Positions 1-64,000 of a DNA stretch of 64,000 nt are shown here, piece after piece. Numbering within the stretch: the stretch's first letter is position 1; every line of letters starts with the position of its first letter. This stretch comes from Minisyncoccia bacterium (lineage in GTDB: Bacteria; Patescibacteriota; Minisyncoccia; UBA6257; GWB1-50-10). The DNA is taken from positions 10,483 through 74,482 of the forward strand of contig JBEKVQ010000002.1 of assembly GCA_049997815.1 (NCBI GenBank). The letters are read 5' to 3'. The notes beneath the pieces are model-generated. The model was given only the letters and a program-made list of their open reading frames with translations, ran no database searches and was not told the origin of the DNA. Position numbers and translations under genes: made by a program.

Positions 1-164
1 ACTGCGAACGCAGCTGCCTGGGTAGTTTTTTGCCCACTACCGTTTGGGGCCGTTCTCATCGATGTTCTGAGAAGAACGGAATGAATATAGTATAAAATAT
101 GAAGAATGTCAAGATATGTTGTTTCTCCCTTGCCACTCCTCATCTCTTACCGGATACTTAGTTC

Positions 165-740
165 GTGGTAAGCATCTTCGGATATCTTTCGGGCGCGGCA
201 ATCCTCGCTTCATACATTCCCTATATCAGGGATATTTTTCTCAACAAAACCAAACCCGAAAGGATGTCCTGGCTCATCTGGGCCGTTCTTGGCTCAATCG
301 CCCTCTTCTCTCAACTCGCCAAGGGAGCGTCATGGTCTTTGATTTTGACCGGCGCTGAGACGGTTGGAGAATTATTTGTTTTCTTTCTCGCTATCAAATA
401 CGGCTTCGGCGGATTTCTTAAAAGAGACATTATCGCCCTTATCGGCGCCGGTCTTGGATTATTACTCTGGTACCTAACGAATGAGCCCGCGGTGGCGCTC
501 TTTATAGTTATCGCAATCGACTTGATGGGCTCGATTCTTACGGTTATGAAGTCCTATGAGAATCCCAGCACGGAAACCGCAAGCGGTTGGGCGCTCACTC
601 TTTTGGGTGGAATTTTTGGTTGTCTGGCCGTGGGGAATCTGAATTTCATCCTCCTGGCCTTCCCGCTCTATACCTGTGTTTCGAGTCTGGCGACTCTAGT
701 AGCGATGGAATTGGGAGAGCGAGCCCGCACTAATCCATAA
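165..740 (+). CDS. hypothetical polytopic membrane protein (about 6 predicted TM helices)
   Basis: ORF translation is highly hydrophobic with repeated helix-length segments. I recognise no family motif. The start may lie upstream. Confidence 0.4.
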   Translation: MVSIFGYLSGAAILASYIPYIRDIFLNKTKPERMSWLIWAVLGSIALFSQLAKGASWSLILTGAETVGELFVFFLAIKYGFGGFLKRDIIALIGAGLGLLLWYLTNEPAVALFIVIAIDLMGSILTVMKSYENPSTETASGWALTLLGGIFGCLAVGNLNFILLAFPLYTCVSSLATLVAMELGERARTNP

Positions 741-785
741 CTTTACGCGTAGGAGGGGGAGGGGTAGGATGAAAATAAGAAAACA

Positions 786-1550
786 ATGAAACAGATAGAC
801 ATTTTTAAAAAAATAAATAGGAACGCATTTAACGAAAAACTCATTCATCGTTACCTTTTCGAGCGTTATTATTTTGGTTCTTCTCAACAAAGAAAGGGTC
901 TATTACCCGATAAGTTCCATAGAAGCAAAGTAAATCTTATCGTTCCCGAGGGTTCGAAAGTAGAGGCGAAATATAGAGCTGACTTAGAAATATTTTTCAG
1001 GGGTAGAGAAAAAGGCGTGCCGGTGGAGGTGAAATGGCATCTAAATGATTTCAAAAAGGACAATCAGAAGAACTATATAAAAGAACATAACGGCTTCGTC
1101 GTTGTATTAGGCGAGACCGAAGAAAAAACACATGAAGGCATAGACGTTGTACAAATAAATCATGAAGATTTTGCTGATTGGGTTTCAGAAAATATATCTC
1201 GACTATCGCGCGAGTCGCTAATATATCAAGCAGGTAGCAGTAAATTATCTGACAGAACCCAATACTGGGTTGCGTTTCTTTTGGGTGGAAATAATGGGTC
1301 TGCTGTAAAGCATTTTAGAAAGATGCTTACCACTAGGGCAAAAAATTATCCATTCTGGGCCTTTAAGCAAGACCGTAAGGCTCTCCAACACATATTTGAC
1401 ATGCAAAGAGGTGACAAGATTTTATTTATTTTCGCAAAAGCGCCAGGTGGTAACCAAGCCCTGTCGAACGATAAGAGGAAAGAAATTCTAATCTGTAGAT
1501 ATTATTTCTGCGAGATTATTGAACCATATTATATGGCTCTCGATAGCTAG
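786..1550 (+). CDS. hypothetical protein in an AT-rich islet; possible PD-(D/E)xK nuclease-like N-terminus (ADLEI...VPVEVKW); ends at a TAG that is followed in the same frame by ORF 1575-1817
   Basis: Local GC is visibly lower than the flanks. A D-x(n)-E-V-K motif resembles the restriction-endonuclease fold. The C-terminal region looks truncated mid-domain. Confidence 0.35.
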   Translation: MKQIDIFKKINRNAFNEKLIHRYLFERYYFGSSQQRKGLLPDKFHRSKVNLIVPEGSKVEAKYRADLEIFFRGREKGVPVEVKWHLNDFKKDNQKNYIKEHNGFVVVLGETEEKTHEGIDVVQINHEDFADWVSENISRLSRESLIYQAGSSKLSDRTQYWVAFLLGGNNGSAVKHFRKMLTTRAKNYPFWAFKQDRKALQHIFDMQRGDKILFIFAKAPGGNQALSNDKRKEILICRYYFCEIIEPYYMALDS

Positions 1551-1574
1551 AGGGGTCTATTTTTCGAGAAAGAT

Positions 1575-1817
1575 ATGGCCAATAGAGATTATGTTGAGAT
1601 AGGAGATAGAAAGTGGCCGCACTTTATTGATTTCAAGATTGGTACAGGTAGAAGAAAATATGAGAAGGATTTATACCTAAATTTTGGAAAGATGGGCGTG
1701 TTTGCTGAGCCATTTTCGGGTTCTTTCAATCACGGTGGTGGGACACCATACCCCCTATCTAGGGCGCAATTTGAAGTGTTAAAAGACAGGCTCTATAAAA
1801 TTGTTGAAGGAAAATAA
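1575..1817 (+). pseudogene. co-framed continuation of 786-1550 after a single TAG; likely the downstream part of an interrupted (pseudo)gene or a readthrough candidate
   Basis: Both ORFs are in the same reading frame (786 and 1575 are both divisible by 3), separated by TAG at 1548-1550 plus 24 nt. Elsewhere in the window TAG clearly terminates ileS and argS. Confidence 0.3.
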
Positions 1818-1854
1818 CTTTATGAAGTTCTCGTTAGGGTGCTAAAATTAAGTT

Positions 1855-2175
1855 ATGGCTCTAATAAAATGTAGCGAATGTGGTAAAGATGTTTCTGACA
1901 AGGCGCATTCTTGCCCGAATTGTGGTCATCCGATAAATCCGGCCAACAACCCCCTTAAAATTGAGCCAGAACTGACGAGTAAAAGATGGAAGAGGGTGAA
2001 ATTAATTGCTTGGGGAATGATTTTGGTGGGTTTCCTTATTTTAGGGGCGAGTGGCGGTTCTTGGGGTTCAATGAATGCGGGCTTCTCGCTTGGCCTTAGT
2101 TTGGTGCTTATCGGCATCATAGTTTTAATTATTGGGAGAATAGGGGCTTGGTACGCAGATAAAAGGACAAGATAG
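1855..2175 (+). CDS. zinc-ribbon domain membrane protein
   Basis: N-terminal CSECGK...CPNCGH (two CxxC pairs) followed by two hydrophobic helices. Confidence 0.5.
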   Translation: MALIKCSECGKDVSDKAHSCPNCGHPINPANNPLKIEPELTSKRWKRVKLIAWGMILVGFLILGASGGSWGSMNAGFSLGLSLVLIGIIVLIIGRIGAWYADKRTR

Positions 2176-2178
2176 TTT

Positions 2179-2511
2179 ATGGATTTAACAGTATTCAGCG
2201 AACAAAACTTTCTTATATTTATCCTGCCTGGGTTTATTACCGTTTGGACGTTTCGGTATTTCACCAATTCTAAGAAATCCGGTGACTTAGAATTTTTAAT
2301 TCTCTCTTTCATTTGGGGTTTTCTGATTCTATTGTTTAACGAGTGGACATCAGCGAAAGTAGAACTTGATAAACTCTTACAAAATCCATATGCCGTCGCT
2401 CTTACGTTCGGGATTTTTGGTTTTGTTTTTGGATTGTTTGGAGCTCAGGTTGTTCAATGGAAATGGTTTAGAAATATGACTAATTGGTTGAAATCAAGCT
2501 GGCTTTTTTAA
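2179..2511 (+). CDS. hypothetical small membrane protein
   Basis: Hydrophobic ORF starting 4 nt after the preceding gene. Confidence 0.35.
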   Translation: MDLTVFSEQNFLIFILPGFITVWTFRYFTNSKKSGDLEFLILSFIWGFLILLFNEWTSAKVELDKLLQNPYAVALTFGIFGFVFGLFGAQVVQWKWFRNMTNWLKSSWLF

Positions 2512-2704
2512 TCCCCTTAAAATTTTTGAACCGGAGTTTTGAAAATGCAGATTTTTTGTTTTGGAGTATAATTAGAACATTATGACTATAGAAAAAAAGA
2601 CTTGCAGGCGCGGGCACGAATACAAGGCCACCCTTTCTTATTGCCCAATCTGTTGGCCGGCAAAGAAGGCGAAGAAAAAAAAGCGGAAAAAACAATAAAC
2701 AACA

Positions 2705-3147
2705 TGAAAAAACCATACATCATTGTCGCAGTCGTAATCGTCGTCATCATCGCGATTTATTTCATAGTTTCGGGCGGGAGTTCCAATCCGTCTCCGAGCG
2801 CTCCGGCAGCCGCCAATCCGGCGCCCGCCGCAACGGCCCCGTCATCGCCGATCCCCGGCAAGGTCTATCCGACCGCCAATCCGACTCTCTCCAAAGTTAC
2901 CATCAGCATAAAGAACTTCGCGTTCAACCCGTCGTCGCTGAAGATAAAACCGAAGACGGAAGTAACGTGGGTCAATAACGATACCACCACCCATACGGTT
3001 ACATACGATTCCGGCAATCTCTTCGATTCTGGGCCCATCCCTCCGGGCAAATCATTCAGTTTCACTTTCCAGGACATCGGTCTCATCAGCTACCATTGCA
3101 GTATTCACCCGTCGATGAAGGGGACCATCAACGTTTCGAACTTCTAA
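2705..3147 (+). CDS. membrane-anchored cupredoxin-like (plastocyanin/azurin family) copper protein
   Basis: Start chosen at MKKPYIIV (TM helix), then a Pro/Ala-rich linker. C-terminal HCSIHPSMKG matches the type-1 copper ligand pattern H...C..H....M. Confidence 0.6.
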
Positions 3148-3623
3148 TGATATTGAAAATAGGAGAACCTGCCCCCAGTTTCGAATTGCCGGATCAGAAC
3201 GGTCAGGTCCGCCGTTTAAAGGACTATCGTGGAAGTTGGGTGCTTTTGTACTTCTATCCGAAGGACGACACGCCGGGGTGCACGAAAGAAGCCTGTGCCA
3301 TTCGCGACAACTTCCCGGATTTTCAGGAACTGGAACTCAAGGTTCTGGGCGTAAGCATCGACTCGGTGGAGAGCCACGAGAAGTTCGCCGAAAAATACGA
3401 CCTGCCCTTCACGCTTTTATCCGACGAGAAGAAAGAAGTGGTCGGGAAGTACGGCGTTTGGGGCAAGAAGATGTTTCTGGGCCGGGAGTTCGAGGGCACG
3501 CTTCGGACCTCGTTCCTCATCGACCCGGAGGGGAAGATAGCCAAGATTTACGAGGACGTTAAGCCCGAGATTCACGCGAAAGAAGTTTTGAATTTCTTCC
3601 AACAAGGTCAAGCCGAGCGATAG
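3147..3623 (+). CDS. bcp: thiol peroxidase / peroxiredoxin (Bcp-type)
   Basis: YFYPKDDTPGCTKEA peroxidatic-Cys motif with overall Bcp-like length. ATG overlaps the TAA of the upstream gene (3145-3149). Confidence 0.8.
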   Translation: MILKIGEPAPSFELPDQNGQVRRLKDYRGSWVLLYFYPKDDTPGCTKEACAIRDNFPDFQELELKVLGVSIDSVESHEKFAEKYDLPFTLLSDEKKEVVGKYGVWGKKMFLGREFEGTLRTSFLIDPEGKIAKIYEDVKPEIHAKEVLNFFQQGQAER

Positions 3624-3629
3624 AATTCG

Positions 3630-4451
3630 TCAGTTTATACTCTCCGCGCTGTAACGGGCGATGAGACCGGTGCGGATGGCTTTTCGATAGACCAAGAGGA
3701 AAACCCCATAGGCGAGAACGATATAAACGAGAGCCAGAAGAATTCCCCAAATGAGCGTGACAGCGGAAAATCCCTGTCCGCTCACGATGCCGCGGATACC
3801 CTCGAAAACGTACGAAGACGGAAGAATTTTTCCTATGAATTGCATCCACTGGGGCAGGGTCGAGAGCGGGTAGAATACCCCCACGAAAGGAGAAAGCAGG
3901 GCGGGAATGGGCCACACGAACCATTCGGCCGGCGGTCCGAGTCGGAGCACGATACTGATACCGAAAATACCCAGAGCGATGCCGAAAAGGAAAAGGATAA
4001 CAATGAACAACGCGAGCGAGGCGCCATAGATGAAGACGGAAAGCCCGAAGGCGAGAGCCGCGAGAACGAGCATCGCGATCAAGGCAAACACGCTCCGGCC
4101 GATGCTCGTGATAACGAGGCCCGTGATATATTCGAATATTCGGAGCGGCGAGGCGAACATGTTCAGAAAGTTCCGGGACCAGACATCTTCGAAGAACGAC
4201 ATGGTAACGCCCTGCATGACCTGGCCCTGGAAGTCCCACAGGAGCACGGCGCCCAGAAAGAGCGGAATGAAGTTCAGGCCGGAGCCGGAAATTCCGTTCA
4301 GATACTTGCTGATGAATCCCCAAGTCGCGATGTCGACGGTAAGCCAGATGAATATTTGGAAGAAGCGGATCGGGCTGCCCTTAATGAGATAGATCTGGCG
4401 GAGAAAAATTGCGTAGATTCTTTTTAGGCTCATGTTTTTATACGGATTCAA
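3630..4451 (-). CDS. ABC-2 family transporter permease
   Basis: Six-TM ABC-2 type pattern. Overlaps the upstream ATPase gene by 14 nt, which suggests an operon. Confidence 0.7.
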   Translation of the reverse strand: MNPYKNMSLKRIYAIFLRQIYLIKGSPIRFFQIFIWLTVDIATWGFISKYLNGISGSGLNFIPLFLGAVLLWDFQGQVMQGVTMSFFEDVWSRNFLNMFASPLRIFEYITGLVITSIGRSVFALIAMLVLAALAFGLSVFIYGASLALFIVILFLFGIALGIFGISIVLRLGPPAEWFVWPIPALLSPFVGVFYPLSTLPQWMQFIGKILPSSYVFEGIRGIVSGQGFSAVTLIWGILLALVYIVLAYGVFLLVYRKAIRTGLIARYSAESIN

Positions 4452-5187
4452 GTATCAGCGGTTCGCGGGCGATTGCGATGAAAAGCTCTTCGAGATTCTT
4501 TTTACCGTGCTCCCGCGGGAGCGTCTTCGGGTCTCCCTCGAGAAGGATCTTGCCGTGCGAGAGGAAGAGAATTCGGTCGCAGACGTCGGACACCTCGTAC
4601 ATATTGTGGGATGTCCAAAGGATTCCTCCCGCCCCTTGAGTGGCGTAGTCCCTGATCTTTTGCCGCATGATCTGGGCCGTTGACGGATCAAGCGAGGCGG
4701 TCGGCTCATCGAGGAGGAGAAGATACGGCTTATTGAGCATCGCCTTCGCCAAACCAACCCTCGTCTGTTCGCCCGAGGAGAGCACGCCGCACCTAACATC
4801 CCTGAAATTTTCCAAGTCAAACTCCGTGATGATTTCATCTATGCGCTGGCGTAAGTTCGGCACATTATAGATCAGTCCGAATATGTAGAGATTCTGGAGT
4901 ACGGTGAGGTTACCGGGGACTTGGGTATAGACCGCCGCAAAGTTCGTTCGTGAGAGTGTCTTACTCCGATGCTTGGAAATATCGTCTCCCCCGATGCGGA
5001 TCGAACCATCCGTCGGTTTCAAAACGCTGAGAATCGTGTTGATGGTCGTCGTTTTGCCCGCCCCGTTCGGTCCCAAGAGGCCGACTATCTCATTGGGGCG
5101 CACTATAAAAGAAATCCCGTCCACCGCAACGGTTTTTCCGTAAACTTTCTTGAGATTATCCACCCTGAGAACGGGGGTCGTTTCCAT
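4438..5187 (-). CDS. ABC transporter ATP-binding protein
   Basis: Walker A GPNGAGKTTT, signature LSSGEQ, Walker B LLLLDEPT. Start taken at the internal Met (METTPVLRV); the upstream Met at 5226 is also possible. Confidence 0.8.
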   Translation of the reverse strand: METTPVLRVDNLKKVYGKTVAVDGISFIVRPNEIVGLLGPNGAGKTTTINTILSVLKPTDGSIRIGGDDISKHRSKTLSRTNFAAVYTQVPGNLTVLQNLYIFGLIYNVPNLRQRIDEIITEFDLENFRDVRCGVLSSGEQTRVGLAKAMLNKPYLLLLDEPTASLDPSTAQIMRQKIRDYATQGAGGILWTSHNMYEVSDVCDRILFLSHGKILLEGDPKTLPREHGKKNLEELFIAIAREPLILESV

Positions 5188-5237
5188 GGTTCCAGTATAC
5201 CAGTTAAGACCCGGCGTTTGCATCACGGAATGCTAGA

Positions 5238-5474
5238 ATGATAAAAACCCAAATGAGGAATTTTGGACCCGATAATCCGAATCCGCCGAAGCGGGGGGAG
5301 ATAAAGCCCGGGGACGCGGTTTGGGTCATCGAAAAGAAGAACTACGGCACCAAAAACTACACCCAGGGAATCGTGAAGGATGTTCTCTCGCCCGGGAGTT
5401 CCCATCCGCGGGGGATAAAAGTGCGCCTGACGGATGGGACTGTGGGCCGAGTCCAGTGGAAGATGTCCGACTAA
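5238..5474 (+). CDS. small conserved protein, YwbE/DUF2196-like
   Basis: About 78 aa with KPGD..V.......G.V......HP.GIKV.L.DG..GRV, a pattern I recall for the YwbE family. Confidence 0.45.
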   Translation: MIKTQMRNFGPDNPNPPKRGEIKPGDAVWVIEKKNYGTKNYTQGIVKDVLSPGSSHPRGIKVRLTDGTVGRVQWKMSD

Positions 5475-5500
5475 GCAGGTTTCCGTGTTAGAATGATTTC

Positions 5501-6334
5501 ATGAAAGCCAAGGGGAACGGCAGGGAATTCATCGGCGTCTTCGATTCCGGATTCGGCGGGATAGACGTGCTCCGGGGAATAGTAGAGGAACTGCCCGCCT
5601 ACGACTACGTATATTTGGGAGACACGGCGCGGACGCCCTACGGAACGCGCTCCAAAGAAGTGGTCTATGAATTCACAAAACAGGCCGTGGATTTTCTTTT
5701 TGAAAACAATTGCCGGCTCATCGTGTTTGCCTGCAATACCGCATCGAGCGACGCGCTTCGGAAAATTCAGAAGGAATATTTGCCGAAGCGCTATCCCGGA
5801 AAAAGAGTGCTGGGCGTTCTCATCCCCGCCGCGGAAGAGGCCGTTTCCGAGACGAAGAACAAAAAGATCGGCGTCATCGCGACCGAGGGGACCGTCGCTT
5901 CCGGCGCCTTCGTGCGTGAGCTTTTGAAGCTGGACCCGACGATAAAGATATTCCAGAACGCCTGCCCCCTTCTAGTCCCGATAGTGGAATCGGGCGAGGA
6001 GAATTCCAGGGCTGCGGAACTGATGATTGGGAATTATTTGAAGCCCCTGAAAAGGAAAGGAATAGACACGCTTATTTTGGGATGCACCCATTACGGGATT
6101 TTGGAGAAAAAGATAAGGCGCGCGGTCGGCCCGAAGATGCGGATCGTGTCGGAATCGAAAGTCGTGCCCGAGAAACTTGAGGGATATCTCACGAGGCATC
6201 CGGAGATAGAAAGGGACTTGGGAAAAAATGGAACGGTCCGCTTCTATTCCACCGACCTGACGGACAAGTTTACCCGGCTGGGAAGCCGATTCTTCGGCCG
6301 GAAGATGGAGGCGCAAAAGGTAAAACTGGGATGA
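5501..6334 (+). CDS. murI: glutamate racemase
   Basis: VFDSGFGGIDVL, IVFACNTAS and LGCTHY motifs. Confidence 0.85.
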   Translation: MKAKGNGREFIGVFDSGFGGIDVLRGIVEELPAYDYVYLGDTARTPYGTRSKEVVYEFTKQAVDFLFENNCRLIVFACNTASSDALRKIQKEYLPKRYPGKRVLGVLIPAAEEAVSETKNKKIGVIATEGTVASGAFVRELLKLDPTIKIFQNACPLLVPIVESGEENSRAAELMIGNYLKPLKRKGIDTLILGCTHYGILEKKIRRAVGPKMRIVSESKVVPEKLEGYLTRHPEIERDLGKNGTVRFYSTDLTDKFTRLGSRFFGRKMEAQKVKLG

Positions 6335-6714
6335 CTGCCGGCATGAATCAAAGGGACTTCGAAAAACTCGTGGAGGAGGGAATAGACCAGATTCCCGAAC
6401 GGTTCTTGGAAAAACTCAAGAATGTGGCAGTCATGGTAGAAGACGAGCCGTCGGATGAACAGCTTCGGGATTTGGGAATGAATAAGGAGGAAGATACGCT
6501 TCTGGGCCTATATGAGGGCGTTTCGAACCTCGAGGGCGGTCATACCCACCGCGATTTTCCGGATCGCATTACCATCTTCCGTTTGCCGATACTGGAGATT
6601 GCCGAGCGGGACGGGGATATCCCAACTATCGTTGCCGATACCGTTCGCCACGAAATCGCCCATCATTTCGGCATGGACGATTACGACATAGAACAAGCCG
6701 AAAAATCCTCATGA
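6331..6714 (+). CDS. zincin-like metallopeptidase family protein (HExxH)
   Basis: VRHEIAHHFG motif. Overlaps murI by 4 nt and murB by 4 nt. Confidence 0.5.
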   Translation: MTAGMNQRDFEKLVEEGIDQIPERFLEKLKNVAVMVEDEPSDEQLRDLGMNKEEDTLLGLYEGVSNLEGGHTHRDFPDRITIFRLPILEIAERDGDIPTIVADTVRHEIAHHFGMDDYDIEQAEKSS

Positions 6715-7637
6715 TAAAATTCCGGAAAAACGTTAAACTCGCGCCGCTTTCCACATTCGGAATAGGCGGGTGGGCCGAATATTTTTACGAGGCGGAAACG
6801 CCGGATGAACTGATCGAAACGATAACTCTCGCGAAAAAGCTCAAAATGCCGTTTCGGGTCTTTGCCGGCGGGAGTAATGTGGTTTTCCCCGACGGAAAGC
6901 TTAAAGGACTGCTCATCCGGTTTAAGGGAGGGAAAATATTAGTCAAGAAAAATACGATGATTGCGGATGCGGGCGTGGGTTTGGCGGATGTAATCAGAAT
7001 ATCAATGGGTTCGGGTCTAAGCGGATTGGAAACGCTTTCGGGAATTCCGGGAACCCTGGGCGGGGCCATTGTGGGGAATGCCGGCGCCTACGGTCACTCC
7101 ATCTCCGAGATTGTGAGACGAGTGGAAATTTGGGACCCATTCGACACGGCTCAAGGCAAGCGGCGGTGGCTCAAAAATCCGGAGTGCCGATTCGCGTACC
7201 GGGAAAGTGCGCTGAAGCACGAGCACTGGTTCGTTCTCCGCGCTGAACTAGCTTTTAAGAGGGGAAATAAAACGGAACTTAAAAAGATTTCCCGGGATAT
7301 CATCGGGGTCCGGGAGAGGAAGTATAAGCCAGGACTTAGATGTCCCGGAAGTTTTTTCAAGAATATCCTCGTAAAAGACGTTTCGAAGAGATCTCTGGGC
7401 TTGATAGACAAGGGGAAGATCGTGGAAGGGAAGATACCGGCCGGTTACGTATTGGAAGAGGTCGGCGCAAAGGGAATGCGCCTGGGCGGCATAAGAATAG
7501 CGGATTTTCACGGGAATCTGCTCATAAATACCGGAAAAGCCAAGGCGAAGGACGCGAAAAAACTGGCCAAGCTCTTGAAGGAGCGGGTGAAGCGGAAATT
7601 TGGCATAAAACTGGAGGAAGAAGTGAGATATTTCTAG
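6711..7637 (+). CDS. murB: UDP-N-acetylenolpyruvoylglucosamine reductase
   Basis: FAD-binding N-terminus (LAPLSTFGIGG...FAGGSNVVF) with MurB-like length and C-terminal domain. Confidence 0.85.
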   Translation: MIKFRKNVKLAPLSTFGIGGWAEYFYEAETPDELIETITLAKKLKMPFRVFAGGSNVVFPDGKLKGLLIRFKGGKILVKKNTMIADAGVGLADVIRISMGSGLSGLETLSGIPGTLGGAIVGNAGAYGHSISEIVRRVEIWDPFDTAQGKRRWLKNPECRFAYRESALKHEHWFVLRAELAFKRGNKTELKKISRDIIGVRERKYKPGLRCPGSFFKNILVKDVSKRSLGLIDKGKIVEGKIPAGYVLEEVGAKGMRLGGIRIADFHGNLLINTGKAKAKDAKKLAKLLKERVKRKFGIKLEEEVRYF

Positions 7638-7723
7638 ATATTGACATTTTGGCTAAAAGTGTGGTATAATTTAGCTGGATATTTGGTTAGATTCATATCG
7701 CCCACAACTTATGGAGGTTCCCA

Positions 7724-8065
7724 GTGAGAACCGCAAAACTTGTGATGAGCTTCCTTCTGGCGGTAATCATAGTGTTATTCGCCGCCAACTCGATATTTCG
7801 CGTCGTCAACATTGGCGTGAGCCCACCAAAGAGGGTGAGTCTCGGTAAGATGCTGGTCAATGGACATAACGGCACCCAGTACTGGGTTCTTTATAAAAAA
7901 CCCAATCTGGAGATAAAACTCGGGAGCGAACTCGAGGAAATTATCGGTAACAGCAGGGTTGAGGAGGTTCACTTCGTTCAGGGGCTCGGCTGGATGGGTC
8001 AGCCCATGAAGTTCGAGGCGGTTACCTGGAAGCGGGACAGTGGATTTTCCAGGGTGGGGGTTTAA
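7724..8065 (+). CDS. hypothetical membrane-anchored protein (GTG start after a GGAGG ribosome-binding site)
   Basis: Single N-terminal TM helix; no recognised motif. Confidence 0.35.
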   Translation: MRTAKLVMSFLLAVIIVLFAANSIFRVVNIGVSPPKRVSLGKMLVNGHNGTQYWVLYKKPNLEIKLGSELEEIIGNSRVEEVHFVQGLGWMGQPMKFEAVTWKRDSGFSRVGV

Positions 8066-8120
8066 GCCCCAAGCAAGATTTTGGCGCTCGTGCATTTATT
8101 TGTACGAGCGCTAGCCATTT

Positions 8121-8501
8121 TTGTTCAGCTCTCTTCCGAAATGGGCTATAATGGAACCAATGGCTTTAGCCTATTTGGTCAGGCGATTTTTCTATCGCAT
8201 CATCGATTTTTTGCGCCATTGGTACATCCGGAGCGCGAAGATGTATTCCAACTTCGTTCTGGACCGACTGGCCCGGATCGACCGGGTGCTTGCTTGGCGC
8301 GTGAACCTGAAATATCTTTTTCAGCCGCTCTATCGGGATTACTCCGTCATCGGTTACGTGATGGGTTTCCTTTTGAGGTCATTGAGATTGGCCGGAATTA
8401 GCGTTATCTACCTTTTTATCTTCGCCATAGCCATCTTTGTTTACGTGGTTTGGCTTCTGGCGCCCATTTTCATATTATCCAAGGTTCTGACTGCCAATTA
8501 A
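8121..8501 (+). CDS. hypothetical membrane protein; its stop lies 2 nt before the Clp-like ATPase start
   Basis: C-terminal TM helices; translationally coupled to 8503-11001. Confidence 0.35.
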   Translation: MFSSLPKWAIMEPMALAYLVRRFFYRIIDFLRHWYIRSAKMYSNFVLDRLARIDRVLAWRVNLKYLFQPLYRDYSVIGYVMGFLLRSLRLAGISVIYLFIFAIAIFVYVVWLLAPIFILSKVLTAN

Positions 8502-8502
8502 C

Positions 8503-11001
8503 ATGAACGATCTTTACTTCAAGGAACCGAAATTATCGCTTACCGCCGCCGGAGAATTTTTGGTGCGGCTCGTGACCTACTCCATTTATGCCCTGCTCGT
8601 CGCCTCGGTCGTCGTGCTCTTTCTTTCCGGTGCGGGCCCGCTCCAGTATCTTGCCCTTCTACTCTCGCTTTTCCTCATAGACCGGCTGCTTCACGTTAAC
8701 GATGGAGAGAGGAATCTTTCCGAGATTGGCGGCCGCAACAAAAATCTTTCCGAAGCGGTCGCGCCGGCCGCCTACCGCGCCCTAAGCCGGGCTTTTCGAA
8801 AGTCGTATATCGTCGGCCAGAATCTTCGCCTCCTCTTCTTGGTTGAATTGGCCGACAGAAAGGACGTCCGGGAGATATTGAAGCGGTTGGATGTGAAAGC
8901 GGATGAGTTTCAGAATAAGGCCCTGGAGTTTTTGGAAAGGGAGGGCAATGTTCCGAGTTCAAGCAAGACCGATAACCTGGCGGATGTCGCAAATCTGACC
9001 ATTGCGGCTTACGGAAGCGCCCTAAAGGCGAACGAGAGATTCATCGAGCCGAGAAATTTCCTTTCGGCGCTCGCCTCCACCGATGATCCGATCCTGAAAA
9101 CCTTCTTCAATCTTTTCAACCTGGAAGAAAAAGACATCCAAGCCGCGAGCGTTTTTGGCCGTTTTCGCCGTCTCTTCGGCCACCTCCGATTTTTGCCGGC
9201 GGTTCTCGGGGGGTTCGCTCAACAACCGAGATTCCTTCGGCATCGGGTGATGAACCGCGCCTGGACGGCCCGGCCAACCCCGACCTTGGACCAATTCAGC
9301 CGGGATCTCACCGATCTGGCGAGAGAAGAAAGGATAGGATTTTTGGTGGGACACGAGGATGAATTCAACGAACTGATCCAGGTTATCTCCCGTCCCGGCA
9401 AGCCCAATGTAATCCTGGTCGGCGAACCGGGAGCCGGCAAATCGTCCATCGTCGCTCATCTCGCCTTCCGAATGGTTAAAGACGAAGTCCCGCCGGTTCT
9501 TTTTGATAAGCGCTTGGTATCCCTGGAAATAAACCGGCTCGTCTCGAACGCCACGGGCGACGTTCTCTCCGGACGCCTTCAAAAAATAACCGAAGAAATT
9601 TTGAAAGCGGGGAACATCGTTCTTTTCATTCCCAATATGCACGACCTCTTCCGGACCGCCGAAGAGCAATCCTTAAATGCGATAGACATCATATTCCCCG
9701 TGGTGAAGGAAAACGCCATACCGGTCATAGGCGAAACCTATCCCAAGGAATTCAAAGAATTCATCGAACCGCGCTCGGATTTCATGGAACAGTTCGAGGT
9801 GGTGAACGTGAACGAGGTCTCGGAGGAAGATGCCGTGAAGTTTCTTACTTACGAGGGCCTGATACTGGAGCAGGAGTTCGGGGTGTTCATCACTTATCGC
9901 GCCATTCGGGAGGCGGTCGTTTTGGCTCACCGCTATCTTCGCACGAGGCCGCTGCCGGGAAGCGCCACCAATCTTTTGAAGATGGCCCTGACCGAGATGA
10001 AGGAAAACAAGGATAAGATCTTGAACGCCGATGACGTCGCCGCCGTGGCCGAGAAGCTCACTAAGATACCCATCCAAAAAGCCGGAAAACCGGAGGTCAA
10101 AAAATTACTGAATCTCGAGCAGGACATCCACGAGAAGTTCGTAGATCAAGACGTAGCGGTGCGTTCGGTTTCGCAGGCCCTTCGGGAATACCGGAGCGGA
10201 CTTACGCGGCAGGGCGGACCCATCGCCTCATTCCTCTTTGTCGGTCCCACGGGCGTCGGTAAAACGGAGTTGGCCAAAATTTTGGCCCAGATCCAGTTTG
10301 GTTCAAAGGATGCGATGGAGCGCTTCGATATGTCGGAGTACCAGGATAAGACCAGCGTCTTTCGGCTCATCGGCAATCCGGACGGTTCGAGAACCGGTTC
10401 CTTGACCGACGCGGTCATCGCGAAGCCGTTCTCTCTGGTATTGCTGGACGAGTTTGAAAAAGCCCATCCGGATATCCTGAATATCTTCCTTCAGGTTTTG
10501 GATGATGGGCGGCTTACCGACAGCCTGAATCGGACCGTGAACTTCGAGAATACCATTATTATTGCCACCTCGAACGCCCACTCCGAGTTCATAAAAGTGG
10601 AGACGGAAAAGGGACGGCCCGGCGAGGAAATAGCGGACGATCTCAAGAAGAAACTAACCGATTACTTCAAGCCGGAGCTTCTGAACCGCTTCTCGGATGT
10701 TATCGTCTTTCGGAATTTGAAGCCGGAAGAGATCGCCTCGGTGACGGTCTTTATGATGAAGGAGCTGGCGGGACTGCTCTCCGAAACCAACGGCATAGAA
10801 TTCTCCTGGGACGAGGCGGTTGTGGGCGAACTGGTCCGACTCGGCTACAGTCCGGTCTTCGGAGCGCGCCCGCTCCGGCAGACCATATCCGATGCGATTC
10901 GCAGCGTTCTTGCGGAAAAGATACTGAAGGAAGAGATAAAAAGAGGGGATAAGGTTCGCGCGGTTTTTGAAGGCGGAAAATTCGGGTTCAAGACCGGATA
11001 A
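8503..11001 (+). CDS. membrane-anchored Hsp100/Clp-family AAA+ ATPase (ClpC/ClpB-like paralogue; D1 Walker B degenerate)
   Basis: N-terminal two hydrophobic helices, then Clp_N-like repeats. D1 Walker A GEPGAGKS, but D1 Walker B reads FIPNMH instead of FIDE(L/I)H. D2 has [10 protein letters not shown] and LVLLDEFEKAH. No IGF/LGF ClpP-docking tripeptide seen. Confidence 0.75.
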   Translation: MNDLYFKEPKLSLTAAGEFLVRLVTYSIYALLVASVVVLFLSGAGPLQYLALLLSLFLIDRLLHVNDGERNLSEIGGRNKNLSEAVAPAAYRALSRAFRKSYIVGQNLRLLFLVELADRKDVREILKRLDVKADEFQNKALEFLEREGNVPSSSKTDNLADVANLTIAAYGSALKANERFIEPRNFLSALASTDDPILKTFFNLFNLEEKDIQAASVFGRFRRLFGHLRFLPAVLGGFAQQPRFLRHRVMNRAWTARPTPTLDQFSRDLTDLAREERIGFLVGHEDEFNELIQVISRPGKPNVILVGEPGAGKSSIVAHLAFRMVKDEVPPVLFDKRLVSLEINRLVSNATGDVLSGRLQKITEEILKAGNIVLFIPNMHDLFRTAEEQSLNAIDIIFPVVKENAIPVIGETYPKEFKEFIEPRSDFMEQFEVVNVNEVSEEDAVKFLTYEGLILEQEFGVFITYRAIREAVVLAHRYLRTRPLPGSATNLLKMALTEMKENKDKILNADDVAAVAEKLTKIPIQKAGKPEVKKLLNLEQDIHEKFVDQDVAVRSVSQALREYRSGLTRQGGPIASFLFVGPTGVGKTELAKILAQIQFGSKDAMERFDMSEYQDKTSVFRLIGNPDGSRTGSLTDAVIAKPFSLVLLDEFEKAHPDILNIFLQVLDDGRLTDSLNRTVNFENTIIIATSNAHSEFIKVETEKGRPGEEIADDLKKKLTDYFKPELLNRFSDVIVFRNLKPEEIASVTVFMMKELAGLLSETNGIEFSWDEAVVGELVRLGYSPVFGARPLRQTISDAIRSVLAEKILKEEIKRGDKVRAVFEGGKFGFKTG

Positions 11002-11019
11002 GAGCGCATAATTTTCAAA

Positions 11020-11691
11020 ATGAGATTCAGCGTCAATGTAAATTTTAATCTCAGGGACCTTAAGGTGAACCGGCTCATTCGGTTCTTTGTGATATCCGAC
11101 CTTTTCTTCTGGAGCGGGTGGGGACTCTTAACGCCCATCTTCGCCATCTTCATAATCGACCGCATCCCGGGGGCCTCGGTACTTACGGTCGGTATCGCCT
11201 CGGCCGTTTACTGGGTGGTCAAGGCGTTATTCCAGATGCCGGTAGCCCTCTATTTGGACAAGCATGAGGGGGAGCGGGATGATTTCCATGCGCTCGTCTC
11301 CGGCTTGATTTTGGGCGGAATAACGGCCTTCTCGTTCTTGCTTGTGGATAGCGCGGCCGGTTTGTACTTCGTCGTATTTCTCCAGGCCCTGGCTTTCGGT
11401 TTGTACACGCCGGCCTGGTCAGCGATTTTTTCCCGACATCTGGACAAGAAGAACTATGCCTTCGATTGGTCGCTCGACAACACCGTAATAGGCCTGGCCT
11501 TGGGCATAACCGCATTTCTCGGCGCCGCCCTGGCCGACGTCTTCGGCTTTGAGGCCATATTCGTCGTTACCGGAGTACTGTCCTTCATAAGCGCGCTGAT
11601 ACTCATCTTTGTTCCCGATCTGATACTGCCGGAAGTTAAGAGCGAGTCGGCGATAATCCAAGACCATAAACCGGCCAATATTGGAAAATGA
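11020..11691 (+). CDS. half-size MFS-like membrane transporter
   Basis: Six hydrophobic helices resembling a single MFS repeat; overlaps the next gene. Confidence 0.4.
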   Translation: MRFSVNVNFNLRDLKVNRLIRFFVISDLFFWSGWGLLTPIFAIFIIDRIPGASVLTVGIASAVYWVVKALFQMPVALYLDKHEGERDDFHALVSGLILGGITAFSFLLVDSAAGLYFVVFLQALAFGLYTPAWSAIFSRHLDKKNYAFDWSLDNTVIGLALGITAFLGAALADVFGFEAIFVVTGVLSFISALILIFVPDLILPEVKSESAIIQDHKPANIGK

Positions 11692-12173
11692 ATCCGTCAC
11701 CGAACAGGGAGATATCCGCGGGCGTCATAATCTACCGCCGTACGGGCGAGGGACCCAAGTTCCTGATACTTTACAACGGAGGCCCGTACTGGAACTTTCC
11801 GAAGGGAAAGCTGGCCGAAGGAGAACGGAGTTTCCGGGCGGCGCTTCGGGAGGTCTGGGAAGAGACCGGCTTGAGTTTCCGCGACCTCAAGTTTTCCGAA
11901 AGATTCAAGGTTGAAGACAACTTCGTTTATGTGAGGAACAAGCAAAAGATATACAAGACCGTCACTTACTATCTGGCCGAAACTGGGAATCCCTACGTCC
12001 GGCTGAAGATAAAGCCAGAGAGCGTTCCCGGGGAGAAGCATCAGGGCTATGGCTGGTTCCTGTACCGGGATGCCATGCGGATTTTGAAGGCCCCAAATCT
12101 GAGGAATAGTTTGAAAAAGGCCCACGACCTCGTCTCCAACAGGAAAAGTTTCCCGCCTAGCCAGAAAAAATAA
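11688..12173 (+). CDS. NUDIX hydrolase
   Basis: Nudix box GKLAEGERSFRAALREVWEETGL. Confidence 0.75.
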   Translation: MNPSPNREISAGVIIYRRTGEGPKFLILYNGGPYWNFPKGKLAEGERSFRAALREVWEETGLSFRDLKFSERFKVEDNFVYVRNKQKIYKTVTYYLAETGNPYVRLKIKPESVPGEKHQGYGWFLYRDAMRILKAPNLRNSLKKAHDLVSNRKSFPPSQKK

Positions 12174-12204
12174 AACCCCAAATCCTTGTTACTTGGATTT
12201 GGGG
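12160..12204 (-). terminator. rho-independent terminator (10-bp stem CCCCAAATCC/GGATTTGGGG followed by a U-run on the minus strand)
   Basis: Perfect inverted repeat 12176-12204. The minus-strand downstream sequence is UUUUAUUUUUUCUGG. Confidence 0.5.
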
Positions 12205-12373
12205 CACGGGACCACATCGGGATTCTCTTCGTCTCGCAAGTCGGCTGATCAGAAGACGAAACCTCCGATAATGGTTAATGATTGTTTCATGGTATACACT
12301 CCTTTCGAGCGAGTTTCCCCATGAAAGCGCGTGGTCATCGACTGACGGCCACATGAAGATCTTAGCAAACCCG

Positions 12374-12404
12374 GGTAAAGAAACAACCCCACGGAAAGGG
12401 GTTG
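12374..12404 (-). terminator. hairpin immediately 3' of rplT (9-bp stem AACAACCCC/GGGGTTGTT); weak or bidirectional terminator
   Basis: Inverted repeat directly after the rplT stop; followed by UUUCUUUACC on the minus strand and UUUUCAUUUC on the plus strand. Confidence 0.45.
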
Positions 12405-12408
12405 TTTT

Positions 12409-12753
12409 TCATTTCACGAAGTCAACGATTTTCTTAAAAATTTTCGGTTCGTTCTGGGCTAGGTCGGCGAGAATTTTTCTGTCCAACCCGACGTTCTTTT
12501 TCTTCAGGGCATTTATGAACTGGTTATAGTTCATTCCCTCTTGCCTGACGGCCGCATTTATCTGGACTTGCCAGAGCCGGCGGTAGTCGCGTTTCTTTTC
12601 TTTTCTTCCCTTGAACATGCGCGAGAGGCCGTGAAGCAACGCTTCCGAAGCCGCTCGTTCTTTGGATTTGCGGTCCCAGCGGTAGCCCTTCGTGAGCTTC
12701 AGTAATCTCTCTCTTTTTTTGTGGGAAGAAACTCCCCGTTTTACTCTCGGCAT
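12409..12753 (-). CDS. rplT: 50S ribosomal protein L20
   Basis: MPRVKRGVSSHKKRERLLKLTKGY... is a very characteristic L20 sequence. Confidence 0.95.
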   Translation of the reverse strand: MPRVKRGVSSHKKRERLLKLTKGYRWDRKSKERAASEALLHGLSRMFKGRKEKKRDYRRLWQVQINAAVRQEGMNYNQFINALKKKNVGLDRKILADLAQNEPKIFKKIVDFVK

Positions 12754-12759
12754 TCGTGT

Positions 12760-12930
12760 TTAAAAATAGGTTTTTACTTTTTTGACATGGATGTCCAAAT
12801 CGCGCTGAATCTTCTTGCGCTGCATCTGGATGGAATTCTTGTTGGCGCGGGAGTGGCCTAGGGTCGTGGCCCGATGCAGGATTTTTCCCGATTTCTTCAC
12901 TTTTATTCTCTTTGAGACGCTCTTGTGCAT
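12760..12930 (-). CDS. rpmI: 50S ribosomal protein L35
   Basis: Not in the ORF track (56 aa). Hand translation of the minus strand gives MHKSVSKRIKVKKSGKILHRATTLGHSRANKNSIQMQRKKIQRDLDIHVKKVKTYF. It lies between infC and rplT as in the canonical operon. Confidence 0.75.
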   Translation of the reverse strand: MHKSVSKRIKVKKSGKILHRATTLGHSRANKNSIQMQRKKIQRDLDIHVKKVKTYF

Positions 12931-12932
12931 TT

Positions 12933-13433
12933 TTATTTCTTCACTATCTGGGCCAGAAATCCCCGGCCGCCCTGTTTCGGTTCCATCGTTATCTCGTGCG
13001 AAACGGTAATCATATTAATGAACTCCCTCATTTTTTTCAAGGCCCACTCCTTGTTCGCCTTCTCGCGTCCCCGCAGGAACAAGCTGATGGTCACCTTATG
13101 CCCGTCGTTAAGGAAGTCCTCGGCCTTCCTGGCCTTTATCTGAAGGTCGTTCAGGGCCGAGCGGGGAGTTATCTGGACCTGCTTCAACTCCTTCTGTTTC
13201 TGGGCATTCCGCTGTTTTCTTTCCTCCTTTCCCTGCTGGTAGCGGAACTTGTCGAAACTCATTATTCGCGCGACCGGCGGCTGGGCCATGGGCGCGATTT
13301 CGATAAGGTCTAAGGACTTTTCTTTGGCTAAAGCCAAGGCATCTTCCCTTTTCATTACCCCCAGGTTATCTCCCGTTTCGCCGATAACCCTGAGCTCCTT
13401 GGCGATTATTTGATTGTTGATTCGGTTTTGTAT
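12933..13433 (-). CDS. infC: translation initiation factor IF-3 (probable non-AUG start, ATA/ATC as in many infC genes)
   Basis: NRINNQIIAKELRVIGETGDNLGV...DLIEIAPMAQPPVARIMSFDKFRYQ closely matches the IF-3 N-domain. Residues upstream of NRIN in the ORF track are unlikely to be real, and no in-frame ATG is appropriately placed. Confidence 0.85.
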   Translation of the reverse strand: MQNRINNQIIAKELRVIGETGDNLGVMKREDALALAKEKSLDLIEIAPMAQPPVARIMSFDKFRYQQGKEERKQRNAQKQKELKQVQITPRSALNDLQIKARKAEDFLNDGHKVTISLFLRGREKANKEWALKKMREFINMITVSHEITMEPKQGGRGFLAQIVKK

Positions 13434-13475
13434 GAAAAAATGATAACAGGTATGGTCCGGGAATTCAAACGCAAC

Positions 13476-13509
13476 AAAAAAGACCTCTTGTGCAAAGCAA
13501 CAAGAGGTC
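13476..13509 (-). promoter_or_regulatory. intrinsic-terminator-like hairpin in the infC 5' leader (candidate L20-responsive attenuator)
   Basis: On the minus strand: GACCUCUUG-UUGCUUUGCA-CAAGAGGUC followed by UUUUUU, 40-75 nt upstream of the infC start. Confidence 0.45.
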
Positions 13510-13716
13510 GATGTAAATAAACTTTCGATTGGCACTACCAATTTTATGCGAGACCTTTTTGGGGGTCAGGTTTACTCTGTATTTGCAGTGCCAAGGAGCT
13601 TACTTTAAGTATAGCACTCCTCCTAGGAATACAAGTGCCCGACTGTGGATAACTGAAATCCAGGCCAATAATCGCGGAAACAAGCGGGTAAAACAGCTAT
13701 TTGTTATATTTATATT

Positions 13717-14184
13717 ATGAGATGGAAACTGCCGCCGAAGATAAAAATATACGAAGCGCTGGGAACGCTCGGGGATGGGCGGCTCGAAATTTCCGGAAAT
13801 TCTGCGAAAGTTCGTTCATCGAGCGGAAATAAATTCTATTCGGTCGCCTACGACCCGAAGGCGAATGCCATCACTTCGAACGATAACAGCTCATACTGGG
13901 TTGGCTACTTGGGCTATCCGGCCATAGCATTCCTCTTATCTAAAGGGGTTATTGATTATAAACCAAAATTTGCCGAAGCACTCGGGGGAATTCCGTGGAA
14001 GGAAGTGAACACTAAATTCAAGAACGATTTTGAAAAGACGGAGGGGTACATTAAAGATGTTTTGAAGAAGAAAGACATAGATGTGGGAAGATTTTCCGAA
14101 GAGATAGAAAAGATTTATGGTGAAATTAAAAAGCTTAAGCTGAATAAACTAGGAATAACCCCAAAACCTCCGGCGGGATACTAA
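13717..14184 (+). CDS. hypothetical protein
   Basis: ORF with reasonable length and a Lys-rich C-terminus; no recognised motif. Confidence 0.35.
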   Translation: MRWKLPPKIKIYEALGTLGDGRLEISGNSAKVRSSSGNKFYSVAYDPKANAITSNDNSSYWVGYLGYPAIAFLLSKGVIDYKPKFAEALGGIPWKEVNTKFKNDFEKTEGYIKDVLKKKDIDVGRFSEEIEKIYGEIKKLKLNKLGITPKPPAGY

Positions 14185-14214
14185 AAACCTCGGCCATGAC
14201 CGTGTTTTTGGTTC

Positions 14215-14616
14215 CTATTCACTCGTTTTCCCGTTGAAATGGTCTCTATTTTCGTCCGCTTCCGCCTGGGCCTTAGTGATGTGAATGACGCCGTCTATGT
14301 GGTTCGGCGGGGAGTAGACCGTGTAGAGCTTCATTTTTCTGTCGGCCGAAGTGTTTATGACGTTATGCAGCGTGCCGGCCGGCACTACGATGGCCGAACC
14401 GTCCTCGATCACGTGTTCCACGCCATCCAGAACCGCCTTGCCCGTTCCCTCCTCGATTCTCAAAAATTGGTCTAGGCCATGCACCTCCGCGCCGATCTCC
14501 TCGCCGGGCTGAAGGGCCATCAGAACCAGCTGGCTGTAGCGGGCGGTGTAAATGACCTTTCTGAAATTTTCATTCTCCTTCGCCAGTTTCTCAATATTTT
14601 CTACGTATCCTTTCAT
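14215..14616 (-). CDS. cupin-domain protein
   Basis: G.E...H.H...E....EG motif pair (EIGAEVHGLDQFLRIEEGTG ... AIVVPAGTLHNV) typical of cupin_2 barrels. Confidence 0.65.
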   Translation of the reverse strand: MKGYVENIEKLAKENENFRKVIYTARYSQLVLMALQPGEEIGAEVHGLDQFLRIEEGTGKAVLDGVEHVIEDGSAIVVPAGTLHNVINTSADRKMKLYTVYSPPNHIDGVIHITKAQAEADENRDHFNGKTSE

Positions 14617-14846
14617 ATTTTTGCTTTGTTATCGGCCTTTAAAACATTATAGCCCAAAACATATTTAAACTCGATTCGTCGGCGACAAAACCGCCGATTA
14701 GGCGGCATTTTATTTTGTGGAAATGAGTACCTAAAAATGGAACTAGGGGAATATCTAATGAAACTGCCAAAATTAATCAATAAAGAATCTCTCTGGGTAA
14801 TAAAATAGCCAAGAACCTCACGGTCCCTGGCTAGTACTTGAAATCG

Positions 14847-16010
14847 CTAATATGTCCGGCTGAAAGCTCTTTTCTGTTTGCCGGACTTATGGGTATACCC
14901 GATTACGGTGAAGCGCTTCTTTGAAAATGGCGACCTCTTGATCTTGTACCCGAAAATATCGGAATTTTCGCAATGTACTAGGCCGATTACGCTGTCGTCG
15001 ACCGCCACTCCCTGTCTCGACTCGAAGTATCTTCTGTCCTGACCTTCCGGCGGAAGAATAATCTCTGCTGCTACGCGGCCATCTGGTAGGAACTTAACAT
15101 GTGTGACGGTATCGAACCTGTTTTCCCATAGCTTACCATCAACTGCGACGGTTTCAGTTCTAGAACCAAGTTTCTCGACAGAAACGGGGATTGCGACCCT
15201 GCCATTCTCATCAAACGCCATCCAGAATCCATCGACGGTAACGAAATCCGTTCCCCATGCCTTGCCATCAACAGCGATCGTCCATCGCGGCTTCAATCCT
15301 CGCTGCTGGATACTCAGACTTGTCGTGAGCGGAACCACGCATTTGCCGTTCGGGGTAAAATGCGGCTGGAATATTTGCTGATTGTTTATGTATGCGTGAT
15401 TAGCACACAGCATAAATGAGTCTGACGCACTGTCGCCGCTATAACGTTCCGGCACCAGGCAAGCCAATGAATCCCATGGTTTATCATCAGCGACAACCAC
15501 CACTTTTCTGTCTCGGATCACGGTGACTGCCAGTCTTCGGCTGTCTGGACTGAATTTGGGAGTTCTCCAATAAAACTCCTCATCGAATGAGGTTCCCCAC
15601 AATTCGTCGTTGACGGCGATCCTAAACTTGCCATTCTCCTTGACAACAGCAGCTAAGCGATTGCCATCGGGGCTTAGTGTAAGAATGTACACCTTGTCGA
15701 ACCAATGGCTCCATGGTCGGGCACCCTCCATAACAATCGTTTCTTTAATCATTCCATCGTTCTCGATCGCTCCATCATGCTCATCAAACTTCGCCTTAAT
15801 GACAGCGACCAATCTTCTTGTCAGTTGATTTGGACATATGCCGTAGTATTGTGCGTCTACCATTTGATATCTTACTCCCTCAAAAAGGTGGCCGCTGCAC
15901 ATATCCTCAAGACAAATTCCTCCTATGGCGATCGATCGATGCAATACCACCTCGGGATTAGATTTCCGGTAAAGATGGTAATCAACCGTATCCTGCCGTT
16001 TCGATTTCAC
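14847..16010 (-). CDS. WG-repeat-containing protein (in an AT-rich islet)
   Basis: Repeated AVDGKAWGT / AVNDELWGT / AVDGKLWEN units spaced about 40-60 aa apart. The gene and both flanks are visibly AT-rich. Confidence 0.55.
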   Translation of the reverse strand: MKSKRQDTVDYHLYRKSNPEVVLHRSIAIGGICLEDMCSGHLFEGVRYQMVDAQYYGICPNQLTRRLVAVIKAKFDEHDGAIENDGMIKETIVMEGARPWSHWFDKVYILTLSPDGNRLAAVVKENGKFRIAVNDELWGTSFDEEFYWRTPKFSPDSRRLAVTVIRDRKVVVVADDKPWDSLACLVPERYSGDSASDSFMLCANHAYINNQQIFQPHFTPNGKCVVPLTTSLSIQQRGLKPRWTIAVDGKAWGTDFVTVDGFWMAFDENGRVAIPVSVEKLGSRTETVAVDGKLWENRFDTVTHVKFLPDGRVAAEIILPPEGQDRRYFESRQGVAVDDSVIGLVHCENSDIFGYKIKRSPFSKKRFTVIGYTHKSGKQKRAFSRTY

Positions 16011-16198
16011 CTCAGCCTCCTATTGGTTTGTTAAACTAAGTGATTTATAAAATTCTTTTGGAATCAAAAATCACGGTTCCATTCTGTCTGCATTATACAA
16101 CTAAATATGTAAGATGTCAAATCATGTTCAACCCCCATTAATCAAGAAACTAACGCAAAACAACCCTTATTTATCAGGGTCAGACGCAGTTTTTAACC

Positions 16199-16327
16199 GT
16201 GGAGATGGCGAGAATTGGCCTCGCCTCTCGCTCTGCTCGGGCTGGCCACCGCCTCGCGTGCCTTCGGCACATGCTCCGGCGTTCAATTCCGCCCGCAAGA
16301 CAAGCAGTTGTCTTGCTCATCTCCCCA
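16199..16327 (-). repeat. ssrA-derived mini element: 19-bp direct copy of the tmRNA 3' end plus inverted/5'-like copy, bracketing about 95 bp with a perfect 9-bp hairpin
   Basis: gtggagatggcgagaattg occurs at 16199-16217 and again at the ssrA 3' end (16372-16390). catctcccca at 16318-16327 matches the reverse complement of the same acceptor strand (tmRNA 5'-end-like GGGGAGAUG on the minus strand). Internal hairpin GCAAGACAA-CUGC-UUGUCUUGC. Confidence 0.5.
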
Positions 16328-16372
16328 TGAAACCAAAATATCCATAGGCAAGCTATGGACATTTTGATTTGT

Positions 16373-16683
16373 GGAGATGGCGAGAATTGAACTCGCGTAC
16401 GGAACGATTCGGCAAACGTTTCTACAAGTTTATTCCCTCGGTTGCCCTTGGGACGGTTTTGCTTTCCTGTTTTAGCGAAGGATACGGAAAGCGGATCTCC
16501 TCCGCGAACTCACGATATGACACCGGTTGATCCCTAGTGAGTATCAGGGCCGATGCGGCATTACGCGAAGGCGAATGCCGGAGCTACCGTTTTGTTGGCA
16601 GTTATCTTAGAGGCCGTTTTAGTGAGCGGCCGCCTCAGCTTGCTGCGCCTGCGTCGTCTATCCCGTCGAAGCCGATCATCCCC
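16373..16683 (-). ncRNA. ssrA: tmRNA (ssrA), one-piece, about 311 nt, CCA not encoded
   Basis: Minus-strand 5' end GGGGAUGAUCGGCUUCGACGGGAUAGACG closely matches the tmRNA consensus (GGGGCUGAUUCUGGAUUCGACGGGAU in E. coli). 3' end GCGAG-UUCAAUU-CUCGC-CAUCUCC-A has a T-arm and an acceptor strand pairing with G3.U70. Internal reading frame GCC AAC AAA ACG GUA GCU CCG GCA UUC GCC UUC GCG UAA gives tag (A)NKTVAPAFAFA. Lies immediately downstream of smpB. Confidence 0.85.
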
Positions 16684-16699
16684 ATATTTTGTTTTTAAC

Positions 16700-17143
16700 T
16701 TACTCTCGGAGGGCGCGTTCGATCTCCTTCTTGGTCTCTCTCTTCCTGATGATTTCACGCTTATCCGATTTCTTGAGGGGTTTGCCCAATCCTAGTTTGA
16801 TTTTGATAAGGCCGCGCTTAGTGTAGACCTCGAGCGGCAGGAGCGTCAAACCCTTCTCATGAAGCTTGCCCGAAAGGTAGCTCGTCTCTTTTTTGGTGAG
16901 CAAAAGCCGCCGGGAGCGCGCCGGGTCATATTCTTTTGGGGTGTTCTTGGGTTGATAGGGCGGGATGTGGGAATTCAAAAGCCACACCTCGTTATGGCGG
17001 ATGACCGCGTAGCTGCCCGCTATCTGCATGTGGCCGTTTTTGACGGCTTTTACCTCGTAGCCCTTCAGTTCTATGCCCGCCTCGAACTTCTCCTCTATCT
17101 CGTAATCGAAGTTCGCGCGCTTGTTGAATGCCAAAGACGACAT
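16700..17143 (-). CDS. smpB: SsrA-binding protein
   Basis: FNKRANFDYEIEEKFEAGIELKGYEVK...IAGSYAVI...LLLTKKE is a characteristic SmpB sequence. Confidence 0.9.
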   Translation of the reverse strand: MSSLAFNKRANFDYEIEEKFEAGIELKGYEVKAVKNGHMQIAGSYAVIRHNEVWLLNSHIPPYQPKNTPKEYDPARSRRLLLTKKETSYLSGKLHEKGLTLLPLEVYTKRGLIKIKLGLGKPLKKSDKREIIRKRETKKEIERALRE

Positions 17144-17188
17144 GTTTATATTCTAGCGATTTTTTATACAAAAAGGTAAATTTACACT

Positions 17189-18229
17189 ATGAGCATAGAA
17201 GGGAAAACGCATTTTGAGCGGGTCATTGGTGGAACTCAGGAAGATAGGGATAAAGCGTTGCAAGAGCTTCAGGAAATGTTTGAGAACAAGTCCGAGGTAT
17301 TGATGAAACACGAACTTGAGAAGACCGAGGAAGATATAGATATAATCAATAGGACCGCTTCGATTGTGGATGAAATCGTGTCCGAATACGGCGGGGAACC
17401 TAAAGCCATACCCATCGACAAGATCCACATTCTGAAACCGAACAGCGTTTATGAAATGACTGGTGGGAAACTTGCCTCTGGTATCCATAAGGCCCTTAGT
17501 CAGAATATCGGGGTTGAAAAAAGAGAATCTAACCTCCTGTTTTCCGGTTCTATCGCCCACGAACTTTTTCACTCAAAATCCTACAAATCCGCCAGAATCG
17601 ATAACCCAAGCGAGGGCGCACGGCTGTATCGTTTTGGCATTTCCATGACGGGTAAGAGGAATGCAGATACGGAAGCCGAAGAAGAAAGGTGGTATTTCAG
17701 CGTACTAGAAGAAGCAATCGTTTCGGAGTGTACGAATAAGTTTTTTGATCGGGTAAGGCCCGATTCGTTGTTTGCCGACGAAATAAAAGCATCCGACATG
17801 ATACGGGCATGGATCACGGATTTTTATCGCAAATCCGGGATGCCGGAAGAAAGGATAAAGTTAATCAGCGACGAATTAAAAAGTGTGCCGGGCGCTCAAG
17901 AGATCGTAGAGCGGACCCTGTCTTATTCTGAAAGAGAGGAACAAAGATCTGCTTTTGCCGCCGGGATAATAGGTCGGCTGGTTGAAGATAAAAAAATTGA
18001 GGGATTGGGTAGATATGAAGAAAGGACAAAATTATACAAGTTGCTTGATGAGATCATAGAGAAGTCGGGTGGGGAGTTTAAGGAAAGAGAGGAAATTTTC
18101 GCCGAGTTCGCAAAAGCAAATTTCAGCGGCAAATACTTTAAAATAGCTCGCATTATCGAGGGAGTGTTGGGAGAGGGCTCATTCAGGCGCCTAGCGGAAG
18201 AGTTTTCTACTAAACCCAAGAGGGTTTAA
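17189..18229 (+). CDS. hypothetical protein with an HExxH motif (IAHELFH)
   Basis: Possible metalloprotease-like motif; the rest is Glu/Lys-rich helical sequence. No family recognised. Confidence 0.35.
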   Translation: MSIEGKTHFERVIGGTQEDRDKALQELQEMFENKSEVLMKHELEKTEEDIDIINRTASIVDEIVSEYGGEPKAIPIDKIHILKPNSVYEMTGGKLASGIHKALSQNIGVEKRESNLLFSGSIAHELFHSKSYKSARIDNPSEGARLYRFGISMTGKRNADTEAEEERWYFSVLEEAIVSECTNKFFDRVRPDSLFADEIKASDMIRAWITDFYRKSGMPEERIKLISDELKSVPGAQEIVERTLSYSEREEQRSAFAAGIIGRLVEDKKIEGLGRYEERTKLYKLLDEIIEKSGGEFKEREEIFAEFAKANFSGKYFKIARIIEGVLGEGSFRRLAEEFSTKPKRV

Positions 18230-18320
18230 GTCTGTTTTTATGCATTCTGGATTTATTCGCCTTTCTGGGGTTAGAATCTAAATAGGTCATCACAATCCAC
18301 CGGAAAGGAGAAAACGGGTT

Positions 18321-18494
18321 ATGAGACCGCAAAAATCCTTACCCACACAACGGCTGGCATCAGATCCGGGCACCGTTAAAAAGCTGAATGCGATAATCAG
18401 CAGAACCGATCGAATGCTCACGTCGAAAAAATTCCGCAAGTCCAAGAGGGCGACGGAAGGAATATGTGTGGATCTCAGAACAGAAAGGAGGTAG
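18321..18494 (+). CDS. small basic ORF (57 aa), below the ORF-track cutoff, with a strong ribosome-binding site
   Basis: GGAAAGGAGAAAA lies 7 nt upstream of the ATG. Translation MRPQKSLPTQRLASDPGTVKKLNAIISRTDRMLTSKKFRKSKRATEGICVDLRTERR is Lys/Arg-rich. Uncertain whether it is real. Confidence 0.25.
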   Translation: MRPQKSLPTQRLASDPGTVKKLNAIISRTDRMLTSKKFRKSKRATEGICVDLRTERR

Positions 18495-18597
18495 CGATGT
18501 CTCAGCGTTATCCCACCATATAGGAACCGCACGTTCTATGAATGTATGCGGTTTTCTGTTTCTGGCGATTTTTTTCATAAAGGATTAAATTTAAATC

Positions 18598-20190
18598 ATG
18601 AGCGTTCGCGATGCCATCGCTTCCCATCTCGTTAAAGTCGTACCGAAAGGAACGGTGATAGACCTGCGCGTGCCGGACGAAAACCAAACGGCGCACTATG
18701 CGACCAGCGTTGCTTTCAAGCTCGCGAAGGGAGAAGGAAAGAATCCCCGCGAGGTCGGGGAGAAAATAGTACTCGCCCTTTTGGAATCGGCCCCGGCGGA
18801 ATTCTTCGACCGGGTGGAGGTGACCGGCCCCGGTTTCATCAACTTCTGGCTCAGCCAAGAAACGTTGAATGCGGAGCTAGAGAAGATAATCAAGGAAGGT
18901 AAAAAGTACGGCACGAGCAGAATTCTTAAGGATAAAATTCAGCTGGAATTCATCTCGGCCAATCCCACGGGGCCGCTTACGCTCGCGAACGGCCGGGGAG
19001 GGTTTTTGGGCGACGTGCTGGGAAACGTTTTGAAGGCCGCGGGCGCGGATGTGGAAAAGGAGTACTACGTAAACGATACCGGCAATCAGGTTTTAACATT
19101 CGGCAAATCAATCCTCGCTGCGCGGGGAATCATCAAAGACGAGCAAGATTTTTACAAAGGTGGCTATGTTAACGACTGGGCGAAGAAGAATTCCAAAATC
19201 GTCGCCAAGCTGAAAGACAAACCCCTGGAATTAGGCGAGCGGGCGGCCAAGGACATTTTGAAGAAGATAAAGACCGACATTGAGAAAAAAGCGAAGATAA
19301 AATTCGACCGCTATACGTCCGAAAAGAAAATCCATCAATTGAAATTGCCGGGCAAGATTCTCCAAATCTTCGAAAAAGGTGGGTGGGCGTATGAACAAGA
19401 TGGCGCCGTATGGCTCAAGACGACAGCGTTCGGGGACGATAAGGATAGGGTTCTAATAACAAGCAAGGATAAGTTCCCCACTTATCTTCTGGCCGATGCC
19501 GGCCACTATCTGGAGACCAAGAAGCGCGGCTTCGATACGAAGATAAACATCTTGGGGCCGGATCACTATGGCTATGTGAAAAGAATTCAGGCCGTGGCCC
19601 GAATTCTGAAGTTCAAGAAATCCGAAGTACTTATCACACAGGCCATTCGCCTGATGCGCGACGGGCAGGAATTCAAGATGTCCAAACGGAAAGGAGAGTT
19701 CGTCACATTTGAGGACCTGGTTAGCGAGGTCGGAATGGATTCGGCGCGCTTCTTTTTCCTGATGATTGCGCCCGAGACGCATATGGATTTCGATATGAAT
19801 CTGGCGAAGGAGCGCTCTAACAAAAATCCCGTTTTCTATTTGCAGTACGCCTATGTGCGGGCGAATAACATTTTGAAGAAAGCCAAAGCGCTGGCGGCCC
19901 AAAAGGCCGACCTGAAATTGTTGAATACCGAAGCCGACGTGAAGCTCATCCGGACGCTCGCTCAACTGCCAGAAGTTATCGCGGATACGGCTAATGATTA
20001 TCAGGTTCACCGGCTTACCCGCTATGCACTTGGATTGGCCGGAGATTTCCATAATTTTTATGAGAAGGAAAGGGTGCTCGACGAACCGAAAGACATCGCC
20101 GCCGCGCGCTACAAACTGGTGAAAGCGACGGCGATCATTCTTGAAGATCTTTTCGGCATTTTAGGCATCACGAAATTGAAGAAGATGTAG
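18598..20190 (+). CDS. argS: arginyl-tRNA synthetase
   Basis: SANPTGPL..., the MSKRKG (KMSKS-like) motif of ArgRS, and a DALR anticodon-binding C-terminus. The HIGH motif is degenerate (LTLANGRGG). Confidence 0.9.
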   Translation: MSVRDAIASHLVKVVPKGTVIDLRVPDENQTAHYATSVAFKLAKGEGKNPREVGEKIVLALLESAPAEFFDRVEVTGPGFINFWLSQETLNAELEKIIKEGKKYGTSRILKDKIQLEFISANPTGPLTLANGRGGFLGDVLGNVLKAAGADVEKEYYVNDTGNQVLTFGKSILAARGIIKDEQDFYKGGYVNDWAKKNSKIVAKLKDKPLELGERAAKDILKKIKTDIEKKAKIKFDRYTSEKKIHQLKLPGKILQIFEKGGWAYEQDGAVWLKTTAFGDDKDRVLITSKDKFPTYLLADAGHYLETKKRGFDTKINILGPDHYGYVKRIQAVARILKFKKSEVLITQAIRLMRDGQEFKMSKRKGEFVTFEDLVSEVGMDSARFFFLMIAPETHMDFDMNLAKERSNKNPVFYLQYAYVRANNILKKAKALAAQKADLKLLNTEADVKLIRTLAQLPEVIADTANDYQVHRLTRYALGLAGDFHNFYEKERVLDEPKDIAAARYKLVKATAIILEDLFGILGITKLKKM

Positions 20191-20275
20191 TCATTGACTT
20201 CTTTTCGGAATTAGTCCATACTATTTGCAAGTTCGCTCGTTCACATTTTTCATACACCAACTTAGGGGAGGTCCA

Positions 20276-20614
20276 ATGCACGACACTGGAAACGAAGAAT
20301 ACACATCCATAATGTTCTCGCCTATAGGTGGGGAATTTGGGAAAAACGCATGCAAAACCTGTTTTCGCTCTCTAGATGATGTTCTAGAGGGTGGGATGAG
20401 AGCAGGAATGGCTGGCGGAAGGGAAGACAAACAAGAGCTTCTGATTTCGCTGATGAGCGTGGATGGTCCGGATGAGGAATCGAAAAAGAAACAGAAGTTG
20501 TCGCTGCTGCTTTCCTGGTTAAATAAAGGCAAGAAGCACGATGAAATCGTGAGATGCCCGGAGTGTCACGGAATCCTCCAACTTGACGAAGAGGTCGGAG
20601 AACCAGAAGAGTGA
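20276..20614 (+). CDS. hypothetical protein with a C-terminal zinc-ribbon (CKTC ... CPECHG)
   Basis: Start moved to the ATG 12 nt after AGGGGAGG. Two CxxC pairs. Confidence 0.4.
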   Translation: MHDTGNEEYTSIMFSPIGGEFGKNACKTCFRSLDDVLEGGMRAGMAGGREDKQELLISLMSVDGPDEESKKKQKLSLLLSWLNKGKKHDEIVRCPECHGILQLDEEVGEPEE

Positions 20615-20636
20615 CCGTGCGCGTCGAATTTTAAAG

Positions 20637-20671
20637 GCCGTTCCCGTTTGGTTGGGAACGGCTGGTTTTTT
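20637..20671 (+). terminator. rho-independent terminator (GCCGTTCCC-guuugguu-GGGAACGGC followed by UGGUUUUUU)
   Basis: Perfect 9-bp stem followed by a U-run, between the 20276-20614 ORF and ileS. Confidence 0.6.
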
Positions 20672-20712
20672 GCCAATAACCCGCATTTTTAATAGAATAA
20701 CCATATCCTCAG

Positions 20713-23700
20713 ATGTTAAAGAAACTGGATAAATTTTCCCTTCCGGAGATAGAGGAAAAAGTTCTGGAATTTTGGAAAACCGACAAAATCTTCGAAAAAT
20801 CTTTGACCAAGCGGGCCAAGGGCAAGAAATTCGTCTTCTACGAGGGCCCGCCGTCGGCGAATGCCCGGCCGGGCTTTCATCATATTCTCGCCCGTGTTTT
20901 CAAGGACGCCATTCCGCGCTTCAAGACAATGCGGGGTTTCTACGTGGCGCGGAGGGCCGGGTGGGATACCCATGGGCTTCCGATCGAGGTGCAGACGGAG
21001 AAAACGCTTGGTTTTAAGAACAAGCAGGACATCGAGCATTACGGAATAGCCAAGTTTAACCAGAAGTGCCGGGAGCTCGTCTGGCTCTACAAGGACGAAT
21101 GGGAAAAATTGACCGAGCGGATGGGCTTTTGGATAGACCTCAAAAGTCCCTATATTACCTACGAAAATTCTTACATCGAATCCGTCTGGAACATCCTAAA
21201 ACACGTCTGGGACAAGAAACTTTTGTATGAGGGCCACAAGGTGGTGCCGTGGTGTCCGCGGTGCGGAACGGGGCTTTCTTCGCATGAGTTGGCGCTGGGA
21301 TATAAGGAGGTCACGGATACATCCGTTTACATAAAATTCAAACTGAAACCGGGACAGAAATTCGGCAAATACACGGCGAAGGACTCGGCTTACATTCTGT
21401 CTTGGACGACAACCCCGTGGACCCTGCCGGGGAATATCGCGCTCGCAGTGGGAGAAAAAATCCCCTACACCGCGCTTCGCGTGAGGGGGACGAAAGAGCT
21501 CTATATTCTTGCGAGTGAGCTTATAAAAACCGTTTTTAAAGACCAAGAAATTGAGATCGTGCATGAAGACATAAAAGGCAAGGATCTGATCGATCTTGAA
21601 TACGAACCGCTTTTCGACATTCCGGCGCTGAGATCAAAAACATCGTACAGGATTTATAATGCGAAGTTCGTGACGACGACTGATGGCACGGGCGTGGTGC
21701 ACACGGCCGTGATGTACGGCGAGGACGACTACAATCTCGGAAAGGAAGTCGGCTTGCCGCAAGTCCACACGGTGGATGAGCAGGGAAGGTTCACGAAAGA
21801 CGTGAAGGGATTTGCCGGAATGTTCGTGAAGGCGAAAGAGACGGAGGATAAGGTAATTGAATATTTGAAATCCAGAAATCTTCTCTTGAGAACCGAGCCC
21901 TATAAGCATGAGTATCCCTTTTGCTGGCGTTGCGGTACCCCGCTTTTGTACTATGCCCGCGATTCATGGTTCATTTCGATGTCGAAGCTCCGCGCGCAGC
22001 TTCTCGCGGCGAACAATAAGGTCAACTGGATACCGGAAAATATCAAGGACGGTCGCTTCGGCGAATGGCTGAAAGACGTGAAAGATTGGGCCATCTCCCG
22101 AGAGCGCTACTGGGGTACGCCGTTGCCCATCTGGGTCTGCGAAAAGTGCGGGCACAAGAAATGCATCGGAAGCATTGCGGAATTGGAGGAAGGCCGGAAG
22201 AAGAGCTCGAACCGCTATATATTAGTGCGTCACGGTGAAGCGGAGAACAACCTGGAAAATATCATTGACCACGTCTTCGAGAAATCCCGCTCCAATCTCA
22301 CGCTTAAGGGACATACCCAGATTGATAGGCTGGGCAAGAAGTTTTCAAAAGAGAAGATAGACGCTATTTTTGCCTCGGATTTTCCGCGCACTAAGCAGAC
22401 GGCCGACATTTTGGCCTCGGCCTTGGGGGTAAAAAAAGTAAATCTCGACAAGCGATTAAGAGAAGCCGATCTGGGAATTTTGGAAGGTCACCAGGCATAC
22501 GAATATCACAAGTTTTATCCGGACGACATGGAAAAATTTGCGAACCCGCCGGAGGGTGGAGAGAGCCTGAATCAATTGAGAGGACGCCTTAATGATTTTA
22601 TAGAAGAAAGAGAAAAAGAGTTTTCCGGAAAGACCATCTTAGTCGTGAGCCATGAATACCCAATTTGGATGTTTGCGAGCATTCTCGAGGGTTGGGGCAA
22701 CCGCGAGGCGGTCGAGGAAAAACATCGGCGCGGAGAGGATTTTATAGACAGAGGCGAGGCGCAGGAATACCGCTTTCATAATTTGCCGAGAAATGACAAC
22801 GGTGAGATGGATATTCACCGCCCCTATTTGGATGATATAAAATTCGTCTGTGGAAAGTGCGGCGGAAAGATGGAACGCGTGAAAGAGGTGATTGATGTAT
22901 GGTTCGACTCCGGCGCGATGCCGTTCGCGCAGGACCACTGGCCGTTCTCCAAAGACCGAAAGCTGGATTATCCGGCGGACTTTATCTCCGAGGCGATGGA
23001 CCAGACCCGCGGCTGGTTCTACACTCTCCTCGCCATAGGCGTTCTAATGGGTAAAAACAGCCCCTACAGGAACGTTATCTGCCTGGGACTCATATTGGAT
23101 AAGAACGGCCAAAAGATGTCCAAATCCAAGGGAAACGTCGTGGACCCGTGGGAGATGATGAAGAAGCATGGCGTAGACGCCATCCGCTGGTACTTTTATA
23201 CCGTTAATCCGCCGGGCGAACCGAAGAAGTTCGACGAACTCGAACTTACAAAAACCTCCCGTCAGCTCTTCTCTTTGCTTTATAACTCGTTCGTATTTTT
23301 CGAAACATACAAAAGTAAGAATTCAAAATTCAAAATTCAAAATTTGAAATTCACGAACGTGCTGGATAAATGGATTTTGAGTCGCCTGAACGAAACGATT
23401 GATGTAGCCACTAAGAGATTGAATGAATATGCAATCGGAGATGCGGGGCGGGTGATGGAGAATTTCATCGGCGACCTTTCACGGTGGTATATCCGCCGTT
23501 CCCGGAGGCGTTTTCAGAAGCCGGATGATGGGAAGGATTACGCGGCGGCCTCAAGCGTGCTGGGCTATGTGCTTTTGGAAACGAGCAAGCTCATGGCGCC
23601 TCTTGCCCCGTTCTTTGCCGAAGCGCTCTATAAGTCGCTCTCAGATGACGAGTCCGTCCATCTGGCCGATTGGCCGAAGGTGGATAAGAAACTCGTGGAG

Positions 23701-24207
23701 AGAAAGCTCTCCGCAGCGATGGAAGAAGTGAGGGGTATCGCAAGCGCGGTTCTCTCGAAGCGGGCCGAGGTTGGGATTAAGGTTCGCCAGCCGCTTCAGA
23801 CGCTAAAAATCAAGGATATTAAATTAAAAATACAGAAAGAATTGCTAGGTATCCTAAAGGACGAGGTAAACGTGAAAGATGTGAAGTTCGATGCCAAGCT
23901 AAAGACCGACTTCGAGCTGGATACCCGGATAACCCACGAACTCAAAGAGGAGGGAATTCTGCGGGAGCTTATCCGCACCATTCAAGACCTACGCCAGGAT
24001 GCGAAGATGAAACCGCAGGACATCGTTCTACTTTTTCTTGACGGTCCCGATGAATTGAAAATGATTGTCTCAAAGTTCGGCGAGCTCTTAAAGAAAGAGG
24101 TGAAAGCGAAGAGAATCGAATTAGGAAAGCCGCCCAGATTTGATGCGGAGATTGAAACTAGGATAGAAGAAATGCCGGTTTGGGTGGGGATTAAAAAGGC
24201 GAACTAG
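20713..24207 (+). CDS. ileS: isoleucyl-tRNA synthetase carrying an inserted histidine-phosphatase (PGAM-like) domain of about 205 aa
   Basis: WTTTPWTLPGN, KMSKSKGN and the zinc knuckles CEKCGH / CGKCGG are all present. Between them (aa 495-700 or so; nt 22195-22809) sits RYILVRHGEAENN...LKGHTQIDRLG...SDFPRTKQTA...ILVVSHEYPIWM, which looks like a complete RHG/His phosphatase fold. Total 1164 aa. Confidence 0.9.
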   Translation: MLKKLDKFSLPEIEEKVLEFWKTDKIFEKSLTKRAKGKKFVFYEGPPSANARPGFHHILARVFKDAIPRFKTMRGFYVARRAGWDTHGLPIEVQTEKTLGFKNKQDIEHYGIAKFNQKCRELVWLYKDEWEKLTERMGFWIDLKSPYITYENSYIESVWNILKHVWDKKLLYEGHKVVPWCPRCGTGLSSHELALGYKEVTDTSVYIKFKLKPGQKFGKYTAKDSAYILSWTTTPWTLPGNIALAVGEKIPYTALRVRGTKELYILASELIKTVFKDQEIEIVHEDIKGKDLIDLEYEPLFDIPALRSKTSYRIYNAKFVTTTDGTGVVHTAVMYGEDDYNLGKEVGLPQVHTVDEQGRFTKDVKGFAGMFVKAKETEDKVIEYLKSRNLLLRTEPYKHEYPFCWRCGTPLLYYARDSWFISMSKLRAQLLAANNKVNWIPENIKDGRFGEWLKDVKDWAISRERYWGTPLPIWVCEKCGHKKCIGSIAELEEGRKKSSNRYILVRHGEAENNLENIIDHVFEKSRSNLTLKGHTQIDRLGKKFSKEKIDAIFASDFPRTKQTADILASALGVKKVNLDKRLREADLGILEGHQAYEYHKFYPDDMEKFANPPEGGESLNQLRGRLNDFIEEREKEFSGKTILVVSHEYPIWMFASILEGWGNREAVEEKHRRGEDFIDRGEAQEYRFHNLPRNDNGEMDIHRPYLDDIKFVCGKCGGKMERVKEVIDVWFDSGAMPFAQDHWPFSKDRKLDYPADFISEAMDQTRGWFYTLLAIGVLMGKNSPYRNVICLGLILDKNGQKMSKSKGNVVDPWEMMKKHGVDAIRWYFYTVNPPGEPKKFDELELTKTSRQLFSLLYNSFVFFETYKSKNSKFKIQNLKFTNVLDKWILSRLNETIDVATKRLNEYAIGDAGRVMENFIGDLSRWYIRRSRRRFQKPDDGKDYAAASSVLGYVLLETSKLMAPLAPFFAEALYKSLSDDESVHLADWPKVDKKLVERKLSAAMEEVRGIASAVLSKRAEVGIKVRQPLQTLKIKDIKLKIQKELLGILKDEVNVKDVKFDAKLKTDFELDTRITHELKEEGILRELIRTIQDLRQDAKMKPQDIVLLFLDGPDELKMIVSKFGELLKKEVKAKRIELGKPPRFDAEIETRIEEMPVWVGIKKAN

Positions 24208-25061
24208 AACCTTCTCAATTGCGAGGCGATTCCGTAAAATACATTATCGCGCTCGTCCTTGTCTTCTCTGGTTAGGCCCCTTTCCTGCCTCTCTTTTAAT
24301 TTTTGTCCGTAGATTTTTTCTAGGATCCCGATATCGCGGTCGTATATCTCAACAATTTCTTTCTTACCGAGGTTTTCAGCGTGCCTTCTGAAGGTTTTTA
24401 GTTCGATCACCGCCTCCTCAAGGATTTGGAGTTGTATCCAGTGGTTGCCGAGAGCTTTTTTGTCTCCTGCCAGCCATAATTCGCCCAGCTCTCTTATGGT
24501 CTTTGCCTCAGCCCCGATTATGACTCGGGGGATGTGAGGAAGTTTCTGTGGTGGAGTATTTTTGGACACGAAGTACTTAACCTGGGTCAATTGGCCGCTT
24601 TCGATTTCTTGTTTTACCCTATTGAATTGCTGTTCCACTGTGTCGGTGCTAAGAGTCACGTCAATACCCAACGCTAGATAAGATGGGACTGTTTGGGGTT
24701 CTTTCTCAAATTCGACCACCGTATCAACGCCATTCTTGATTTTATCGAAGCGCGACGCATTAACGGCGGAAGCATCCCCGCCGAACAAGTTGCCCGCTTC
24801 ACTTTGTTGATTCACGATGACCTTAAAGAGCGTATTTAATCTATTCCCAACCGTCCCCTCCGCCCCGTTCCTCTCAGCGAACTCCTTTTCCTTTCTAACG
24901 ACGAAATCTTTATCGTTGGCAATCTCCTCCGTTGTGTAGTCCGGACTGCCGATAAATTCGTCGAGTTTGATCTCCTTCTCCTTCGATTTTAACTCAGCTC
25001 TATCGAGGGCTTTGTTCAGGTCGATTTCCTCGAGATTTCGTGCCTCGTAGTTTAATGTCAT
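24204..25061 (-). CDS. hypothetical protein
   Basis: 285-aa ORF convergent with ileS and overlapping it by 4 nt. No motif recognised. Confidence 0.4.
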   Translation of the reverse strand: MTLNYEARNLEEIDLNKALDRAELKSKEKEIKLDEFIGSPDYTTEEIANDKDFVVRKEKEFAERNGAEGTVGNRLNTLFKVIVNQQSEAGNLFGGDASAVNASRFDKIKNGVDTVVEFEKEPQTVPSYLALGIDVTLSTDTVEQQFNRVKQEIESGQLTQVKYFVSKNTPPQKLPHIPRVIIGAEAKTIRELGELWLAGDKKALGNHWIQLQILEEAVIELKTFRRHAENLGKKEIVEIYDRDIGILEKIYGQKLKERQERGLTREDKDERDNVFYGIASQLRRF

Positions 25062-25085
25062 ATTTTCGTGATACCACCAAATGAG

Positions 25086-26072
25086 TTATTTGTAAAGCCC
25101 AATCTTCTTTTTCACTTCCAAAAGCTTTTTTGAAGCCACGGTGTTGGCCTCTTTGTTTCCGGCCGCGACACTCTTATTTATAAGAGTGGTGTTTTTTGAG
25201 AGTTCCTCCTTTTTCTTTTGGAACGGCGTAAGGGTTTTTACTGCGACCTCCGCCAAGTCGCGTTTGAATTGGCCATAGCCCTTGCCGGCGTACTTCTTTT
25301 CGATTTTTGCGCTGGTCTCTCCCGATAGGGCGGAGTAGAGGAGAATCAAATTACCGATCCCTTCCTTACCCTCAATGTCGGCTTTTACCTCACTTCTGGA
25401 GTCCGTGACCGCGCTCATTATTTTTTTGCGGATTGTGTCCGGAGAATCGTCAATGAAAAGGCAGCCAGCCGGGCGGGATTTGGACATTTTCTTTTTTGGC
25501 TCATCCAAACTCATTATCCTTGAGGCCCTGGTCAGAATCGGCTGGGGTTCAATGAACGTTTCTCCGTACTTGTTGTTGAACTTTCTGGCGATGGTTCGGG
25601 TGAACTCCAGGTGCTGGAGCTGGTCGTCACCCACCGGTACGAATTTGGCGTCGTAGAGAATGATATCGGCGGCCATAAGGACGGGGTAGTCAAAAAGCCC
25701 CAGGTTTATGTTTTCCGAGGCGTGTTCGGATTTATCCTTGAATTGCGTCATCCGGCTAAGTTCTCCGAACGGCGTAATGGTATTCAGAATCCAAGCGAGT
25801 TCCGAGTGGGCCGGCACGGCGGATTGGATGAAGATAATAGATTTCTTTGGGTCAATGCCGGCAGCAAGCATATCCAAGACCACATTTTTAATCTGTGCCG
25901 GTTTGTCTTTGGGATTGAAATCCTCCGTGAGCGAATGTAAGTCCGCCACGAAAAAGTAGCACTGGTACTTGCCGGAGTTTTGGAGGTGAACGGCGTTCTT
26001 GAGCATCCCCAAGTAATTGCCGATATGAAGTTTTCCTGTCGGCTGAATGCCGGATACCAAGATTGGTTTCAT
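25086..26072 (-). CDS. trpS: tryptophanyl-tRNA synthetase
   Basis: GIQPTGKLHIGNYLG (HIGH region) and KMSKS. Confidence 0.85.
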   Translation of the reverse strand: MKPILVSGIQPTGKLHIGNYLGMLKNAVHLQNSGKYQCYFFVADLHSLTEDFNPKDKPAQIKNVVLDMLAAGIDPKKSIIFIQSAVPAHSELAWILNTITPFGELSRMTQFKDKSEHASENINLGLFDYPVLMAADIILYDAKFVPVGDDQLQHLEFTRTIARKFNNKYGETFIEPQPILTRASRIMSLDEPKKKMSKSRPAGCLFIDDSPDTIRKKIMSAVTDSRSEVKADIEGKEGIGNLILLYSALSGETSAKIEKKYAGKGYGQFKRDLAEVAVKTLTPFQKKKEELSKNTTLINKSVAAGNKEANTVASKKLLEVKKKIGLYK

Positions 26073-26090
26073 ATGGATTTAGTATAAATG

Positions 26091-26115
26091 AAAAAGCCGC
26101 CTTTTAGAAAGGCGG
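26091..26115 (-). terminator. rho-independent terminator after rnj (stem CCGCCUUU/AAAGGCGG followed by a U-run on the minus strand)
   Basis: Inverted repeat at 26097-26115; the A-run on the plus strand (26091-26095) gives a minus-strand U-tract. Confidence 0.5.
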
Positions 26116-26121
26116 ATTTCT

Positions 26122-27855
26122 TTAGACCTCGATTATAACCGGTAGTATCATCGGCCTCCGTTTCGTCTTCGTAAAGAGATACTGGCCGATTTGGTCGCGG
26201 ATGAGGGCCTTCAGATAGTCCGCGTCAACCTCCTGCCCGTGAGGTAATCGGCCGACGATACCGCGCACCTTGCGCCGAATCTCGTCCAACATGGTCTGGT
26301 TTTCCTTCAGGTATATGAAGCCGCGGGAAATGATGTCGGGATTTTTCAAGACCCGGCCGGTCTTCCGTTCCAGTGTCGTGATGATGACGAACATTCCTTC
26401 CTCGGCGAGCATCAGCCGGTCGCGGAGAACCACTTCGCCCACGTCGCCTACACCTAAGCCATCCACCATGACGTAGTTGGCCGGCACTTCCTCATTCGTG
26501 ACTCTAACGGAATCCTTGGCGATCTCGACAACTTGGCCGTTGTCCACCATTACCGTTTCCTCCGGTTTCAGCCCCAGCACCTCCTGGGCATGCTTGGCAT
26601 TCCTCATTCTCATGAAGTAGTAGCCGTGAATAGGCAGGAAGAATCTAGGATGAACCAGCTTCATTACGGCTTTCAGTTCTTCCATCGGCGCGTGGCCGGA
26701 GGAATGGATGTCGAGCATGGTGAAGTGGTAGATGGTCGGTCCCTGACGCGCCAGATTATCCTTCAAAACTTGAACGCTGTGTTCGTTCCCGGGGACTATC
26801 GAGGAAGAAAGAATGAGCGTATCCGAGGGTTTCAATCTGATGTAGCGGTGTTCCTTGTTCGCAATGCGCATCATGGTCGCGTTGGATTCTCCCTGGGCGC
26901 CGGTGCAGATCAGGAGCAATTTCTCGTCCCGATGTTTATTGATTTCCTCGAGCGGGATAATCGTTCCTTTCTGTATCTTCATATAGCCGAGATTCTGGGC
27001 GATTTGGATGTTACTCTTCATGGAGTAGCCGCTTAAGGCCACCTTCCGGCCCAGTTTCTCGGCGATCTTTATTATCTCGGCCAGCCGGTCGAGAAGTGAA
27101 GCGAACGTCGCTATCAAAATCCTTCCCTGCGCTGCCTTAAAGAGTTTTTCCAGCTCCCTTTCGACGACCCTCTCGGAGAGGGACCAGCCGGGTTTTTCGG
27201 CTCCGGTAGAGTCAAGCATCAGGGTGTGAATACCCTGATCGCCGACCCACTTCCATTGGTCCAGGCCGCGCGGCTTACCCTCATTGTCGTAGTCGAATTT
27301 GAACTCGCCGGGGTGAACAATCTTCCCAATCGGCGTGTGGAGAATTATTCCGACACCTTCGGGGATGTTGTGAACGACGTCAAAGAATTCGGCTTTGAAA
27401 TACTGGCCGAACGGATGGGTCTCCCCGCCTTTGACTATCACGAAGTTCGGTTTGGGCGAATTCGGAAAATCGTCCTGGCGCTTCATGATAATTTCTTTCG
27501 ATATCTCGGTCGTGTAGATGACCGGGTTGCCAAGTTTGTCCAAAATGTATGGTATGGCACCGATGTGGTCGTAGTGGCCGTGGGTGACAATGAGGCCCTT
27601 AATATTTTTCCTTCTTTCCTCAAGATAGGTGACGTTCGGGATGATGTAATCTATGCCCGGCGTCGCCGCTTCGGGGAATTGAAGGCCGGCATCGATGATG
27701 AGGATTTCGTCTTTGTACTCGAAGAACATCATGTTGCGGCCGATTTCCTCGAGACCTCCGAGTGCAGCAAAGCGGACGGAATCCGCCTTTGGACCCCTTT
27801 CTTTTTCTTCGGGCTTTCTGTAAGCCCTGACTTTTGTTGTTGGTTTTTGAACCAT
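26122..27855 (-). CDS. rnj: ribonuclease J (metallo-beta-lactamase / beta-CASP)
   Basis: HGHYDHIGA motif with beta-CASP region; typical RNase J length and N-terminus. Confidence 0.85.
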   Translation of the reverse strand: MVQKPTTKVRAYRKPEEKERGPKADSVRFAALGGLEEIGRNMMFFEYKDEILIIDAGLQFPEAATPGIDYIIPNVTYLEERRKNIKGLIVTHGHYDHIGAIPYILDKLGNPVIYTTEISKEIIMKRQDDFPNSPKPNFVIVKGGETHPFGQYFKAEFFDVVHNIPEGVGIILHTPIGKIVHPGEFKFDYDNEGKPRGLDQWKWVGDQGIHTLMLDSTGAEKPGWSLSERVVERELEKLFKAAQGRILIATFASLLDRLAEIIKIAEKLGRKVALSGYSMKSNIQIAQNLGYMKIQKGTIIPLEEINKHRDEKLLLICTGAQGESNATMMRIANKEHRYIRLKPSDTLILSSSIVPGNEHSVQVLKDNLARQGPTIYHFTMLDIHSSGHAPMEELKAVMKLVHPRFFLPIHGYYFMRMRNAKHAQEVLGLKPEETVMVDNGQVVEIAKDSVRVTNEEVPANYVMVDGLGVGDVGEVVLRDRLMLAEEGMFVIITTLERKTGRVLKNPDIISRGFIYLKENQTMLDEIRRKVRGIVGRLPHGQEVDADYLKALIRDQIGQYLFTKTKRRPMILPVIIEV

Positions 27856-27944
27856 TTGTTATTTAATTTTCTTATTATTTATTTTTCGACTTTACTAACC
27901 AAACCATGGGAGATTTCTCTCCATTTTTATTAATTTATTCCCTG

Positions 27945-28028
27945 TGGGCAGGGGGGGACTTGAACCCCCATAGGATTGCTCCCGCAGGCTCCTGAAGCCT
28001 GTGCGTCTGCCAATTTCGCCACCTGCCC
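27945..28028 (-). tRNA. tRNA-Leu (anticodon CAG), long variable arm, CCA not encoded
   Basis: Hand fold of 84 nt: acceptor GGGCAGG/CCUGCCC; D-arm UGGCGAAAUUGGCAGACGC; anticodon stem CAGGC/GCCUG with loop UUCAGGA; 15-nt variable arm; T-arm GGGGG-UUCAAGU-CCCCC. Confidence 0.8.
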
Positions 28029-28117
28029 CCACACCAATCGACGATCAGATCCGTCTGTAAAAATATTCAATCTTTTCGGAGACTTATAATCTTCAATTGG
28101 TGCGGAGGCCCGTCCGG

Positions 28118-29086
28118 CTAAACGGATCGATTTTTTAATTCATCGATGATGCGGGTTTCTCTGGGGTCAACTTTGTTTATCTTTGCGAGACTAAGGGCTA
28201 CCCAGTGCGAAAGAGCGACGCTGTTCCAGGTCTTTTCCGATTCTCTCTTCCCGGCCAGCAGGACATCAACGCTTTTTATATTCCTCCTTGAGAGAATATT
28301 TTCCAAAAGCATCATTCTTCGGTCCTTAACAAGCCGTTTATCCATGAGCCAGAAGATTATCCAGCGACCATTCGCTTTCTCAAAGCCGGCGATTTCGTTG
28401 TGGTTCAGTTCCGGGAAAATGCTTGAAAAAGCGGGAACCTTCGCCGTTTCGTTGAAATTGGTTTTCCAAATGTAGCCCAAATGGGAGAATCGGGAATCGG
28501 TATAAACCAAAATATTCCGGTTCTTCGCCGCTTCGGCCAGTTTTTTGCCAAGACCCTTCATTCGGTTCGGCTCGATTAATTTCTTGGAGGAGGGAATTTG
28601 AAGGGGGAAAACCAGCTTGAGAATCTTGAGAAGTCCGTAGACCATTGTACCCGAGTACTCCCTCGGTGTCAAGTCCTGATGGTCGAAGGTGACCATGGGT
28701 AGGCGTTTTTTCCGCGCCAGAGCCAAGAGTTTTCCGCCGGACGTTACGACTGCGATGCCCACCCGGTTCTTTCTTTTCAGGACCGACTTCAAAATTGCGA
28801 TGGTTTCCTCAGTGTTACCGGAGAAGGAGACGGCGATGAAGAAAGGTTTCTTGAAATAGAGGGGCGGTAACGTCCCATCCCTTACGGCAACGACTGGTAC
28901 CGGGAGCCCGATTTCAACCTCGAGTTTTTTGAGGATGATACCGGGGACGCCCGAGCCGCCCATGCCGAAAACGACTATGCCGTCTGGCTTGATACCGGCC
29001 AATTTTTCCAGGTTTTCGGACGAGAGAAGGCCGTTAAGCGAGAGCTGTCGCCCGAATTCCGATAGGTTTTTTTCGTATGAGATCAT
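28118..29086 (-). CDS. bifunctional phosphoglucose/phosphomannose isomerase (SIS domain)
   Basis: SIS-type VVFGMGGSGV motif; length and C-terminal region consistent with the archaeal-type PGI/PMI. Confidence 0.65.
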   Translation of the reverse strand: MISYEKNLSEFGRQLSLNGLLSSENLEKLAGIKPDGIVVFGMGGSGVPGIILKKLEVEIGLPVPVVAVRDGTLPPLYFKKPFFIAVSFSGNTEETIAILKSVLKRKNRVGIAVVTSGGKLLALARKKRLPMVTFDHQDLTPREYSGTMVYGLLKILKLVFPLQIPSSKKLIEPNRMKGLGKKLAEAAKNRNILVYTDSRFSHLGYIWKTNFNETAKVPAFSSIFPELNHNEIAGFEKANGRWIIFWLMDKRLVKDRRMMLLENILSRRNIKSVDVLLAGKRESEKTWNSVALSHWVALSLAKINKVDPRETRIIDELKNRSV

Positions 29087-29089
29087 GCG

Positions 29090-30703
29090 TTATTTAACGA
29101 CCAATACCTGGGCCACGTACCAACTGCTTACATTCTCGAATCTTTCGGCCGGGCTGGTCAGGAAGTTCTCGTTAAACCCCCCCAGGTCTTTCGTGTGAAT
29201 GTAGGTATAGGGCAGGGAAAAGAGAAAGACGGCTGGCTGATCGTTCAATATCATTGATTGAGCTTGCGTAAGGAGGTTGCTTTGCTTTGAGGAATCGCTG
29301 GTTTGCCGGACGGTTTCGATGAGATTGTCCACCTTCAGGTTTTGGTATAGGGCCAAATTGGAACCCGGATAGAGTTTTTGGGACGAGTGCCAGAATGGAA
29401 AGATGTCCACTGGATTTTCCAGAATGTTCCCGAAAAGTAGCATCTCGTAGTTCCGGGACTTTATCGTCGCATCCGTCGGGTCGCTCGGGTTGAAGGTTAC
29501 GATGTTCACCTGGTCCACGCCGACGTTCTGCCAACTGTCTTTGAGGATCCCGGCGATGTTCTTCAGGAAATCCACATCCGGAACGGAAAGTGAGATGATT
29601 ATCTGCTCGTTCTTGTTCTTGGTCTTGAATGTGTTTATGGATTGTTTGGCGGATTCCTGGTCGAAGCTGGAGTTGTCTCCGGCGATGGAACTGGTTGACG
29701 TAAGTCCGGGAGCGTTAATTTCCATTCCGTTCCCCCCAAGAACCTCTTTAATGAGCTGGTCCTTGTCCACGGCGGAAATCAGGGCATTCCGGACATTCTG
29801 GTCCTTAAGGAGAGGATTGCTGTTTTGGTTGAAAAAGACGGCGTAGTAGTCCGAAAGCGGGATTTTCTGAGCGGCCAGTCCCTTGAACTGGGTGGAGTCG
29901 AAATCAATCGGCGTTGCGCTCCCGAATCCGTTTATCTCGTGAAGTTTCAGTGCCTGGTAGACGTCATCGAGATTTTGAAAGAAGTTGAAGTAGAAGTCCT
30001 TTATGTAGGGTTTCTCGCCCACGTAATTTTCGTTGGGGACGAAGTGATACTGGGAGATAAAACCGTCCTTGCGTTTCGTGAAATCCTTGAATTTGTAGGG
30101 TCCGCTTCCGACCGGTTCCAAGTTGTAATCGGAGAGCCGGAAGTTCTCGGTCGGAATGTTCCCAAAAATGTGCTTGGGGATTATCGGAAGGCGCTCGACA
30201 TTATTTATGAAGAAGACGTAGGACAGGGGAAGGGTAAGTTTTATCTGCAATTCGCTCCCTCTTTCCGCCGCTACACCCTGCCAGCTCTTCAGGAGTGGAG
30301 AGCGGACATCCGGATTTTGGATGGTCTTTATGGTGAAGATAACGTCGTCCGACGTGAGCGGTTGGCCATCGTCCCATTTGAGATTCTCCTTGAGTTTCAG
30401 GCTGTAAGAACGGCCGTCGGGGCTCACTTCGTAGGCCGCAAGGAGATCAGAGAGCCGGCCGAAAACCATCTCGGATATCTCCTGGTCCACCGAGTTGCCG
30501 GACGTGACCGGATTTATCGCGATTGGCTGGCCGAGAAATCCTTCGCGGAACGAACCGCCCGTAATCGGCACGAAGACGCCGTCCTCCTCTATGGCGAATG
30601 CGGCGCTCGACGTAGCTGAGAGTATCAAAATCGCCAGGGCAGCGAAGAACCACTTTCTTTCGCTCGGAGAAAAGACAGAGAATATTTTTTTAAGCAGGTT
30701 CAT
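29090..30703 (-). CDS. ABC transporter substrate-binding protein, family 5 (peptide/nickel type)
   Basis: Signal peptide followed by an SBP_bac_5-like N-terminal region (AINPVTSGNSVDQEISEMVFGRL...). Confidence 0.7.
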   Translation of the reverse strand: MNLLKKIFSVFSPSERKWFFAALAILILSATSSAAFAIEEDGVFVPITGGSFREGFLGQPIAINPVTSGNSVDQEISEMVFGRLSDLLAAYEVSPDGRSYSLKLKENLKWDDGQPLTSDDVIFTIKTIQNPDVRSPLLKSWQGVAAERGSELQIKLTLPLSYVFFINNVERLPIIPKHIFGNIPTENFRLSDYNLEPVGSGPYKFKDFTKRKDGFISQYHFVPNENYVGEKPYIKDFYFNFFQNLDDVYQALKLHEINGFGSATPIDFDSTQFKGLAAQKIPLSDYYAVFFNQNSNPLLKDQNVRNALISAVDKDQLIKEVLGGNGMEINAPGLTSTSSIAGDNSSFDQESAKQSINTFKTKNKNEQIIISLSVPDVDFLKNIAGILKDSWQNVGVDQVNIVTFNPSDPTDATIKSRNYEMLLFGNILENPVDIFPFWHSSQKLYPGSNLALYQNLKVDNLIETVRQTSDSSKQSNLLTQAQSMILNDQPAVFLFSLPYTYIHTKDLGGFNENFLTSPAERFENVSSWYVAQVLVVK

Positions 30704-30759
30704 AAACGGTTCGAGGATCCGCCCATTGGAACGAACGAGATTGCGTTTGCGGCCGGTGC

Positions 30760-30969
30760 CTACTGGATGAGGTTCAGTATCGCGAGGACCACAAAGATAA
30801 TTGCGGCTCCGATGGTTCCCCAGTAAACGAATTTCTCAATTCCCCTTCTGGTCTGATAAGGTGTCGCCCCCTGGCCGCCAAAAACCCCCGAAAGACCGCT
30901 CGAACGTTCCTGAATAAGAATAAGGCCGATCAAAATCATTGATATTACTATTTGTCCCCAGATCAACAT
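30760..30969 (-). CDS. secG: preprotein translocase subunit SecG
   Basis: 69 aa with two TM helices and a central LIQERSSGLSGVFGG loop typical of SecG. Confidence 0.7.
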   Translation of the reverse strand: MLIWGQIVISMILIGLILIQERSSGLSGVFGGQGATPYQTRRGIEKFVYWGTIGAAIIFVVLAILNLIQ

Positions 30970-30981
30970 TGTTCTTATTTC

Positions 30982-31362
30982 TTACTTATATCCCATTTTC
31001 GCCGAGAGGCCGAAAACCAGATTCACGGCACTGATTATAATGGTAGCCAGAAGCAAAGGCAAATATCCCGCTATCGTTATCGGTGAACCCGTTCCGAAGA
31101 AAGCCAGAAGATAGGGGACGAGGAAGAGGCAGACGGCGTTTATGAGGATGGTGATCAGGCCGAAGGTCAGGACTAGAAGCGGCCCCAGGAGCAGTTTTAC
31201 GACCGGCCTGATGAACGTGTTGATGATGGTGAGCGCCAAGGCGGCGATGGCGAGCGCCAGGATGTCGCCGCTGAACGAAAAGCCCGCCACCAAATTGGCC
31301 GCTATGACTATGGCGACGGCGTTAGAAAATACATGGAAGATGAAGCGCCCGATGAACTTCAT
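30982..31362 (-). CDS. 4-TM membrane protein of the holin-superfamily-IV / YvlD-like family
   Basis: 126 aa with four hydrophobic helices. N-terminal F..HV.SNA..I..A pattern resembles DUF360/Phage_holin_4_2. Confidence 0.45.
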   Translation of the reverse strand: MKFIGRFIFHVFSNAVAIVIAANLVAGFSFSGDILALAIAALALTIINTFIRPVVKLLLGPLLVLTFGLITILINAVCLFLVPYLLAFFGTGSPITIAGYLPLLLATIIISAVNLVFGLSAKMGYK

Positions 31363-31377
31363 GTTCTTAATTATAGT

Positions 31378-31971
31378 TTATTTCGCCTGGTCGAAGGCCG
31401 TCATCTTGTCCTGAAAATTCTTGTTGAGGGTATTTATAAAGTCGGCCTTCTGATTCACGCTCTTTAAGGAATCCTCGGCCATTTTCCGGCTCACCGGGTT
31501 CTGGTCTATAACGGCGTTCGAGAGATTATTGAGGAAATCGTTCAGGGTGCCGGTGTAGGAGATGAACTCGCTTACGAGAGAAAGCTCCAATGCCACGGCT
31601 TCGTAGCCGAGTTGTTGGCGAGGCTGTTGAACGGTGTTCAGCGACTCGGCCATTTGCTGAAGCGTATGGGAAAGATCGAAGGCCTTCTGGTATGCGGTCG
31701 CGTTCGTGGCCTTGGCCCCGTTGATAAGGTTCAGAAGTTCGTTCACGTTGCCGCCATTTTGTATCAGGTTGGCTTGGGAAATTTTTTGGCCCGTCTCGCC
31801 TGTTAGTGTAACAATATCCTCACTCACCGCGGCGGCTTTCTGCCGGGCGGCCGTGAAATCGGCCGGAACCGCATTGGTCTGCATCGAACTGAAGAAATAA
31901 ATAAAGAGGCCGATGATTACCAAGAGCGGTACCAGTATCAAGGCCAGTCTTTCCAGTGTTGTTTTATCCAT
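31378..31971 (-). CDS. hypothetical membrane-anchored protein
   Basis: N-terminal TM helix followed by a Gln/Asn-rich helical domain. Confidence 0.4.
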   Translation of the reverse strand: MDKTTLERLALILVPLLVIIGLFIYFFSSMQTNAVPADFTAARQKAAAVSEDIVTLTGETGQKISQANLIQNGGNVNELLNLINGAKATNATAYQKAFDLSHTLQQMAESLNTVQQPRQQLGYEAVALELSLVSEFISYTGTLNDFLNNLSNAVIDQNPVSRKMAEDSLKSVNQKADFINTLNKNFQDKMTAFDQAK

Positions 31972-32090
31972 ATATGCTTATCGTAGAATAATAACATACG
32001 GTTTTGTTCTTATCCAAATGCGCACTTGGAACATCGCTTTTTTTGTGTAATTATATTCTGGTAGAAACAGGGAGGTTCACAAGGTAATCT

Positions 32091-32161
32091 GCGGGATTAG
32101 TTTAATGGTAGAACGTCAGTTTTCCAAACTGAGAGCAGGAGTTCGATTCTCCTATCCCGCA
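32091..32161 (+). tRNA. tRNA-Gly (anticodon UCC)
   Basis: Acceptor GCGGGAU/AUCCCGC; D-arm GUUU-AAUGGUA-GAAC; anticodon stem UCAGU/ACUGA with loop UUUCCAA; T-arm AGGAG-UUCGAUU-CUCCU; discriminator A. Confidence 0.85.
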
Positions 32162-32168
32162 CAATGAT

Positions 32169-32729
32169 ATGGTAACTAATGACTTCGAAAGGAAAATCAT
32201 AGAAGTTGCGAAGCCGTATTTTGAATTTTGTCGCAGTGGAGACTGGAAGCATGCGGAAAGAGTAGTGAACTGGGTTAAGGAGTTAGGAGAAGGCAGGAAA
32301 GATTTGGATGTTATTATAACTGCCGCTTATCTGCACGATGTCGGTTGGTATAAGGTTTTACCGAAAGGGAAAATAGATCTGGATGAAATGCTGAGGCACG
32401 AAATCGAGGCCAATCGAAATTCTTCCAGATATGTGCAGGAGGTGCTGGACAGGCTTGATTATTCCGAATCCGACGTTAAGAAGGTTCTGCGTTTAGTGGG
32501 AGCTGCCGATGATCACGAAGCCAGTCTCGAAGACGAAGAAATAATTGTTGATGCCGACAATTTAAGCAAGTTGTGTGTTGAGCATCTTCGGGAGAAGTAT
32601 CAGAAAGAAAGTTACAAAAAACTGATAAAACTCTGGGAAGATGAATTAGCCGATCAGATTAGGACGCCAAGAGGAAGGGCAATCTATCCCGGATTATTGG
32701 CAGATCTCAAGAGAACTGTCCTGGGGTGA
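32169..32729 (+). CDS. HD-domain phosphohydrolase
   Basis: H...HD motif (HAERVVNW...YLHDVGW). Confidence 0.65.
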   Translation: MVTNDFERKIIEVAKPYFEFCRSGDWKHAERVVNWVKELGEGRKDLDVIITAAYLHDVGWYKVLPKGKIDLDEMLRHEIEANRNSSRYVQEVLDRLDYSESDVKKVLRLVGAADDHEASLEDEEIIVDADNLSKLCVEHLREKYQKESYKKLIKLWEDELADQIRTPRGRAIYPGLLADLKRTVLG

Positions 32730-32879
32730 TTTTTATCAAGAATTATTGGCCCATCCTTGAAAAGGGCGGTTTTTCTGCTATCATAGCGTTTACGGAGGGC
32801 ATTCTCATGTAACGTTACACCCCGTTACACTTGGTCAAAAAAAACATAGAAACAAATCACTAAAACCATCGTTCTACAT

Positions 32880-33452
32880 ATGGAAGACGAAAGGAAGCTC
32901 ATTTCTAAGGCAAGAGAAGGCGAGGAAGAAGCCTTTGGCCAGCTTTACGACAAGTATATGCCGGCCATTTACCGTTTCGTCTTTTTGAAGGTGGGTGGGC
33001 ATAAGGCCCAAGCCGAAGATATCTGCCATGAGGTTTTCCTCTCCGCTTGGCAGAATGTCGGAAATTTCAAATTTCAGGGACATCCCTTTTCGAGCTGGCT
33101 TTACCGGATAGCGGGAAACGCGGTCATCGATTACTACCGCACCCGGAAGGTGAACGTGGACATCGAAAATATTCCCGAGGAGCCGGTGGTCGAAACGACG
33201 TCGCTTGCCGAACGGATGGACGACCGGCTGGATTTGGAAAATATTCACGAGTGCCTGAAGAGGCTTGAACCGAACTATCAGGACGTTCTGATAATGAAGT
33301 TCGTGGAAGAGCTTTCGAACAAAGAGATCGCGGTGGCGCTCCAAAAAAGCGAGGGTGCCGTGAGAGTCATCCAGCACCGGGCGATAAAACAGTTAAAGAA
33401 ATACGTAGAAGAAAATGGAAGACCGGATAATCACACAATTAAAGAAGCTTAG
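32880..33452 (+). CDS. RNA polymerase ECF-type sigma factor
   Basis: Region 2 (FGQLYDKYMPAIYRFV...DICHEVFLSAW) and region 4 HTH (LSNKEIAVALQKSEGAVRVIQHRAIKQLK). Confidence 0.85.
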   Translation: MEDERKLISKAREGEEEAFGQLYDKYMPAIYRFVFLKVGGHKAQAEDICHEVFLSAWQNVGNFKFQGHPFSSWLYRIAGNAVIDYYRTRKVNVDIENIPEEPVVETTSLAERMDDRLDLENIHECLKRLEPNYQDVLIMKFVEELSNKEIAVALQKSEGAVRVIQHRAIKQLKKYVEENGRPDNHTIKEA

Positions 33453-33870
33453 AACGATCGAGCCGAGCCCGAATTTTGCGGCCTCGAGTCGGCGGACCAT
33501 TTTAGCCCTAAAGAAGGAGCCGGCTTTCGCTTGGTATCGTCTAAGATTAGCCGGAGTAATGGCGGGTCTCTTGGCGATTGTTGCCGCTGGAACGTTCCTG
33601 TTTTCGGGCAATAATGCTCCTACGGCATTCGCCAGTCCGGAGGTTTTGAACCAAGAGTTCGCCAATATGAAAATCAACATAGAACTCAACGATATAGACT
33701 ACAGTCAGAACGTGAGTCAAACCATTACCTCGGCGATTTCGGAAATTTCCAATAACAAAGGCAATCATTTGAACCAGGGCATTTTGCAGTCCGAGAACAA
33801 TGATATGAGCTTGGACGTAACGAACAGCAGTTCGGAGATTGACCAGCTTTTGGATAAAGTCATTCAGTAA
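33415..33870 (+). CDS. putative anti-sigma factor (single-pass membrane protein)
   Basis: Overlaps the 3' end of the sigma factor gene by 38 nt. Has a central TM helix. Functional pairing is inferred from gene context only. Confidence 0.45.
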   Translation: MEDRIITQLKKLRTIEPSPNFAASSRRTILALKKEPAFAWYRLRLAGVMAGLLAIVAAGTFLFSGNNAPTAFASPEVLNQEFANMKINIELNDIDYSQNVSQTITSAISEISNNKGNHLNQGILQSENNDMSLDVTNSSSEIDQLLDKVIQ

Positions 33871-33873
33871 AAA

Positions 33874-34782
33874 ATGAAGAAATTTTTAATCTCGTCGTTC
33901 ACAGTCTTTTTCGGCCTCTCGCTTTTTTTTGCGAGGCCGGTTTTCGCCGATAACGGTACCTCAACGGTTCAGAAGGCGCTTCAAAACGCTAAACAGTTTT
34001 TGGATGATCTGGTTACGGCCAAGGATGAAAATTCCGGAGATGATGTCGGGCTAAGGATCCAAACCTTCAGCCAGGTACTGAATCTTTCGGAGGCCGAAGC
34101 CAAAGATTTCGAGTTTAAACTTTTGGCGGCGGATAAGGACGCGAAACTGGATGCCTGGAAGAAATTGACCCTCAATGAATTTGACGGAGCGATAACCTTC
34201 TTCGATTCGCAAAAGGATTTGGTTAGCAACGCCAAGACCATTAATCTGGCTAAGATAAAGCAAGTCGCCCAAGATTTTAAATCGTGGCGCGCCGCGAATT
34301 ATCTGCCACTCGTAAGCCAGGCCCAGAGCTTCCTCCTCATAAAACAAGAAGCCAAGGCGATAGAGACCGCCCAAACAAGGCTTGAAAAGATAACGGGAGA
34401 TTTGGAGAATCTGAACCAGACCAGAATCAGTGGATCCGGCGATATAAACAATTCATTGATGAGATCCCGGCAAAACATTTCGGATGCAGTCGATTTGAAT
34501 AATCAGGCCTACGATCTTTTCAGCCAAAATTATGGCGTGGAGAATGCGCCCATGGTCTCCTCAACCGATCTCGTCGCTACGTCCTCCGATTCGACCGATG
34601 CAACAAGCACTGACGGTGCGGCATATTCAACTTTCACCGCATCTTCTTCCTTGACGGCTGATGCCGTTCCCAATCCCATCGTATCAATTAAGGATTTGGT
34701 AGGATCCTCCTTAAGTAAAATTAAGGACGCCTATCAAAACTTTATTGATATAAGCAACTTAGTGAGGAAGTTGCTTGGTTGA
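33874..34782 (+). CDS. secreted hypothetical protein (signal peptide; helical; Ser/Thr-rich tail)
   Basis: MKKFLISSFTVFFGLSLFFARPVFA signal peptide. Follows the sigma/anti-sigma pair. Confidence 0.4.
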   Translation: MKKFLISSFTVFFGLSLFFARPVFADNGTSTVQKALQNAKQFLDDLVTAKDENSGDDVGLRIQTFSQVLNLSEAEAKDFEFKLLAADKDAKLDAWKKLTLNEFDGAITFFDSQKDLVSNAKTINLAKIKQVAQDFKSWRAANYLPLVSQAQSFLLIKQEAKAIETAQTRLEKITGDLENLNQTRISGSGDINNSLMRSRQNISDAVDLNNQAYDLFSQNYGVENAPMVSSTDLVATSSDSTDATSTDGAAYSTFTASSSLTADAVPNPIVSIKDLVGSSLSKIKDAYQNFIDISNLVRKLLG

Positions 34783-34803
34783 TTCCGCCTAACGGCGGGA
34801 ATC

Positions 34804-34832
34804 AAAAAACTCCCCGAGAAGGGGAGTTTTTT
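34804..34832. terminator. bidirectional rho-independent terminator (AAAAAA-CUCCCC-gagaa-GGGGAG-UUUUUU)
   Basis: Perfect 6-bp GC stem flanked by an A-run and a U-run, between convergent genes 33874-34782 (+) and hup (-). Confidence 0.65.
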
Positions 34833-34844
34833 GCTGTTACGAAG

Positions 34845-35120
34845 TTATTTTACCGCTTCTTTCAAGAGCTTGCCGGCGCGGAATTTCGGTTTGGTTGCAG
34901 CTGCGATTTGGATCTTTTCGCCGGTCTTCGGGTTCACGCCCATTCGGGCTGCCCGCTTTGCCACCCGGAAGGTGCCGAAACCGGTAATGGCGACTTCTTC
35001 GCCGTGGGATAACGTCTTCACGATCGTATCGAAGAGCGCATCAACCGCCTGCTCAGACTGCTTTTTGGTGTCGATTCCCGCTGATTTCATTACCGCCTCT
35101 ACGAGGTCTGATTTCTTCAT
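34845..35120 (-). CDS. hup: DNA-binding protein HU
   Basis: MKKSDLVEAV...GFGTFRV..R.AR.GVNPKTGEKI.I.A...P.F..GK is a canonical HU/IHF fold sequence. Confidence 0.9.
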   Translation of the reverse strand: MKKSDLVEAVMKSAGIDTKKQSEQAVDALFDTIVKTLSHGEEVAITGFGTFRVAKRAARMGVNPKTGEKIQIAAATKPKFRAGKLLKEAVK

Positions 35121-35247
35121 TGTTATTTTAGGACATCCTAATTTCTCCGACCTTTTTTGATTGGCTTTATTATAGCAGATTTAATGTGATTTTAAGAGGG
35201 TTTTCCGCATTTCCCGCCTGCCTGTTAGTAGACAGGGTAGCCGGAGA

Positions 35248-36771
35248 TTATCTCGCGTACTCTACCGCCTTGACCTCGCGGATGACCGTAACTTTTATCT
35301 CACCGGGATATTTAACGTCTGACTGTATCTTATTCGCTATCTTTTTGGCCAGCTCCAGGGCACCGAAGTCATCTATCTTTTCGGGAACAACGAAGACCCT
35401 GACCTCCCGGCCGGCCGAGACCGCGTAGGATTGCTTTACTCCGTCAAAAGCGTTCACCACCTTCTCGATCTCTTCCAAGCGTTTCACGTATTTCTCGAGC
35501 GTGTCCCTTCTCGCACCGGGTCTTGCTGCCGATATCGCGTCCGCGGCGCCCACAATGTACGATTCCGGAGTTGCGTAGGGGTATTCATCATGGTGGGATT
35601 CCATCGCGTGGATGACCGCCTCGGAAATGTTGTATTTCTTAAGGAGCTTGCGGCCGATCTCTACGTGCGTTCCTTCCACCTCGTGATCTATCGCCTTACC
35701 GATATCGTGAAGCAGCGCGCCTTTTTTGGTGACCTCCACGTTCAGATGCAGTTCACTGGCTATCATTCCGGCAATGTGTGTCATCTCGATGGAGTGCAAG
35801 AGGACATTCTGGCCATAGCTGGTGCGGAAGTTCAACCGTCCCAGAAGATAAATGATTTCTTTTGGCAGGTCCAGGATGCCTACCTCGTAAGCCGCCTCTT
35901 CGCCGATCTTATGGATTCTGTCTTCCAGTTCCTGGCGGGCTTCTTCCACCTTTTCTTCTATTTTTGCCGGCTGGATGCGCCCATCCTTCAGAAGCTTTTC
36001 GAGCGAGATTTTCGCGAGTTCGCGGCGCATCGGGTCGAATGAGGAGAGGATGACGCTTTCGGGTGTTTCGTCCACGATAAGCTCAACGCCCGTGAGCCGT
36101 TCGAACGTGCGGATATTGCGGCCCTCGCGGCCGATTATCTTCGCCTTAAGCTCCTCGTTGGGCAGGGTCACCACGCTCGTCGTCACGTCCGCAATGGAAT
36201 TTCGGGCATAGCGCTGGATGGCGCCCGTGATTATTTCCATTCCCTTCTTTTCTATTTCATCGCGGCGTTCCCGTTCCAGTTTTGAAATCGCATCGGCAAT
36301 CTCTTGCCGGTGGCCCGTTTCGAACTCGCTGAAGATGGCTTTTTTCGCCTCTTCGCGCGAGAGCCCGGCTACGCGCTCTATTTCAAGAACCGCTTTTTCG
36401 TGGAGTCCCCTTACCTCCTCGTCTTTTTTCTTGAGCTCAATTTCTTTCTCGGCAATGCGGCGGTTTTGGCTCTCCAGTTCTTTGACGGTTCCTTCGAGCG
36501 AATCCTCTTTCTTTATCAGCCGTTCTTCAAGCCGGCGCAACTCCTGTTTGCGCTCTTTCTCTTCCTTTTGCCCCTCGGCTAAAAGGGAAGCCGCCTTGGT
36601 TTGGGCCTCAAGAACTATTTCCTTCGACTGCGTTCTGGCTGTTTCAAACTCTTTCTCCGCCTTCTGCTCCAGCGATGAATGAAGACGCTTGGCCACTCCC
36701 AAACGGATGAAGTAGCCGATTACGATGCCTAAAACCGCCAAACCGCCCGCTAACAGGGGGTCTTGAATCAT
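35248..36771 (-). CDS. rny: ribonuclease Y
   Basis: N-terminal TM helix, long coiled-coil, KH domain, then an HD domain (LLHDIGKA). Confidence 0.85.
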   Translation of the reverse strand: MIQDPLLAGGLAVLGIVIGYFIRLGVAKRLHSSLEQKAEKEFETARTQSKEIVLEAQTKAASLLAEGQKEEKERKQELRRLEERLIKKEDSLEGTVKELESQNRRIAEKEIELKKKDEEVRGLHEKAVLEIERVAGLSREEAKKAIFSEFETGHRQEIADAISKLERERRDEIEKKGMEIITGAIQRYARNSIADVTTSVVTLPNEELKAKIIGREGRNIRTFERLTGVELIVDETPESVILSSFDPMRRELAKISLEKLLKDGRIQPAKIEEKVEEARQELEDRIHKIGEEAAYEVGILDLPKEIIYLLGRLNFRTSYGQNVLLHSIEMTHIAGMIASELHLNVEVTKKGALLHDIGKAIDHEVEGTHVEIGRKLLKKYNISEAVIHAMESHHDEYPYATPESYIVGAADAISAARPGARRDTLEKYVKRLEEIEKVVNAFDGVKQSYAVSAGREVRVFVVPEKIDDFGALELAKKIANKIQSDVKYPGEIKVTVIREVKAVEYAR

Positions 36772-36847
36772 GATTGAAAATATTGGTTAAATTGGTTTTC
36801 ATCGACTTTTACCGGTTTAATTATATCGCTTACAATAAAGACAATCA

Positions 36848-38395
36848 ATGAGAAAGACGGTAATTTTGGCGATTCTGGACGGCTGGGGAATCGGGGCCTT
36901 GGACGAAAGCAATCCGATCTATCGGGCGGAACCGGCAACGATGAATTTCATCCGGAGCAATTTTCCGGCCGGAGCGCTTCAGGCATCGGGCATCGCCGTC
37001 GGGCTGCCGTGGGATGAAGAGGGGAACAGCGAAGTCGGGCACCTCACAATCGGCGCGGGTAAGGTCTTGTACCAGCACTTTCCGAGGATCTCGCTCTCGA
37101 TTAAGGACGGAAGTTTCTTCAAGAATGAAGTTTTGGTTGCGGCAATCGAGCACGCCAAGAAAAATAATTCCGCCGTTCACCTGCTTGGACTTCTCACGGA
37201 AGCGAACATTCATGCTTCGCTTGAACACCTTGAAGCACTCATAAAGATGATGCGGGACAACGGCGTGAAATTTTATCTACATGCTTTTGCGGACGGGCGG
37301 GACAGCGAACCGCACTCGATTCTCAAGATCCTAAAACGGCTCTCGGATGATTTGGGATTCGACATCCGTTCCGTACTCGTAAGCGTGAGCGGCCGTTATT
37401 ATGCCATGGACCGGGACAAGCATTGGGACAGGACCGAAAGGACATACGGCGTTTTGACGGGAATGAGTCCGAACCCAGTTCACTTGGAAGACGCGGTCAA
37501 GAAAACATACGACCGTAGTTTGGACGACGAATATATAGAACCCTCGACCGTAGGCGAACCGCATTTCATAAGCGAGAACGATGCGGTGGTTTGTTTTAAC
37601 TTCCGGGAGGACCGGATGCGTCAGCTTACGGCCTCATTCATTGACCCGGGATTCAAAGAGTTCCCGGTCAAAAATTTCAAGAATTTGTACTTTGCGACTT
37701 TCACGAGCTACGACCCGAAATTCAAGGCGCCCGTCGCCTTTCCCGAGGAGGTGGTGGAAAATCCCCTGGGGAAAATTCTGTCGGACCATGGTTTGCGCCA
37801 ACTGCGCATTGCCGAAACGGAAAAATACGCCCATGTCACTTATTTCTTCAATGGCCTTAAGGAACAGCCGTTCCCGAACGAGTTTCGGGTTCTCGTGCCA
37901 TCCGAGAATGCCGTCCGGTATAACAGTTATCCGGAGATGAAGGCCGTGCCCATAACCGACCGGGTGCTCGCGGCGCTTTCCGAAGGGACGTTCGATTTTA
38001 TTCTAGTGAATTACGCCAATCCCGACATGGTAGCTCACACGGGAGATTACGAAGCCACCCTGAAAGCGGTGAAGATTGTAGATAGGGAGGTGAGTCGGCT
38101 TATGGAGAGCGTTCTCGGCGGGGACCATATTCTCATGATCACGTCTGACCACGGGAATGCCGAATCGCTTTTGGATTTGAAGACCGGCGAACCGGAGACG
38201 AAGCATGACCCAAACCCTGTACCGTTCTATCTGGTGGGAAAGAAATATCGCCGAAGTTCTTCCGAAAATCCGCTTACGGCGCTTCCGGTGATGGGCATCC
38301 TTTCGGATATCGCGCCGACCGTTTTGGAATTGATGAATATACCGAAGCCACCCGAAATGACCGGCCAGAGTTTGTTGCCGCAGCTTTTGATCTAG
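36848..38395 (+). CDS. gpmI: 2,3-bisphosphoglycerate-independent phosphoglycerate mutase
   Basis: ILDGWGIG N-terminus and the metal-binding SDHGN / TSDHGNAE motifs. Confidence 0.9.
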   Translation: MRKTVILAILDGWGIGALDESNPIYRAEPATMNFIRSNFPAGALQASGIAVGLPWDEEGNSEVGHLTIGAGKVLYQHFPRISLSIKDGSFFKNEVLVAAIEHAKKNNSAVHLLGLLTEANIHASLEHLEALIKMMRDNGVKFYLHAFADGRDSEPHSILKILKRLSDDLGFDIRSVLVSVSGRYYAMDRDKHWDRTERTYGVLTGMSPNPVHLEDAVKKTYDRSLDDEYIEPSTVGEPHFISENDAVVCFNFREDRMRQLTASFIDPGFKEFPVKNFKNLYFATFTSYDPKFKAPVAFPEEVVENPLGKILSDHGLRQLRIAETEKYAHVTYFFNGLKEQPFPNEFRVLVPSENAVRYNSYPEMKAVPITDRVLAALSEGTFDFILVNYANPDMVAHTGDYEATLKAVKIVDREVSRLMESVLGGDHILMITSDHGNAESLLDLKTGEPETKHDPNPVPFYLVGKKYRRSSSENPLTALPVMGILSDIAPTVLELMNIPKPPEMTGQSLLPQLLI

Positions 38396-38403
38396 ATCTA
38401 ATT

Positions 38404-38520
38404 TGTCGGGCCGCCGGGAATTGAACGTCGCTTCGCTCCCTAACACCCAGCGGTTTTAGTATTTCCGCCACGGGGAAACTTCCGTTTCCCCGACCCCTTT
38501 CCCGTTCAAATCCCGGCCCG
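38404..38520 (-). repeat. tRNA-Pro-derived element: a direct copy (16/16 + 6/7) and an inverted copy (17 nt) of the tRNA-Pro 3' end bracketing about 75 bp with a perfect 8-bp hairpin
   Basis: tgtcgggccgccggga at 38404-38419 repeats the 3' end of tRNA-Pro at 38546-38561. cccgttcaaatcccggcccg at 38501-38520 is its near-reverse complement. Internal hairpin CGGGGAAAC-uucc-GUUUCCCCG. Confidence 0.5.
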
Positions 38521-38545
38521 AAAAACGATTCTCGATTTTATGTTG

Positions 38546-38616
38546 TCGGGCCGCCGGGATTTGAACCCGAACTAAATCCTCCCAAAGGACTCGTGCTACC
38601 GTTACACTACGGCCCG
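38546..38616 (-). tRNA. tRNA-Pro (anticodon UGG)
   Basis: Acceptor CGGGCCG/CGGCCCG; D-arm GUGU-AACGGUA-GCAC; anticodon stem AGUCC/GGAUU with loop UUUGGGA (G37); T-arm UCGGG-UUCAAAU-CCCGG; discriminator A. Confidence 0.85.
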
Positions 38617-38654
38617 CCTCTCCCTTTAAACTATCCGATTTTTACTATAGAATC

Positions 38655-38726
38655 AACGAAATCGCCCCTTGTAGCTCAATGGATAGAGCAGCGCTCTTCT
38701 AAGGCGTTGATGCGGGTTCGATTCCT
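38655..38726 (+). tRNA. tRNA-Arg (anticodon UCU)
   Basis: Acceptor CCCCUUG/CGAGGGG (one U.G pair); U8; D-arm GCUC-AAUGGAUA-GAGC; anticodon stem GCGCU/GGCGU with loop CUUCUAA; T-arm GCGGG-UUCGAUU-CCUGC. Confidence 0.75.
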
Positions 38727-38743
38727 GCCGAGGGGGCTTTTTA

Positions 38744-39832
38744 ATGAAGAAATCCACCATAGTTTTCGTAATAATATTGGCCGTTCTGGCCGGAATCGCG
38801 ATCCGGGGTTTTGAGAACGGATCTCGTTTGATCTCCGAGGCGGATAACGCCGGAGAGAAAAAAGCGGAAGTGTCCGCCGATTTTCCGCCGGTTTCGGTTT
38901 CTCCAGAGAATGTGAGGGCGGTTTATCTCACGGCCGCGGCCGCTTCCGTTCCGTCGTGGGTGGAGAGGACGATAAAACTCATTAAATCCACGCGCCTGAA
39001 CGCGGTCGTCATAAACGTGAAGGATAGCGACGGAACGTATCTCGGGGAGGGAATGAAAAACACCGTGAAGAAATTCAGAGAGCAGGGAATCTACCCCATC
39101 GCTCGGGTTGTGGTTTTCCAGGACAATAAGCTGGCTGAATCGGAGCCGGCACTCGCTCTTCACGATTCCGCAGGCAATTTGTGGTCCGGAAACGGGGGCT
39201 ATCTTTGGGTGGACCCAGCAAGCAAGGAAGTTTGGGATAAAACTGTTGCGGTTTCCGAACGGGCGCTCGATGTCGGATTCATGGAAGTTAACTTCGATTA
39301 CATCCGTTTCCCGGATGGGGATGTGGACTCGATCACTTTTCCGGCCTATGACAACGTGACGCCGGCGGTGGAAGTTCTAAAGAATTTTTTCAAATATCTA
39401 ACCGGTAAGGTCCGCGAGGCACGGCCAAAAGCGGTTCTCTCGGCGGACCTGTTTGCCTACACACTTTTGAGAGATAATGGCCTGGGGGTCGGCCAGCGGG
39501 CCGGAGATGCCGGACAGTTTTTTGACGTGATATCCCCGATGATATATCCATCCCACTATGCGGCGGGAAATTTCAATTTCCCCAATCCGGCAACGGAGCC
39601 GTATCAGGTGGTGTTTCGAACGCTCGAAAGCGGGAAACCCATTTTGGCCAGAGCGAGTTCGACCGCCATCATCCGCCCGTGGATACAGGATTTCGACATG
39701 GGGGCGGTTTACGACAAGCAGATGGTGGGGGAAGAAATGCGGGCAATCAAGGATGCCGGCTACGGCGACACGTGGATGGCGTGGAATCCGACAAATATTT
39801 ACGAAGCGGACAAATTCTCTTCGGGGAATTAA
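38744..39832 (+). CDS. secreted putative glycoside-hydrolase-like TIM-barrel protein (DUF4015/GHL-type)
   Basis: N-terminal signal/anchor. The NFDYIRFP motif and overall pattern resemble uncharacterised GH-like families. Family assignment is from memory and uncertain. Confidence 0.4.
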   Translation: MKKSTIVFVIILAVLAGIAIRGFENGSRLISEADNAGEKKAEVSADFPPVSVSPENVRAVYLTAAAASVPSWVERTIKLIKSTRLNAVVINVKDSDGTYLGEGMKNTVKKFREQGIYPIARVVVFQDNKLAESEPALALHDSAGNLWSGNGGYLWVDPASKEVWDKTVAVSERALDVGFMEVNFDYIRFPDGDVDSITFPAYDNVTPAVEVLKNFFKYLTGKVREARPKAVLSADLFAYTLLRDNGLGVGQRAGDAGQFFDVISPMIYPSHYAAGNFNFPNPATEPYQVVFRTLESGKPILARASSTAIIRPWIQDFDMGAVYDKQMVGEEMRAIKDAGYGDTWMAWNPTNIYEADKFSSGN

Positions 39833-39833
39833 C

Positions 39834-40655
39834 CTATCCTTTTTTGAATAGGCTCAATCCGAATAAAACGGCGCTCAAAAGAACCGTTGCGATGCCGGGA
39901 TTCATTCCGTAAAATCGCCCCACAAGAAGGCCGCCCGACAGGGAAATCACGGAGAGGACGATGGATGTCAAGATGAAAGAATTAAAACCTTTCGCGAGAT
40001 TTCGGGCGGTGGCGGCCGGAATAATGGAAAGGGCGCTGATTAAAAGTACGCCCACGAAACTAATGCCGATGGAAATCGTGAGCGCTATAAGCACCAGTAT
40101 TAAAAGTTGCATCGCGAGCGGAGATATCTTCACGGAAGTGCCCAATTCCGGAGCGATCGAGAAAAGCGTGAGCGGTTTCAAATACTTCATTATCAAGCCG
40201 ATTATCGCTATGGCGACCACGGTCTGAAATACTATCTGATTGAATGTTATTTTTTCTACGCTGCCGAAGAATGCCTCGAGAAGGTCCTGTTCCGGAATAA
40301 TGAGCGCGCCTATCGCGAGTGCGGTCACGAACATAACGCCCGTCACGGATTCGGTGGCCAGTTTGGTCTTGTTCTCAATAAGCCAGATAAGTAAGATGCC
40401 GGCGAAGAGTGCTGCGAGACCGCCCCAAATGGGAGCGAATTTGAAGATTATGCCTAAAGCGATGCCGGGAAGCGCCACATGGGAAAGCGCATCCGACATA
40501 AGTGACATCTTCCGGACGATGAGGAATGACCCCACAATGCCGCTCGCCGCTGCGACGAAGATGCCGGAAACCAACGTGTAGAAGAATAGGTCACTCATGG
40601 TGGTGGTCGTGGCGTTCGTCGAAGTGATGATGATGGAAAAAAGCGTGGTCGCCAT
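39834..40655 (-). CDS. metal (Zn/Mn-type, ABC-3 family) ABC transporter permease
   Basis: Eight to nine TM helices with the ABC-3 (ZnuB/MntB-like) pattern. Overlaps the ATPase gene. Confidence 0.7.
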   Translation of the reverse strand: MATTLFSIIITSTNATTTTMSDLFFYTLVSGIFVAAASGIVGSFLIVRKMSLMSDALSHVALPGIALGIIFKFAPIWGGLAALFAGILLIWLIENKTKLATESVTGVMFVTALAIGALIIPEQDLLEAFFGSVEKITFNQIVFQTVVAIAIIGLIMKYLKPLTLFSIAPELGTSVKISPLAMQLLILVLIALTISIGISFVGVLLISALSIIPAATARNLAKGFNSFILTSIVLSVISLSGGLLVGRFYGMNPGIATVLLSAVLFGLSLFKKG

Positions 40656-41310
40656 AGAGCTCCGAAAGCGTAGCCGTCGTGAGCACTTCTTGCGGTTCGC
40701 CGTAACAGACCATCGCGTGGTTCAGACAAAGTACTTGATTAGCGTAGTGATAGACGATGCTTAAGTCGTGCGATATCAGAACTATGGCGATGCCCAATGT
40801 ATCCTGAAGATGGTGAAGCAGGTCGTAAATGGATTCCTGGGCAACTACATCCACGTTCTCGGTTGGTTCGTCGAACAGGAGCACCTGCGGCTGGTCAATA
40901 ATGGCCCAGGCCAGGAGGATTTTCTGGAGTTGGCCGCTCGAAAAGGTCGCGAGATTCTTATTGAGCCAGTGCCCGTTTATTTCTACGAGCTCCAAGACCC
41001 TCTCCAAGGCGTATTTCGGATTCGGTTTCAATTTGAGGAATTCTTTGACGGTCATCGGCAGATAATGGTCGATGTGGAAGCGCTGGGGAAGATATCCGCA
41101 GGTAACATCCTTACCCCATTCTATTTTTCCGCCTGCGGTCGGAAAAAGGCCAAGCAGGGTTTTGAGGAGCACCGATTTTCCGGCACCGTTGGGGCCCACG
41201 ATGGCCAGTACCTCCTCTTTTTTTAATTCAAAGGAAACATCCTTGATGATTCTCTGGCCATCAAGGATAACGGAGAGGTTTTCTACTTTAAGCAAAGTTT
41301 TTTCCGGCAT
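40591..41310 (-). CDS. metal ABC transporter ATP-binding protein (ZnuC-like) with a His-rich C-terminal tail
   Basis: Walker A GPNGAGKS, LSSGQLQ signature, LLLFDEPT Walker B. The tail HAFFHHHHFDERHDHHHE suggests metal sensing. Confidence 0.8.
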   Translation of the reverse strand: MPEKTLLKVENLSVILDGQRIIKDVSFELKKEEVLAIVGPNGAGKSVLLKTLLGLFPTAGGKIEWGKDVTCGYLPQRFHIDHYLPMTVKEFLKLKPNPKYALERVLELVEINGHWLNKNLATFSSGQLQKILLAWAIIDQPQVLLFDEPTENVDVVAQESIYDLLHHLQDTLGIAIVLISHDLSIVYHYANQVLCLNHAMVCYGEPQEVLTTATLSELYGDHAFFHHHHFDERHDHHHE

Positions 41311-41355
41311 TTTTAATATTTAAATATAGTAATTCATTTCCTTTTGTTGTGGTAG

Positions 41356-41730
41356 TTATAATTCAAATTTTCTTCCCTGATAATTCATCGCTTCTTGAAC
41401 AAGTAGTGCATCGTTTTTTGTGCTGTGCTTTATGGTGTGGCAGTTGGCACAGAGGAGCTCGCATTTTTTCAGTTCACTTTTTATCACTTCCCATTTTTTA
41501 TTCGCAACATTTCCTATTATAAAATCTTTCTTTTTAGGATTCGTATGGTGGAATTGAAGTGCAGCTTGATTACCGCGCCAACCACAATTCACACATTTCC
41601 CTCCAAGGTACTTTATGGCTGCCGCTTTGGTCCGAAATCTCCTTACCTTCGTGTTGCAAGAGCCGCATCTAGCCCTGCATCTGCTTTGGTAGTCTTTAAA
41701 CGCGTTGCCACACAATTTACATATCCTCAT
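41356..41730 (-). CDS. free-standing HNH endonuclease (Cys-rich, zinc-finger flanked)
   Basis: Multiple CxxC pairs and a C-terminal LLCANCHTIKH HNH core. AT-rich gene lying 90 bp from the intron-containing tRNA. Confidence 0.65.
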   Translation of the reverse strand: MRICKLCGNAFKDYQSRCRARCGSCNTKVRRFRTKAAAIKYLGGKCVNCGWRGNQAALQFHHTNPKKKDFIIGNVANKKWEVIKSELKKCELLCANCHTIKHSTKNDALLVQEAMNYQGRKFEL

Positions 41731-41818
41731 TGAATATAATTATAGCATTGCTCGCTCTACCGGGGAAGCGATTGAAAAATAAGGTCTTCCTTGATATATT
41801 TTGAGTACAACTTAATAA

Positions 41819-42112
41819 GCCGCGGTAGCTCAGTGGTAGAGCGCTACCCTAAACTCTTTGGGGCCTTCCGCAGTAATGTGGATTGAATAATTGGGTGAAT
41901 TCGGGGGAAACTTCTTAAAAGAAATAATCCCGAGCCAAGCTCTGATGGGATCCGTCAGTTGGCGGAGGTATCGGAGAAGGTGTAGAGACTAGTAGGTGAG
42001 TCCCAACGATAATCCTACGCAAGCGCCCAACTTCCTTTTAGAAGGAAGATGATATAGTCCAAGCAAACCTTGGAAGAGGTAGGCGTCGGGTGTTCGATTC
42101 ACCCCCGCGGCA
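41819..42112 (+). tRNA. tRNA-Phe (anticodon GAA) interrupted by a 222-nt group I intron in the anticodon loop
   Basis: 5' exon GCCGCGGUAGCUCAGUGGUAGAGCGCUACCCU (41819-41850). 3' exon GAAGAGGUAGGCGUCGGGUGUUCGAUUCACCCCCGCGGCA (42073-42112). The joined exons fold as a canonical tRNA that is very similar to E. coli tRNA-Phe. Confidence 0.75.
41851..42072 (+). ncRNA. group I (IC3-like) self-splicing intron
   Basis: Exon U33 precedes the 5' splice site, which can pair CCCU.GGGG with intron nt 10-13 (P1). The intron ends in G. Contains GAGCCAAGCU and AAGGUGUAGAGACUAGUAGG segments that closely match the P7/P3 cores of bacterial tRNA introns (for example Azoarcus/Anabaena). Confidence 0.7.
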
Positions 42113-42116
42113 CAAA

Positions 42117-42587
42117 ATGATAAAGATAAAGTCGTTCCGTCAAACGCGGGGTTATTGCGGTCCCGCATCGCTCAAGATGGTGTTGGGATATTACGGCGCG
42201 AATAAAAGCGAGGCCGCTTTGGCAAAGCTATCTGGCGCCACGCGCTCTCGCGGCATAGACGCTAAGGGCATGCTCCGCGCCGCCGGAAAACTTGGTTTTG
42301 AGGGATTGATAAAAGATTATGCGAGCATCAGCGATATCAAGCGATACATTAAGCAAAACATTCCGGTGATAGTGGACTGGTTCTCGCAGGATGATGGCCA
42401 TTACTCGGTCGCAGTTGGTTTGGATGAACGATTCATTTATCTTCAGGACCCGGAGATCGGAAAAGTCCGCAAGTTGGGCTTGGAAACCTTCAGGCGTGTC
42501 TGGTTCGACTTTCCGGGGTTGTCTCCGTATCCTCGAAAAAATCCGATTATTCGAAGGATTATCGTAATAAAGAAAAGGGGTAGATAA
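42117..42587 (+). CDS. C39-like (papain-fold) cysteine peptidase domain protein
   Basis: GYCGPASLKMVLGYYG catalytic-Cys region typical of the peptidase_C39-like family. The ATG lies 4 nt after the tRNA-Phe 3' end. Confidence 0.5.
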   Translation: MIKIKSFRQTRGYCGPASLKMVLGYYGANKSEAALAKLSGATRSRGIDAKGMLRAAGKLGFEGLIKDYASISDIKRYIKQNIPVIVDWFSQDDGHYSVAVGLDERFIYLQDPEIGKVRKLGLETFRRVWFDFPGLSPYPRKNPIIRRIIVIKKRGR

Positions 42588-42594
42588 TTAACTT

Positions 42595-42924
42595 ATGGAC
42601 CTAAAAACAAAAAAATGCGTGGCCTGTGAAGGAGCTGAAACCCCGCTCACAAGACCGGAAGCGGAAATTTTATTGAAGCAGACGCCGGGCTGGGCTATTT
42701 CAGAGGACGGCAAGAAAATAAGCCGCGATTTCGAGTTCAAAGATTTTAAGGAATCGATGGCGTTCATAAACAAGGTGGCCGCCATCGCCGAAAGCGAGGG
42801 CCATCATCCGGATATACACGTTTTCTACAGTAAAGTGAGATTGGAACTCTGGACACACGCGATAAACGGACTCTTCGAGAACGACTTCATAGTGGCGGCC
42901 AAAGTCAACGAGTTACTGAGATAG
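42595..42924 (+). CDS. pterin-4a-carbinolamine dehydratase (PCD/DCoH)
   Basis: EGHHPD...W.THA...L..D motif set; about 109 aa. Confidence 0.8.
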   Translation: MDLKTKKCVACEGAETPLTRPEAEILLKQTPGWAISEDGKKISRDFEFKDFKESMAFINKVAAIAESEGHHPDIHVFYSKVRLELWTHAINGLFENDFIVAAKVNELLR

Positions 42925-43593
42925 TTTTTCCTTTTCTTCCTCTTCGAAGCTTTCATCGAGGGCGTTCCCGATACCCCTGGCTCTGCCTTCGACGGAGAAT
43001 CTCTTGCTTAAAATTTTCCGCAAGAAGTGTTCGCCCACGAACATTAGGACCATCACGACGGCCAGGCCTATTTCTATCTGTTTGAAAACCTTTTCGGATT
43101 TCAGGTAGGTAAAGCCGGAGGCGAAAAAGTAGGCGACGGCGGTGGCCGAGAAGAACCAAAGCAAGACGCTCGTAAGCTGGGATTTCATGAACCTGGCGAA
43201 TGAGACCTTCGACCAGCTCACGGCGAAGACCGCGAAGATGTTCGCGGCCACCAGGAATTTGGAGATTATCATCAATTTATTGATATTTTCCCGCACGTAG
43301 AAAAGATAAAATTGGGTGCGTTTGGAGTGTTTTATCTTCCGGTATAGCTTCCAGCCAAAGCGGGTATTCCGCATGGCCCGCCCCAAAAAGAAGAGAAACA
43401 TGTCACCTACTATGAGGGACGAAATAGCTGGGATGATGAAACCGCCCCAGGTCAAGTTTCCGGCCGCTATCAAAAATACCGAGACCAGAACAACCACCTC
43501 GCCTTGGATAAGGATGGCGACGGCGATTATCCAATGGCTCCAGTCTGGATAATGGACTACGAGAGCGCCCAAACTGTCTAAAAGACTTCCCAT
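42913..43593 (-). CDS. DedA/VTT-family membrane protein
   Basis: Polytopic membrane protein with a Gly-rich re-entrant-like G.F....G motif region. The family call is tentative. Confidence 0.5.
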   Translation of the reverse strand: MGSLLDSLGALVVHYPDWSHWIIAVAILIQGEVVVLVSVFLIAAGNLTWGGFIIPAISSLIVGDMFLFFLGRAMRNTRFGWKLYRKIKHSKRTQFYLFYVRENINKLMIISKFLVAANIFAVFAVSWSKVSFARFMKSQLTSVLLWFFSATAVAYFFASGFTYLKSEKVFKQIEIGLAVVMVLMFVGEHFLRKILSKRFSVEGRARGIGNALDESFEEEEKEKLSQ

Positions 43594-43683
43594 AAGGGGT
43601 TACTCTTAGATATTAGCATACATTCCGGCCGGACTTTCAAATTAGCGGCGGCGGGTATAGAATTTCCTTAGGTTTTTACCTAT

Positions 43684-43758
43684 GGTGCCTATGGTGTAAC
43701 GGTTAACACAGAAGTTTGTGGAACTTCTGATACGGGTTCGATTCCCGTTAGGCACCCA
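43684..43758 (+). tRNA. tRNA-His (anticodon GUG) with encoded G-1
   Basis: G-1 pairs with C73. Acceptor GUGCCUA/UAGGCAC; D-arm GUGU-AACGGUUA-ACAC; anticodon stem GAAGU/ACUUC with loop UUGUGGA; T-arm ACGGG-UUCGAUU-CCCGU. Confidence 0.85.
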
Positions 43759-43760
43759 GA

Positions 43761-43800
43761 TTGACAAATAGCACGAGGTGTGCTATTTTGTTTTCAGACA
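43761..43800 (+). promoter_or_regulatory. sigma-70-like promoter (TTGACA-17 nt-TATTTT) overlapped by a perfect 10-bp palindrome (CAAATAGCAC...GTGCTATTTG); candidate operator
   Basis: A near-identical 40-bp element recurs at 50250-50287 upstream of a second gene. Lies about 100 bp upstream of the REC-domain gene. Confidence 0.45.
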
Positions 43801-43897
43801 GGAACATTGTGTTTCCCTATGACAATTTTATAAGTACAAGTTAAACGAAAATTCTGATAGTCGAGAATAACCCTATAAACCAAAATGGAGGTTTTGT

Positions 43898-44674
43898 ATG
43901 CGTATTCTGATTGTTGATGATAGTGCTCTATGGATCAAGCATGGTAAGACCCTTCTCGAGCAAGCTGGCTATGAGGTGACGGGGTTGGTTGTCTCTGATC
44001 CCAAGCAGTTCACTTCGAAATCTCTGTCCGAGTCGGTGGCCGACGCGATCAAGGGGGTCGATGTGCTGATGATCGACAAGGATTTTGGTGAGGCCGTTAC
44101 CTCAACCCGTCTAATCTGTGTCGTTCGGCACAACTTCCCGAAACTTCCGATCGTCCGCTGGACCGGTGGGTACGATGACAAGCCGTACATGAATTATCTC
44201 GGTGTTACAAATATCGAGAAGCCCACCAAAAAGGATGAGGCCAAGTTCGTCGAGATCTTCAACGAGGCACTCGATAAGCAGAAGCTCATTCTCTCCGGCG
44301 CGATGGGGATATTCGCAGTGCTCGACGAGACGGTAGAACCCGACAAGTACGCGGCCGAAAACAAGGCAAGGCAGCTTAAGCAGATTGCCCAAATCGCCCA
44401 GTTGGCCAACAAAGATACCGTGGATTCGGACGATTGGAGGTATCCGTGGACGATCACTGGGGAACGCGCCGATATGACCAAGCACGAGTTTGGTCACTGT
44501 ATCTGCGACGGTATTCTCACAGCCGAAGATATTCGCCCCCATCTCTCTGCCTTGCAGAAGGTAATCGGAAAGTTTGAAGGCGCGGGTAAGATTGACGAGC
44601 GCTTCAAGATTTGTGCTGAGTTCATTAAGACTGGAAATCTGGACGAGCTCGAGCTAGTCCGGCGCTGTTACTGA
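43898..44674 (+). CDS. response-regulator receiver (REC) domain protein with an uncharacterised C-terminal domain
   Basis: MRILIVDDS...D.L..D phospho-acceptor pattern at the N-terminus. The C-terminal 130 aa have no recognisable HTH. No adjacent histidine kinase. Confidence 0.55.
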   Translation: MRILIVDDSALWIKHGKTLLEQAGYEVTGLVVSDPKQFTSKSLSESVADAIKGVDVLMIDKDFGEAVTSTRLICVVRHNFPKLPIVRWTGGYDDKPYMNYLGVTNIEKPTKKDEAKFVEIFNEALDKQKLILSGAMGIFAVLDETVEPDKYAAENKARQLKQIAQIAQLANKDTVDSDDWRYPWTITGERADMTKHEFGHCICDGILTAEDIRPHLSALQKVIGKFEGAGKIDERFKICAEFIKTGNLDELELVRRCY

Positions 44675-44885
44675 GATCGTTTTTAACGATGCAATAATCC
44701 TACCAGAGGGGAAAAATGAAACTCGATTACGGTTGAATACCTAACCGAACACTACGTGGAGCCCACTGCGTAGAAAGCAAAGACGAAAGTCATGAGCAAA
44801 AAGCCCGACAACAATGTTGGGCTTTGCTATTTCTGGTTATAACCAGATGAGATTTAACCTAGGTCCGGCGCACAGACCCGCTCTT

Positions 44886-44926
44886 TCTGCTGTATAATGG
44901 TTCTAACGTCCTCTACTACGCGACCC
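44886..44926 (+). repeat. array repeat copy R1 (TGTATAAT extended -10-like + core GGTTCTAACGTCCTCTACTACGCGACCC)
   Basis: One of 7 same-strand copies of the core found by eye (see findings). Confidence 0.6.
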
Positions 44927-44976
44927 AGCGATAAATCCAAGTATCTTTCAGGCATGGTCTGGTGTACCTTTAACGT

Positions 44977-45471
44977 ATGGGTGCAGATAAAAAAATTTTT
45001 CCAAACGTATGGTATGCCTCTGAGAAAAAGGTAAAAAGTGCCTCCAAATTTCTTGTCTTTAACGACAAGGGTTCGTTGGATTTCTCCGGAGAAAATATCC
45101 TATTTACAGGCAAGAAGAATACGATTCAAATCGGTAAATCAACCGTTAGGGGTATTTCCATGGTAAGCCAAGACATCAATTGGGTAACCTATATTATGAC
45201 GAACATTTTAGCCATAGCCGTATATTATTTTGTATTTACCTCCATATCTCATTTTGTATTCACTGGGGAAGACGTTGTCCTTTTAATTGTTTATTTTCTA
45301 ATCGCCAATGGATTTGGTTTATTGGTCGGTAAAAGCACTAAATGGATACTTGTCGAATATCTTGATAAGAACGGGAATCCGGGAAAGGCTTATTTTGCGG
45401 ATGGCTCAATGCGGGGATGGTCGGGTATATTCGGGGGGACGCGAAAAATCTACGATCTTATTAGGTCTTAA
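44977..45471 (+). CDS. hypothetical membrane protein
   Basis: Two central TM helices; no motif. Confidence 0.35.
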   Translation: MGADKKIFPNVWYASEKKVKSASKFLVFNDKGSLDFSGENILFTGKKNTIQIGKSTVRGISMVSQDINWVTYIMTNILAIAVYYFVFTSISHFVFTGEDVVLLIVYFLIANGFGLLVGKSTKWILVEYLDKNGNPGKAYFADGSMRGWSGIFGGTRKIYDLIRS

Positions 45472-45482
45472 AATACACCTTC

Positions 45483-45520
45483 GCTGTATAACAGTTCTAA
45501 CGTCCCCCACTACGCGACCC
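45483..45520 (+). repeat. array repeat copy R2 (GCTGTATAAC + core)
   Basis: Core GTTCTAACGTCCCCCACTACGCGACCC, located between convergent gene ends. Confidence 0.6.
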
Positions 45521-45562
45521 GGACAAAAAAACAATTTTCAATCAGCCAAAGAAACCTCTTCT

Positions 45563-46759
45563 CTACTTAGTGGTGTTATAGATGGCTTGGATCTCGGCGG
45601 CGGAGAGAGCGCGGTTGTAGATGCGGACGTCGTCGATAACTCCACTACCAAAGTCATCCCCTTTCCCAAAAAGAAGAGAACTTGTACTTGTATCAGTGAC
45701 ATATACCTGGGTACCGCTCGCTTTGAGCATTCCATTTAAATACCACGACCATATTGATCCTGAATAAGTAATGGTAAGAAAATTCCAAGATGTGGTGACT
45801 AAATTTGCCGCAGATGGACTAATATTATCTCTTTTATAGAGTATAGTACCGTTACTTATATAAAAAATTAAATATCCTTGCCCAGCAACACCCGAGTTCC
45901 CTTTGACAAGAATACCTGGATAACTGCCGATCAGTGTTATTTCCTTATACCAAAGCGAGATTGTAAAATCGGAATTTAATCGAAGGGTCAAGTTATCGGG
46001 AACGGACACATAATCATCCGTCCCATCGAAATTCCCCGCCTGTCCAATCTTGCCTCCCGTATAGTAGGAACCGTTGGTCAGAGAGCCATACCACGTCCCA
46101 TTGTTTCCGTTCCCAGATGAGTCATTGGGAGAGCCATCCAAAGGCCAGTAACCCACAAGTCCAGAGGTATTGAATAATGGTGATAAGGAAAGATTAGAAC
46201 CATAGGCTATGACTCCAGGCATATTCTGTATGGGAGGGTTGATCTGGAGGGCGGCCCGCTGTTTCTGTGATTCAGGAATAGCCGTCAGTTCCCAAGAGCC
46301 TCCTGATGTGTAGGTGTAGTACTGTCCGCTTGAGGTGGTATTTATGGGATCAATGGGAAGCCTGGAGAGAGGACTTCCGGATGAGATGAGGGTGAAGTTC
46401 ACAGGGATCCATCCTGTGCCGTCGACTCTCGAGGAGGAGGCGGTGGAAACGCAGGCGTATGCCCAGCCTGAAGGCAATGCGGGAAGGCCTAAGTTCGCAC
46501 AGGTAGGTGACGTGTCCGGAACTGACACATAGGTCGTTGAGGCGGTTCCGAGGGATTGGTTGTACTGGTCGACCTGGAAGAGATTGAGGGCACTGTTCAA
46601 GGACGCCAGATCGGAGAGACGAGTGGAGTCTCTAGCTTCTTTGAGGAGCTCAGCAGGATTGATGACGAGGATGACGGCGGTAGCCAAGACTCCGAGGATG
46701 GCTATCACTACCAGGAGCTCTATGAGGGTGAAGGAGGACTCGTTACGCCAGCTTGTCAT
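45563..46759 (-). CDS. type IV pilin-like protein with a C-terminal LamG/concanavalin-like domain
   Basis: N-terminal prepilin motif FTLIELLVVIAILGVLA. The C-terminal about 200 aa have a LamG-like pattern (...WYLNGML...DDVRIYNRALSAAEI). Confidence 0.7.
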   Translation of the reverse strand: MTSWRNESSFTLIELLVVIAILGVLATAVILVINPAELLKEARDSTRLSDLASLNSALNLFQVDQYNQSLGTASTTYVSVPDTSPTCANLGLPALPSGWAYACVSTASSSRVDGTGWIPVNFTLISSGSPLSRLPIDPINTTSSGQYYTYTSGGSWELTAIPESQKQRAALQINPPIQNMPGVIAYGSNLSLSPLFNTSGLVGYWPLDGSPNDSSGNGNNGTWYGSLTNGSYYTGGKIGQAGNFDGTDDYVSVPDNLTLRLNSDFTISLWYKEITLIGSYPGILVKGNSGVAGQGYLIFYISNGTILYKRDNISPSAANLVTTSWNFLTITYSGSIWSWYLNGMLKASGTQVYVTDTSTSSLLFGKGDDFGSGVIDDVRIYNRALSAAEIQAIYNTTK

Positions 46760-46819
46760 ATCTTGTTATTCTACATTGTCCTGATTCTGAACGTATACGC
46801 TCACGTTCGGTACGCAAAT

Positions 46820-46909
46820 CCTTCCCTCCAACCTTCTAACCACAGTTCTAACGTCCTCTACTACGCGACCTACCCAAAATTATCCCGATAGAATTAGGAC
46901 GGTTTTTTG
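46820..46909 (+). repeat. array repeat copy R3 (long form: CTCCCTCCAACC box + core + CCAAAATTATCC + degraded hairpin + T-run)
   Basis: Shares about 110 bp of collinear similarity with R4. Confidence 0.6.
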
Positions 46910-47008
46910 TCTCCGAGTGGGACGATGCCGGAACGAAAATTGAGGTGGGGAAATAAAAAACCGCCCTGCGATTTCGTAGGGCGATTCTGGTTAATTGATA
47001 AAGATAAA

Positions 47009-47470
47009 TCAATGACGGAATGAATTGAATTCGGCAACATGTTTAATGTATGCATCCCTGTCAAAAAACTTTACAATCGCATCGCGAAGTTTTTGAGAGG
47101 TCATACCGAATTGCTTCAACGTTTCAGGTGAAGATGTAATCTCCTTACTCTTCCCTTCATAATCATTGAAGTCATACACATATAATCCTTGAGGTCCAAC
47201 GCAGAGATTCGTCCCAAAACCTCCAAATGGGGTTTTTTCGCCTTCCCTAAGTGTAGCAATCGCCCCACCATTTGAAAGCTGTGCAAACTCTTGAATTTCG
47301 CGATCAGTATTAACCGACCGAAGAAATTCTTGAAACGATTCGTCATCTTTTGCGTCAAACCGTACTGCAGAATATCGCGTCTTTATAGCGTCAATGAGCT
47401 CATAAATCCTCATGGGTATTCTCCGTGCCGCGCTCCTCAATTCAAAACGATGTTTCAATTTGCTAATCAT
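47009..47470 (-). CDS. hypothetical protein
   Basis: Start taken at the internal Met (MISKLKHRF). No motif. Confidence 0.35.
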   Translation of the reverse strand: MISKLKHRFELRSAARRIPMRIYELIDAIKTRYSAVRFDAKDDESFQEFLRSVNTDREIQEFAQLSNGGAIATLREGEKTPFGGFGTNLCVGPQGLYVYDFNDYEGKSKEITSSPETLKQFGMTSQKLRDAIVKFFDRDAYIKHVAEFNSFRH

Positions 47471-47632
47471 ATGTGTCTCCTTCCCTTTTAGTTTGAAATG
47501 TACAGCTATTCTCAGTTTTCTAAATGTCAAAACTATAGCATGTGATTAGGCCAATGTCAAGGAACTATTTTCTGAGAGTTCACCTGAGATAGTTCTTTAT
47601 CTCGCCAAATATGGCACGCAAATCCTTCTAAA

Positions 47633-47992
47633 TCAAAATCCACCTAAGCCACCCAGATCGCTGCTTGTTGCCTGCTGGACCGCATTACTCAGCCATCGTT
47701 CCAAAATCACGAAACCTACCACTAGTGAGACTGCGGTGAGAACAATAATGATAATGCCGACTCGCCGTGCAGGCGGATATGAGCTGCGGACATACTTCAT
47801 GCCAGGCCAGAGACCAAGTGGTGGGAGGAAAATACTTAATAGATAAAGGCTGGTTTGCGCGAGCCAAGTCGTCGAGGGTGGTTTCTCTTTAAGATTCTTT
47901 CCGCAATTCGCACAGAAATACCATTCAGGAGAAATAGTTTGATGACACTGCGGGCAGAGAGATTGCATTTGCGGGAGATCCATAGAATCCAT
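47633..47992 (-). CDS. zinc-ribbon membrane protein
   Basis: CPQCHQ...CANCGK followed by two TM helices. Confidence 0.4.
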   Translation of the reverse strand: MDSMDLPQMQSLCPQCHQTISPEWYFCANCGKNLKEKPPSTTWLAQTSLYLLSIFLPPLGLWPGMKYVRSSYPPARRVGIIIIVLTAVSLVVGFVILERWLSNAVQQATSSDLGGLGGF

Positions 47993-48117
47993 TTTAACAT
48001 CAAGAGAGAGTCGAAAACAGTCTTATAGAGTGAAGTTGACTTCACTAGAAACCTCGGATATCGGGTGGTATATTGGCGTCAGTAAATCCACAATTTCACC
48101 AGAAAGGAGAATAGGGT

Positions 48118-48321
48118 ATGGCACAAAGGATAAGGAACACCGAAGAAAAGAAGAATGCAGAAATCATCAGAGCCGCGAATAAGGCGAGAAAGTCCTTTTT
48201 TGCCAATCAGGAGAAGACCGTTATAACCAAACTCAAAAAGGATGGTGCTTCCGAAGAAGTGATTCAAAAAATGAAAATCTTCATCGCACAGGGAATGACA
48301 ATCACCGGTGACGGCTGGTGA
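48118..48321 (+). CDS. small hypothetical protein (67 aa)
   Basis: AGGAGAAUAGGG ribosome-binding site 6 nt upstream; Lys-rich. Confidence 0.3.
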   Translation: MAQRIRNTEEKKNAEIIRAANKARKSFFANQEKTVITKLKKDGASEEVIQKMKIFIAQGMTITGDGW

Positions 48322-48357
48322 ACAATCCCTTTCCTAAGAAAAGCGAGAGGGAGCAAG

Positions 48358-48393
48358 AGCGGCCACGCGAGCAATCGGCGTGGCTCTTTATTT
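48358..48393 (+). terminator. terminator-like hairpin (GCCACGC-gagcaaucg-GCGUGGC followed by UCUUUAUUU)
   Basis: Inverted repeat after the small ORF. Confidence 0.4.
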
Positions 48394-48400
48394 CCCCAAA

Positions 48401-48490
48401 CCCCTCCCTCCAACCTCCCAATCTCAGTTCTAACGTCTTCCACTACGCGACCCATCCAAAATTATCCTGATAAAATCAGGATAATTTTTG
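48401..48490 (+). repeat. array repeat copy R4 (long form with perfect 10-bp hairpin AUUAUCCUGA-uaaaa-UCAGGAUAAU followed by UUUU)
   Basis: Core GTTCTAACGTCTTCCACTACGCGACCC. Confidence 0.6.
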
Positions 48491-48527
48491 TACTCCAGAT
48501 GGGGACATTTTGTTATACAATGAGTCC

Positions 48528-49154
48528 ATGAACCAAAAAGGATTCGCGCCAATTGTCGTCTTTCTCATCCTCTTGGGAATTCTCGTGGTTGGCGGGGGAG
48601 CGTGGTATTTATCCTCGAAAAACGTTCCGCCGCAGTCGGCTACTTCGGGACCTCAAACAGCAACCACTGCCAGCTCACAACCTCAGGACGCAACAGCTAA
48701 TTGGCCAGTACATACTGATGCAGCAAATGGATTTGAAATAAAATACCCAGCTGATTTTCCTGTCGAAGTGCTTGAAAGTAAGGATTTATCAGTCGATTTA
48801 CCCGGAACTTTTGGTGGTCGCTTCACTTATCAAGAGAACGCCCCCATCTCTTCGTCAACAACCGGAAGGGTCGCTTCCGAGACCGTGGGGGACTTCACAA
48901 TTGATTACTGGGCTCAATATGGAGGAATGGGATCCTGGGACACTGTAATTAACGCCTGGACAAAGCGGAATGGAAACTACTATATTATTTCTCTCAACCA
49001 CGAGTTTATATCCGGGGCCCCAGGTTTTACTCCCGACGTAACGGAAACTACATTGATTAGTAAGGCACTGAGTAATATGCATGACGGCACTAACACGTAT
49101 GTGAATATATTCCATCAAATCCTTTATACTTTCAGATTTGTTAATCCAAGCTAG
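48528..49154 (+). CDS. secreted/anchored hypothetical protein
   Basis: Start at MNQKGFAPIVVF (signal anchor), then a Ser/Thr/Gln-rich linker. Confidence 0.4.
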   Translation: MNQKGFAPIVVFLILLGILVVGGGAWYLSSKNVPPQSATSGPQTATTASSQPQDATANWPVHTDAANGFEIKYPADFPVEVLESKDLSVDLPGTFGGRFTYQENAPISSSTTGRVASETVGDFTIDYWAQYGGMGSWDTVINAWTKRNGNYYIISLNHEFISGAPGFTPDVTETTLISKALSNMHDGTNTYVNIFHQILYTFRFVNPS

Positions 49155-49162
49155 GCACACAA

Positions 49163-49267
49163 ACCTCCCCCCCCCGTATCACAGTTCTAACGTCCCTGCC
49201 TGCCGGCAGGCAGGCTTCACTACGCGACCCAAAGAAGATAACCCTGATTTATCAGGGTTGTTTTTAT
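49163..49267 (+). repeat. array repeat copy R5 (core split by a 20-bp perfect palindrome TGCCTGCCGGCAGGCAGGC; followed by hairpin AACCCUGA-uuua-UCAGGGUU and UUUUU)
   Basis: Core halves GTTCTAACGTCCC ... TCACTACGCGACCC. Confidence 0.6.
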
Positions 49268-49301
49268 ATCCTAAACGGAGTTCGATGTGCCTAACCTTGG
49301 G

Positions 49302-50066
49302 TTACCTGCTCTTCTTGTCTTCTTGAAGCATCTCAAGAGCCTCTTTTACGGTCGTCATAAACTGGGCGGGGAAAATGATCGTAGAATTCTTTTCCGTGGC
49401 AATTTCCGCCATTGTTTGGAGTGTACGAAGCTGGAGCGCGACTGGATGACTGGCAATGATATCAGCTGCTTGCCCTAATTTTTCAGCCGCCTGAAATTCA
49501 CCCTGCGCGGCAACGATCTTTGCCCGACGCTCACGTTCAGCTTCAGCCTCCTTTGCCATAGCGCGCTGCATGTTTTCCGGGAGCGTGACATCCTTAATCT
49601 CAACGGCGGTCACCTGAATGCCCCACGGCTCCGTGTGAACGTCGATCACGTTCTTTATTTTTTCGTTGATATCGATTGTCTGCGACAAGAATTGGTCGAG
49701 CATGAATTGACCCACGACGTTCCTGACCGTCGTTTGGCTAATCTGATTCACGGCATCGTGGACATTCTCAATCGCCACCACGGATTTCTGAGAGTCTACG
49801 ACGTGGTAGTAGGCGACTGCCGCTATATCTATCGAAACGTTGTCTTTCGTGATGATTTTCTGCGAAGGGATGTTCATGGTAACAGTCCGAAGTCCAACCC
49901 TTACCATTCTTTCAAAAATCGGGACGACGAAGATAAGTCCTGGACCACGTGTACCAACGAGACGGCCCAATCGGAAGATGACCCCGCGCTGATACTCTGT
50001 TATCACCTTTATTCCCAAAATCAGAAGGACGACGATGATGAGCACGATATACGTTAGGATATCCAT
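49302..50066 (-). CDS. SPFH/band-7 (stomatin/prohibitin-like) membrane protein
   Basis: N-terminal TM helix followed by an SPFH domain (...[24 protein letters not shown]...); C-terminal coiled coil [14 protein letters not shown]. Confidence 0.8.
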
Positions 50067-50195
50067 ACGTTCATAATATGCTACTAACGAATTTTAACAA
50101 TAGGGAAATCATTGACGCCTACTCCTTCTCTAAGATAGATCCCAACTTCGTCCCACTCGCAGAGGTGGTTTAGTCCATTCCAGGAACACAAACCA

Positions 50196-50243
50196 TTCTC
50201 TCCAACCCCCCAATCACATTTCTAACATCCCCCACTACGCGAC
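50196..50243 (+). repeat. array repeat copy R6 (CTCCAACCCCCCAATCACA + core variant TTTCTAACATCCCCCACTACGCGACCC)
   Basis: Followed immediately by the palindromic promoter element. Confidence 0.55.
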
Positions 50244-50249
50244 CCAATG

Positions 50250-50287
50250 TATTGACAAATAGTACAGAAATGTGCTATTCTGTTTTC
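50250..50287 (+). promoter_or_regulatory. second copy of the TTGACA-18 nt-TATTCT promoter with the CAAATAG...CTATTCTG palindrome
   Basis: Matches 43761-43800 over about 38 of 40 positions. Lies 45-80 bp upstream of gene 50331. Confidence 0.45.
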
Positions 50288-50330
50288 AGCTAATCAACCG
50301 GATTTTGACAACTAACGAGCGGAGGCAAAT

Positions 50331-51125
50331 ATGTTCCGACAATACAGAAAATGGTTGGTTGTTATTCTGGCAGTCACGCTGGGTGTATTACTTACCATTC
50401 ACCACAACAAGATTCTCGAAGAAAAGAGTTTGGTGAAGATGGCGGCTCTGTCGATCCCATCCAATGTAATCCTCGTTGAGACGGAGAACTTCATCCAACC
50501 GTTTCTAGGAAAGACCCTCATCGAGGTTCCTGTGAGCGAAGAATTCCTGCGGAATGCAAACGGTACGGTGTACTACAAGGTGTATACCCGTCAACCTGCG
50601 TTCAATGGTATTCATGATTGGATTCGCCTGTTCAGTATTCAGGGCGACGAGGTCACTTACAGCGACTGGGACAGCAGGGATGAAATTGTGGCGGTTATCC
50701 CGAATACGGCGGGTCTGCAGATCTACCGATACGAATTCCGTTACGAAAAGTATCTGTTTTGGTCCTGGCTGGCACCTATTCTTTGTTTCGGATTTGCTTG
50801 TGTCGCTCTATATTATTGCGTTCGCATAAGCAATCGGACGTCGAAAGGAAAGTCATTGCCATGCCCGACCCCAGGTTGTGGGGGTACGGCTTTTGATACC
50901 GGCAGAATCTATGACGAATCAATATTCTCGTTGGGTTTACCGATCTATCGGTGTCCAAAATGCCTTGGGAGAGGATTACTGCTCCACGATGGAGAAATAG
51001 ACAGATTCCTCTACGAATCGGGGGGTATCTACTTTTTCAACTTCCTTACGAGGATTTGGAGAAGATTCGTGAGGGCATGTTCTTTCGTTCTCAGATTTCC
51101 TTCTTTATCTAAATCAGGAACGTAG
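50331..51125 (+). CDS. hypothetical membrane protein with a C-terminal zinc-ribbon (CPTPGCGG ... CPKC)
   Basis: N-terminal TM helix, central TM helix, and a Cys cluster. Confidence 0.35.
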   Translation: MFRQYRKWLVVILAVTLGVLLTIHHNKILEEKSLVKMAALSIPSNVILVETENFIQPFLGKTLIEVPVSEEFLRNANGTVYYKVYTRQPAFNGIHDWIRLFSIQGDEVTYSDWDSRDEIVAVIPNTAGLQIYRYEFRYEKYLFWSWLAPILCFGFACVALYYCVRISNRTSKGKSLPCPTPGCGGTAFDTGRIYDESIFSLGLPIYRCPKCLGRGLLLHDGEIDRFLYESGGIYFFNFLTRIWRRFVRACSFVLRFPSLSKSGT

Positions 51126-51216
51126 TCAGGTGTCTACAAACATCAGGACCGAGCAGACCAACTGCTCCCGCATCGCCACCTCGGTATGGTGGCATTTTTA
51201 TTTCCCCAGATCCGGC

Positions 51217-51310
51217 ACACAACCCCCCCTTCAAATCCAGTATCATGGTTCTAACGCCTGCCTGCGCCATGCCTGCGTATGCAGGAGACAGGTCCTCTAC
51301 TACGCGACCC
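51217..51310 (+). repeat. array repeat copy R7 (core split by a 37-bp insertion containing the palindrome CCTGCGTATGCAGG)
   Basis: GGTTCTAACGCC ... TCTACTACGCGACCC. Confidence 0.55.
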
Positions 51311-51360
51311 AATTTATACAATACCCCCGCTAGCTGTGAGTTTTTTATTTTGTCGATGAT

Positions 51361-52104
51361 GTGGGGTTGTATTATGATGTTACTGGTAATTCAATTGAAT
51401 ACTGCCGTTTCATGCCAAATACAATCGATAAAATCTCCGTAGTAATCCCGGTTTTTAATGAAGCCGATACAATAGATGTTTTGCTTCGCAGGGTGAAAAA
51501 CGTTCCGGTTGTGGAAGAAATAATCGTCGTTGACGACTGTTCAACCGACGGGACGAGGGAGATCCTCGCGGAGCTCAAAGAGAAAATCGGTTTTAAACTT
51601 GCGTTTCACGATAAGAATCGGGGGAAGGGAGCATCAATAAGAACCGGTCTAAATCACGTTATGGGTGATTATGTCGTTATTCAGGATGCGGATTTTGAAT
51701 ATAATCCCGAAGAATATCGCATTTTGATCGATTCCATTGGGAAAAATGGAGCAGATATCGTGTTCGGTTCGCGGTTTCTCGGCCAAGCAATCAAGATACC
51801 GTTTTTATATAATGCAGGGAACAGATTCTTAACATCCATCACGAACTTATTTTTTGGTTCGGAGCTGACCGACATGGAGACGTGCTACAAGCTTCTGCCC
51901 GTTAGTTTTCTTAAAACAATCGAACTCGAATCCGACCGTTTTGATTTTGAACCGGAAATCACGGCCAAAATACTGAAATCCGGCCTCAAAATCAAGGAAG
52001 TCCCCATAAGTTATTCAAGCAGAAGCAAGAAGGAAGGTAAAAAACTGACCTGGAAAGACGGCCTTTCGGCGGTTAGAACTCTGTTTAAATGTCGATTTAA
52101 TTAA
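51361..52104 (+). CDS. family-2 glycosyltransferase (dolichyl/polyprenyl-phosphate sugar synthase-like)
   Basis: SVVIPVFNE...VVDDCSTDGT...DAD GT-A motifs; about 247 aa. Confidence 0.8.
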   Translation: MGLYYDVTGNSIEYCRFMPNTIDKISVVIPVFNEADTIDVLLRRVKNVPVVEEIIVVDDCSTDGTREILAELKEKIGFKLAFHDKNRGKGASIRTGLNHVMGDYVVIQDADFEYNPEEYRILIDSIGKNGADIVFGSRFLGQAIKIPFLYNAGNRFLTSITNLFFGSELTDMETCYKLLPVSFLKTIELESDRFDFEPEITAKILKSGLKIKEVPISYSSRSKKEGKKLTWKDGLSAVRTLFKCRFN

Positions 52105-52117
52105 TATCTAGCATCGC

Positions 52118-53794
52118 GTGGATAATAAGAAAATAAAAAGAAACTTATTACGCACTCTATTCATTGTCGGTCTATTGGCAATCGGCATTTTCATTTTCTT
52201 TCGGCCGATGATTTTGTCCGGCTTCCGATATTCCCAGCAGGATACCGGCGACTCCGTATTTAACAATCTCCTTCTCGAGCATTCTTTTCAGGTCGTTTTC
52301 AATCACTCGTATCTTGGTACCGCATGGTCCCCGATATTTTACTATCCCCAGGGAAATGTTTTGGCGTACTCCGATAATTTGTGGGGCAGTGCGCCGATTT
52401 ATTGGCTCGCCAGGGCTTTTTTCACTCCTGAGACGGCATTTCAAATCTGGATGATTGTTGTTGCCATCTTAAATTTTTTCGCCTTTTATCTTTTGGCACG
52501 GAGCTTGAAAATGAATACTTGGTTTTCCGGTTTTGGTTCGTTTCTTTTCGCTTTTTGCCTGCCCCGTTTGGGGCAAATAGGACATCAGCAGCTTTTGCCC
52601 CAATTCTATTCGGCACTCGCCCTGTTCTTTCTGTTCAAGTTCATTCAGGAGAAAAAGTTCAAACACTTTTTGTTTTTTGAGATCTGTGTTTATCTTCAGG
52701 TCCTGGCTGGTATATATTTGGGCTGGTTTCTCCTACTCTCCTTGCCCGTTTTAATTCTCGTCGGCAAACTTTTCTACAAAGATAAGTTCTCCCTTAGACC
52801 GTTTTTGGATTACAGAATATTGATATCGGTTCTAGTATTTTTTGCCGTTTTGGCGGTTACCCTTTCCCCTTATTATTCCGCGCAAAAAGAAATCGGCCCA
52901 CGTTCCTATAGCGAGGTGGAGACACTGATTCCCGGCGTTCGCTCTTACGTGAATATCGCTTCAACCAGCATTTTGTACAATCTCTATCCGCCACAATTGG
53001 AAACTGCGACACAGAACATTCCGGTGAGATACGAGAATTATTTATTTTTGGGATTCTTCGTTTACTTTTTACTTTTGGTCTCCATTGTCGGGTTCGTTCT
53101 TATCCGTAGAAAATATCCGGATAAAACTTTCTGGCCGCCATCTTTCGTCGTCGGCTTCACACTCTTCGCCATCATTACGCTCATATCCCTGCGAATACCT
53201 TTCACCGATTACAGCTTTTGGGTGAACGTTTATAAATTCGTTCCCGGCGCCGGAGCCATCCGCGCGGTGATTAGGGCTTGGACCATCTCTTATCTGTTTC
53301 TATTTCTGGCAATCATGGGTTTGGCTTCCTTGGTTTATTCGAGATCCTCATCAAGGATTTTCAAGGTGCTTCTGGTGGCAATCGGATTGATTGCCTGTCT
53401 TGAACAAATAGATATCAACCCCCGTTATTTTGATCTGGCTAAAGAGCGGGTAATCCAGACCCAGATAGAACAGGCGGTCTCCGCGGCGGTGCGGGAAAAC
53501 AAGATAGATGCCTTTTATCTGCGGTGGGGCGAGAATCAATGGTTCTTTGACTACGAATTGAAAGCGATGTGGGCTAGTATGGATCTGAACGTTCCCACCA
53601 TTGACGGTTATACCGGAAATCTTCCCATGGGATATAAGAGCCTGGTTGATACACTTAGCGACCGCGACATCAGCGACTGGCTGAGGTTTAAAGGTGTGAC
53701 CCCGCTGTCCCGGAAAATACTAATCCTTGATTCCTCGGTTAACGGAGAGGAATTTACGATAGATAAAGCAGAGATTTTGTCTCTGCCCTTTTAG
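52118..53794 (+). CDS. large polytopic membrane protein, possibly a GT-C-type glycosyltransferase partner of the preceding GT2
   Basis: More than 10 TM helices in the N-terminal 400 aa and a soluble C-terminal domain. The functional call is from gene context only. Confidence 0.35.
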   Translation: MDNKKIKRNLLRTLFIVGLLAIGIFIFFRPMILSGFRYSQQDTGDSVFNNLLLEHSFQVVFNHSYLGTAWSPIFYYPQGNVLAYSDNLWGSAPIYWLARAFFTPETAFQIWMIVVAILNFFAFYLLARSLKMNTWFSGFGSFLFAFCLPRLGQIGHQQLLPQFYSALALFFLFKFIQEKKFKHFLFFEICVYLQVLAGIYLGWFLLLSLPVLILVGKLFYKDKFSLRPFLDYRILISVLVFFAVLAVTLSPYYSAQKEIGPRSYSEVETLIPGVRSYVNIASTSILYNLYPPQLETATQNIPVRYENYLFLGFFVYFLLLVSIVGFVLIRRKYPDKTFWPPSFVVGFTLFAIITLISLRIPFTDYSFWVNVYKFVPGAGAIRAVIRAWTISYLFLFLAIMGLASLVYSRSSSRIFKVLLVAIGLIACLEQIDINPRYFDLAKERVIQTQIEQAVSAAVRENKIDAFYLRWGENQWFFDYELKAMWASMDLNVPTIDGYTGNLPMGYKSLVDTLSDRDISDWLRFKGVTPLSRKILILDSSVNGEEFTIDKAEILSLPF

Positions 53795-53819
53795 CGCGGG
53801 CGCTTTTGTTGGATAATAT

Positions 53820-54533
53820 TTGAATATGGCACTTTCGGATAAACAAATTTTGGAGGAGATGAAAGGGGGTGATATTTCCATTCACCCCTTCAACCGAGCC
53901 AATCTCAGTACTTCGAGTTACGATGTGACACTAGGTAAATACTACTTCCGGGAAAGAGGCTCGAAGTATCACATGCCTATCTACAACATTTGGAGCAAGG
54001 CCCACACGGACCATGTCTGGGGCACCAAGCCGTTCGTTGCGGAATCGGCGGAGAAAGTTTTCAAGAAACTTAATTTCTCATGGACGGGTCTTTCGCCGGA
54101 GGACAAGATAATTCTCCTCGATCCGGGAGAGACGATTCTCGCCCACACCAACGAATTCATCGGCGGCAGGAATCACGTTACCACTATGATGAAGGCGCGT
54201 TCCTCGATGGGAAGGAACTTCATCGAGGTGTGCAAATGCGCCGGCTGGGGAGACGTGGGGTACGTGAATCGCTGGACGATGGAGATAACGAACAATTCTT
54301 CGCACTATGCGATACCGCTCGTGGTGGGCAGGCGCATTGCGCAGATAATATTCTTCGAAACCGGGCCGATCTTGGGCAGCGATTACACGAAGAGCGGCAA
54401 GTACGGCAAGAGTGCCGATTTGAAAGAAACGATAAGGAATTGGAAGCCGAAGATGATGCTTCCGAAGTTGTATGAGGATAGAGACATAAAAACCGGGAAG
54501 GTTTCCGAGAAAAGAAATTCGCGGAGGGTATGA
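53820..54533 (+). CDS. dCTP deaminase / dUTPase-family protein
   Basis: NLSTSSYDVTLG and GYVNRWTMEITN motifs typical of the dCTP deaminase fold. Longer than usual at 237 aa. Confidence 0.65.
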   Translation: MNMALSDKQILEEMKGGDISIHPFNRANLSTSSYDVTLGKYYFRERGSKYHMPIYNIWSKAHTDHVWGTKPFVAESAEKVFKKLNFSWTGLSPEDKIILLDPGETILAHTNEFIGGRNHVTTMMKARSSMGRNFIEVCKCAGWGDVGYVNRWTMEITNNSSHYAIPLVVGRRIAQIIFFETGPILGSDYTKSGKYGKSADLKETIRNWKPKMMLPKLYEDRDIKTGKVSEKRNSRRV

Positions 54534-55078
54534 TGAAAACCAAGTTTTTCACCGGCCAGGGCGACAAGGGTCAAAGCGCATTCGGGAAGAAAAAGCTTCC
54601 TAAGGATAACGCGCTTTTCGATTTGCTCGGAGATTTGGATGAGTTGAACTCATGGATTGGATTTGCGCGCGTCGAGGCAAAGAAAGATATGGGTGAAATC
54701 TTGAAAATGGTTCAGCAGGACCTTTTCGTCATTCAAGCCGAGGCGGCGGTTACCGGATTCGGTTACGAGGCCAGGGGTTTCAGCAAGATCGATGCCGGAA
54801 GAACGAGAAACATCGAAAGAATAATTGAAGCGCTCGACAAAAAACTCCCGCCAATCCGCAAATTCATCCTGCCGGGTGGAAGTGAACTCTCGGCGCGTCT
54901 GGATATTGCGCGGGTGATCGCTCGGCGGGCGGAGAGAGCGGCGGTAAGGTTCAACCGAACCAAAAAACTTTCACCAGAATTGCTTCAATTCCTGAACCGG
55001 CTCTCCAGCCTGTTCTTCGCGCTCGCCCGGTACGCCAATCGCAAGAAGGGCGTAAAGGAGGAGAATCCGAAGTACTAA
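54530..55078 (+). CDS. PduO-type ATP:cob(I)alamin adenosyltransferase
   Basis: N-terminal TGQGDKGQS (TRTGD-G-T-like) motif and the PduO-type helical-bundle pattern. Confidence 0.7.
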   Translation: MMKTKFFTGQGDKGQSAFGKKKLPKDNALFDLLGDLDELNSWIGFARVEAKKDMGEILKMVQQDLFVIQAEAAVTGFGYEARGFSKIDAGRTRNIERIIEALDKKLPPIRKFILPGGSELSARLDIARVIARRAERAAVRFNRTKKLSPELLQFLNRLSSLFFALARYANRKKGVKEENPKY

Positions 55079-55095
55079 TGGTGTAAAATAATAAT

Positions 55096-55581
55096 ATGCT
55101 TACCTTAGAAGAAATGTTGTTGCGTTTGGGGCTCGCAATCCTCTTGGGTCTCATTGTGGGACTGGAGCGAGAGATTGCCGGAAAGGAGGCGGGCCTCCGG
55201 ACCGACATGATGGTTGCGGCCGGCTCGGCGATATTCGCTATCGTCGGCGTCACACTGCCGTACCTCGTGGCCGTATCACCCGAGAACCTGCCCGATGTCA
55301 TCGCCCGGAATAGCGGGTTCCTGACTGTGATAGCGAACGTGGTTGTAGGCGTGGGTTTTTTGGGAGCGGGAATCATCGTGAAACACGGCGTCCATGTGCG
55401 CGGGCTTACCACGGCGGCCACAATTTGGTTCGTATCCGCCATCGGAATTTTGTGCGGTATCGGCCTTACCAATTTTGCCATTATCTCGGCTATAGGTATC
55501 ACAGTCATTCTGGAGCTCCTGCGCCGGAGCAATCTTCATGGATTTTCCGGTAAAGGAGGGGAGAGTGACCCCGAAAGATAG
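55096..55581 (+). CDS. MgtC/SapB-family membrane protein
   Basis: LGLIVGLEREIAGKEAGLRTDMMVAAGSAIF is a very typical MgtC N-terminus. Confidence 0.75.
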   Translation: MLTLEEMLLRLGLAILLGLIVGLEREIAGKEAGLRTDMMVAAGSAIFAIVGVTLPYLVAVSPENLPDVIARNSGFLTVIANVVVGVGFLGAGIIVKHGVHVRGLTTAATIWFVSAIGILCGIGLTNFAIISAIGITVILELLRRSNLHGFSGKGGESDPER

Positions 55582-55587
55582 CGGAGC

Positions 55588-56175
55588 ATGAGTGGAGAGA
55601 AATTTATTCCGGAAGAGGGCGTCAGCTACTCGGCGGGCACGGCCTACATTTGGTTCAGGGACAAAGAGCCGCAGTTGCTTTTGGTTTTGCAGAAAGCCGG
55701 AGAGAAGAATACCCAGAAAACCGGAGAGGTTTTTATAGAGGAAAAAGTTTGGAAGATGCCGATGGGCCACTTTGACCCGCAAAAGGACGAGGACCTTGTC
55801 GCGACGGCGCTTCGGGAATTCGGAGAAGAATCCGGCCTGACTTTCGATAAAAAGCTCATTGACCCGGCGCTCTCGGTCGCGTTGCGCATTCCATCGGAGC
55901 GGCCTGGCGCCCAATTCCATGAGGACAGGTTTTTTCTCATCGTAACGGAAGAAGAATTGAAACCGGCCGACGGTACGGTTAGGGATGAAGCGATAGAAAG
56001 AGCGAAGTTCTTTTCTTTGAAGAAATTGCCGGACGGGAAAACGGAAGAATCCGAGGGCGCGATGCTTTCTTGGGGCCACCGGAAAAAGCTGATGAAATTG
56101 CTCGTGGCCTGCGAAGAAAATCCGAAAGGCAAAGAGATAGTGGAAAATTTATTGAAAAGCCTTTCGGAGAAATAA
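55588..56175 (+). CDS. NUDIX hydrolase
   Basis: GHFDPQKDEDLVATALREFGEESGL Nudix box. Confidence 0.7.
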   Translation: MSGEKFIPEEGVSYSAGTAYIWFRDKEPQLLLVLQKAGEKNTQKTGEVFIEEKVWKMPMGHFDPQKDEDLVATALREFGEESGLTFDKKLIDPALSVALRIPSERPGAQFHEDRFFLIVTEEELKPADGTVRDEAIERAKFFSLKKLPDGKTEESEGAMLSWGHRKKLMKLLVACEENPKGKEIVENLLKSLSEK

Positions 56176-56460
56176 AAAGCCCCCCGAGTGGTTATTCGGA
56201 GGGTTGGATCTTGGTTTTGTTTCTGCAATAGCAGAAACACTTGAGAGAACGGAATTCCCATTGATCTGTGGACCAGGTTGAAATGGTTTTGGGACCGTAT
56301 GCGCTGCAGCACATAAGTCGCCGAAACAGAACCCTAATTATATGGAATTAGTCCGGTGTCTCTCACCACTAGTTTTATTAATTCACTAATGTCATGTTAG
56401 CATTTAATTTAAATAAAGTCAATATCCAAAAACGCAGATAAAACCTATATAATTCAAGCT

Positions 56461-57618
56461 ATGAAGCCGAAAAGGATATATCTGGATTTTGCCGCTTCAA
56501 CACCAACGGACCCGGCGGTAGTGAAGGCGATGATGCCCTATTTTACGGAAGAGTTTGGAAACCCCGGTTCGTTGCATTCTTTCGGACAGGAAGCGCAGGG
56601 TGCGGTGGACAAAGCCCGCGAGTCGGTTGCGAAGGCGATTGGCGCAGATTTCCGGGAAGTGATTTTTACGGGGTCGGCGACGGAAGCAAACAACCTCGTT
56701 TTACGCGGGGTGACCGGGGCGGCACGACCCATCAGGCCAAAAATCATTATTAGTAGCATTGAACACGAATCGATTCTAGATACCGCGAGAGATTTGGAGA
56801 AAGACGCCTGCCTGCGCAGGCAGGGTGTGGAGATGGTTTATATCCCGGTGGACAAAAAGGGCATTGTCGACATTGAGAAAATAAAAGACGCATTGGACGG
56901 ACGAACCACTCTCGTTTCTGTAATGTACGTGAATAACGAGATCGGAAGCATCCAGCCCATTCAGGAAATTTCCAGACTAATCAAGAATTCCGGCGGGCAC
57001 GCGCTCCTACATACGGACGCCGCTCAGGCATTTAACTATTTTGATTGTAATGTTAAAAAACTCGGCGTGGATTTAATGACGCTTTCCGGGCAGAAAATTT
57101 ACGGTCCCAAGGGAATCGGGGCTCTGTATGTCGGTAAATCCGCGCAGGAAAAATTAAAACCCATCGTCACCGGGGGCGGACAGGAGTTCGGATTGCGTTC
57201 CGGCACCGAAAACGTTGCGGCTATCGTCGGTTTCGGGAAGGCAGTTGAACTGGCGGAAAAAAGCAGGAGTAAGAATACGAAAGAGGTCAAAGCACTCAAG
57301 GATTATTTCTGGCGCGGGCTCAAGAAATTCTATCCGCAGGCCGAGATGAATGGCGATTCAAAAGCACCCCATATCCTGAACGTTTATTTTCCCACGGAGT
57401 ATGCTGGCGACCTGCTCGTAAAGCTCGATATTGCCGGCGTGGCCGCTTCCGCCGGTTCGGCCTGCTCGGCCCGGTCTTATGCTCCGTCCCCGGTCCTCCA
57501 GGCACTCGGGCTTTCGCAAGAACGGGTGCGGGGAAGCTTGCGGTTCAGTTTCGGAAAAACCCTGAAAACTGAGGATATGAAAAGGGCGTTGAAACAAATT
57601 GAGGGAGTTATTCGTTAA
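56461..57618 (+). CDS. cysteine desulfurase (class V aminotransferase, IscS/NifS-like)
   Basis: YLDFAASTP N-terminus, PLP-lysine region SGQKIYGPKGIGALYV and the C-terminal SAGSACS active-site Cys loop. Confidence 0.85.
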   Translation: MKPKRIYLDFAASTPTDPAVVKAMMPYFTEEFGNPGSLHSFGQEAQGAVDKARESVAKAIGADFREVIFTGSATEANNLVLRGVTGAARPIRPKIIISSIEHESILDTARDLEKDACLRRQGVEMVYIPVDKKGIVDIEKIKDALDGRTTLVSVMYVNNEIGSIQPIQEISRLIKNSGGHALLHTDAAQAFNYFDCNVKKLGVDLMTLSGQKIYGPKGIGALYVGKSAQEKLKPIVTGGGQEFGLRSGTENVAAIVGFGKAVELAEKSRSKNTKEVKALKDYFWRGLKKFYPQAEMNGDSKAPHILNVYFPTEYAGDLLVKLDIAGVAASAGSACSARSYAPSPVLQALGLSQERVRGSLRFSFGKTLKTEDMKRALKQIEGVIR

Positions 57619-57708
57619 TATAATTACGGAATAGGTTGACCCAAATCCGGAATCTCCTAGAATTATTAAATAAGAACCCTTTTGTCCAAGGGGCAGTAAG
57701 TAAAAAAT

Positions 57709-58494
57709 ATGGAAAAAACAAAACAGTATTTAAATATCGCGATAATAATAGCGCTTTTGGTCGGAGCATATTCGGTGTGGTCCTACGCCTCAAGTTACGG
57801 GGAATCGATTCAGCCGTCGTCCTTCCGGAGTTTTTCGGTTTCGGGCGAAGGAAAAATTGTGGCGGTGCCGGACGTGGCCCAGTTTGATTTCAGTGTCGTT
57901 ACCGAGGGCGGTAAAGATCTCGGTTCTCTCCAGGCGGATAATACGAAGAAGGTGAACTCCGCGATAGATTTCGTGAAGACGAATGGCGTCGACAGTAAGG
58001 ATATCCAGACGCAGAACTACAGCATTTCTCCCCGCTATCAAACGTACAATTGTTATCGTCCCCTCGATTCTGTGAACGTCCAGCCGTGTCCGCCCGCCGA
58101 GATAGTGGGCTATTCAGTGAGCCAGGACGTGCAAGTGAAGATCCGCGACTTCTCGAAAATCGGCGATATATTGGGCGGTGTGGTGAAAGCCGGCGCGAAC
58201 ACTGTCTCCCAACTTCAGTTCACTATCGATGACCCCGATTCCGTAAAATCTCAAGCACGCGCCGAGGCGATAACGAAAGCCAGAGCAAAGGCGAAAGAAG
58301 TGGCGAAGGCCGGCGGTTTCAGCGTGGGGCGGTTGTTGGGTATAGACGAATCCGGTCCCTCGCCAATCTACTATAGTTACGATACGGGTGGCGCGGCCAT
58401 GGAAAAAAGCGTGGCGGCGGTTCCGGCCCCCTCGATCGAGCCCGGTTCCCAGGATGTGACGGTGGATGTAACGTTGCGCTACGAAATTCGTTAA
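57709..58494 (+). CDS. SIMPL/DUF541-domain periplasmic protein
   Basis: N-terminal anchor, then the SIMPL-like pattern (...VSGEGKIVAVPDVAQFDFSV...). Confidence 0.65.
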   Translation: MEKTKQYLNIAIIIALLVGAYSVWSYASSYGESIQPSSFRSFSVSGEGKIVAVPDVAQFDFSVVTEGGKDLGSLQADNTKKVNSAIDFVKTNGVDSKDIQTQNYSISPRYQTYNCYRPLDSVNVQPCPPAEIVGYSVSQDVQVKIRDFSKIGDILGGVVKAGANTVSQLQFTIDDPDSVKSQARAEAITKARAKAKEVAKAGGFSVGRLLGIDESGPSPIYYSYDTGGAAMEKSVAAVPAPSIEPGSQDVTVDVTLRYEIR

Positions 58495-58514
58495 TAAAAA
58501 TTAGGTAGGACAAC

Positions 58515-59738
58515 ATGAACAAGAAAATTATAGCCATAATCATCACGGCTGGGCTTATCGGCGGTTTTTTCGGCTCGCTTGCGGCCTCCGATCTAGCGAG
58601 AGCGAGCGTTTTGGATAATATTTGGAATTTCATCACCGGTTCGAACGCGACGTCGACCCCTTTAACTGCGCCGGCGAAGGCCGTAACGCCGTACGCGCCG
58701 ACCATCGATTACGAGCAGGCGATAATAAGCGCAGTAGAAAAGGCCTCGCCCTCGGTGGTTTCGGTCGTCATCTCAAAAGATCTTCCGGTTATAGAGCAGT
58801 GTCCTTACAGCCCCTGGAGCAATTTGCCTCCGGAGTTCCAGCAATTTTTCGGCGGCGATAATCCGCAATTCACCCAACCATGCGATACCGGGAAGACCCA
58901 GAGGCAGGAAGTAGGCGGCGGTAGCGGATTCATCATTTCTTCGGATGGAATGATTTTGACGAACAAGCACGTGGTCTCGGACACGAGCGCCGATTACACC
59001 GTGCTCACTAACGACGGCAAAAAGTACGATGCGAAAGTTCTGGCGCGCGACCCGGCCCAGGATCTGGCGGTCTTGAAGATAGATGCGAACGATTTGCCGG
59101 TCGTGTCCCTTGGTGATTCGGACTCGATAAAACTCGGCCAGACAGCAATTGCGATCGGGAATGCCTTAGGCGAGTTCCGGAACACGGTCTCGGTAGGCGC
59201 CATTTCCGGCCTATACCGCTCCATTACTGCTTCCGGCGGCTCATTCGGTTCAGAGTCGCTTCAGAACTTGATCCAGACGGATGCATTGAACCTTAAAGGT
59301 GAGGTTGTCGGCATCGATACGGCTGTTGCCTCGGACGCCCAGAACATCGGTTTTGCCATTCCCATCAATCAGGCCAAGCGGGATATTCAATCGGTGAAGG
59401 CGACCGGAAGCATAAAGATACCGTATCTGGGCGTGCGTTATATCGCGGTCACGTCCGATGTCGTGAAGAGCCAGAAGCTTTCGGTTGATCACGGCGCGCT
59501 CGTGCGCGGAAGTCAGGACGGTCCGGCGGTGATAAAGGGCTCTCCGGCCGATAAGGCGGGAGTTCAGGCGGAGGATATAATTTTGGAAGTGAACGGCGTG
59601 AAGGTGGATGAAAATAATGCTCTCACAAATCTGGTTCAGCGCTACAATATTGGCGACACCATCACCCTTAAAATCCAGAGGGGGGATAAAACGCTCGATA
59701 TTCCGGTGACTTTAACTGAACGGCCCGCGAATCAGTAG
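58515..59738 (+). CDS. htrA: HtrA/DegP-family serine protease with a PDZ domain
   Basis: Catalytic triad regions HVV, D and GGGSGFII (GNSGG-type), plus C-terminal PDZ. Confidence 0.85.
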   Translation: MNKKIIAIIITAGLIGGFFGSLAASDLARASVLDNIWNFITGSNATSTPLTAPAKAVTPYAPTIDYEQAIISAVEKASPSVVSVVISKDLPVIEQCPYSPWSNLPPEFQQFFGGDNPQFTQPCDTGKTQRQEVGGGSGFIISSDGMILTNKHVVSDTSADYTVLTNDGKKYDAKVLARDPAQDLAVLKIDANDLPVVSLGDSDSIKLGQTAIAIGNALGEFRNTVSVGAISGLYRSITASGGSFGSESLQNLIQTDALNLKGEVVGIDTAVASDAQNIGFAIPINQAKRDIQSVKATGSIKIPYLGVRYIAVTSDVVKSQKLSVDHGALVRGSQDGPAVIKGSPADKAGVQAEDIILEVNGVKVDENNALTNLVQRYNIGDTITLKIQRGDKTLDIPVTLTERPANQ

Positions 59739-59852
59739 GAAAAACACTCCCGCAAGGGAGTGTTTTTAATTGGTGGGATTTCGCTATAATTAAGGGAAGT
59801 TCAATAGTTCTTTTTTAGAACTCCAAAGGTCGAGAAAAATAACATTAAAAAT

Positions 59853-60485
59853 ATGAAGAAATTTATTATTGTTGCTTCTCTCACCGTTCTCGCTATACCG
59901 GTTCTTTCTTTCGCCCAAAGCAGCTCGTCTTGTGGGATGCCGGTTAATCCGGCAACCGCGGCTGATTGGATAAACACAATCTCTTGCTTACAAAGCCGTA
60001 TCAGTAATCTTGAAAGCCGCATAAGCGCTCTGGAGTCGCGGGGTATAAGTTATCCGACAACTCCGGGCGGACAGACCGTGCCGATACCAAGCTATCCAAC
60101 CACTCCGACAACTCCAATCGGTGTTCCCGCCACCCCAGTTATCCCTTCAAATGGTGGAGCCACCATTCCTGGCGGTCCTATCGGCACGCCAGCCACGCCG
60201 ATTTATGGCGGCGCGACAAGTGTCGGCACCGTTCAACAGGGTGTCACGAGCGATGCAGTGAAAGCGGTTCAGACCTTCCTCCGGTCAGCCGGAACGTTTA
60301 ATACGGCTCCAACCGGATATTTCGGAACGGTCACGAAGAGCGCGGTTCAGCAATTCCAGGCCGCTCAGGGACTGACCCAGACCGGCACGGTTGACCAGGC
60401 GACACTGAATAAGATTCAGACGTTAGCGCCTCAAGTTGCGCCGAGCACAGCGGCGACATTACAGCAGGTAAAAGTATCGCAGTAG
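59853..60485 (+). CDS. secreted protein with a Pro/Thr-rich linker and a C-terminal peptidoglycan-binding-like domain
   Basis: Signal peptide, a short coiled coil (LESRISALESRG), a PT-rich spacer, and an AVKAVQTFL...GYFG..T..AV..FQ..QGL pattern typical of PG_binding_1. Confidence 0.5.
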   Translation: MKKFIIVASLTVLAIPVLSFAQSSSSCGMPVNPATAADWINTISCLQSRISNLESRISALESRGISYPTTPGGQTVPIPSYPTTPTTPIGVPATPVIPSNGGATIPGGPIGTPATPIYGGATSVGTVQQGVTSDAVKAVQTFLRSAGTFNTAPTGYFGTVTKSAVQQFQAAQGLTQTGTVDQATLNKIQTLAPQVAPSTAATLQQVKVSQ

Positions 60486-60611
60486 AAGATATCCACGGTC
60501 TTCTTTAGTGGTTCGAAAGAGGGGAATATTCACCCCTCTTTTGAATTAGCACTCAATATTGACTCTTGCTAATCTTATAAAAATCGCCTATCATCGGGTA
60601 TAATAAAACAA

Positions 60612-63278
60612 ATGCCGAATTTCCAACGTTTCACCATTAAGGCCCAGGAGGCGCTCCAGAACGCCCAAGAGTCGGTGGCCCGGTACAATCACGGGGAATT
60701 GAAAGCCCTCCATCTTTTGTCCGCGCTTTTAAGCGACGAGCAGACGCTCGTGCGGCCCCTTCTCGTGCGCTCGAACGTTAACGTCTCCGAGTTGGAACGT
60801 GCGACATCGGAAGCGCTCCAGAATTTTCCCAAGATATTCGCGGCTGGCGGCGTCGGCCAACTTTATCTTTCCCAGGAACTGATGAAGATTTTGGATAAGG
60901 CAGGCGAGATAGCGCTCAAATTCAAAGATGAATTCATCTCATGCGAACATTTACTCATGGCGCTTCTGGATGTCCCATCGTCGGCTCAGGAGCTTTTGAA
61001 CCGCTTCGGAGCGCGGAGGGAGGTTTTGGGACGAACGCTTGCTCAGCTTCGCGGTTCGGTCCGGGTTACGGACGAGACTCCGGAGAGCAAGTTCCAAGTT
61101 CTTGAGAAGTATGCGGTGAATCTCACCCAAAAAGCGCGGGATGGGAAACTGGACCCGGTCATCGGCCGCGAGGATGAACTCCGGCGCCTGATGCAGATAC
61201 TCTCCAGGCGGACGAAAAATAATCCAGTTCTCATTGGTGAACCGGGCGTGGGAAAGACCGCTATTGTGGAGGGCCTAGCCCAGAAGATAATTGCGGGCGA
61301 TATTCCCGAAACGCTCAAGAACAAGGAGGTTGTAATGCTCGACATTGGCTCTCTCGTCGCCGGCACCAAGTTCCGCGGAGAGTTTGAGGACCGCTTCAAG
61401 GCGTTTCTGAAAGAAGTTCAAAATTCGGAGGGGAAGATAATCCTTTTCATTGACGAAATTCATATGATAGTCGGAGCGGGCCAAGCCGAGGGCGCAATTG
61501 ATGCGGCAAACATGCTGAAGCCGGCCCTGGCGCGCGGCGAGCTTCATGCGATTGGCGCAACCACGCTCAAGGAATATCAAAAATACATCGAGAAGGATGC
61601 GGCCTTGGAGCGCCGTTTCCAACCGATCTTGGTTGAAGAGCCGACGGTGGAGGACTCCATCTCCATTCTCCGCGGGCTCAAGGAAAAATACGAAATGCAT
61701 CACGGTTTGAAGATTACGGATAACGCGATAATCGCAGCCGTGAATTTGGGCGCGCGCTATATTACGGATAGATTCTTGCCGGACAAGGCCGTGGACCTGA
61801 TAGACGAGGCGGCCGCGGCGAGGCGATTGGAATCGGATAGCTTGCCGCGCGAGATAGAGAAGGTTAGGAAGGAAATTACCCAGCTTGAGGTGGAAAAATC
61901 CGCCCTGATGAAGGAATCAAAAGGACAGCCCGGTAAGAAGAGCGTGAAAAAATCTCCGCGACTCAAGGAGGTGGAAAAAGAATTGAAGGGTTTGAAAGAA
62001 AGGAATGATGAACTCTCCGCCCAGTGGCAGGGAGAAAAAATCGGAGTGGAGAATCTCCATGACCTGCGGCGGGAGATAGAGGACTTGAAGCGAGCGGCCG
62101 AAGTGGCCGAGCGAGAGGGGAACTTCGACCGCGTGGCACAGATCCGCTACGGCGAGCTTCCCAAATCCGAAAAACGTTATTCTGATCTGGAGAAGAAGTA
62201 CGAAAACAAAACGAAGGCCAAGAAAAGCGCCGGCGGACATTTCATAAAAGAAACGGTGGATGAGGAAGACATTGCGGCCGTAGTTTCCCGGTGGACCGGG
62301 ATTCCGATGTCGCGGATGCTTGAATCCGAAATGAATAAATTATCCCGCATTGAAGAGGCCCTGGAGGAGCGAGTGGTCGGCCAAAAAGAAGCGATTGAGG
62401 CAGTTGCCAGAGCTCTTAGGCGCTCGCGCGCTGGCCTGGCTGACGAAGACCGCCCATCGGGCTCGTTCATGTTCCTGGGTCCCACGGGCGTAGGCAAGAC
62501 CGAGCTCGCCAGGGCTTTGGCCGAGTTCATGTTCAACGACGAAAAAGCGCTCGTGCGGATAGACATGTCCGAATACATGGAACGGCATGCGGTTTCGCGC
62601 CTAATAGGGTCCCCGCCCGGCTACGTCGGCCACGAAGAAGGCGGCCAGCTCACCGAGATAATCCGCCACCGGCCTTACAGCCTGATACTTTTTGATGAAA
62701 TTGAAAAAGCCCACCCCGAAGTGTTCAATATCCTTCTTCAGATGCTCGACAACGGTCGGCTCACCGATTCCAAGGGCAAGGTGGTGAATTTCAAGAATGC
62801 GGTCATCATTCTCACGTCGAATGTCGGAAGTGATTACTTCCGCGAGATGTCCGGTTTGGGTTTCAATTCCGGAAAGAGTGAGGAAGAATTTCAGAATAAG
62901 GAGGAAAAGTTCCGCGACCAGGTGATGGGAGCACTCCGCGATACCTTCCGTCCGGAATTTTTGAACCGCTTGGACGAAACGATCATATTCAACTCGCTCA
63001 CTCCGGCGGTGGTGGAAAAGATAGTGGATATCCAGCTCGAGGAGGTGAAAAAACGTCTGGCCGAGAAGGGGATGACCCTGAATATCCGGGCTGAGGTCAA
63101 GAAGTATCTGGTTCAAAACGGCTTTGATCCGGATTTCGGCGCCCGACCGGTAAAACGCCTCATCCAAAAAGTGATTGTGGACGCTCTGGCCGATAAAATA
63201 GTCCGGGGTTCGCTCAAAGATGGTCAAAAAATTAACGTCGTTCTTACGAAAGACAACCGGGTGGAAATTGCCCGCTAA
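60612..63278 (+). CDS. clpB: chaperone ClpB (Hsp100 disaggregase)
   Basis: Clp_N repeats; D1 has [15 protein letters not shown] and FIDEIH; a long coiled-coil M-domain; D2 has [11 protein letters not shown] and LFDEIEKAH. No ClpP-docking loop. Confidence 0.9.
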
Positions 63279-63294
63279 GGCGGGAGCGGTCTCC

Positions 63295-64000
63295 TTGGCG
63301 TTCGGTCTCCTCGCCTGGACCGGTTTCTCTTTCTGGCCGGTGCTGATATTTATTGTGGCGACTTCGGCTGTCTACTTTTCGGAGTCGCCGGAGAGAAAAG
63401 CTCTGCGTTCCTCCTTTTGGCTTCTCGCTGTTTTCGGATTATTGGGAGCGGCCATCCCGCTCGGTTTTTCCGGTGCGCCGTTTCATGGATTGATATCGGT
63501 TTTTATGATGGTCGTCTTCGGCATTCTCGCCTTCGGATGGCTTGGCTTGGTGAGCTCGTCATTCAACGACCGGCTTCTGGTCCACAACCTCCTGAACGCG
63601 GCCCTGGCGGCATTCTTCTTCGTCTTGGCGTTCTATCTCACGCCGAGCCTTGAAAGTGAGAGTGCCTTCGCCCTTATCGCATGGTTTTTGGCCGTTTTCC
63701 TGGGCACGCTTCTTCTTCTCACCGAGTCGCTGTCCTTTGAAGTTTCTCTTCGGGGTCGGGGGTTAAAACTGACCACTTGGTCCTTTGCCCTGATATTGGC
63801 GGAGGTATCGGTTTTAGCCTCCTTTTTACCCGCCGGTTTCCTTGATGCCGCCGCCTTTCTTACCCTCTTCTACATACTCGGTCGGGATGCGATTTTGAGC
63901 CATTTTAGGGGTTTTTTGAGCTTCTCCCTGATCTTCACCGAGCTCACCATCTTTGCCGTGGTTTTGGGTCTGATATTCGCCACCGTAACCTGGGTGTTGC
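63295..64000 (+). CDS. polytopic membrane protein, 3'-truncated by the window end
   Basis: Hand translation of frame +1 from about 63295 is open to the window end and strongly hydrophobic. The start codon was not resolved (TTG/GTG candidates). Confidence 0.3.
   Translation, partial: MAFGLLAWTGFSFWPVLIFIVATSAVYFSESPERKALRSSFWLLAVFGLLGAAIPLGFSGAPFHGLISVFMMVVFGILAFGWLGLVSSSFNDRLLVHNLLNAALAAFFFVLAFYLTPSLESESAFALIAWFLAVFLGTLLLLTESLSFEVSLRGRGLKLTTWSFALILAEVSVLASFLPAGFLDAAAFLTLFYILGRDAILSHFRGFLSFSLIFTELTIFAVVLGLIFATVTWVL

Follow-up and report, generated by a model that had tools for sequence, protein, structure and literature searches.

The stretch of DNA analysed here (64,000 nucleotides, called the window below) carries a two-gene pair on the + strand, in which the gene of a small partner protein directly precedes that of a Clp/Hsp100 paralogue with a predicted membrane anchor. 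An intrinsic-terminator-like hairpin (8081..8114, + strand; 14 pairs followed by a T-run) marks the end of the preceding unit, and a new transcription unit thus appears to open with the partner gene. This gene occupies 8160..8501 (+ strand) and encodes 113 aa from ATG 8160, or 116 aa from ATG 8151. The preliminary description gave the protein 126 aa, a figure that counts from TTG 8121 and is a mechanical maximum. The homologues have 113–117 aa. In the gene calls of NCBI and JGI the start is ATG 8160 or 8151; the length is therefore probably 113–116 aa. The Hsp100 reading frame was confirmed at 8503..11001 (+ strand, 832 aa). The adjacency of the two genes stands as described before, with a spacing of one base, rather than 2 nt, between the partner stop (TAA, 8499-8501) and the ATG at 8503. 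Of the co-translation that had been proposed, operon membership holds, with probable translational coupling within the operon; the term itself does not. The same operon continues 18 nt 3′ of the Hsp100 gene with a half-size, 6-TM membrane protein of the MFS type (11020..11691, + strand, 223 aa), whose stop overlaps a NUDIX hydrolase gene (11688..12173, + strand) by 4 nt. The Hsp100 is the second in the window, as had been noted; the true, canonical ClpB is encoded elsewhere (60612..63278).

The partner begins with a basic-aromatic amphipathic helix, carries the conserved motifs F..(R/H)HWY and PLY.DYS..GY..GF..R..R, and ends in one uncharged stretch of about 31 residues, which predicts a tail-anchor-like topology. 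It has no match in Pfam or NCBIfam and a marginal one in PHROGs (E 0.0086); a PDB search with the partner profile gave no match at E ≤ 10. Similarity to ClpS or MecA was not found in the Pfam and PDB-level searches, and the matches listed include no fusion to Clp and no other partner architecture. Modelled by itself with AlphaFold, the partner is a single long helix (pTM 0.36), a model of too low a quality to be used in a fold search. The genomic association is very regular. All 78 species loci that could be evaluated have the partner directly upstream of the Hsp100 gene, and in 73 the two are −17 to +23 nt apart. It is also found 2–3 nt upstream of two distant Hsp100 members (partner-profile matches with E 3e-27 and 6e-16), whose N-terminal regions are only 24–30 % identical and whose other neighbours differ. 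Since the partner is kept at distant loci whereas the other neighbours vary, we count it as obligate. A mirror-tree comparison with partial correlation of the partner distances against each Clp segment gave similar values throughout (partial r 0.3–0.5) and singled out no segment. The two proteins are tightly coupled at the gene level, and the predicted physical complex rests on this genomic coupling.

The only strongly hydrophobic stretch of the Hsp100 is at its N-terminus (aa 19–65; 8557..8697, + strand). AlphaFold places two helices here (15–41 and 45–63, pLDDT ~90), joined by an SGAGP turn; D60-R61 at the end of helix 2 is invariant. The hydrophobicity is a family trait, with an N-terminal 19-aa window reaching a Kyte–Doolittle hydropathy of at least 1.6 in 123 of 127 members. 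The family K+R counts are 2.9 in the N-tail, 0.43 in the loop and 4.6 after helix 2, a distribution that fits an N-in/C-in hairpin. Hydropathy, predicted helices and positive-inside charges all fit two spanning helices with both termini in the cytoplasm. Because helix 2 has only about 14–18 apolar residues, the hairpin may instead be inserted monotopically, without spanning the membrane. Pfam and PHROGs gave no match for the hairpin or the linker. The preliminary description had placed two transmembrane helices ahead of the Clp_N repeats and named a mis-called start as the finding that would overturn this. The start holds: residues 1–65 are conserved in homologues of ~830 aa at 97–100 % coverage, and the start codon abuts the partner stop.

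The hairpin is followed by a divergent N-domain of the Clp_N double-repeat type (aa 82–215; 8746..9147, + strand), seen in the AlphaFold model and with the family profile. The Clp_N repeats reported earlier are recovered at the profile level, and Pfam does not detect PF02861 in the single sequence. The family N-domain profile matches the N-domains of ClpC (2y1q, E 2.5e-11) and ClpA (1k6k, E 3.8e-10), and hhalign aligns it to the N-domain of the window's own ClpB with a probability of 91 %. The double-repeat domain of class-I Clp/Hsp100 proteins is present. A basic, highly conserved linker (aa 216–262; 9148..9288, + strand) leads from here to the first ring and contains RFLRHRVMNRAWTARPTPTLDQF; its TPTLD stretch is like that of ClpC. 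Residues N251, R252, W254, T255, P258 and T259 are invariant. The AlphaFold confidence is low over residues 228–255, so the linker may be an interaction segment. In rare distant variants of the Hsp100, a DnaJ-type CxxCxGxG zinc ribbon is found at the N-terminus. The zinc ribbon of DnaJ binds polypeptides.

The first AAA+ module, D1 with its lid (aa 263–505; 9289..10017, + strand), is degenerate. Its Walker A motif is kept (GEPGAGKS, 9421-9444, + strand). The Walker B motif reads FIPNMH (9625-9642, + strand) where ClpB has FIDEIH, the arginine-finger motif ERRF is replaced by MEQF, and the pore-loop tyrosine is gone. Alignment to the window's ClpB and to Thermus thermophilus ClpB shows that the catalytic residues are lost, in agreement with the inactivated D1 that had been described. 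The loss extends over the family, in which no member keeps the Walker B DE (0/127) or the RR arginine fingers (0/127); the reservation that D1 might retain catalysis is not upheld, and a catalytically competent D1 is absent. The P-loop K-[ST] is found in 69 of 127 members and KE or KD in 31, and the pore loop has an aromatic residue in only nine. With the catalytic elements lost, and the P-loop Ser/Thr also lost in ~45 % of the family, D1 is predicted to be a purely structural tier that scaffolds the hexamer.

The second module, D2 with D2-small (aa 549–832; 10147..10998, + strand), has the features of an active ATPase. Walker A (10243-10266, + strand), Walker B (LLDEFE, 10441-10458, + strand), sensor 1, the arginine finger R729 and sensor 2 (GARPLRQ) are intact and nearly invariant, which bears out the intact D2 of the preliminary description. 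Pfam assigns PF07724 (AAA_2, 175 bits) and PF10431 (ClpB_D2-small, 63.9 bits), and also reports AAA_lid_9. An AAA_2-type D2 complete with Walker motifs, sensors, arginine finger and D2-small is therefore present. The pairwise identity is highest in D2-large (0.67), followed by D1 (0.48) and the N-domain (0.27). With its full set of catalytic residues and the strongest conservation of all parts, D2 is the predicted sole motor of the Hsp100. A feature missed in the preliminary description is the state of the D2 pore loop (IGNPDGSRTGSLT, 10369-10407, + strand), from which GYVGH is deleted (G----SRTG). The loop is shortened by 4–6 residues, the remaining tip residues vary across the family, and an aromatic residue is found in only 4 of 127 members. 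As judged from the alignments, neither ring has the aromatic pore loop 1 (K-Y-R in D1, G-Y-V-G in D2).

Two elements are missing, as had been stated. The M-domain is absent, leaving a gap of ~137 aa in the alignment to the window's ClpB, and the ClpP-docking tripeptide [ILVM]G[FL] occurs in 0 of 127 members between sensor 1 and the arginine finger. No protease domain was found in the Hsp100 with Pfam or NCBIfam. The AlphaFold model of the Hsp100 (pLDDT 79.8) matches chains of ClpC and ClpB hexamers. ClpB, ClpC and ClpE are the best PDB relatives of the protein, and D2 aligns to the D2 of T. thermophilus ClpB with E 2e-82.

These traits hold across the family of 127 members, which come from no fewer than 224 species-level genomes of Patescibacteria. 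Conservation is over the full length, and the family forms 232 clusters at 50 % identity. Near-complete or complete contigs of 0.6–0.8 Mb among the family genomes indicate that these genomes are small. Much of the Patescibacteria (Paceibacteria/Minisyncoccia-type lineages) has kept the two-gene module. The half-size MFS gene is directly downstream in 56 of 80 related loci and also at a Jorgensenbacteria locus with differing upstream genes; it is absent beside the pair in the other 24 loci and at the distant loci L083–L085, where the partner is always present. We therefore class the MFS protein as accessory rather than core. The NUDIX hydrolase gene is downstream in 64 of 80 loci, a position that probably reflects synteny, and we claim no functional link. 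IF3, L20 and NUDIX are the other housekeeping neighbours beside MurB, which lies upstream in 31 of 80 loci and was rejected as a core part. Candidates for a third partner were likewise rejected: no more than 5 of 80 loci have an MJ0043_C-type gene upstream, and of the neighbours that are not conserved the F420-ligase-type gene gave a hit in 1 of 80 loci and LCP in none. A defence island or mobile element was also rejected, as the genes around the pair are syntenic housekeeping genes in every species.

The preliminary description suggested a machine for the extraction or unfolding of membrane proteins. Its membrane tethering and single motor ring are well founded; the job proposed for it is not supported in that form, given the loss of the aromatic pore loops in both rings. 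With these loops, Hsp100 proteins and other AAA+ unfoldases thread their substrates. To our knowledge, the well-studied threading AAA+ unfoldases all keep an aromatic-hydrophobic pore loop. This loop is retained in the threading Clp/Hsp100 proteins (PMC5425593). The loss of both loops makes processive threading unlikely, though possible. We give an even chance to the reading that the Hsp100 remodels or switches a membrane structure without threading, powered by D2 and acting on the partner or by way of it, much as Torsin–LAP1 or Pex1/6–Pex15 work. The ~114-aa, tail-anchor-like partner and the anchored Hsp100 would together form a membrane module, in which the hairpin would keep the ring at the cytoplasmic surface of the membrane, with the Clp_N face towards it. 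Rather than threading polypeptides processively, the ring would run through a conformational cycle powered by ATP turnover in D2. The movement would travel by way of the rigid D1 tier, the conserved basic linker and the N-domain and reach the parts within the membrane, namely 12 hairpin helices per hexamer and the helices of the partner. The effect would be to assemble, take apart or gate the partner itself or a client that binds by way of it. The partner would be a dedicated membrane-resident adaptor, regulator or substrate, as ClpS, MecA, Pex15/26 and LAP1 are for their ATPases. Several points weigh against this reading. The mirror-tree has no discriminating segment and the partner model is poor (pTM 0.36), a substrate might still be gripped by residues elsewhere in the pore lining, and the zinc ribbon of the rare distant variants hints at polypeptide clients and quality control. 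D2 also keeps its own arginine finger, so that activation by a cofactor, unlike in Torsin, is not required.

The nearest rival is the extraction machine itself, in which the D2 motor would pull clients, possibly including the partner, from the bilayer through the pore, as in Msp1/ATAD1 or the ATPase part of FtsH. The entry face made by the N-domain and D1 is tethered to the membrane, D2 is fully competent by its sequence, and the genome encodes a separate cytosolic ClpB, so the paralogue has a distinct job; the zinc ribbon would also suit this role. We nevertheless find extraction somewhat unlikely, as no aromatic pore loop is present in either ring, the D2 loop is 4–6 residues shorter with a variable tip, and both a protease partner loop and a protease domain are missing. 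The position of the MFS gene, 18 nt downstream of the Hsp100 gene and adjacent in most loci, including that of Jorgensenbacteria, allows another role, in which the Hsp100 would be the energising or regulatory subunit of small-molecule or lipid transport in an ATP-gated or ATP-assembled complex with the half-size transporter. A half-size MFS protein must oligomerise to function. This role seems quite improbable to us, because the transporter gene is missing from 24 of 80 loci and from the distant ones, where the partner is always there; we know of no precedent for an MFS transporter driven by an Hsp100.

In public annotation the homologues are called “ATP-dependent Clp protease ATP-binding subunit”, which would make the Hsp100 a membrane-localised, ClpC/ClpA-like unfoldase of the Clp protease. 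Beyond these generic names, the ClpA-like architecture that lacks an M-domain and the TPTLD linker that we liken to ClpC agree with such a role. It is highly improbable all the same: no family member has the ClpP-docking tripeptide, the pore loops are missing, and the scores are far under the curated cut-offs (420 vs 993 for ClpA, 478 vs 1232 for ClpB). The name misleads and ought not to be propagated to other genomes. The degenerate D1 and its drifting P-loop (KE/KD in 31/127) could also be taken for signs of a decaying, functionless paralogue, or the whole for an artefact of annotation, for instance a wrongly placed start that yields a false hydrophobic N-terminus. This is barely conceivable and we regard it as ruled out by conservation: the protein is kept at full length in no fewer than 224 species genomes and in 232 clusters at 50 % identity, the D2 catalytic residues are invariant, the first 65 residues are conserved as protein behind a start that abuts the partner stop, and the host genomes are small.

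The non-threading remodeller can be extended, by analogy, to a larger proposal that we consider unlikely as a whole. The pair would be a bacterial, membrane-embedded Hsp100 switch whose D2 ring, with the pseudo-ATPase D1 ring as scaffold, cyclically remodels a membrane assembly of its own 12 hairpin helices and its obligate tail-anchored cofactor, in mechanism a prokaryotic counterpart of Torsin–LAP1 or Pex1/6–Pex15. It would serve a lineage-defining membrane function in the ultra-small, host-dependent Patescibacteria, for example the biogenesis or maintenance of the membrane or envelope. Patescibacteria cells are thought to depend on externally acquired lipids. The family is kept in hundreds of species with genomes among the smallest and most streamlined known, and this strong conservation probably reflects an important, lineage-specific role.

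Hsp100/Clp proteins are textbook examples of soluble threading machines. The present family breaks four textbook rules at once, being probably membrane-integral, with a pseudo-ATPase ring, no aromatic pore loops and an obligate membrane partner that matches no described family. The pair may thus represent a membrane machine of a kind not yet described. It could be studied as a tractable bacterial example of Clp-derived ATPases that work without threading, a mechanism still debated for the disease-linked Torsins, and is a concrete, testable candidate in the largely obscure membrane biology of the Patescibacteria. We found nothing relevant on membrane-anchored bacterial Clp/Hsp100 proteins or on Patescibacteria Clp proteins in the literature.

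Several known systems come close. The Hsp100 shares with ClpB two AAA+ tiers, the Clp_N domain, D2-small and the lack of a ClpP loop, and its D2 is most like that of ClpB. It differs in the absence of the M-domain coiled coil (~137 aa), and hence of DnaK coupling, and in its dead D1, lost pore-loop tyrosines and membrane anchor; the score for TIGR03346 is 477.8 bits, below the cut-off of 1232.1. It resembles ClpC, ClpA and ClpE in overall length, short or absent M-domain and N-domain profile, and ClpC hexamers are the best structural matches. It departs from these in the missing ClpP-docking tripeptide, dead D1, missing pore loops and TM hairpin, and in having a membrane protein encoded upstream (TIGR02639 for ClpA, 420.1 bits vs a cut-off of 993.15). 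In E. coli, clpS (~110 aa) lies immediately upstream of clpA, and a small gene just before the ATPase gene is also the arrangement here. The Hsp100 is not a ClpV/TssH protein, as TIGR03345 gives 383.3 bits vs a cut-off of 884.95 and the neighbours are housekeeping genes, not those of type VI secretion.

Other close systems are AAA+ proteins that work at membranes. FtsH has two TM helices per subunit and, after a single AAA module, a C-terminal M41 zinc-protease domain. Msp1, also a membrane-anchored AAA+ extractase, is described elsewhere (PMC12793716). FtsH and Msp1/ATAD1 share with the Hsp100 an N-terminal anchor that sets a hexameric ring at the cytoplasmic face, but they have single classical-AAA rings with aromatic pore loops, and the Hsp100 lacks both a protease domain and aromatic pore loops; neither Pfam nor NCBIfam reports a peptidase domain such as M41. 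Pex1/Pex6 with Pex15/Pex26 are type-II AAA+ proteins with one degenerate, structural ring and one motor ring, which work at a membrane with a tail-anchored partner that binds the N-domain; NSF, through its D2, is a similar case. Both Pex1/6 and NSF are members of the classical AAA clade that are not integral to the membrane, and aromatic pore loops are kept in their active ring. They have no homology to the Hsp100 beyond the AAA+ fold, and the likeness would be an analogy.

The Torsins of the eukaryotic ER and nuclear envelope, the precedent for a role without threading, are related to Clp/Hsp100, membrane-associated, devoid of aromatic pore loops and controlled by transmembrane cofactors (PMC5425593). 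The likeness to Torsin–LAP1/LULL1 is in the hydrophobic N-terminal segment, the missing aromatic pore loops and the dedicated transmembrane partner. Torsins are luminal single rings with no arginine finger of their own, whereas the Hsp100 has two tiers, with D1 and Clp_N, keeps R729 and sensor 2, and has a partner that is not AAA-like. A special relation of D2 to Torsin was rejected, as no Torsin chain is among its PDB matches at E ≤ 1e-3. The resemblance is an analogy of function and not homology. The membrane-anchored Hsp100 family, absent from the literature found, is not a member of the Torsin or Pex1/6 families and is, by its sequence, derived from a ClpB/ClpC-type ancestor.

TM-Clp, the membrane-anchored Clp/Hsp100 paralogue, is encoded at 8503..11001 (+), starts at ATG 8503 and is 832 aa long. 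Homology places it among the Clp/Hsp100 proteins. Pfam recognizes AAA_2 (175 bits) and ClpB_D2-small in the C-terminal half, and only P-loop-level matches and AAA_lid_9 in the first ATPase module. The NCBIfam models for ClpB, ClpA and ClpV score 478 bits, 420 and 383 against cut-offs of 1232, 993 and 885, and the defining tests of ClpB, ClpA/C/E and ClpV were all negative. The sequences are public under the name "ATP-dependent Clp protease ATP-binding subunit", which is generic and misleading. Neither a membrane-anchored bacterial Hsp100 nor this family was found described in a full-text literature search.

Motifs were assigned by alignment with T. thermophilus ClpB and the window's own ClpB (60612..63278 (+)), which scores 1213 bits on TIGR03346, just below the cut-off of 1232. 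This ClpB carries SGLGFNSG at the D2 position of the ClpC/ClpA ClpP-docking tripeptide; a ClpB combining an M-domain with an LGF-type loop would be odd. In the first AAA+ tier (D1) of TM-Clp, Walker A is kept (GEPGAGKS; GEPGVGKT in ClpB). Walker B is changed from FIDEIH to FIPNMH, the arginine fingers from ERRF to MEQF, the sensor-2 region from LPDKA to LPGSA, and the pore loop from KFRGEFE to T-GDVLSG, with loss of the Tyr. The M-domain (~137 aa in ClpB) is absent. The second tier (D2) retains Walker A (GPTGVGKT in both), Walker B (LLDEFEKAH; ClpB LFDEIEKAH), sensor 1 (ATSNA; LTSNV), the Arg finger (LNR729; LNR) and sensor 2 (GARPLRQ; GARPVKR). Its pore loop, 13 residues in ClpB, reads GNPDG----SRTG. 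Both rings thus lack the aromatic grip, a point absent from the preliminary description. Between sensor 1 and the Arg finger there is no ClpP-docking (I/L/V/M)-G-(F/L) tripeptide.

The sole strongly hydrophobic stretch of TM-Clp is aa 19-65. An AlphaFold model built with 69 homologues (mean pLDDT 79.8, pTM 0.69) has helices at 15-41 and 45-63 (pLDDT ~90) and a short tether, followed by an all-helical N-domain (82-226), a low-confidence segment (228-255) and two AAA+ tiers. The top Foldseek matches of the model are ClpC and ClpB hexamer chains. Pfam did not recognize the N-domain in the single sequence. The family profile of this domain matches the N-domain crystal structures of ClpC (E 2.5e-11) and ClpA (E 3.8e-10), and hhalign pairs it with the N-domain of the window's ClpB at a probability of 91 %; it is a divergent Clp_N domain. 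A basic linker of striking conservation, ...RFLRHRVMNRAWTARPTPTLDQF, falls at the low-confidence segment, and its residues N251, R252, W254, T255, P258 and T259 are invariant. The TPTLD end is presumably the only part of this linker in common with ClpC.

With full-length TM-Clp as query, 949 homologues were scored. The 120 best are all ~830 aa long with 97-100 % query coverage, and all belong to Patescibacteria-type MAGs (Minisyncoccia, Paceibacterota, Jorgensen-, Brenner-, Wolfe- and Colwellbacteria). A search with only the family-specific N-terminal 290 residues recovered 232 clusters at 50 % identity, and two family-specific peptide patterns recovered 224 species-representative genomes. The family statistics cover 127 full-length sequences: the query, 77 species loci and 49 distant cluster representatives. 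The N-terminal hydrophobic window is present in 123/127. Neither of the two refuting conditions named in the preliminary description holds: the start is not miscalled, and D1 has not retained its catalytic residues. None of the 127 keeps the D1 Walker-B D-E pair (PN in 48, PD in 44, PE in 10), the D1 arginine-finger pair or a ClpP-docking tripeptide. Aromatic residues occur in the D1 pore-loop window of nine members and in the D2 window of four. The catalytic motifs of D2 show little or no variation, and mean pairwise identity is 0.67 in D2-large, 0.48 in D1, 0.45 in the linker, 0.30 in the hairpin and 0.27 in the N-domain. These are family traits and no accident of one genome. The inactivated D1, the intact D2 and the lack of both M-domain and docking loop, all proposed from the sequence at the outset, hold up. 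The D1 P-loop Lys-Ser/Thr is kept in 69/127; in 31 others, at the position aligned to 9421-9444, the Lys is followed by Glu or Asp (GKE/GKD), and such a P-loop may be self-occupied, as is typical of pseudo-ATPases. K+R counts of 2.9 before the hairpin, 0.43 in its turn and 4.6 after it fit a predicted N-in/C-in topology, which is needed in any case because the ATPase is cytoplasmic.

The partner, a small membrane protein annotated as "hypothetical", is detected as the adjacent upstream gene, in the same orientation, in 78/80 species loci; in the remaining two, no more than ~250 nt of contig precede the Clp start. A single base separates its stop (TAA 8499-8501) from ATG 8503. Among the 78 loci, 73 have a gap of −17 to +23 nt, and 13 of them show a 4-nt overlap. 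The proposed coupling to a small upstream gene therefore stands; its length of 126 aa (TTG start, 8121..8501 (+)) does not. That form is probably over-extended, since homologues are 113-117 aa long and the identical protein, as called by NCBI and JGI, begins at MALAY (ATG 8160) or three codons before it (ATG 8151). A strong terminator-like hairpin (8081-8114, 14 pairs and a T-run) and a TATAAT hexamer (8147-8152) indicate that the partner gene opens a new transcription unit. In the stretch 8147..8162, the hexamer lies only 7 nt 5' of ATG 8160 and overlaps ATG 8151; a Shine-Dalgarno-like sequence is absent, so the transcript may be leaderless; the promoter scan reported no full -35/-10 pair there. 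Further upstream, a perfect sigma-70 consensus promoter (7641-7670; TTGACA, 18 nt, TG-TATAAT) precedes an orphan ORF (7724..8065 (+), 113 aa, N-terminal TM helix) with no Pfam or NCBIfam match and a homologue in 0/80 related loci.

The partner family comprises 285 clusters. All listed matches are 111-150 aa long, most of them 112-120, and the named ones are "hypothetical protein". Pfam, NCBIfam and the PDB gave no match, PHROGs only a marginal one (E 0.0086), and a search for partner-ATPase fusions found none. Residues F17, W21, Y22, D41, P56, G65, R73 and W98 are invariant. The strongly amphipathic, basic-aromatic N-terminal helix (µH 0.65, aa 7-24) and the single C-terminal uncharged stretch (median 31 residues) with arginines just before it give a predicted tail-anchor-like, N-in topology.

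Downstream, a half-size MFS protein (11020..11691 (+), 223 aa, ~6 TM) and a NUDIX hydrolase (11688..12173) follow TM-Clp with no convincing terminator in between. Half-size members of the MFS are uncommon and have to oligomerize. The MFS gene is directly downstream in 56/80 loci and absent from distant ones, the NUDIX gene is downstream in 64/80, and MurB and MJ0043_C-type genes are upstream in 31/80 and 5/80. Two very distant members are only 24-30 % identical to the query in their N-terminal regions, and one of them has gained a zinc ribbon and further TM helices at its N-terminus. In both, a gene of 112-118 aa without a Pfam match is still located 2-3 nt upstream (2 nt for P0284, at 2039-4450 of locus L083) and fits the partner profile (E 3e-27 and 6e-16). 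The remaining neighbors are unrelated (PPIase, LytR_cpsA_psr, Mur ligase). Because the partner persists while other neighbors vary, the conserved unit is the two-gene pair, with the MFS gene as a lineage-specific accessory. Elsewhere in the window, a 1164-aa IleRS-like class-I tRNA synthetase (20713..24207 (+); tRNA-synt_1 and Anticodon_1) has a complete histidine-phosphatase domain (His_Phos_1, PF00300, 125 bits) inserted at aa 503-665, within the catalytic domain, which is unusual. The window also encodes a pilin-like protein (45563..46759 (-)), which combines a methylation motif at its N-terminus with a Laminin_G_3 domain, and two sizeable ORFs of 558 and 387 aa without any Pfam match (52118..53794 (+) and 14847..16010 (-)).

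The predicted ring has its substrate-entry side (N-domain/D1) anchored at the membrane. Judged by the motifs, D1 is incapable of ATP hydrolysis and in many members is probably unable even to bind Mg-ATP, whereas D2 is a complete ATPase and the most constrained part. TM-Clp can couple neither to DnaK through an M-domain nor to ClpP through a docking loop. D1 would serve as a structural tier, as do NSF-D2 and Pex1/6-D1. Threading by Clp/Hsp100 proteins depends on aromatic pore loops (Torsin review, PMC5425593), which TM-Clp lacks. We infer, with about even confidence, a non-threading, partner-directed remodeler or switch. D2 hydrolysis would drive a conformational cycle acting on the membrane-embedded hairpins and the obligate partner, and would not be spent on drawing a polypeptide through the pore. 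The partner would be the adaptor, the regulator or the substrate.

The extraction or unfolding machine of the preliminary description is a partly supported interpretation, in that it shares the membrane tether and the single D2 motor. Its geometry fits, as do distant members (P0284 and P0289) with a DnaJ-type CxxCxGxG zinc ribbon and extra hydrophobic helices before the Clp_N domain. However, the missing pore-loop aromatics speak against it, and we regard it as rather unlikely. A transport role together with the half-MFS protein, a frequent but lineage-specific neighbor, is improbable. A ClpP-protease subunit would agree with the public name but not with the missing docking tripeptide, and is very improbable; a decaying gene or artefact, given family-wide traits and a conserved D2, is slightly less probable still.

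Compared with known systems, D2 is closest to that of ClpB (E 2e-82); in N-domain and overall architecture, ClpC/ClpA come nearest. TM-Clp has neither the active D1 nor the aromatic pore loops that are otherwise general in the superfamily. The gene order resembles clpS-clpA, in which a small gene lies directly upstream of a Clp ATPase gene, although the proteins are unrelated. FtsH and Msp1 may be regarded as the nearest analogues in anchoring geometry. No specific sequence relationship of D2 to Torsin was found. As mechanistic analogues of TM-Clp and its partner, Torsin with LAP1/LULL1 and Pex1/6 with tail-anchored Pex15/26 would be the nearest.

Follow-up and report, generated by a model that had tools for sequence, protein, structure and literature searches.

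A gene-less mirror-repeat element behind the tmRNA gene of a Minisyncoccia bacterium and its possible link to GIY-YIG nuclease cassettes

Introduction

Genes for tRNA and tmRNA are classic landing sites for mobile DNA, and the known mechanisms for such insertions depend on integrases. Copies of the end of a tRNA gene are also known from Escherichia coli, where each unit of the tyrT 3' repeats, downstream of tRNA-Tyr, includes the final 19 nt of the tRNA. The genomes of Patescibacteria are among the smallest known in bacteria.

[quoted passage not shown] 2011, PMC3146451). In phage T4, SegB is a free-standing GIY-YIG endonuclease, and the 11-bp TpsiC stem-loop motif is part of its 27-bp site (PMC2330249). 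Insertions at ssrA and tRNA tails with duplications of the tail are already known, and so is a tRNA-associated GIY-YIG homing enzyme in T4. We found no description in the literature of a minimal GIY-YIG cassette fused to the 3' ends of tRNA or tmRNA genes in Patescibacteria, of the structured leader of such a cassette, or of mirror-repeat modules without ORFs, and none of GIY-YIG genes or mirror repeats behind ssrA or tRNA genes in CPR, which include the Patescibacteria.

Here we describe a stretch of about 130 bp without any gene, just behind ssrA in a Minisyncoccia bacterium. The window is the whole stretch of 64,000 nucleotides (64 kb) of contig JBEKVQ010000002.1 that was analysed, and all coordinates refer to it. 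Like the Dehalococcoides islands, the element has its own motif directly upstream of the repeat, it is part of tandem or nested arrays behind ssrA, recombinase-less members exist, and sister strains have a DsiB/DsiA-like pair of serine recombinases at this site. Unlike those islands it is only about 170 bp long with its terminator, its tail copies include a mirrored one, a feature not described for them, its end motif matches GIY-YIG cassettes and not the serine-recombinase islands of this lineage, and sister elements at various tRNA genes share the same core. With the tyrT repeats it shares the repetition of the last 19 nt or so of the gene immediately downstream, but those are tandem direct repeats with no mirrored copy, no core common to several tRNA species and no nuclease partner. 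The likeness to MITEs lies in its small size, the lack of an ORF, the terminal inverted repeats and the many hairpins. In contrast to MITEs, the inverted arms are copies of the tail of the adjacent gene and vary with the target while the core stays the same, and there is no transposase-bearing parent and no short target-site duplication of fixed length.

Results

The target gene, ssrA, is situated at 16371-16683 on the minus strand (ARAGORN; Rfam RF00023, 124.9 bits; tag peptide ANKTVAPAFAFA), and smpB immediately precedes it. Its functional tail, CAATTCTCGCCATCTCCAC at 16371-16389 (minus strand), reaches from C56 of the T-loop to the discriminator plus a C and is the proximal one of two copies. 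The original prediction, made from the letters alone, was that an exact second copy of the last 19 nt of ssrA is present at 16199-16217, and this was borne out. The 19-mer GTGGAGATGGCGAGAATTG has two exact occurrences, at 16199-16217 and 16371-16389, and no further one with up to 3 mismatches; chance alone would give about 0.01 matches at this tolerance, and two matches were obtained in none of 100 shuffles. The distal copy, also on the minus strand and with T-loop C56 as its first base, is identical to the gene at 19/19 positions, and the similarity between the two tails extends to 35 nt at 83%. The element was correctly placed just downstream of ssrA, at a distance of 43 nt and not 45, and this spacer is itself a terminator hairpin, flanked by A/T, at 16330-16370 (arms 16330-16347 and 16353-16370), which forms the centre of a long palindrome.

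The second part of the prediction was an acceptor strand in reverse complement at 16318-16327. The sequence there, CATCTCCCCA (GGGGAGATG on the minus strand, where the mirrored acceptor strand is read), is complementary to the end of ssrA at 9/10 positions. This is weak on its own, as a 7-mer of this kind occurs by chance in about 2% of the shuffles, but it belongs to a palindromic alignment of 55 columns in which the ssrA tail and the left half of the terminator pair with the right half and the inverted copy (score 50, shuffles 15.8 +/- 2.8), and the inverted copy is real. As a whole it covers 16278-16327, including an inverted T-loop, GTTCAATTC at 16281-16289, that had been overlooked. The mirrored T-loop region, at 16278-16293 on the minus strand, reads GGCG-TTCAATTC-CGCC on the plus strand and GGCGGAATTGAACGCC on the minus strand, and constitutes an inverted match of 11 nt at +82. 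Between the mirrored acceptor and the mirrored T-loop is the perfect hairpin that had been foreseen, with 9 bp, GCAAGACAA-CUGC-UUGUCUUGC, at 16295-16316. With a mirrored as well as a direct copy present, the locus holds more than an ordinary duplication of a 3' end, as originally argued.

The rest of the element consists of a GC-rich core at 16232-16277 (minus strand) with GGAGCA, the hairpin GUGCC-GAA-GGCAC and GCGAGGCGGUGGCC, and a right-end motif, GCGAGAGGCGAGGCCAAT at 16214-16231 (minus strand), which adjoins the distal direct copy; the junction reads GCGAGAGGCGAGGC followed by CAAT. Another terminator-like hairpin is located at 16161-16182 on the minus strand, 17 nt beyond the distal copy, and in a hypothetical empty allele ssrA would directly adjoin GGTTAAAAACTG. 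The GC content of the element is 64%, compared to 33% in the flanks.

Folding of the minus strand, which had been proposed as a check, gave a stable structure (MFE -63.9 kcal/mol, z = -3.9, with none of 200 shuffles equally stable). The predicted closing stem is there, with about 8 bp, but the MFE structure has a longer alternative helix in place of the proposed T-arm hairpin. The loop of that hairpin would be GCCAAUU compared to the canonical UUCAAUU, so U54-U55 are missing. ARAGORN and Rfam, the latter at gathering as well as permissive thresholds, gave no match to tRNA or tmRNA models in 16199-16327. A sub-threshold match of 23.6 bits to a permuted tmRNA was rejected as a sign of a known RNA family, as it consists only of the real ssrA end, the hairpin and GGGG. 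A group I intron in the ssrA T-loop has been reported in Clostridium botulinum; here the ssrA gene is uninterrupted at every locus and intron models gave no match, so this candidate was also rejected. No promoter was detected for the element, which sits after a terminator.

When each tRNA and tmRNA gene of the collected loci was scanned for copies of its own tail, nine loci, at genes for tmRNA, tRNA-Pro, Arg, Leu and Lys, were found to have one architecture. The gene tail and its terminator are followed by the mirrored tail, then by a GC-rich hairpin core and lastly by a direct tail copy that starts in the T-loop. The layout is complete, with the inverted copy at +13 to +82 and the direct copy at +119 to +233, behind ssrA and tRNA-Pro in the window, behind tRNA-Arg in L119 (20 and 15 nt) and L151 (16 and 16 nt), behind the tmRNA gene of L139 and behind tRNA-Leu in L155, and it is partial behind tRNA-Lys in L134 and the tmRNA genes of L011 and L056. 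A long palindrome centred on the terminator or the spacer is present in all nine, and the scores are 36-93 (shuffles about 15 +/- 3). The view that we are dealing with a family and not with chance is thus well founded, since the same layout is found at nine tRNA or tmRNA loci and the cores and terminal sequences are common to several genomes.

The counterpart behind tRNA-Pro, already pointed out in the original prediction, is real. It is found at 38403-38525 on the minus strand and has a mirrored T-loop and acceptor (inverted copy 19 nt at 89%), two covarying hairpins that we call core 1, and a direct tail copy of 24 nt at 96%; its fold has z = -2.8. Nothing similar is found behind the four other tRNAs of the window. 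Core 1, which reads AAAGGGGTCGGGRAAAC ... GTTTYCCCGTGGCGGAA ... and then the second hairpin, is also present behind tRNA-Arg in L119 (blastn E = 8e-9) and tRNA-Lys in L134, with compensatory changes in both hairpins, in a comparison of three sequences only. The core of the ssrA mimic (core 2) is colinear with a core of only modest similarity downstream of tRNA-Arg in L151; both have, in the same order, GGAATYGAACGCCGGAGCA, GAGGCGGTGSCC and GCGAG.GGCGA, and beyond one block of 19 nt the resemblance is modest (score 22, compared to 14.1 +/- 2.3). The shared cores span 60-100 nt across different tRNA loci in different genomes, and other cores are found in L139 and L155. The ends of the modules follow the resident gene, while the cores can be common to different targets. 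The inverted copy is closer to the proximal gene copy than the distal copy is in the mimics of tRNA-Pro and L119, and no T-stem is present in either orientation in those of tRNA-Pro, L119 and L151. The L155 mimic has a left arm of Leu type and a right arm of ssrA type, a chimera that needs an extra recombination. Searches with nhmmer and profiles of the cores gave no further copies in 0.84 Mb, and two pattern scans of viral contigs, which gave chance matches in coding DNA with no tRNA nearby, led us to reject a viral origin.

The closest relatives in SmpB are MAGs of Patescibacteria, and four genomes with SmpB 79-100% identical represent four different states of one site. In L012 (SmpB 79% identical) ssrA is followed by its own terminator and the cupin gene, which is an empty site. 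L010 (85%) has a structured leader, an 89-aa GIY-YIG ORF (Pfam PF01541, E = 3.6e-15), a partial direct copy, CAATTCCCGCCGT, that covers the T-loop and T-stem, and then the cupin gene. L011 (84%) has a decayed mimic behind ssrA, and in the window the mimic is followed by a block of 1.5 kb with a 387-aa ORF of no assigned function, and then by the cupin gene. The element is clearly an insertion relative to the empty site of a close relative, and L012 is the kind of empty site that the original prediction had suggested looking for. The polymorphism in presence and absence at ssrA is at the species level only; exact look-ups of SmpB, the 387-aa ORF, cupin and iPGM gave no empty site at the strain level, and the element is identical in every contig of this species that spans the site.

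It had also been pointed out that an integrase-bearing island at this position in related genomes would make the repeat a simple attR remnant. Such an island does exist in the sister strains L004 and L006, whose SmpB is identical to that of the window, but its scar is found elsewhere. In these strains the genes for a 518-aa large serine recombinase and a 148-aa protein with a resolvase domain adjoin ssrA on the reverse strand; L051, L180 and L182 have the same arrangement, and the islands of L180 and L182 can be read from end to end. The left ends are ACT(G)ATATTGGAAC directly after ...CCAC and the right end is CTAGTTCCAT...ATTTCCAC; in L182 the right end is CTAGTTCCATCTTTATCCATGGATTTCCAC, after which the ssrA terminator follows. 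The crossover of these islands is at ...CCAC and not in the T-loop, and at their far ends no long direct repeats were found, with no long exact repeat left. In the window, an attR-like sequence, ATATTCCCCTAGTTCCATTTTTAGGTACTCATTTCCAC, is located at 14717-14751 on the minus strand, about 1.5 kb beyond the mimic, with the ancestral ssrA terminator and then the cupin gene behind it. Aligned with the far end of the L182 island it scores 43, compared to 16.5 +/- 2.1. Since the far-end scar is at 14717-14751 and not at 16199-16217, the element is not the attR of that island, and judged from this similarity the window holds the scar of a serine-recombinase island as a feature distinct from the element. 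We had considered 14717-14744 as a third, decayed copy of the ssrA tail, but the comparison with L182 identifies it as an island end of attR type. An integrase next door was likewise rejected, as the 387-aa ORF at 14847-16010 has no Pfam match and is not a recombinase. No integrase or transposase is situated beside either mimic, and there is no homologue of the resolvase within the 64-kb window.

Among 71 SmpB loci at the species level, 10 have a GIY-YIG ORF immediately after ssrA and in the same orientation. Within the 64-kb window, phmmer on six-frame ORFs found none. The right-end motif GCGAGAGGCGAGGCCAAT matches GCGAGAGGC[GA]A[GA]GCCAAT, which is located just after the GIY-YIG ORFs (88 aa) that follow ssrA in L031 and L047. 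With up to 3 mismatches allowed, the motif has only three matches in 0.84 Mb of Patescibacteria sequence, namely the window, L031 and L047. In the latter two it is positioned 27-65 nt past the GIY-YIG stop codon, directly before a partial direct copy of their own ssrA tail, and the tail copy after the motif starts at T-loop C56 in all three. Terminal sequences and insertion point are thus common to the element and to ORF-bearing copies. The tail copies are decayed in L010, L047, L105 and L149, and perfect in the window.

A metagenome scan was seeded with the alignment of the two proteins of L010 and L047, a seven-protein GIY-YIG alignment being too divergent, and returned 80 loci. The cassette begins with TCGA(C/T)TC directly after a tRNA/tmRNA-type 3' end in CA(C/T) in 70 of the 72 type-A loci with enough upstream DNA. 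The upstream gene is mostly tmRNA, but tRNA-Lys, Ala, Arg and Leu are also represented. The nuclease cassettes begin exactly after the ...CAC end of a real gene or of a mimic, the latter in L134, L139, L151 and L155, where the cassette adjoins the direct copy of the mimic and not the real gene. The structure of the leader is conserved, 8 of its 22 pairs show compensatory changes and no Rfam family matches it, and we regard it as a candidate for a new structured RNA motif. Its first helix (P1) takes in the discriminator A and the next C of the upstream gene. Because the leaders always start right after a tRNA-like ...A73-C, and P1 includes these bases, a tRNA-like 3' end is apparently required upstream, and it is the mimics that supply it in L134, L139, L151 and L155. 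The protein of about 88 aa is a bare GIY-YIG catalytic domain without a DNA-binding domain.

Discussion

The element is most likely the relic of a mobile element rather than a second tRNA-like gene. The best explanation, in which our confidence is about evenly balanced, assigns 16199-16327 and the terminator at 16328-16370 to a family of insertion modules that are associated with GIY-YIG nucleases and directed at the tails of tRNA and tmRNA genes; the element would be a member without an ORF, either non-autonomous or decayed. There is no nuclease gene in the window, so the link to GIY-YIG rests on the shared ends and on the recurrent co-location in other genomes. The original prediction offered three options. 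A remnant of integration with a palindromic end and a MITE that targets tRNA ends come closest to the evidence, whereas the third, an expressed tRNA-like minihelix, finds no support, with no match to tRNA, tmRNA or Rfam, no U54-U55 and no T-arm conserved across the family.

By analogy with SegB, the GIY-YIG nuclease would break the DNA at the conserved T-loop and 3' end of tRNA-type genes, and repair would then copy in a donor segment made up of a replacement tail and a payload. What stays behind as the distal direct repeat, to decay with time, would be the tail of the recipient itself from about C56 onward. As the distal copy is still identical at 19/19, the event would be recent, or the identity would have been kept by gene conversion. 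The copy in the window would either no longer have its nuclease gene or have been without one from the start, and could then be moved at most in trans; copies without an ORF may in general be degenerate stages of a homing cycle or non-autonomous riders. In common with SegB is a free-standing GIY-YIG gene among or behind tRNA genes, with gain and loss at a fixed locus among relatives. The recognition site of SegB is built around the conserved DNA of the TpsiC stem-loop, and cleavage in Patescibacteria is proposed only by analogy. The differences are that SegB, a full-length enzyme, includes a DNA-binding part, whereas the protein in Patescibacteria is a catalytic domain of 88 aa only, and that SegB loci have not been described with direct repeats of the target tail, mirrored copies or satellites without ORFs.

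A simple homing model would not lead one to expect the mirrored arm. Our favoured guess, which is speculation, is that the terminator hairpin could have primed fold-back DNA synthesis that ran off at the break in the T-loop; this would account for the position of the inner ends, at G53-C56 in the inverted as well as the direct copies. A further point against homing is that, in an allele with a cassette, the T-arm of the functional gene is still intact and would be open to self-cleavage.

A wider proposal, which we put forward tentatively and think is rather less likely to hold than to fail, is that Patescibacteria have a homing system based on the universally conserved tail of tRNA-type genes, with a minimal GIY-YIG cassette whose structured leader is fused, base for base, to the discriminator of a tRNA or tmRNA, a tail duplication that serves as a portable homology arm, and ORF-less mirror satellites, one of them being the element in the window. 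The satellites would re-create a tRNA-like 3' end behind the terminator of the host gene, and the cassette could use them as safe landing pads or for RNA processing.

Another explanation is that the 172-bp block is the remnant of an integrase-less island, mobilisable in cis by a site-specific recombinase, with the ssrA tail as attL and the 19-nt copy as attR. [quoted passage not shown] The islands of this lineage, however, cross over at ...CCAC, with other conserved ends and no long exact repeat, and the ends of those in L004, L180 and L182 differ from the ends of the element, whose right-end motif instead matches the GIY-YIG cassettes. That the same cores are found at tRNAs for Pro, Arg and Lys is also hard to reconcile with a sequence-specific recombinase, and there is no recombinase near the tRNA-Pro mimic or the mimics of L119, L134, L139, L151 and L155. 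We therefore consider this explanation unlikely, and it is possible mainly in the form of another, unseen recombinase family.

A functional structured RNA under selection is more doubtful still. It could be a tRNA-like module for RNase P or Z, the 3' end of which would be cut like that of a tRNA and release or stabilise a downstream transcript, or it could modulate the termination or processing of ssrA or the tRNA in cis by pairing with the tail of the gene. The GC-rich island in flanks of 33%, the significantly stable folds of both mimics (z = -3.9 for ssrA and -2.8 for tRNA-Pro) and the terminators on both sides are what could be expected of such an RNA, and the cassette leaders, which always follow a tRNA-like ...A73-C, covary in 8/22 pairs. 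The compensatory changes in the core-1 hairpins point in the same direction, but they rest on three sequences, and cores differ between instances (L139, L155). The ends, moreover, are conserved as copies of the neighbouring gene and not through covariation, the distal T-loop is non-canonical (GCCAAUU) with no T-arm or cloverleaf kept across the family, neither tRNA, tmRNA nor any other Rfam model matches, and the element sits after a terminator with no promoter detected.

The least probable explanation, a local forward/inverted/forward duplication of the tail by template switching or fold-back repair at the terminator and T-arm hairpins, with no mobile element and no function, agrees with the gene tail and inverted copy being the arms of a terminator-centred palindrome in nine of nine loci, with the inner ends of both copies at the T-loop and with the inverted copy being nearer the proximal gene copy in the tRNA-Pro and L119 mimics, but is very unlikely as it leaves the cores of 60-100 nt at different tRNA loci and genomes, the 18-nt end motif in common with the GIY-YIG cassettes and the recurrent physical association with the nuclease cassette unexplained.

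Returning to the GIY-YIG-associated insertion modules, their significance is that very small elements, both nuclease-bearing and gene-less, use tRNA and tmRNA sites, apparently without any recombinase. If the GIY-YIG protein cuts T-loop DNA, this would be a minimal homing system that can be broadly retargeted, and it would partly explain the unusual variability of tRNA loci in Patescibacteria. The mirrored tails are also a practical hazard, since they break assemblies and could mislead island finders that are keyed on repeats of tRNA tails. The window has two elements with different cores in 64 kb, and the assembly graphs break inside both mimics, which hints at multiple copies. One Logan contig of 22 kb ends inside both of them, pointing to a repeat or to polymorphism.

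Mimics behind tRNA genes

The insertion module behind tRNA-Pro (window 38403-38525, minus strand) is a sister to the ssrA mimic at 16199-16327, and carries a direct copy of 22 nt of the tRNA-Pro tail, a mirrored T-loop and acceptor, and two covarying hairpins. Its core was found again behind tRNA-Arg (L119, 2893-3036) and tRNA-Lys (L134, 236-355) in two of the loci we compared with the window. Logan contigs from several samples break inside the cores of both window mimics (the end of L003, the starts of L008 and L009, the end of L172), and one 22-kb contig, SRR13021855_75837, has one end in the ssrA mimic and the other in the tRNA-Pro mimic. Breaks of this kind suggest repetition or polymorphism of the cores within the population.

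Behind the tRNA-Leu gene of L155 (1038-1500) stand two mimics in tandem. The second has a mirrored T-loop of the Leu type and a direct copy of the ssrA type (CAATGCCCCCCCACCTCCAC), followed by a GIY-YIG leader, and this mixture of arms is evidence that elements from different targets have recombined.

The GIY-YIG cassette leader

The leader, which spans the stretch between the ...CAC junction and the start codon (ATG) of the nuclease ORF, is a conserved multi-helix motif (L081-L160, alignment A6). Helix P1 (CUCGACUCG/CGAGUCGAG) takes in the discriminator of the upstream gene, and there is also a GUGGYAARCCAC hairpin together with at least one CCYGAGC...GUCGARGG hairpin showing Y/R covariation. 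Compensatory pairs amount to 8 of 22 among 14 sequences. The leader had no match in Rfam and is a candidate for a new RNA motif. Some genomes also have GIY-YIG ORFs upstream of ssrA, between smpB and ssrA (L013, 4444-4710; L037, 4408-4707; L043, 4475-4627).

Islands at ssrA

Large serine recombinases adjoin ssrA, in reverse orientation, in L004 (1839-3847, with a small resolvase-domain partner), L006 (2588-2989), L051 (4936-6480), and L180 and L182 (both 10001-11600), a layout that is the same as in the Dehalococcoides ssrA islands. In L182 the recombinase gene lies at the head of an island, about 9 kb long, that also encodes Prim-Pol and a BglII-type restriction-modification system and contains tRNA-like genes.

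The window holds an attR-like end of such an island (14717-14751, minus strand), but not the corresponding recombinase. Next after this end come the ancestral ssrA terminator, at 14683-14716, and then the cupin gene. The block at 14847-16198 (minus strand), missing in the close relatives L012 and L010, is probably island cargo, and contains a terminator (16161-16182) and, at 16092-16120, a promoter that matches TTGACA-17-TATAAT perfectly. Its 387-aa ORF gives no match in Pfam, and the product is possibly a repeat or beta-propeller-like protein.

A split tRNA gene

At about 41823-42113 (plus strand) a tRNA gene, not called by ARAGORN, is split by a group I intron (Rfam match of 69.4 bits at 41841-42082). 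The exons, read by eye, suggest that the anticodon is GAA and that the intron follows U33. Patescibacteria tRNAs with group I introns have been described (PMC13011429).

What the first reader, a model, noticed from the sequence alone, without database searches (positions are those of the whole stretch)
22195..22809. Histidine-phosphatase (PGAM-like) domain inserted inside isoleucyl-tRNA synthetase
ileS is otherwise canonical (WTTTPWTLPGN, KMSKS, two zinc knuckles) but is 1164 aa long. A continuous insert of about 205 aa lies between the first zinc knuckle (IWVCEKCGH...ELEEG) and the DIHRPYLDD / CGKCGG segment. The insert reads RYILVRHGEAENN ... LKGHTQIDRLG ... SDFPRTKQTADIL ... GESLNQLRGR ... 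ILVVSHEYPIWM. That is the full catalytic signature (RHG ... R ... H) of the phosphoglycerate-mutase / histidine-phosphatase superfamily.

It is in-frame and continuous, so it is a domain insertion rather than a neighbouring gene. I am not aware of a described aaRS carrying a phosphatase domain. Possible roles include editing-related hydrolysis, (p)ppGpp/Ap4A-type nucleotide metabolism, or a regulatory moonlighting activity.
Basis: seen in the sequence. Interest (0 to 1): 0.8.

Follow-up and report, generated by a model that had tools for sequence, protein, structure and literature searches.

The report
Phosphatase domain nested inside isoleucyl-tRNA synthetase
An essential protein-synthesis enzyme (isoleucyl-tRNA synthetase) of an uncultivated Patescibacteria (CPR) bacterium carries a complete phosphatase with an intact active site spliced into one of its surface loops; related bacteria encode the same phosphatase as a separate gene next door, which points to an unrecognised link between this phosphatase and tRNA charging.

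Summary
ORF 20713-24207 (+) is one uninterrupted 1164-aa type-2 IleRS. Residues ~494-697 (22192-22803) form a complete branch-1 histidine phosphatase domain (Pfam His_Phos_1, E=5e-36; AF2 pLDDT 96; nearest folds PspA and PhoE). It replaces an 8-residue loop between the two CxxC knuckles of the second zinc module.

It is not a misassembly. All 120 nearest homologues (55-100% identity, independent Patescibacteria assemblies, contigs up to 775 kb) have the domain. The catalytic residues R506, H507, R559, E584 and H647 are 97-100% conserved.

New findings:
- In relatives whose IleRS lacks the insert, a free ~189-aa homologue lies immediately upstream of ileS (6/6 loci; argS-hisphos-ileS in 5).
- Insert-bearing loci, including this window, lack that gene (5/5).
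- Other lineages carry the domain in different IleRS loops, in 2-4 copies, or fused to the ArgRS C-terminus.

So the insert is an operon partner relocated into ileS, probably still an active phosphomonoesterase.

The substrate is unknown. I favour a small phosphorylated metabolite or nucleotide by-product over tRNA or protein. No description was found in the searchable literature. I class it as a new variant of a known kind (an aaRS with an accessory catalytic domain). Interest 0.7.

The parts
20713..24207 (+). ileS: a 1164-aa type-2 isoleucyl-tRNA synthetase carrying the nested phosphatase domain
   Evidence: ORF. TIGR00392 scores 909 bits. The Pfam order is tRNA-synt_1 / His_Phos_1 / tRNA-synt_1g / Anticodon_1 / DUF5915. 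The full-length AF2 model has pLDDT 88.7 and pTM 0.78. Foldseek matches it to 8c8w (TMt 0.79) and 7d5c (TMt 0.89).
20872..20883 (+). GFHH (aa 54-57): the non-canonical GXHH form of the class-I HIGH signature
   Evidence: Translation. G54, H56 and H57 are invariant in A3. PMC10485003 ties this motif to mupirocin hyper-resistance.
22138..22149 (+). First CxxC knuckle (C476-E-K-C479) of the second zinc module, just upstream of the insert
   Evidence: Translation. C476 is 100% and C479 98% conserved.
22192..22803 (+). Nested histidine phosphatase domain (aa 494-697), including its short linkers
   Evidence: Boundaries from the alignment to 8c8w. PF00300 E=1.8e-37 on the segment alone. AF2 pLDDT 95.9. 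Foldseek matches PspA and PhoE. Insert-less relative L036 lacks exactly ref aa 497-699.
22228..22236 (+). RHG motif (R506-H507-G508); H507 is the predicted phospho-accepting nucleophile
   Evidence: Translation. R506 and H507 are 100% conserved in 117 homologues. They are invariant in A1 and A2.
22387..22389 (+). R559, the second phosphate-pocket arginine (SDFPRTKQTA motif)
   Evidence: 100% conserved.
22462..22464 (+). E584, the predicted general acid (READLGILEG motif)
   Evidence: 97% conserved. It aligns with the E of PspA 4ij5 'EIDHGMWSG'.
22651..22653 (+). H647, the second catalytic histidine (VVSHEYP)
   Evidence: 100% conserved.
22849..22860 (+). Second CxxC knuckle (C713-G-K-C716), just downstream of the insert
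   Evidence: Translation. C713 is 99% and C716 100% conserved.
23113..23127 (+). KMSKS signature loop of IleRS, intact
   Evidence: Translation. K801-S805 are invariant in A3.
18598..20190 (+). argS, the upstream neighbour. In relatives the free-standing His_Phos gene sits between argS and ileS.
   Evidence: Pfam Arg_tRNA_synt_N / tRNA-synt_1d / DALR_1. Synteny in L030-L036. tblastn finds no second His_Phos copy in the window.

Best explanation
Residues ~494-697 of this Patescibacteria IleRS are a complete branch-1 histidine phosphatase with an intact active site. The domain is nested in the loop between the two CxxC knuckles of the second zinc module, in the connective-peptide region.

Shown:
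- The domain has the full catalytic set: R506 and H507 (nucleophile), R559, E584 (general acid), H647, plus E617 and R625.
- It folds as an independent His_Phos domain.
- The IleRS body is intact: GXHH, CP1 editing domain, KMSKS and anticodon-binding domains.
- The architecture is vertically conserved across a large Patescibacteria (Paceibacteria/Parcubacteria-type) clade.

Shown by comparison:
- The insert is the counterpart of a free-standing ~189-aa phosphatase gene that lies immediately upstream of an insert-less ileS in related genomes, usually as argS-hisphos-ileS-recO. The two states are mutually exclusive in every locus examined.
- The same domain has also been captured in other IleRS surface loops (near ref aa 748 and 871, and others), in 2-4 copies per IleRS, and at the ArgRS C-terminus.

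Inferred mechanism:
- The domain works as an autonomous phosphomonoesterase through a phospho-His507 intermediate.
- It is tethered to IleRS for 1:1 co-expression and proximity, not for precise active-site coupling.
- Its substrate is most likely a small phosphorylated metabolite or nucleotide by-product connected with adenylate-forming (ATP -> AMP + PPi) chemistry, rather than tRNA or protein. The exact substrate is unknown.

Graded confidence:
- Active phosphatase derived from the operon partner: about 0.9.
- Small-molecule substrate: about 0.6.
- Specific link to aminoacylation by-products: about 0.35.
For: Domain identity: PF00300 E=4.9e-36. AF2 pLDDT 95.9, pTM 0.92. Foldseek probability 1.0 to the small-molecule phosphatases PspA (4ij5), PhoE (1h2e), Rv2419c, CobC and 9mmh. 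phmmer to 4ij5 gives 1e-14.

Catalytic residues: 97-100% conserved in 117 IleRS homologues. The pattern RH(N)REERH is kept in site A, B, C, 'other' and fusion classes, apart from position N19, which is A in one 'other' copy and Q in the ArgRS fusion.

Not an artefact: 120 of the 120 nearest clusters carry PF00300, on contigs up to 775 kb.

Origin: free homologues lie directly upstream of an insert-less ileS in 6/6 loci. Insert-bearing loci L002, L003, L005, L006 and the window have argS-ileS with no free copy.

Other captures: multiple insertion sites and copy numbers. Sites B and C coincide with the low-pLDDT loops 746-748 and 871-880 of the full model. The ArgRS fusion occurs in 3 clusters.

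Hints at a nucleotide or adenylate theme:
- TsaC and QueC fusions.
- CYTH and HD_3 genes in the same operon slot.
- Median domain charge is close to neutral to mildly basic across classes (site A +0.5, free +4.1), with no extra RNA-binding module.
Against: - No substrate can be read from the sequence. All NCBIfam equivalog models (dPGM_arch, PspA, CobC, GpmB, SixA) score far below their cut-offs.
- The TsaC and QueC fusions were each seen on a single contig. CYTH and HD_3 neighbours were each seen in one lineage.
- PPi is not a typical branch-1 His_Phos substrate. Hydrolysing AMP would be wasteful for an organism that scavenges nucleotides (general knowledge).
- In this window a terminator-like hairpin and a small ORF separate argS from ileS, so the 'operon' is not strict here.
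- No 3D coordinates were available, so the position of the phosphatase pocket relative to the synthetic and editing sites or the tRNA path is unknown.
- The rough NJ tree cannot tell one insertion followed by losses from several independent gains.
Confidence: 0.6

Rival explanations
1. A housekeeping metabolic enzyme riding along with ileS. The domain would be the lineage's divergent phosphoglycerate mutase, phosphoserine phosphatase or general sugar-phosphate phosphatase. Its position beside or inside ileS would only secure constitutive co-expression in a tiny genome, with no mechanistic link to aminoacylation.
For: - The best NCBIfam hit is the short archaeal dPGM model (85 bits), followed by RNase H/acid phosphatase and PspA. 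The nearest solved relative is the PspA phosphoserine phosphatase.
- Jaffe et al. 2020 note that PGM is not detected in several shallow Parcubacteria clades, possibly because the forms are too divergent (PMC7304191).
- The domain functions free-standing in relatives.
- Insertion in several different loops implies no geometric coupling.
Against: - All equivalog cut-offs are missed by a wide margin: dPGM_arch 85 against 225, PspA 74 against 350, gpmA-type models 17-40 against 300-380.
- The gene is tied to ileS in 6/6 free-standing contexts. It has been captured repeatedly by IleRS (at least 3-4 sites, up to 4 copies) and by ArgRS. That is hard to explain by chance for an unrelated glycolytic enzyme.
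Confidence: 0.27
2. A macromolecular repair or immunity phosphatase. The domain would remove 2'/3'-phosphate or pyrophosphate from the tRNA 3' end (end-healing, or reversal of CapRel-type toxin marks). Alternatively it would remove toxin-kinase (HipA/HipT-type) phosphates from the synthetase itself, giving IleRS a built-in repair activity.
For: - The domain is associated with two tRNA-charging enzymes, IleRS and ArgRS, and sits in a translation-gene block: smpB, infC, rpmI, rplT.
- Precedents from general knowledge: the HD phosphatase domain of the E. coli CCA-adding enzyme; PGAM-family protein phosphatases (SixA, PGAM5, Sts-1).
- A toxin-antitoxin pair lies between hisphos and ileS in L035.
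- The IleRS carries the inhibitor-resistance GXHH motif, which suggests this enzyme is under antagonistic pressure.
Against: - No RNA-binding module, and charges range from near neutral to mildly basic.
- The closest structural relatives all act on small molecules.
- Tolerance of several insertion loops, the ArgRS C-terminus and the free-standing form argues against a fixed position near A76.
- The TsaC and QueC partners do not bind tRNA 3' ends.
- No His_Phos enzyme is known to heal RNA ends (my knowledge).
Confidence: 0.12
3. A structural or neutral insertion. The domain would be a non-catalytic spacer or tRNA-binding surface, or an effectively neutral domain capture in insertion-tolerant CPR proteins.
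For: The insertions sit in flexible, low-confidence surface loops. Large inserts in CPR proteins are common (general knowledge).
Against: The complete catalytic set is 97-100% conserved across IleRS proteins 55-100% identical overall, whose insert segments are only about 40% identical to the window's. Across the nested, fused and free-standing domain classes the catalytic arginines, histidines and the second glutamate are retained almost without exception; E90 is replaced by Asp in a minority of copies, and N19 is the variable position. This pattern indicates purifying selection on catalysis.
Confidence: 0.04
4. An assembly chimera, an unrecognised intein, or a frameshifted neighbouring gene.
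For: None beyond prior suspicion of metagenome assemblies.
Against: - The frame is continuous.
- The same architecture appears in 120/120 nearest clusters from NCBI, JGI, ENA and Logan assemblies.
- There is no Hint/intein Pfam hit.
- The junctions lack the intein Cys/Ser...HN signature (sequence).
- There is no compositional break. No flanking target-site repeats were found other than the two homologous CxxC codon motifs.
Confidence: 0.01

Closest known systems
Type-2 isoleucyl-tRNA synthetase (IleRS2), e.g. Priestia megaterium IleRS2 (PDB 8c8w) and T. thermophilus IleRS (1ile)
   Same: - Whole-length homology on both sides of the insert: phmmer E=2e-248, Foldseek TMt 0.79-0.87.
- It has the CP1 editing domain, both zinc modules, KMSKS, Anticodon_1 and the type-2 C-terminal domain (DUF5915).
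- It has the GXHH variant of the HIGH motif described for hyper-resistant IleRS2 (PMC10485003).
   Different: About 204 extra residues forming a foreign catalytic domain replace the 8-residue loop 477-484 of 8c8w. No solved IleRS found by the sequence or fold search aligns across the insert, which replaces an 8-residue loop in the closest one, 8c8w. A recent evolutionary survey of IleRS domain organisation has no occurrence of 'phosphatase', 'CPR' or 'Patescibacteria' in its text (bioRxiv 10.64898/2026.02.03.703510).
Small branch-1 histidine phosphatases: PspA phosphoserine phosphatase (4ij5), PhoE/YhfR (1h2e), CobC alpha-ribazole phosphatase, Rv2419c
   Same: Same fold (query-normalised TM 0.67-0.75). 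Same catalytic constellation: RHG, second Arg, Glu, second His. Same size, about 190-210 aa.
   Different: - Only 21-30% identity, and it misses every NCBIfam equivalog cut-off.
- It has a subfamily-specific loop after RHG. The homologue consensus is '..SWPEK.K.HLTLKG'; the window's own sequence there is 'DHVFEKSRSNLTLKG'.
- It is nested in, or genetically tied to, an aaRS. The substrate is unknown.
Free-standing Patescibacteria His_Phos proteins of ~189 aa in the argS-hisphos-ileS block (e.g. P0147, P0324, P0371)
   Same: They are 32-43% identical to the insert, with the same catalytic residues and length. They occupy the same genomic neighbourhood and are mutually exclusive with the insert.
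   Different: They are separate polypeptides. Databases annotate them only as 'histidine phosphatase family protein', 'broad specificity phosphatase PhoE' or 'putative phosphoglycerate mutase'.
Other nucleic-acid or translation enzymes with an appended phosphatase or foreign catalytic domain: Mycobacterium Rv2228c-type RNase H/acid phosphatase (NCBIfam PRK07238), IleRS with a GNAT domain (NCBIfam NF040702 ileS_w_GNAT), the E. coli CCA-adding enzyme HD domain
   Same: The concept is the same: a housekeeping nucleic-acid or translation enzyme carrying a second catalytic domain. The PRK07238 phosphatase half matches the insert at 82-86 bits.
   Different: - The partner enzymes or the inserted domains differ.
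- The window protein scores far below the cut-offs of both models: 82 against 326, and 315 against 1999.
- Here the domain is nested inside the catalytic body rather than appended. I did not check where the GNAT domain sits.

Membership tests
Histidine phosphatase superfamily, branch 1 (Pfam PF00300 His_Phos_1) | Profile match above the curated gathering threshold | tested here: met
   124.7 bits against 21.7, E=4.9e-36, aa 503-665, profile positions 2-165 of 194.
Histidine phosphatase superfamily, branch 1 (Pfam PF00300 His_Phos_1) | N-terminal RHG motif with a nucleophilic His, plus a second Arg, a second His and an acidic proton donor | tested here: met
   R506-H507-G508, R559, E584 and H647 are present. 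They are 97-100% conserved in 117 homologues and retained in all architecture classes.
Histidine phosphatase superfamily, branch 1 (Pfam PF00300 His_Phos_1) | Alpha/beta PGAM-like fold | tested here: met
   AF2 pLDDT 95.9, pTM 0.92. Foldseek probability 1.0, query-normalised TM 0.65-0.75 to PspA, PhoE, TIGAR and dPGM structures.
Histidine phosphatase superfamily, branch 1 (Pfam PF00300 His_Phos_1) | Phosphatase or mutase activity through a phospho-histidine intermediate | not testable with these tools
   This needs an enzyme assay with an H507A control.
Cofactor-dependent phosphoglycerate mutase (dPGM; NCBIfam NF038349 dPGM_arch, pgm_1, gpmA models) | Score at or above the equivalog cut-off | tested here: not met
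   dPGM_arch 85 bits against 225. TIGR01258 23.9 against 81.7. PRK14115/14119/14120 score 17-23 against 305-378.
PspA-type phosphoserine phosphatase (NF045917) and CobC alpha-ribazole phosphatase (TIGR03162) | Score at or above the equivalog cut-off | tested here: not met
   PspA 74-79 bits against 350. CobC 72-76 bits against 162.9.
Isoleucyl-tRNA synthetase (TIGR00392 ileS) | Equivalog-level profile match across both halves | tested here: met
   909.3 bits against 621.4, in two stretches flanking the insert.
Isoleucyl-tRNA synthetase (TIGR00392 ileS) | Class-I signature motifs (HIGH-type and KMSKS), CP1 editing domain, anticodon-binding domain | tested here: met
   GFHH (the GXHH variant) at aa 54-57 and KMSKS at aa 801-805. 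WTTTPWTLPGN lies in CP1. The CP1 segment matches the isolated editing-domain structure 1wk8. Anticodon_1 E=2e-31.
Type-2 IleRS (IleRS2) | Closest to IleRS2 structures, type-2 C-terminal domain rather than the IleRS1 C-terminal zinc-binding domain, and optionally the GXHH motif | tested here: met
   The best PDB hits are PmIleRS2 8c8w/8c8v and TtIleRS; IleRS1 structures score much lower. DUF5915 is the C-terminal domain. GXHH is as described in PMC10485003.
Acquired mupirocin-resistance IleRS, MupA/MupB (NF000257/NF000258) | Score at or above the exception-model cut-off | tested here: not met
   784-818 bits against 1900.
IleRS with a GNAT domain (NF040702 ileS_w_GNAT) | Score at or above the cut-off, with an acetyltransferase domain present | tested here: not met
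   315 bits against 1999. No acetyltransferase Pfam hit.
Intein or other self-splicing protein insertion | Hint domain; Cys/Ser/Thr at the N-junction and His-Asn plus Cys/Ser/Thr at the C-junction | tested here: not met
   No Hint, intein or LAGLIDADG Pfam hit at E<=0.01. The junctions read ...ELEEG|RKKSS... and ...RNDNG|EMDIH....

The most novel reading that the evidence does not exclude
The nested phosphatase is a functionally integrated third catalytic activity of the synthetase. It would be a built-in repair or immunity module that removes phosphate or pyrophosphate from the tRNA(Ile) 3' end, or from the synthetase itself, before charging. That would counter tRNA- or aaRS-targeting toxins in the crowded episymbiotic lifestyle of CPR bacteria. 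Repeated capture of the domain by IleRS (four or more sites, up to four copies) and by ArgRS would then reflect selection for proximity to the tRNA substrate.
Probability: 0.12. Interest if true: 0.9.

Novelty: new variant of a known kind. Interest (0 to 1): 0.7.

Why it matters
Aminoacyl-tRNA synthetases are among the best-studied enzymes. Their accessory domains (editing, tRNA-binding, regulatory) have each revealed new biology.

Here, a second enzyme with an intact active site is nested inside the catalytic body of an essential synthetase. It is conserved across a major uncultivated bacterial radiation. It is genetically locked to ileS and argS even when free-standing, and it has been captured again and again at different sites.

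This implies a phosphatase function coupled to tRNA charging, or to its by-products, that is not part of the textbook picture. It gives a concrete, cloneable handle: one domain, one predicted nucleophile (H507).

It also bears on an annotation problem in CPR genomes. The free-standing homologues are variously annotated as 'PhoE' or 'putative phosphoglycerate mutase', while the nested copies are annotated only as (iso)leucyl/class-I tRNA ligase, so the phosphatase is invisible. Either labelling may mislead metabolic reconstructions.

If the function turns out to be unrelated metabolism, the case still documents an unusual evolutionary route: an operon neighbour relocated into flexible loops of the adjacent essential gene.

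Tried and rejected
- **Misassembly, intein or frameshift:** rejected.
- **Direct repeats at the insert borders as a mobile-element footprint:** the only flanking repeat (22135-22151 and 22846-22862) is simply the two homologous V-C-x-K-C-G knuckle codons.
- **Remnant of a free His_Phos gene in the argS-ileS spacer:** none found by tblastn. The spacer holds a small Zn-ribbon ORF and a terminator instead.
- **Assignment to a specific enzyme (dPGM, PspA, CobC, GpmB, SixA):** every NCBIfam equivalog cut-off is missed.
- **Domain-level relationships, to ask whether nested domains are monophyletic:** pairwise identities are flat at 0.27-0.35 between all classes, so this is unresolved. The NJ tree of the IleRS core places insert-less enzymes among insert-bearing ones, but it is too crude to count gains and losses.
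- **Charge and pI as a proxy for RNA binding:** not discriminating.
- **Foldseek against afdb50 for an architecture census:** the library was not available.
- **GTDB genome scan with a single-sequence query:** it recovered only 8 insert-bearing loci, because the pattern method needs close relatives. The remaining 21 loci were insert-less Bacteroidota or archaeal IleRS that matched only the flanks.
- **TsaC and QueC fusions as support for an 'adenylate-forming partner' theme:** each was seen on one contig only, so I kept them as weak leads.
- **ArgRS fusion:** real but rare, 3 of the 120 nearest ArgRS clusters.
- **Literature:** six searches for IleRS or aaRS combined with histidine phosphatase, PGAM, CPR or Patescibacteria returned nothing relevant.
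- **Spatial relation of the phosphatase pocket to the IleRS active sites:** this could not be measured because model coordinates are not returned.
Full report
**1. The observation**

The window holds one uninterrupted ORF, 20713..24207 (+), of 1164 aa. There is no compositional break across the region: GC is 0.47-0.53.

Pfam splits the protein as follows:
- tRNA-synt_1 (aa 17-503, then resuming)
- His_Phos_1 (PF00300, aa 503-665, E=4.9e-36, 124.7 bits against a cut-off of 21.7)
- tRNA-synt_1g
- Anticodon_1
- DUF5915

NCBIfam calls the whole protein ileS: TIGR00392 scores 909 bits against a cut-off of 621.

Alignment to the closest solved structure, Priestia megaterium IleRS2 (8c8w), pairs query residue 493 with chain residue 476 and query residue 698 with chain residue 485. 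About 204 residues (aa 494-697; nt 22192-22803) therefore replace an 8-residue loop. The loop lies between the knuckles C476-E-K-C479 and C713-G-K-C716.

PMC10485003 defines the two halves of the PmIleRS2 catalytic core as residues 40-168 and 513-632. The insertion point therefore lies in the connective-peptide region just before the second half of the core.

**2. The domain is real and the assembly is sound**

The insert alone, modelled from an alignment of 39 homologous segments, gives AF2 pLDDT 95.9 and pTM 0.92. Foldseek finds histidine phosphatases with probability 1.0, among them:
- PspA phosphoserine phosphatase (4ij5/4ij6)
- PhoE (1h2e)
- mycobacterial hydrolases
- Rv2419c
- the riboflavin-pathway HFP (9mmh)
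- CobC
- TIGAR
- dPGMs

Among the best-ranked hits the query-normalised TM-scores are 0.65-0.75.

The full-length model has pLDDT 88.7 and pTM 0.78. The insert is confidently folded (block means 87-96), with a softer N-terminal linker (block 491-500, pLDDT 74). Its IleRS body superposes on IleRS2 structures: 8c8w TMt 0.79, 7d5c TMt 0.89.

All 120 best homologues are 55-100% identical to the query. They come from NCBI, JGI, ENA and Logan assemblies, on contigs up to 775 kb. Source names include Minisyncoccia, Paceibacterota, Jorgensenbacteria, Wolfebacteria and Parcubacteria. Every one carries PF00300 within IleRS.

No Hint/intein signal is present, and no flanking repeats of a mobile element.

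**3. The phosphatase looks catalytically competent**

In 117 full-length homologues the residues are conserved as follows:

| Residue | Conservation |
|---|---|
| R506 | 100% |
| H507 | 100% |
| R559 | 100% |
| E584 | 97% |
| H647 | 100% |
| E617 | 100% |
| R625 | 99% |

The mean identity of the insert segments to the window's is only about 40-50%. This is the signature of purifying selection on catalysis.

All specific enzyme models fall far below their cut-offs: dPGM_arch 85 against 225, PspA 74 against 350, CobC 72 against 163, with GpmB and SixA also short. The substrate cannot be named from the sequence.

**4. Where the domain came from**

An exhaustive phmmer search with the insert against 1.84 billion cluster representatives gave 11,671 hits at E<=1e-3 and 1,049 at E<=1e-10.

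I classified the best 150 with HMMs of the IleRS N-flank, the insert and the C-flank (counts of near-complete domains):
- 88 domains at the same site ('A')
- 55 domains with no detectable IleRS flank, mostly stand-alone proteins of about 190 aa, plus a few fragments, tandem pairs and fusions to other enzymes
- several other architectures

A profile of the free proteins finds a large Patescibacteria family. Its members are annotated only as 'histidine phosphatase family protein', 'PhoE' or 'putative phosphoglycerate mutase'.

I looked up six such free genes on long contigs. All six lie immediately upstream of an insert-less ileS (818-987 aa). Five of them sit in the order argS-hisphos-ileS-recO (L030/31, L032, L033/34, L035, L036, L037).

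Conversely, insert-bearing loci with a visible upstream flank (L002, L003, L005, L006) have argS directly followed by ileS, with no free copy. The window shows the same pattern: argS at 18598-20190, ileS at 20713, and a single His_Phos hit in 64 kb.

The two states are mutually exclusive in 11 of 11 loci. The simplest reading is that the nested domain is the operon partner relocated into ileS and performs the same job.

**5. Repeated capture**

Some IleRS carry the domain elsewhere:
- After about ref aa 748 (site B): P0266 alone; P0160, P0223 and P0185 together with another copy.
- After about ref aa 871, just before the anticodon-binding domain (site C): P0160, P0223, P0252.
- Near ref aa 424-432, with four copies in total: P0144.

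Copies within one protein are only about 35% identical, so they are not assembly repeats. All copies keep the seven catalytic and phosphate-pocket residues scored (R12, H13, R65, E90, E123, R131, H153 in insert numbering); the eighth position scored, N19, is Ala in one P0144 copy.

Sites B and C coincide with the least confident loops of the full-length model: 746-748 below 50, and block 871-880 at 64. These are permissive surface loops.

The adjacent argS has also fused to the domain (P0203, L038). Three of the 120 nearest ArgRS clusters carry it, one of them only 49% identical.

Single examples exist of fusions to TsaC/Sua5 and to QueC.

**6. Mechanism**

Shown:
- An intact IleRS.
- An intact His_Phos active site.
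- Two short linkers.
- Equivalence to a free-standing operon partner.
- Tolerance of many attachment points.

Inferred:
- The domain acts autonomously through phospho-His507.
- Fusion serves stoichiometry and proximity rather than channelling between precisely placed sites.

I favour a small-molecule substrate for four reasons:
- All the near structural relatives are small-molecule phosphatases.
- There is no RNA-binding add-on or strong positive charge.
- The occasional partners TsaC and QueC do not handle tRNA 3' ends. From general knowledge, TsaC, IleRS and ArgRS all form an adenylate and release PPi. QueC is an ATP-dependent PP-loop enzyme whose products I am less sure of.
- The same operon slot can hold a CYTH triphosphatase (L033/34) or an HD_3 nucleotidase-type gene (L035).

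Whether the substrate is a by-product of adenylate chemistry or an unrelated metabolite cannot be decided here. An unrelated metabolite could be, for example, the substrate of the PGM reported as undetected in some Parcubacteria clades (PMC7304191).

A tRNA-end or protein-phosphatase role is less supported but not excluded.

**7. Comparison with what is known**

The host is a type-2 IleRS. It carries the non-canonical GXHH signature (GFHH, aa 54-57), which Brkic et al. linked to mupirocin hyper-resistance (PMC10485003).

The guest is a member of Pfam His_Phos_1. All testable defining features are met, but it belongs to no characterised equivalog.

NCBIfam already recognises one IleRS with a foreign catalytic domain (ileS_w_GNAT) and an RNase H/acid-phosphatase fusion. 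The window protein meets neither cut-off.

I found no paper describing a histidine phosphatase in an aaRS. A 2026 survey of IleRS domain evolution has no occurrence of 'phosphatase', 'CPR' or 'Patescibacteria' in its text.

The sequences themselves have been public for years, for example a Wolfebacteria GW2011 entry in UniRef.

**8. Verdict**

Novelty: a new variant of a known kind (an aaRS with an accessory catalytic domain). It is widespread in databases but apparently undescribed.

The added findings raise its interest: operon origin, mutual exclusivity, and recurrent capture at several loops and by ArgRS. The unknown substrate limits how far the claim can go. Interest 0.7.

Noticed in passing
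window 20872-20883 (aa 54-57 of IleRS): The class-I HIGH signature is GFHH, i.e. the swapped GXHH form. G54, H56 and H57 are invariant in the 56-sequence alignment. PMC10485003 showed that GXHH confers mupirocin hyper-resistance on IleRS2, so this whole CPR clade may be intrinsically hyper-resistant.
   Followed up: partly
window 41841-42082 (+), with ORF 41356-41730 (-) and ORF 42090-42587 (+): Rfam group I catalytic intron (RF00028, 69.4 bits, full-length model match) in an apparently intergenic stretch. It lies next to a Cys-rich ORF of 124 aa that looks HNH-like. ARAGORN and Rfam found no flanking tRNA or rRNA exon, so the interrupted host gene is unidentified.
   Followed up: partly
window 20276-20614 (+) and 20637-20672: The argS-ileS spacer is where relatives keep the free His_Phos gene. 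Here it holds a 112-aa ORF with a good RBS (AGGGGAGG) and two CxxC pairs (Zn-ribbon-like), with no Pfam hit. A strong terminator-like hairpin with a T-run follows, so ileS probably has its own promoter.
   Followed up: no
L041 4001-8260 (P0160), L042 1932-6191 (P0252); also P0223, P0185, P0144, P0183: IleRS proteins of 1379-1419 aa with two His_Phos domains, and one fragment-like protein with four. The domains sit in different loops (near ref aa 748 and 871, and others), and every copy keeps the catalytic residues. L041 has a different gene neighbourhood (DAHP synthase, SLH-domain protein).
   Followed up: partly
L038 5001-7070 (P0203); P0390, P0391: ArgRS with a C-terminal His_Phos domain. 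This is apparently a read-through fusion of the adjacent argS and hisphos genes. In L038 recO follows directly and ileS is elsewhere.
   Followed up: partly
L039 977-2140 (P0253); L040 3361-5100 (P0268): Single-contig examples of the same phosphatase subfamily fused to TsaC/Sua5 (t6A synthesis) and to QueC (preQ0 synthesis). L040 also carries a Vut_1 queuosine-precursor transporter.
   Followed up: partly
L033 8570-9160 and L034 3939-4529; L035 5652-6819: Extra genes are wedged between the free hisphos gene and ileS. One lineage has a CYTH (triphosphate tunnel) protein. Another has an RHH antitoxin, a ParE/YafQ-type toxin and an HD_3 phosphohydrolase.
   Followed up: no
L037 313-4853; L033 4890-5663: bAvd plus a reverse transcriptase (RVT_1), followed by a 1015-aa protein, lie immediately upstream of the hisphos-ileS pair. 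This looks like a diversity-generating retroelement. An RVT_1 gene also lies near the block in L033.
   Followed up: no
window 16369-16683 (-), 18598-26072, 26122-27855 (-): Translation and RNA-metabolism cluster: tmRNA (tag peptide ANKTVAPAFAFA), argS, ileS, a 285-aa ORF with no Pfam hit that overlaps the ileS stop codon on the opposite strand (24204-25061), trpS and RNase J. Three sizeable ORFs upstream (13717-14184, 14847-16010, 17189-18229) have no Pfam hit.
   Followed up: no
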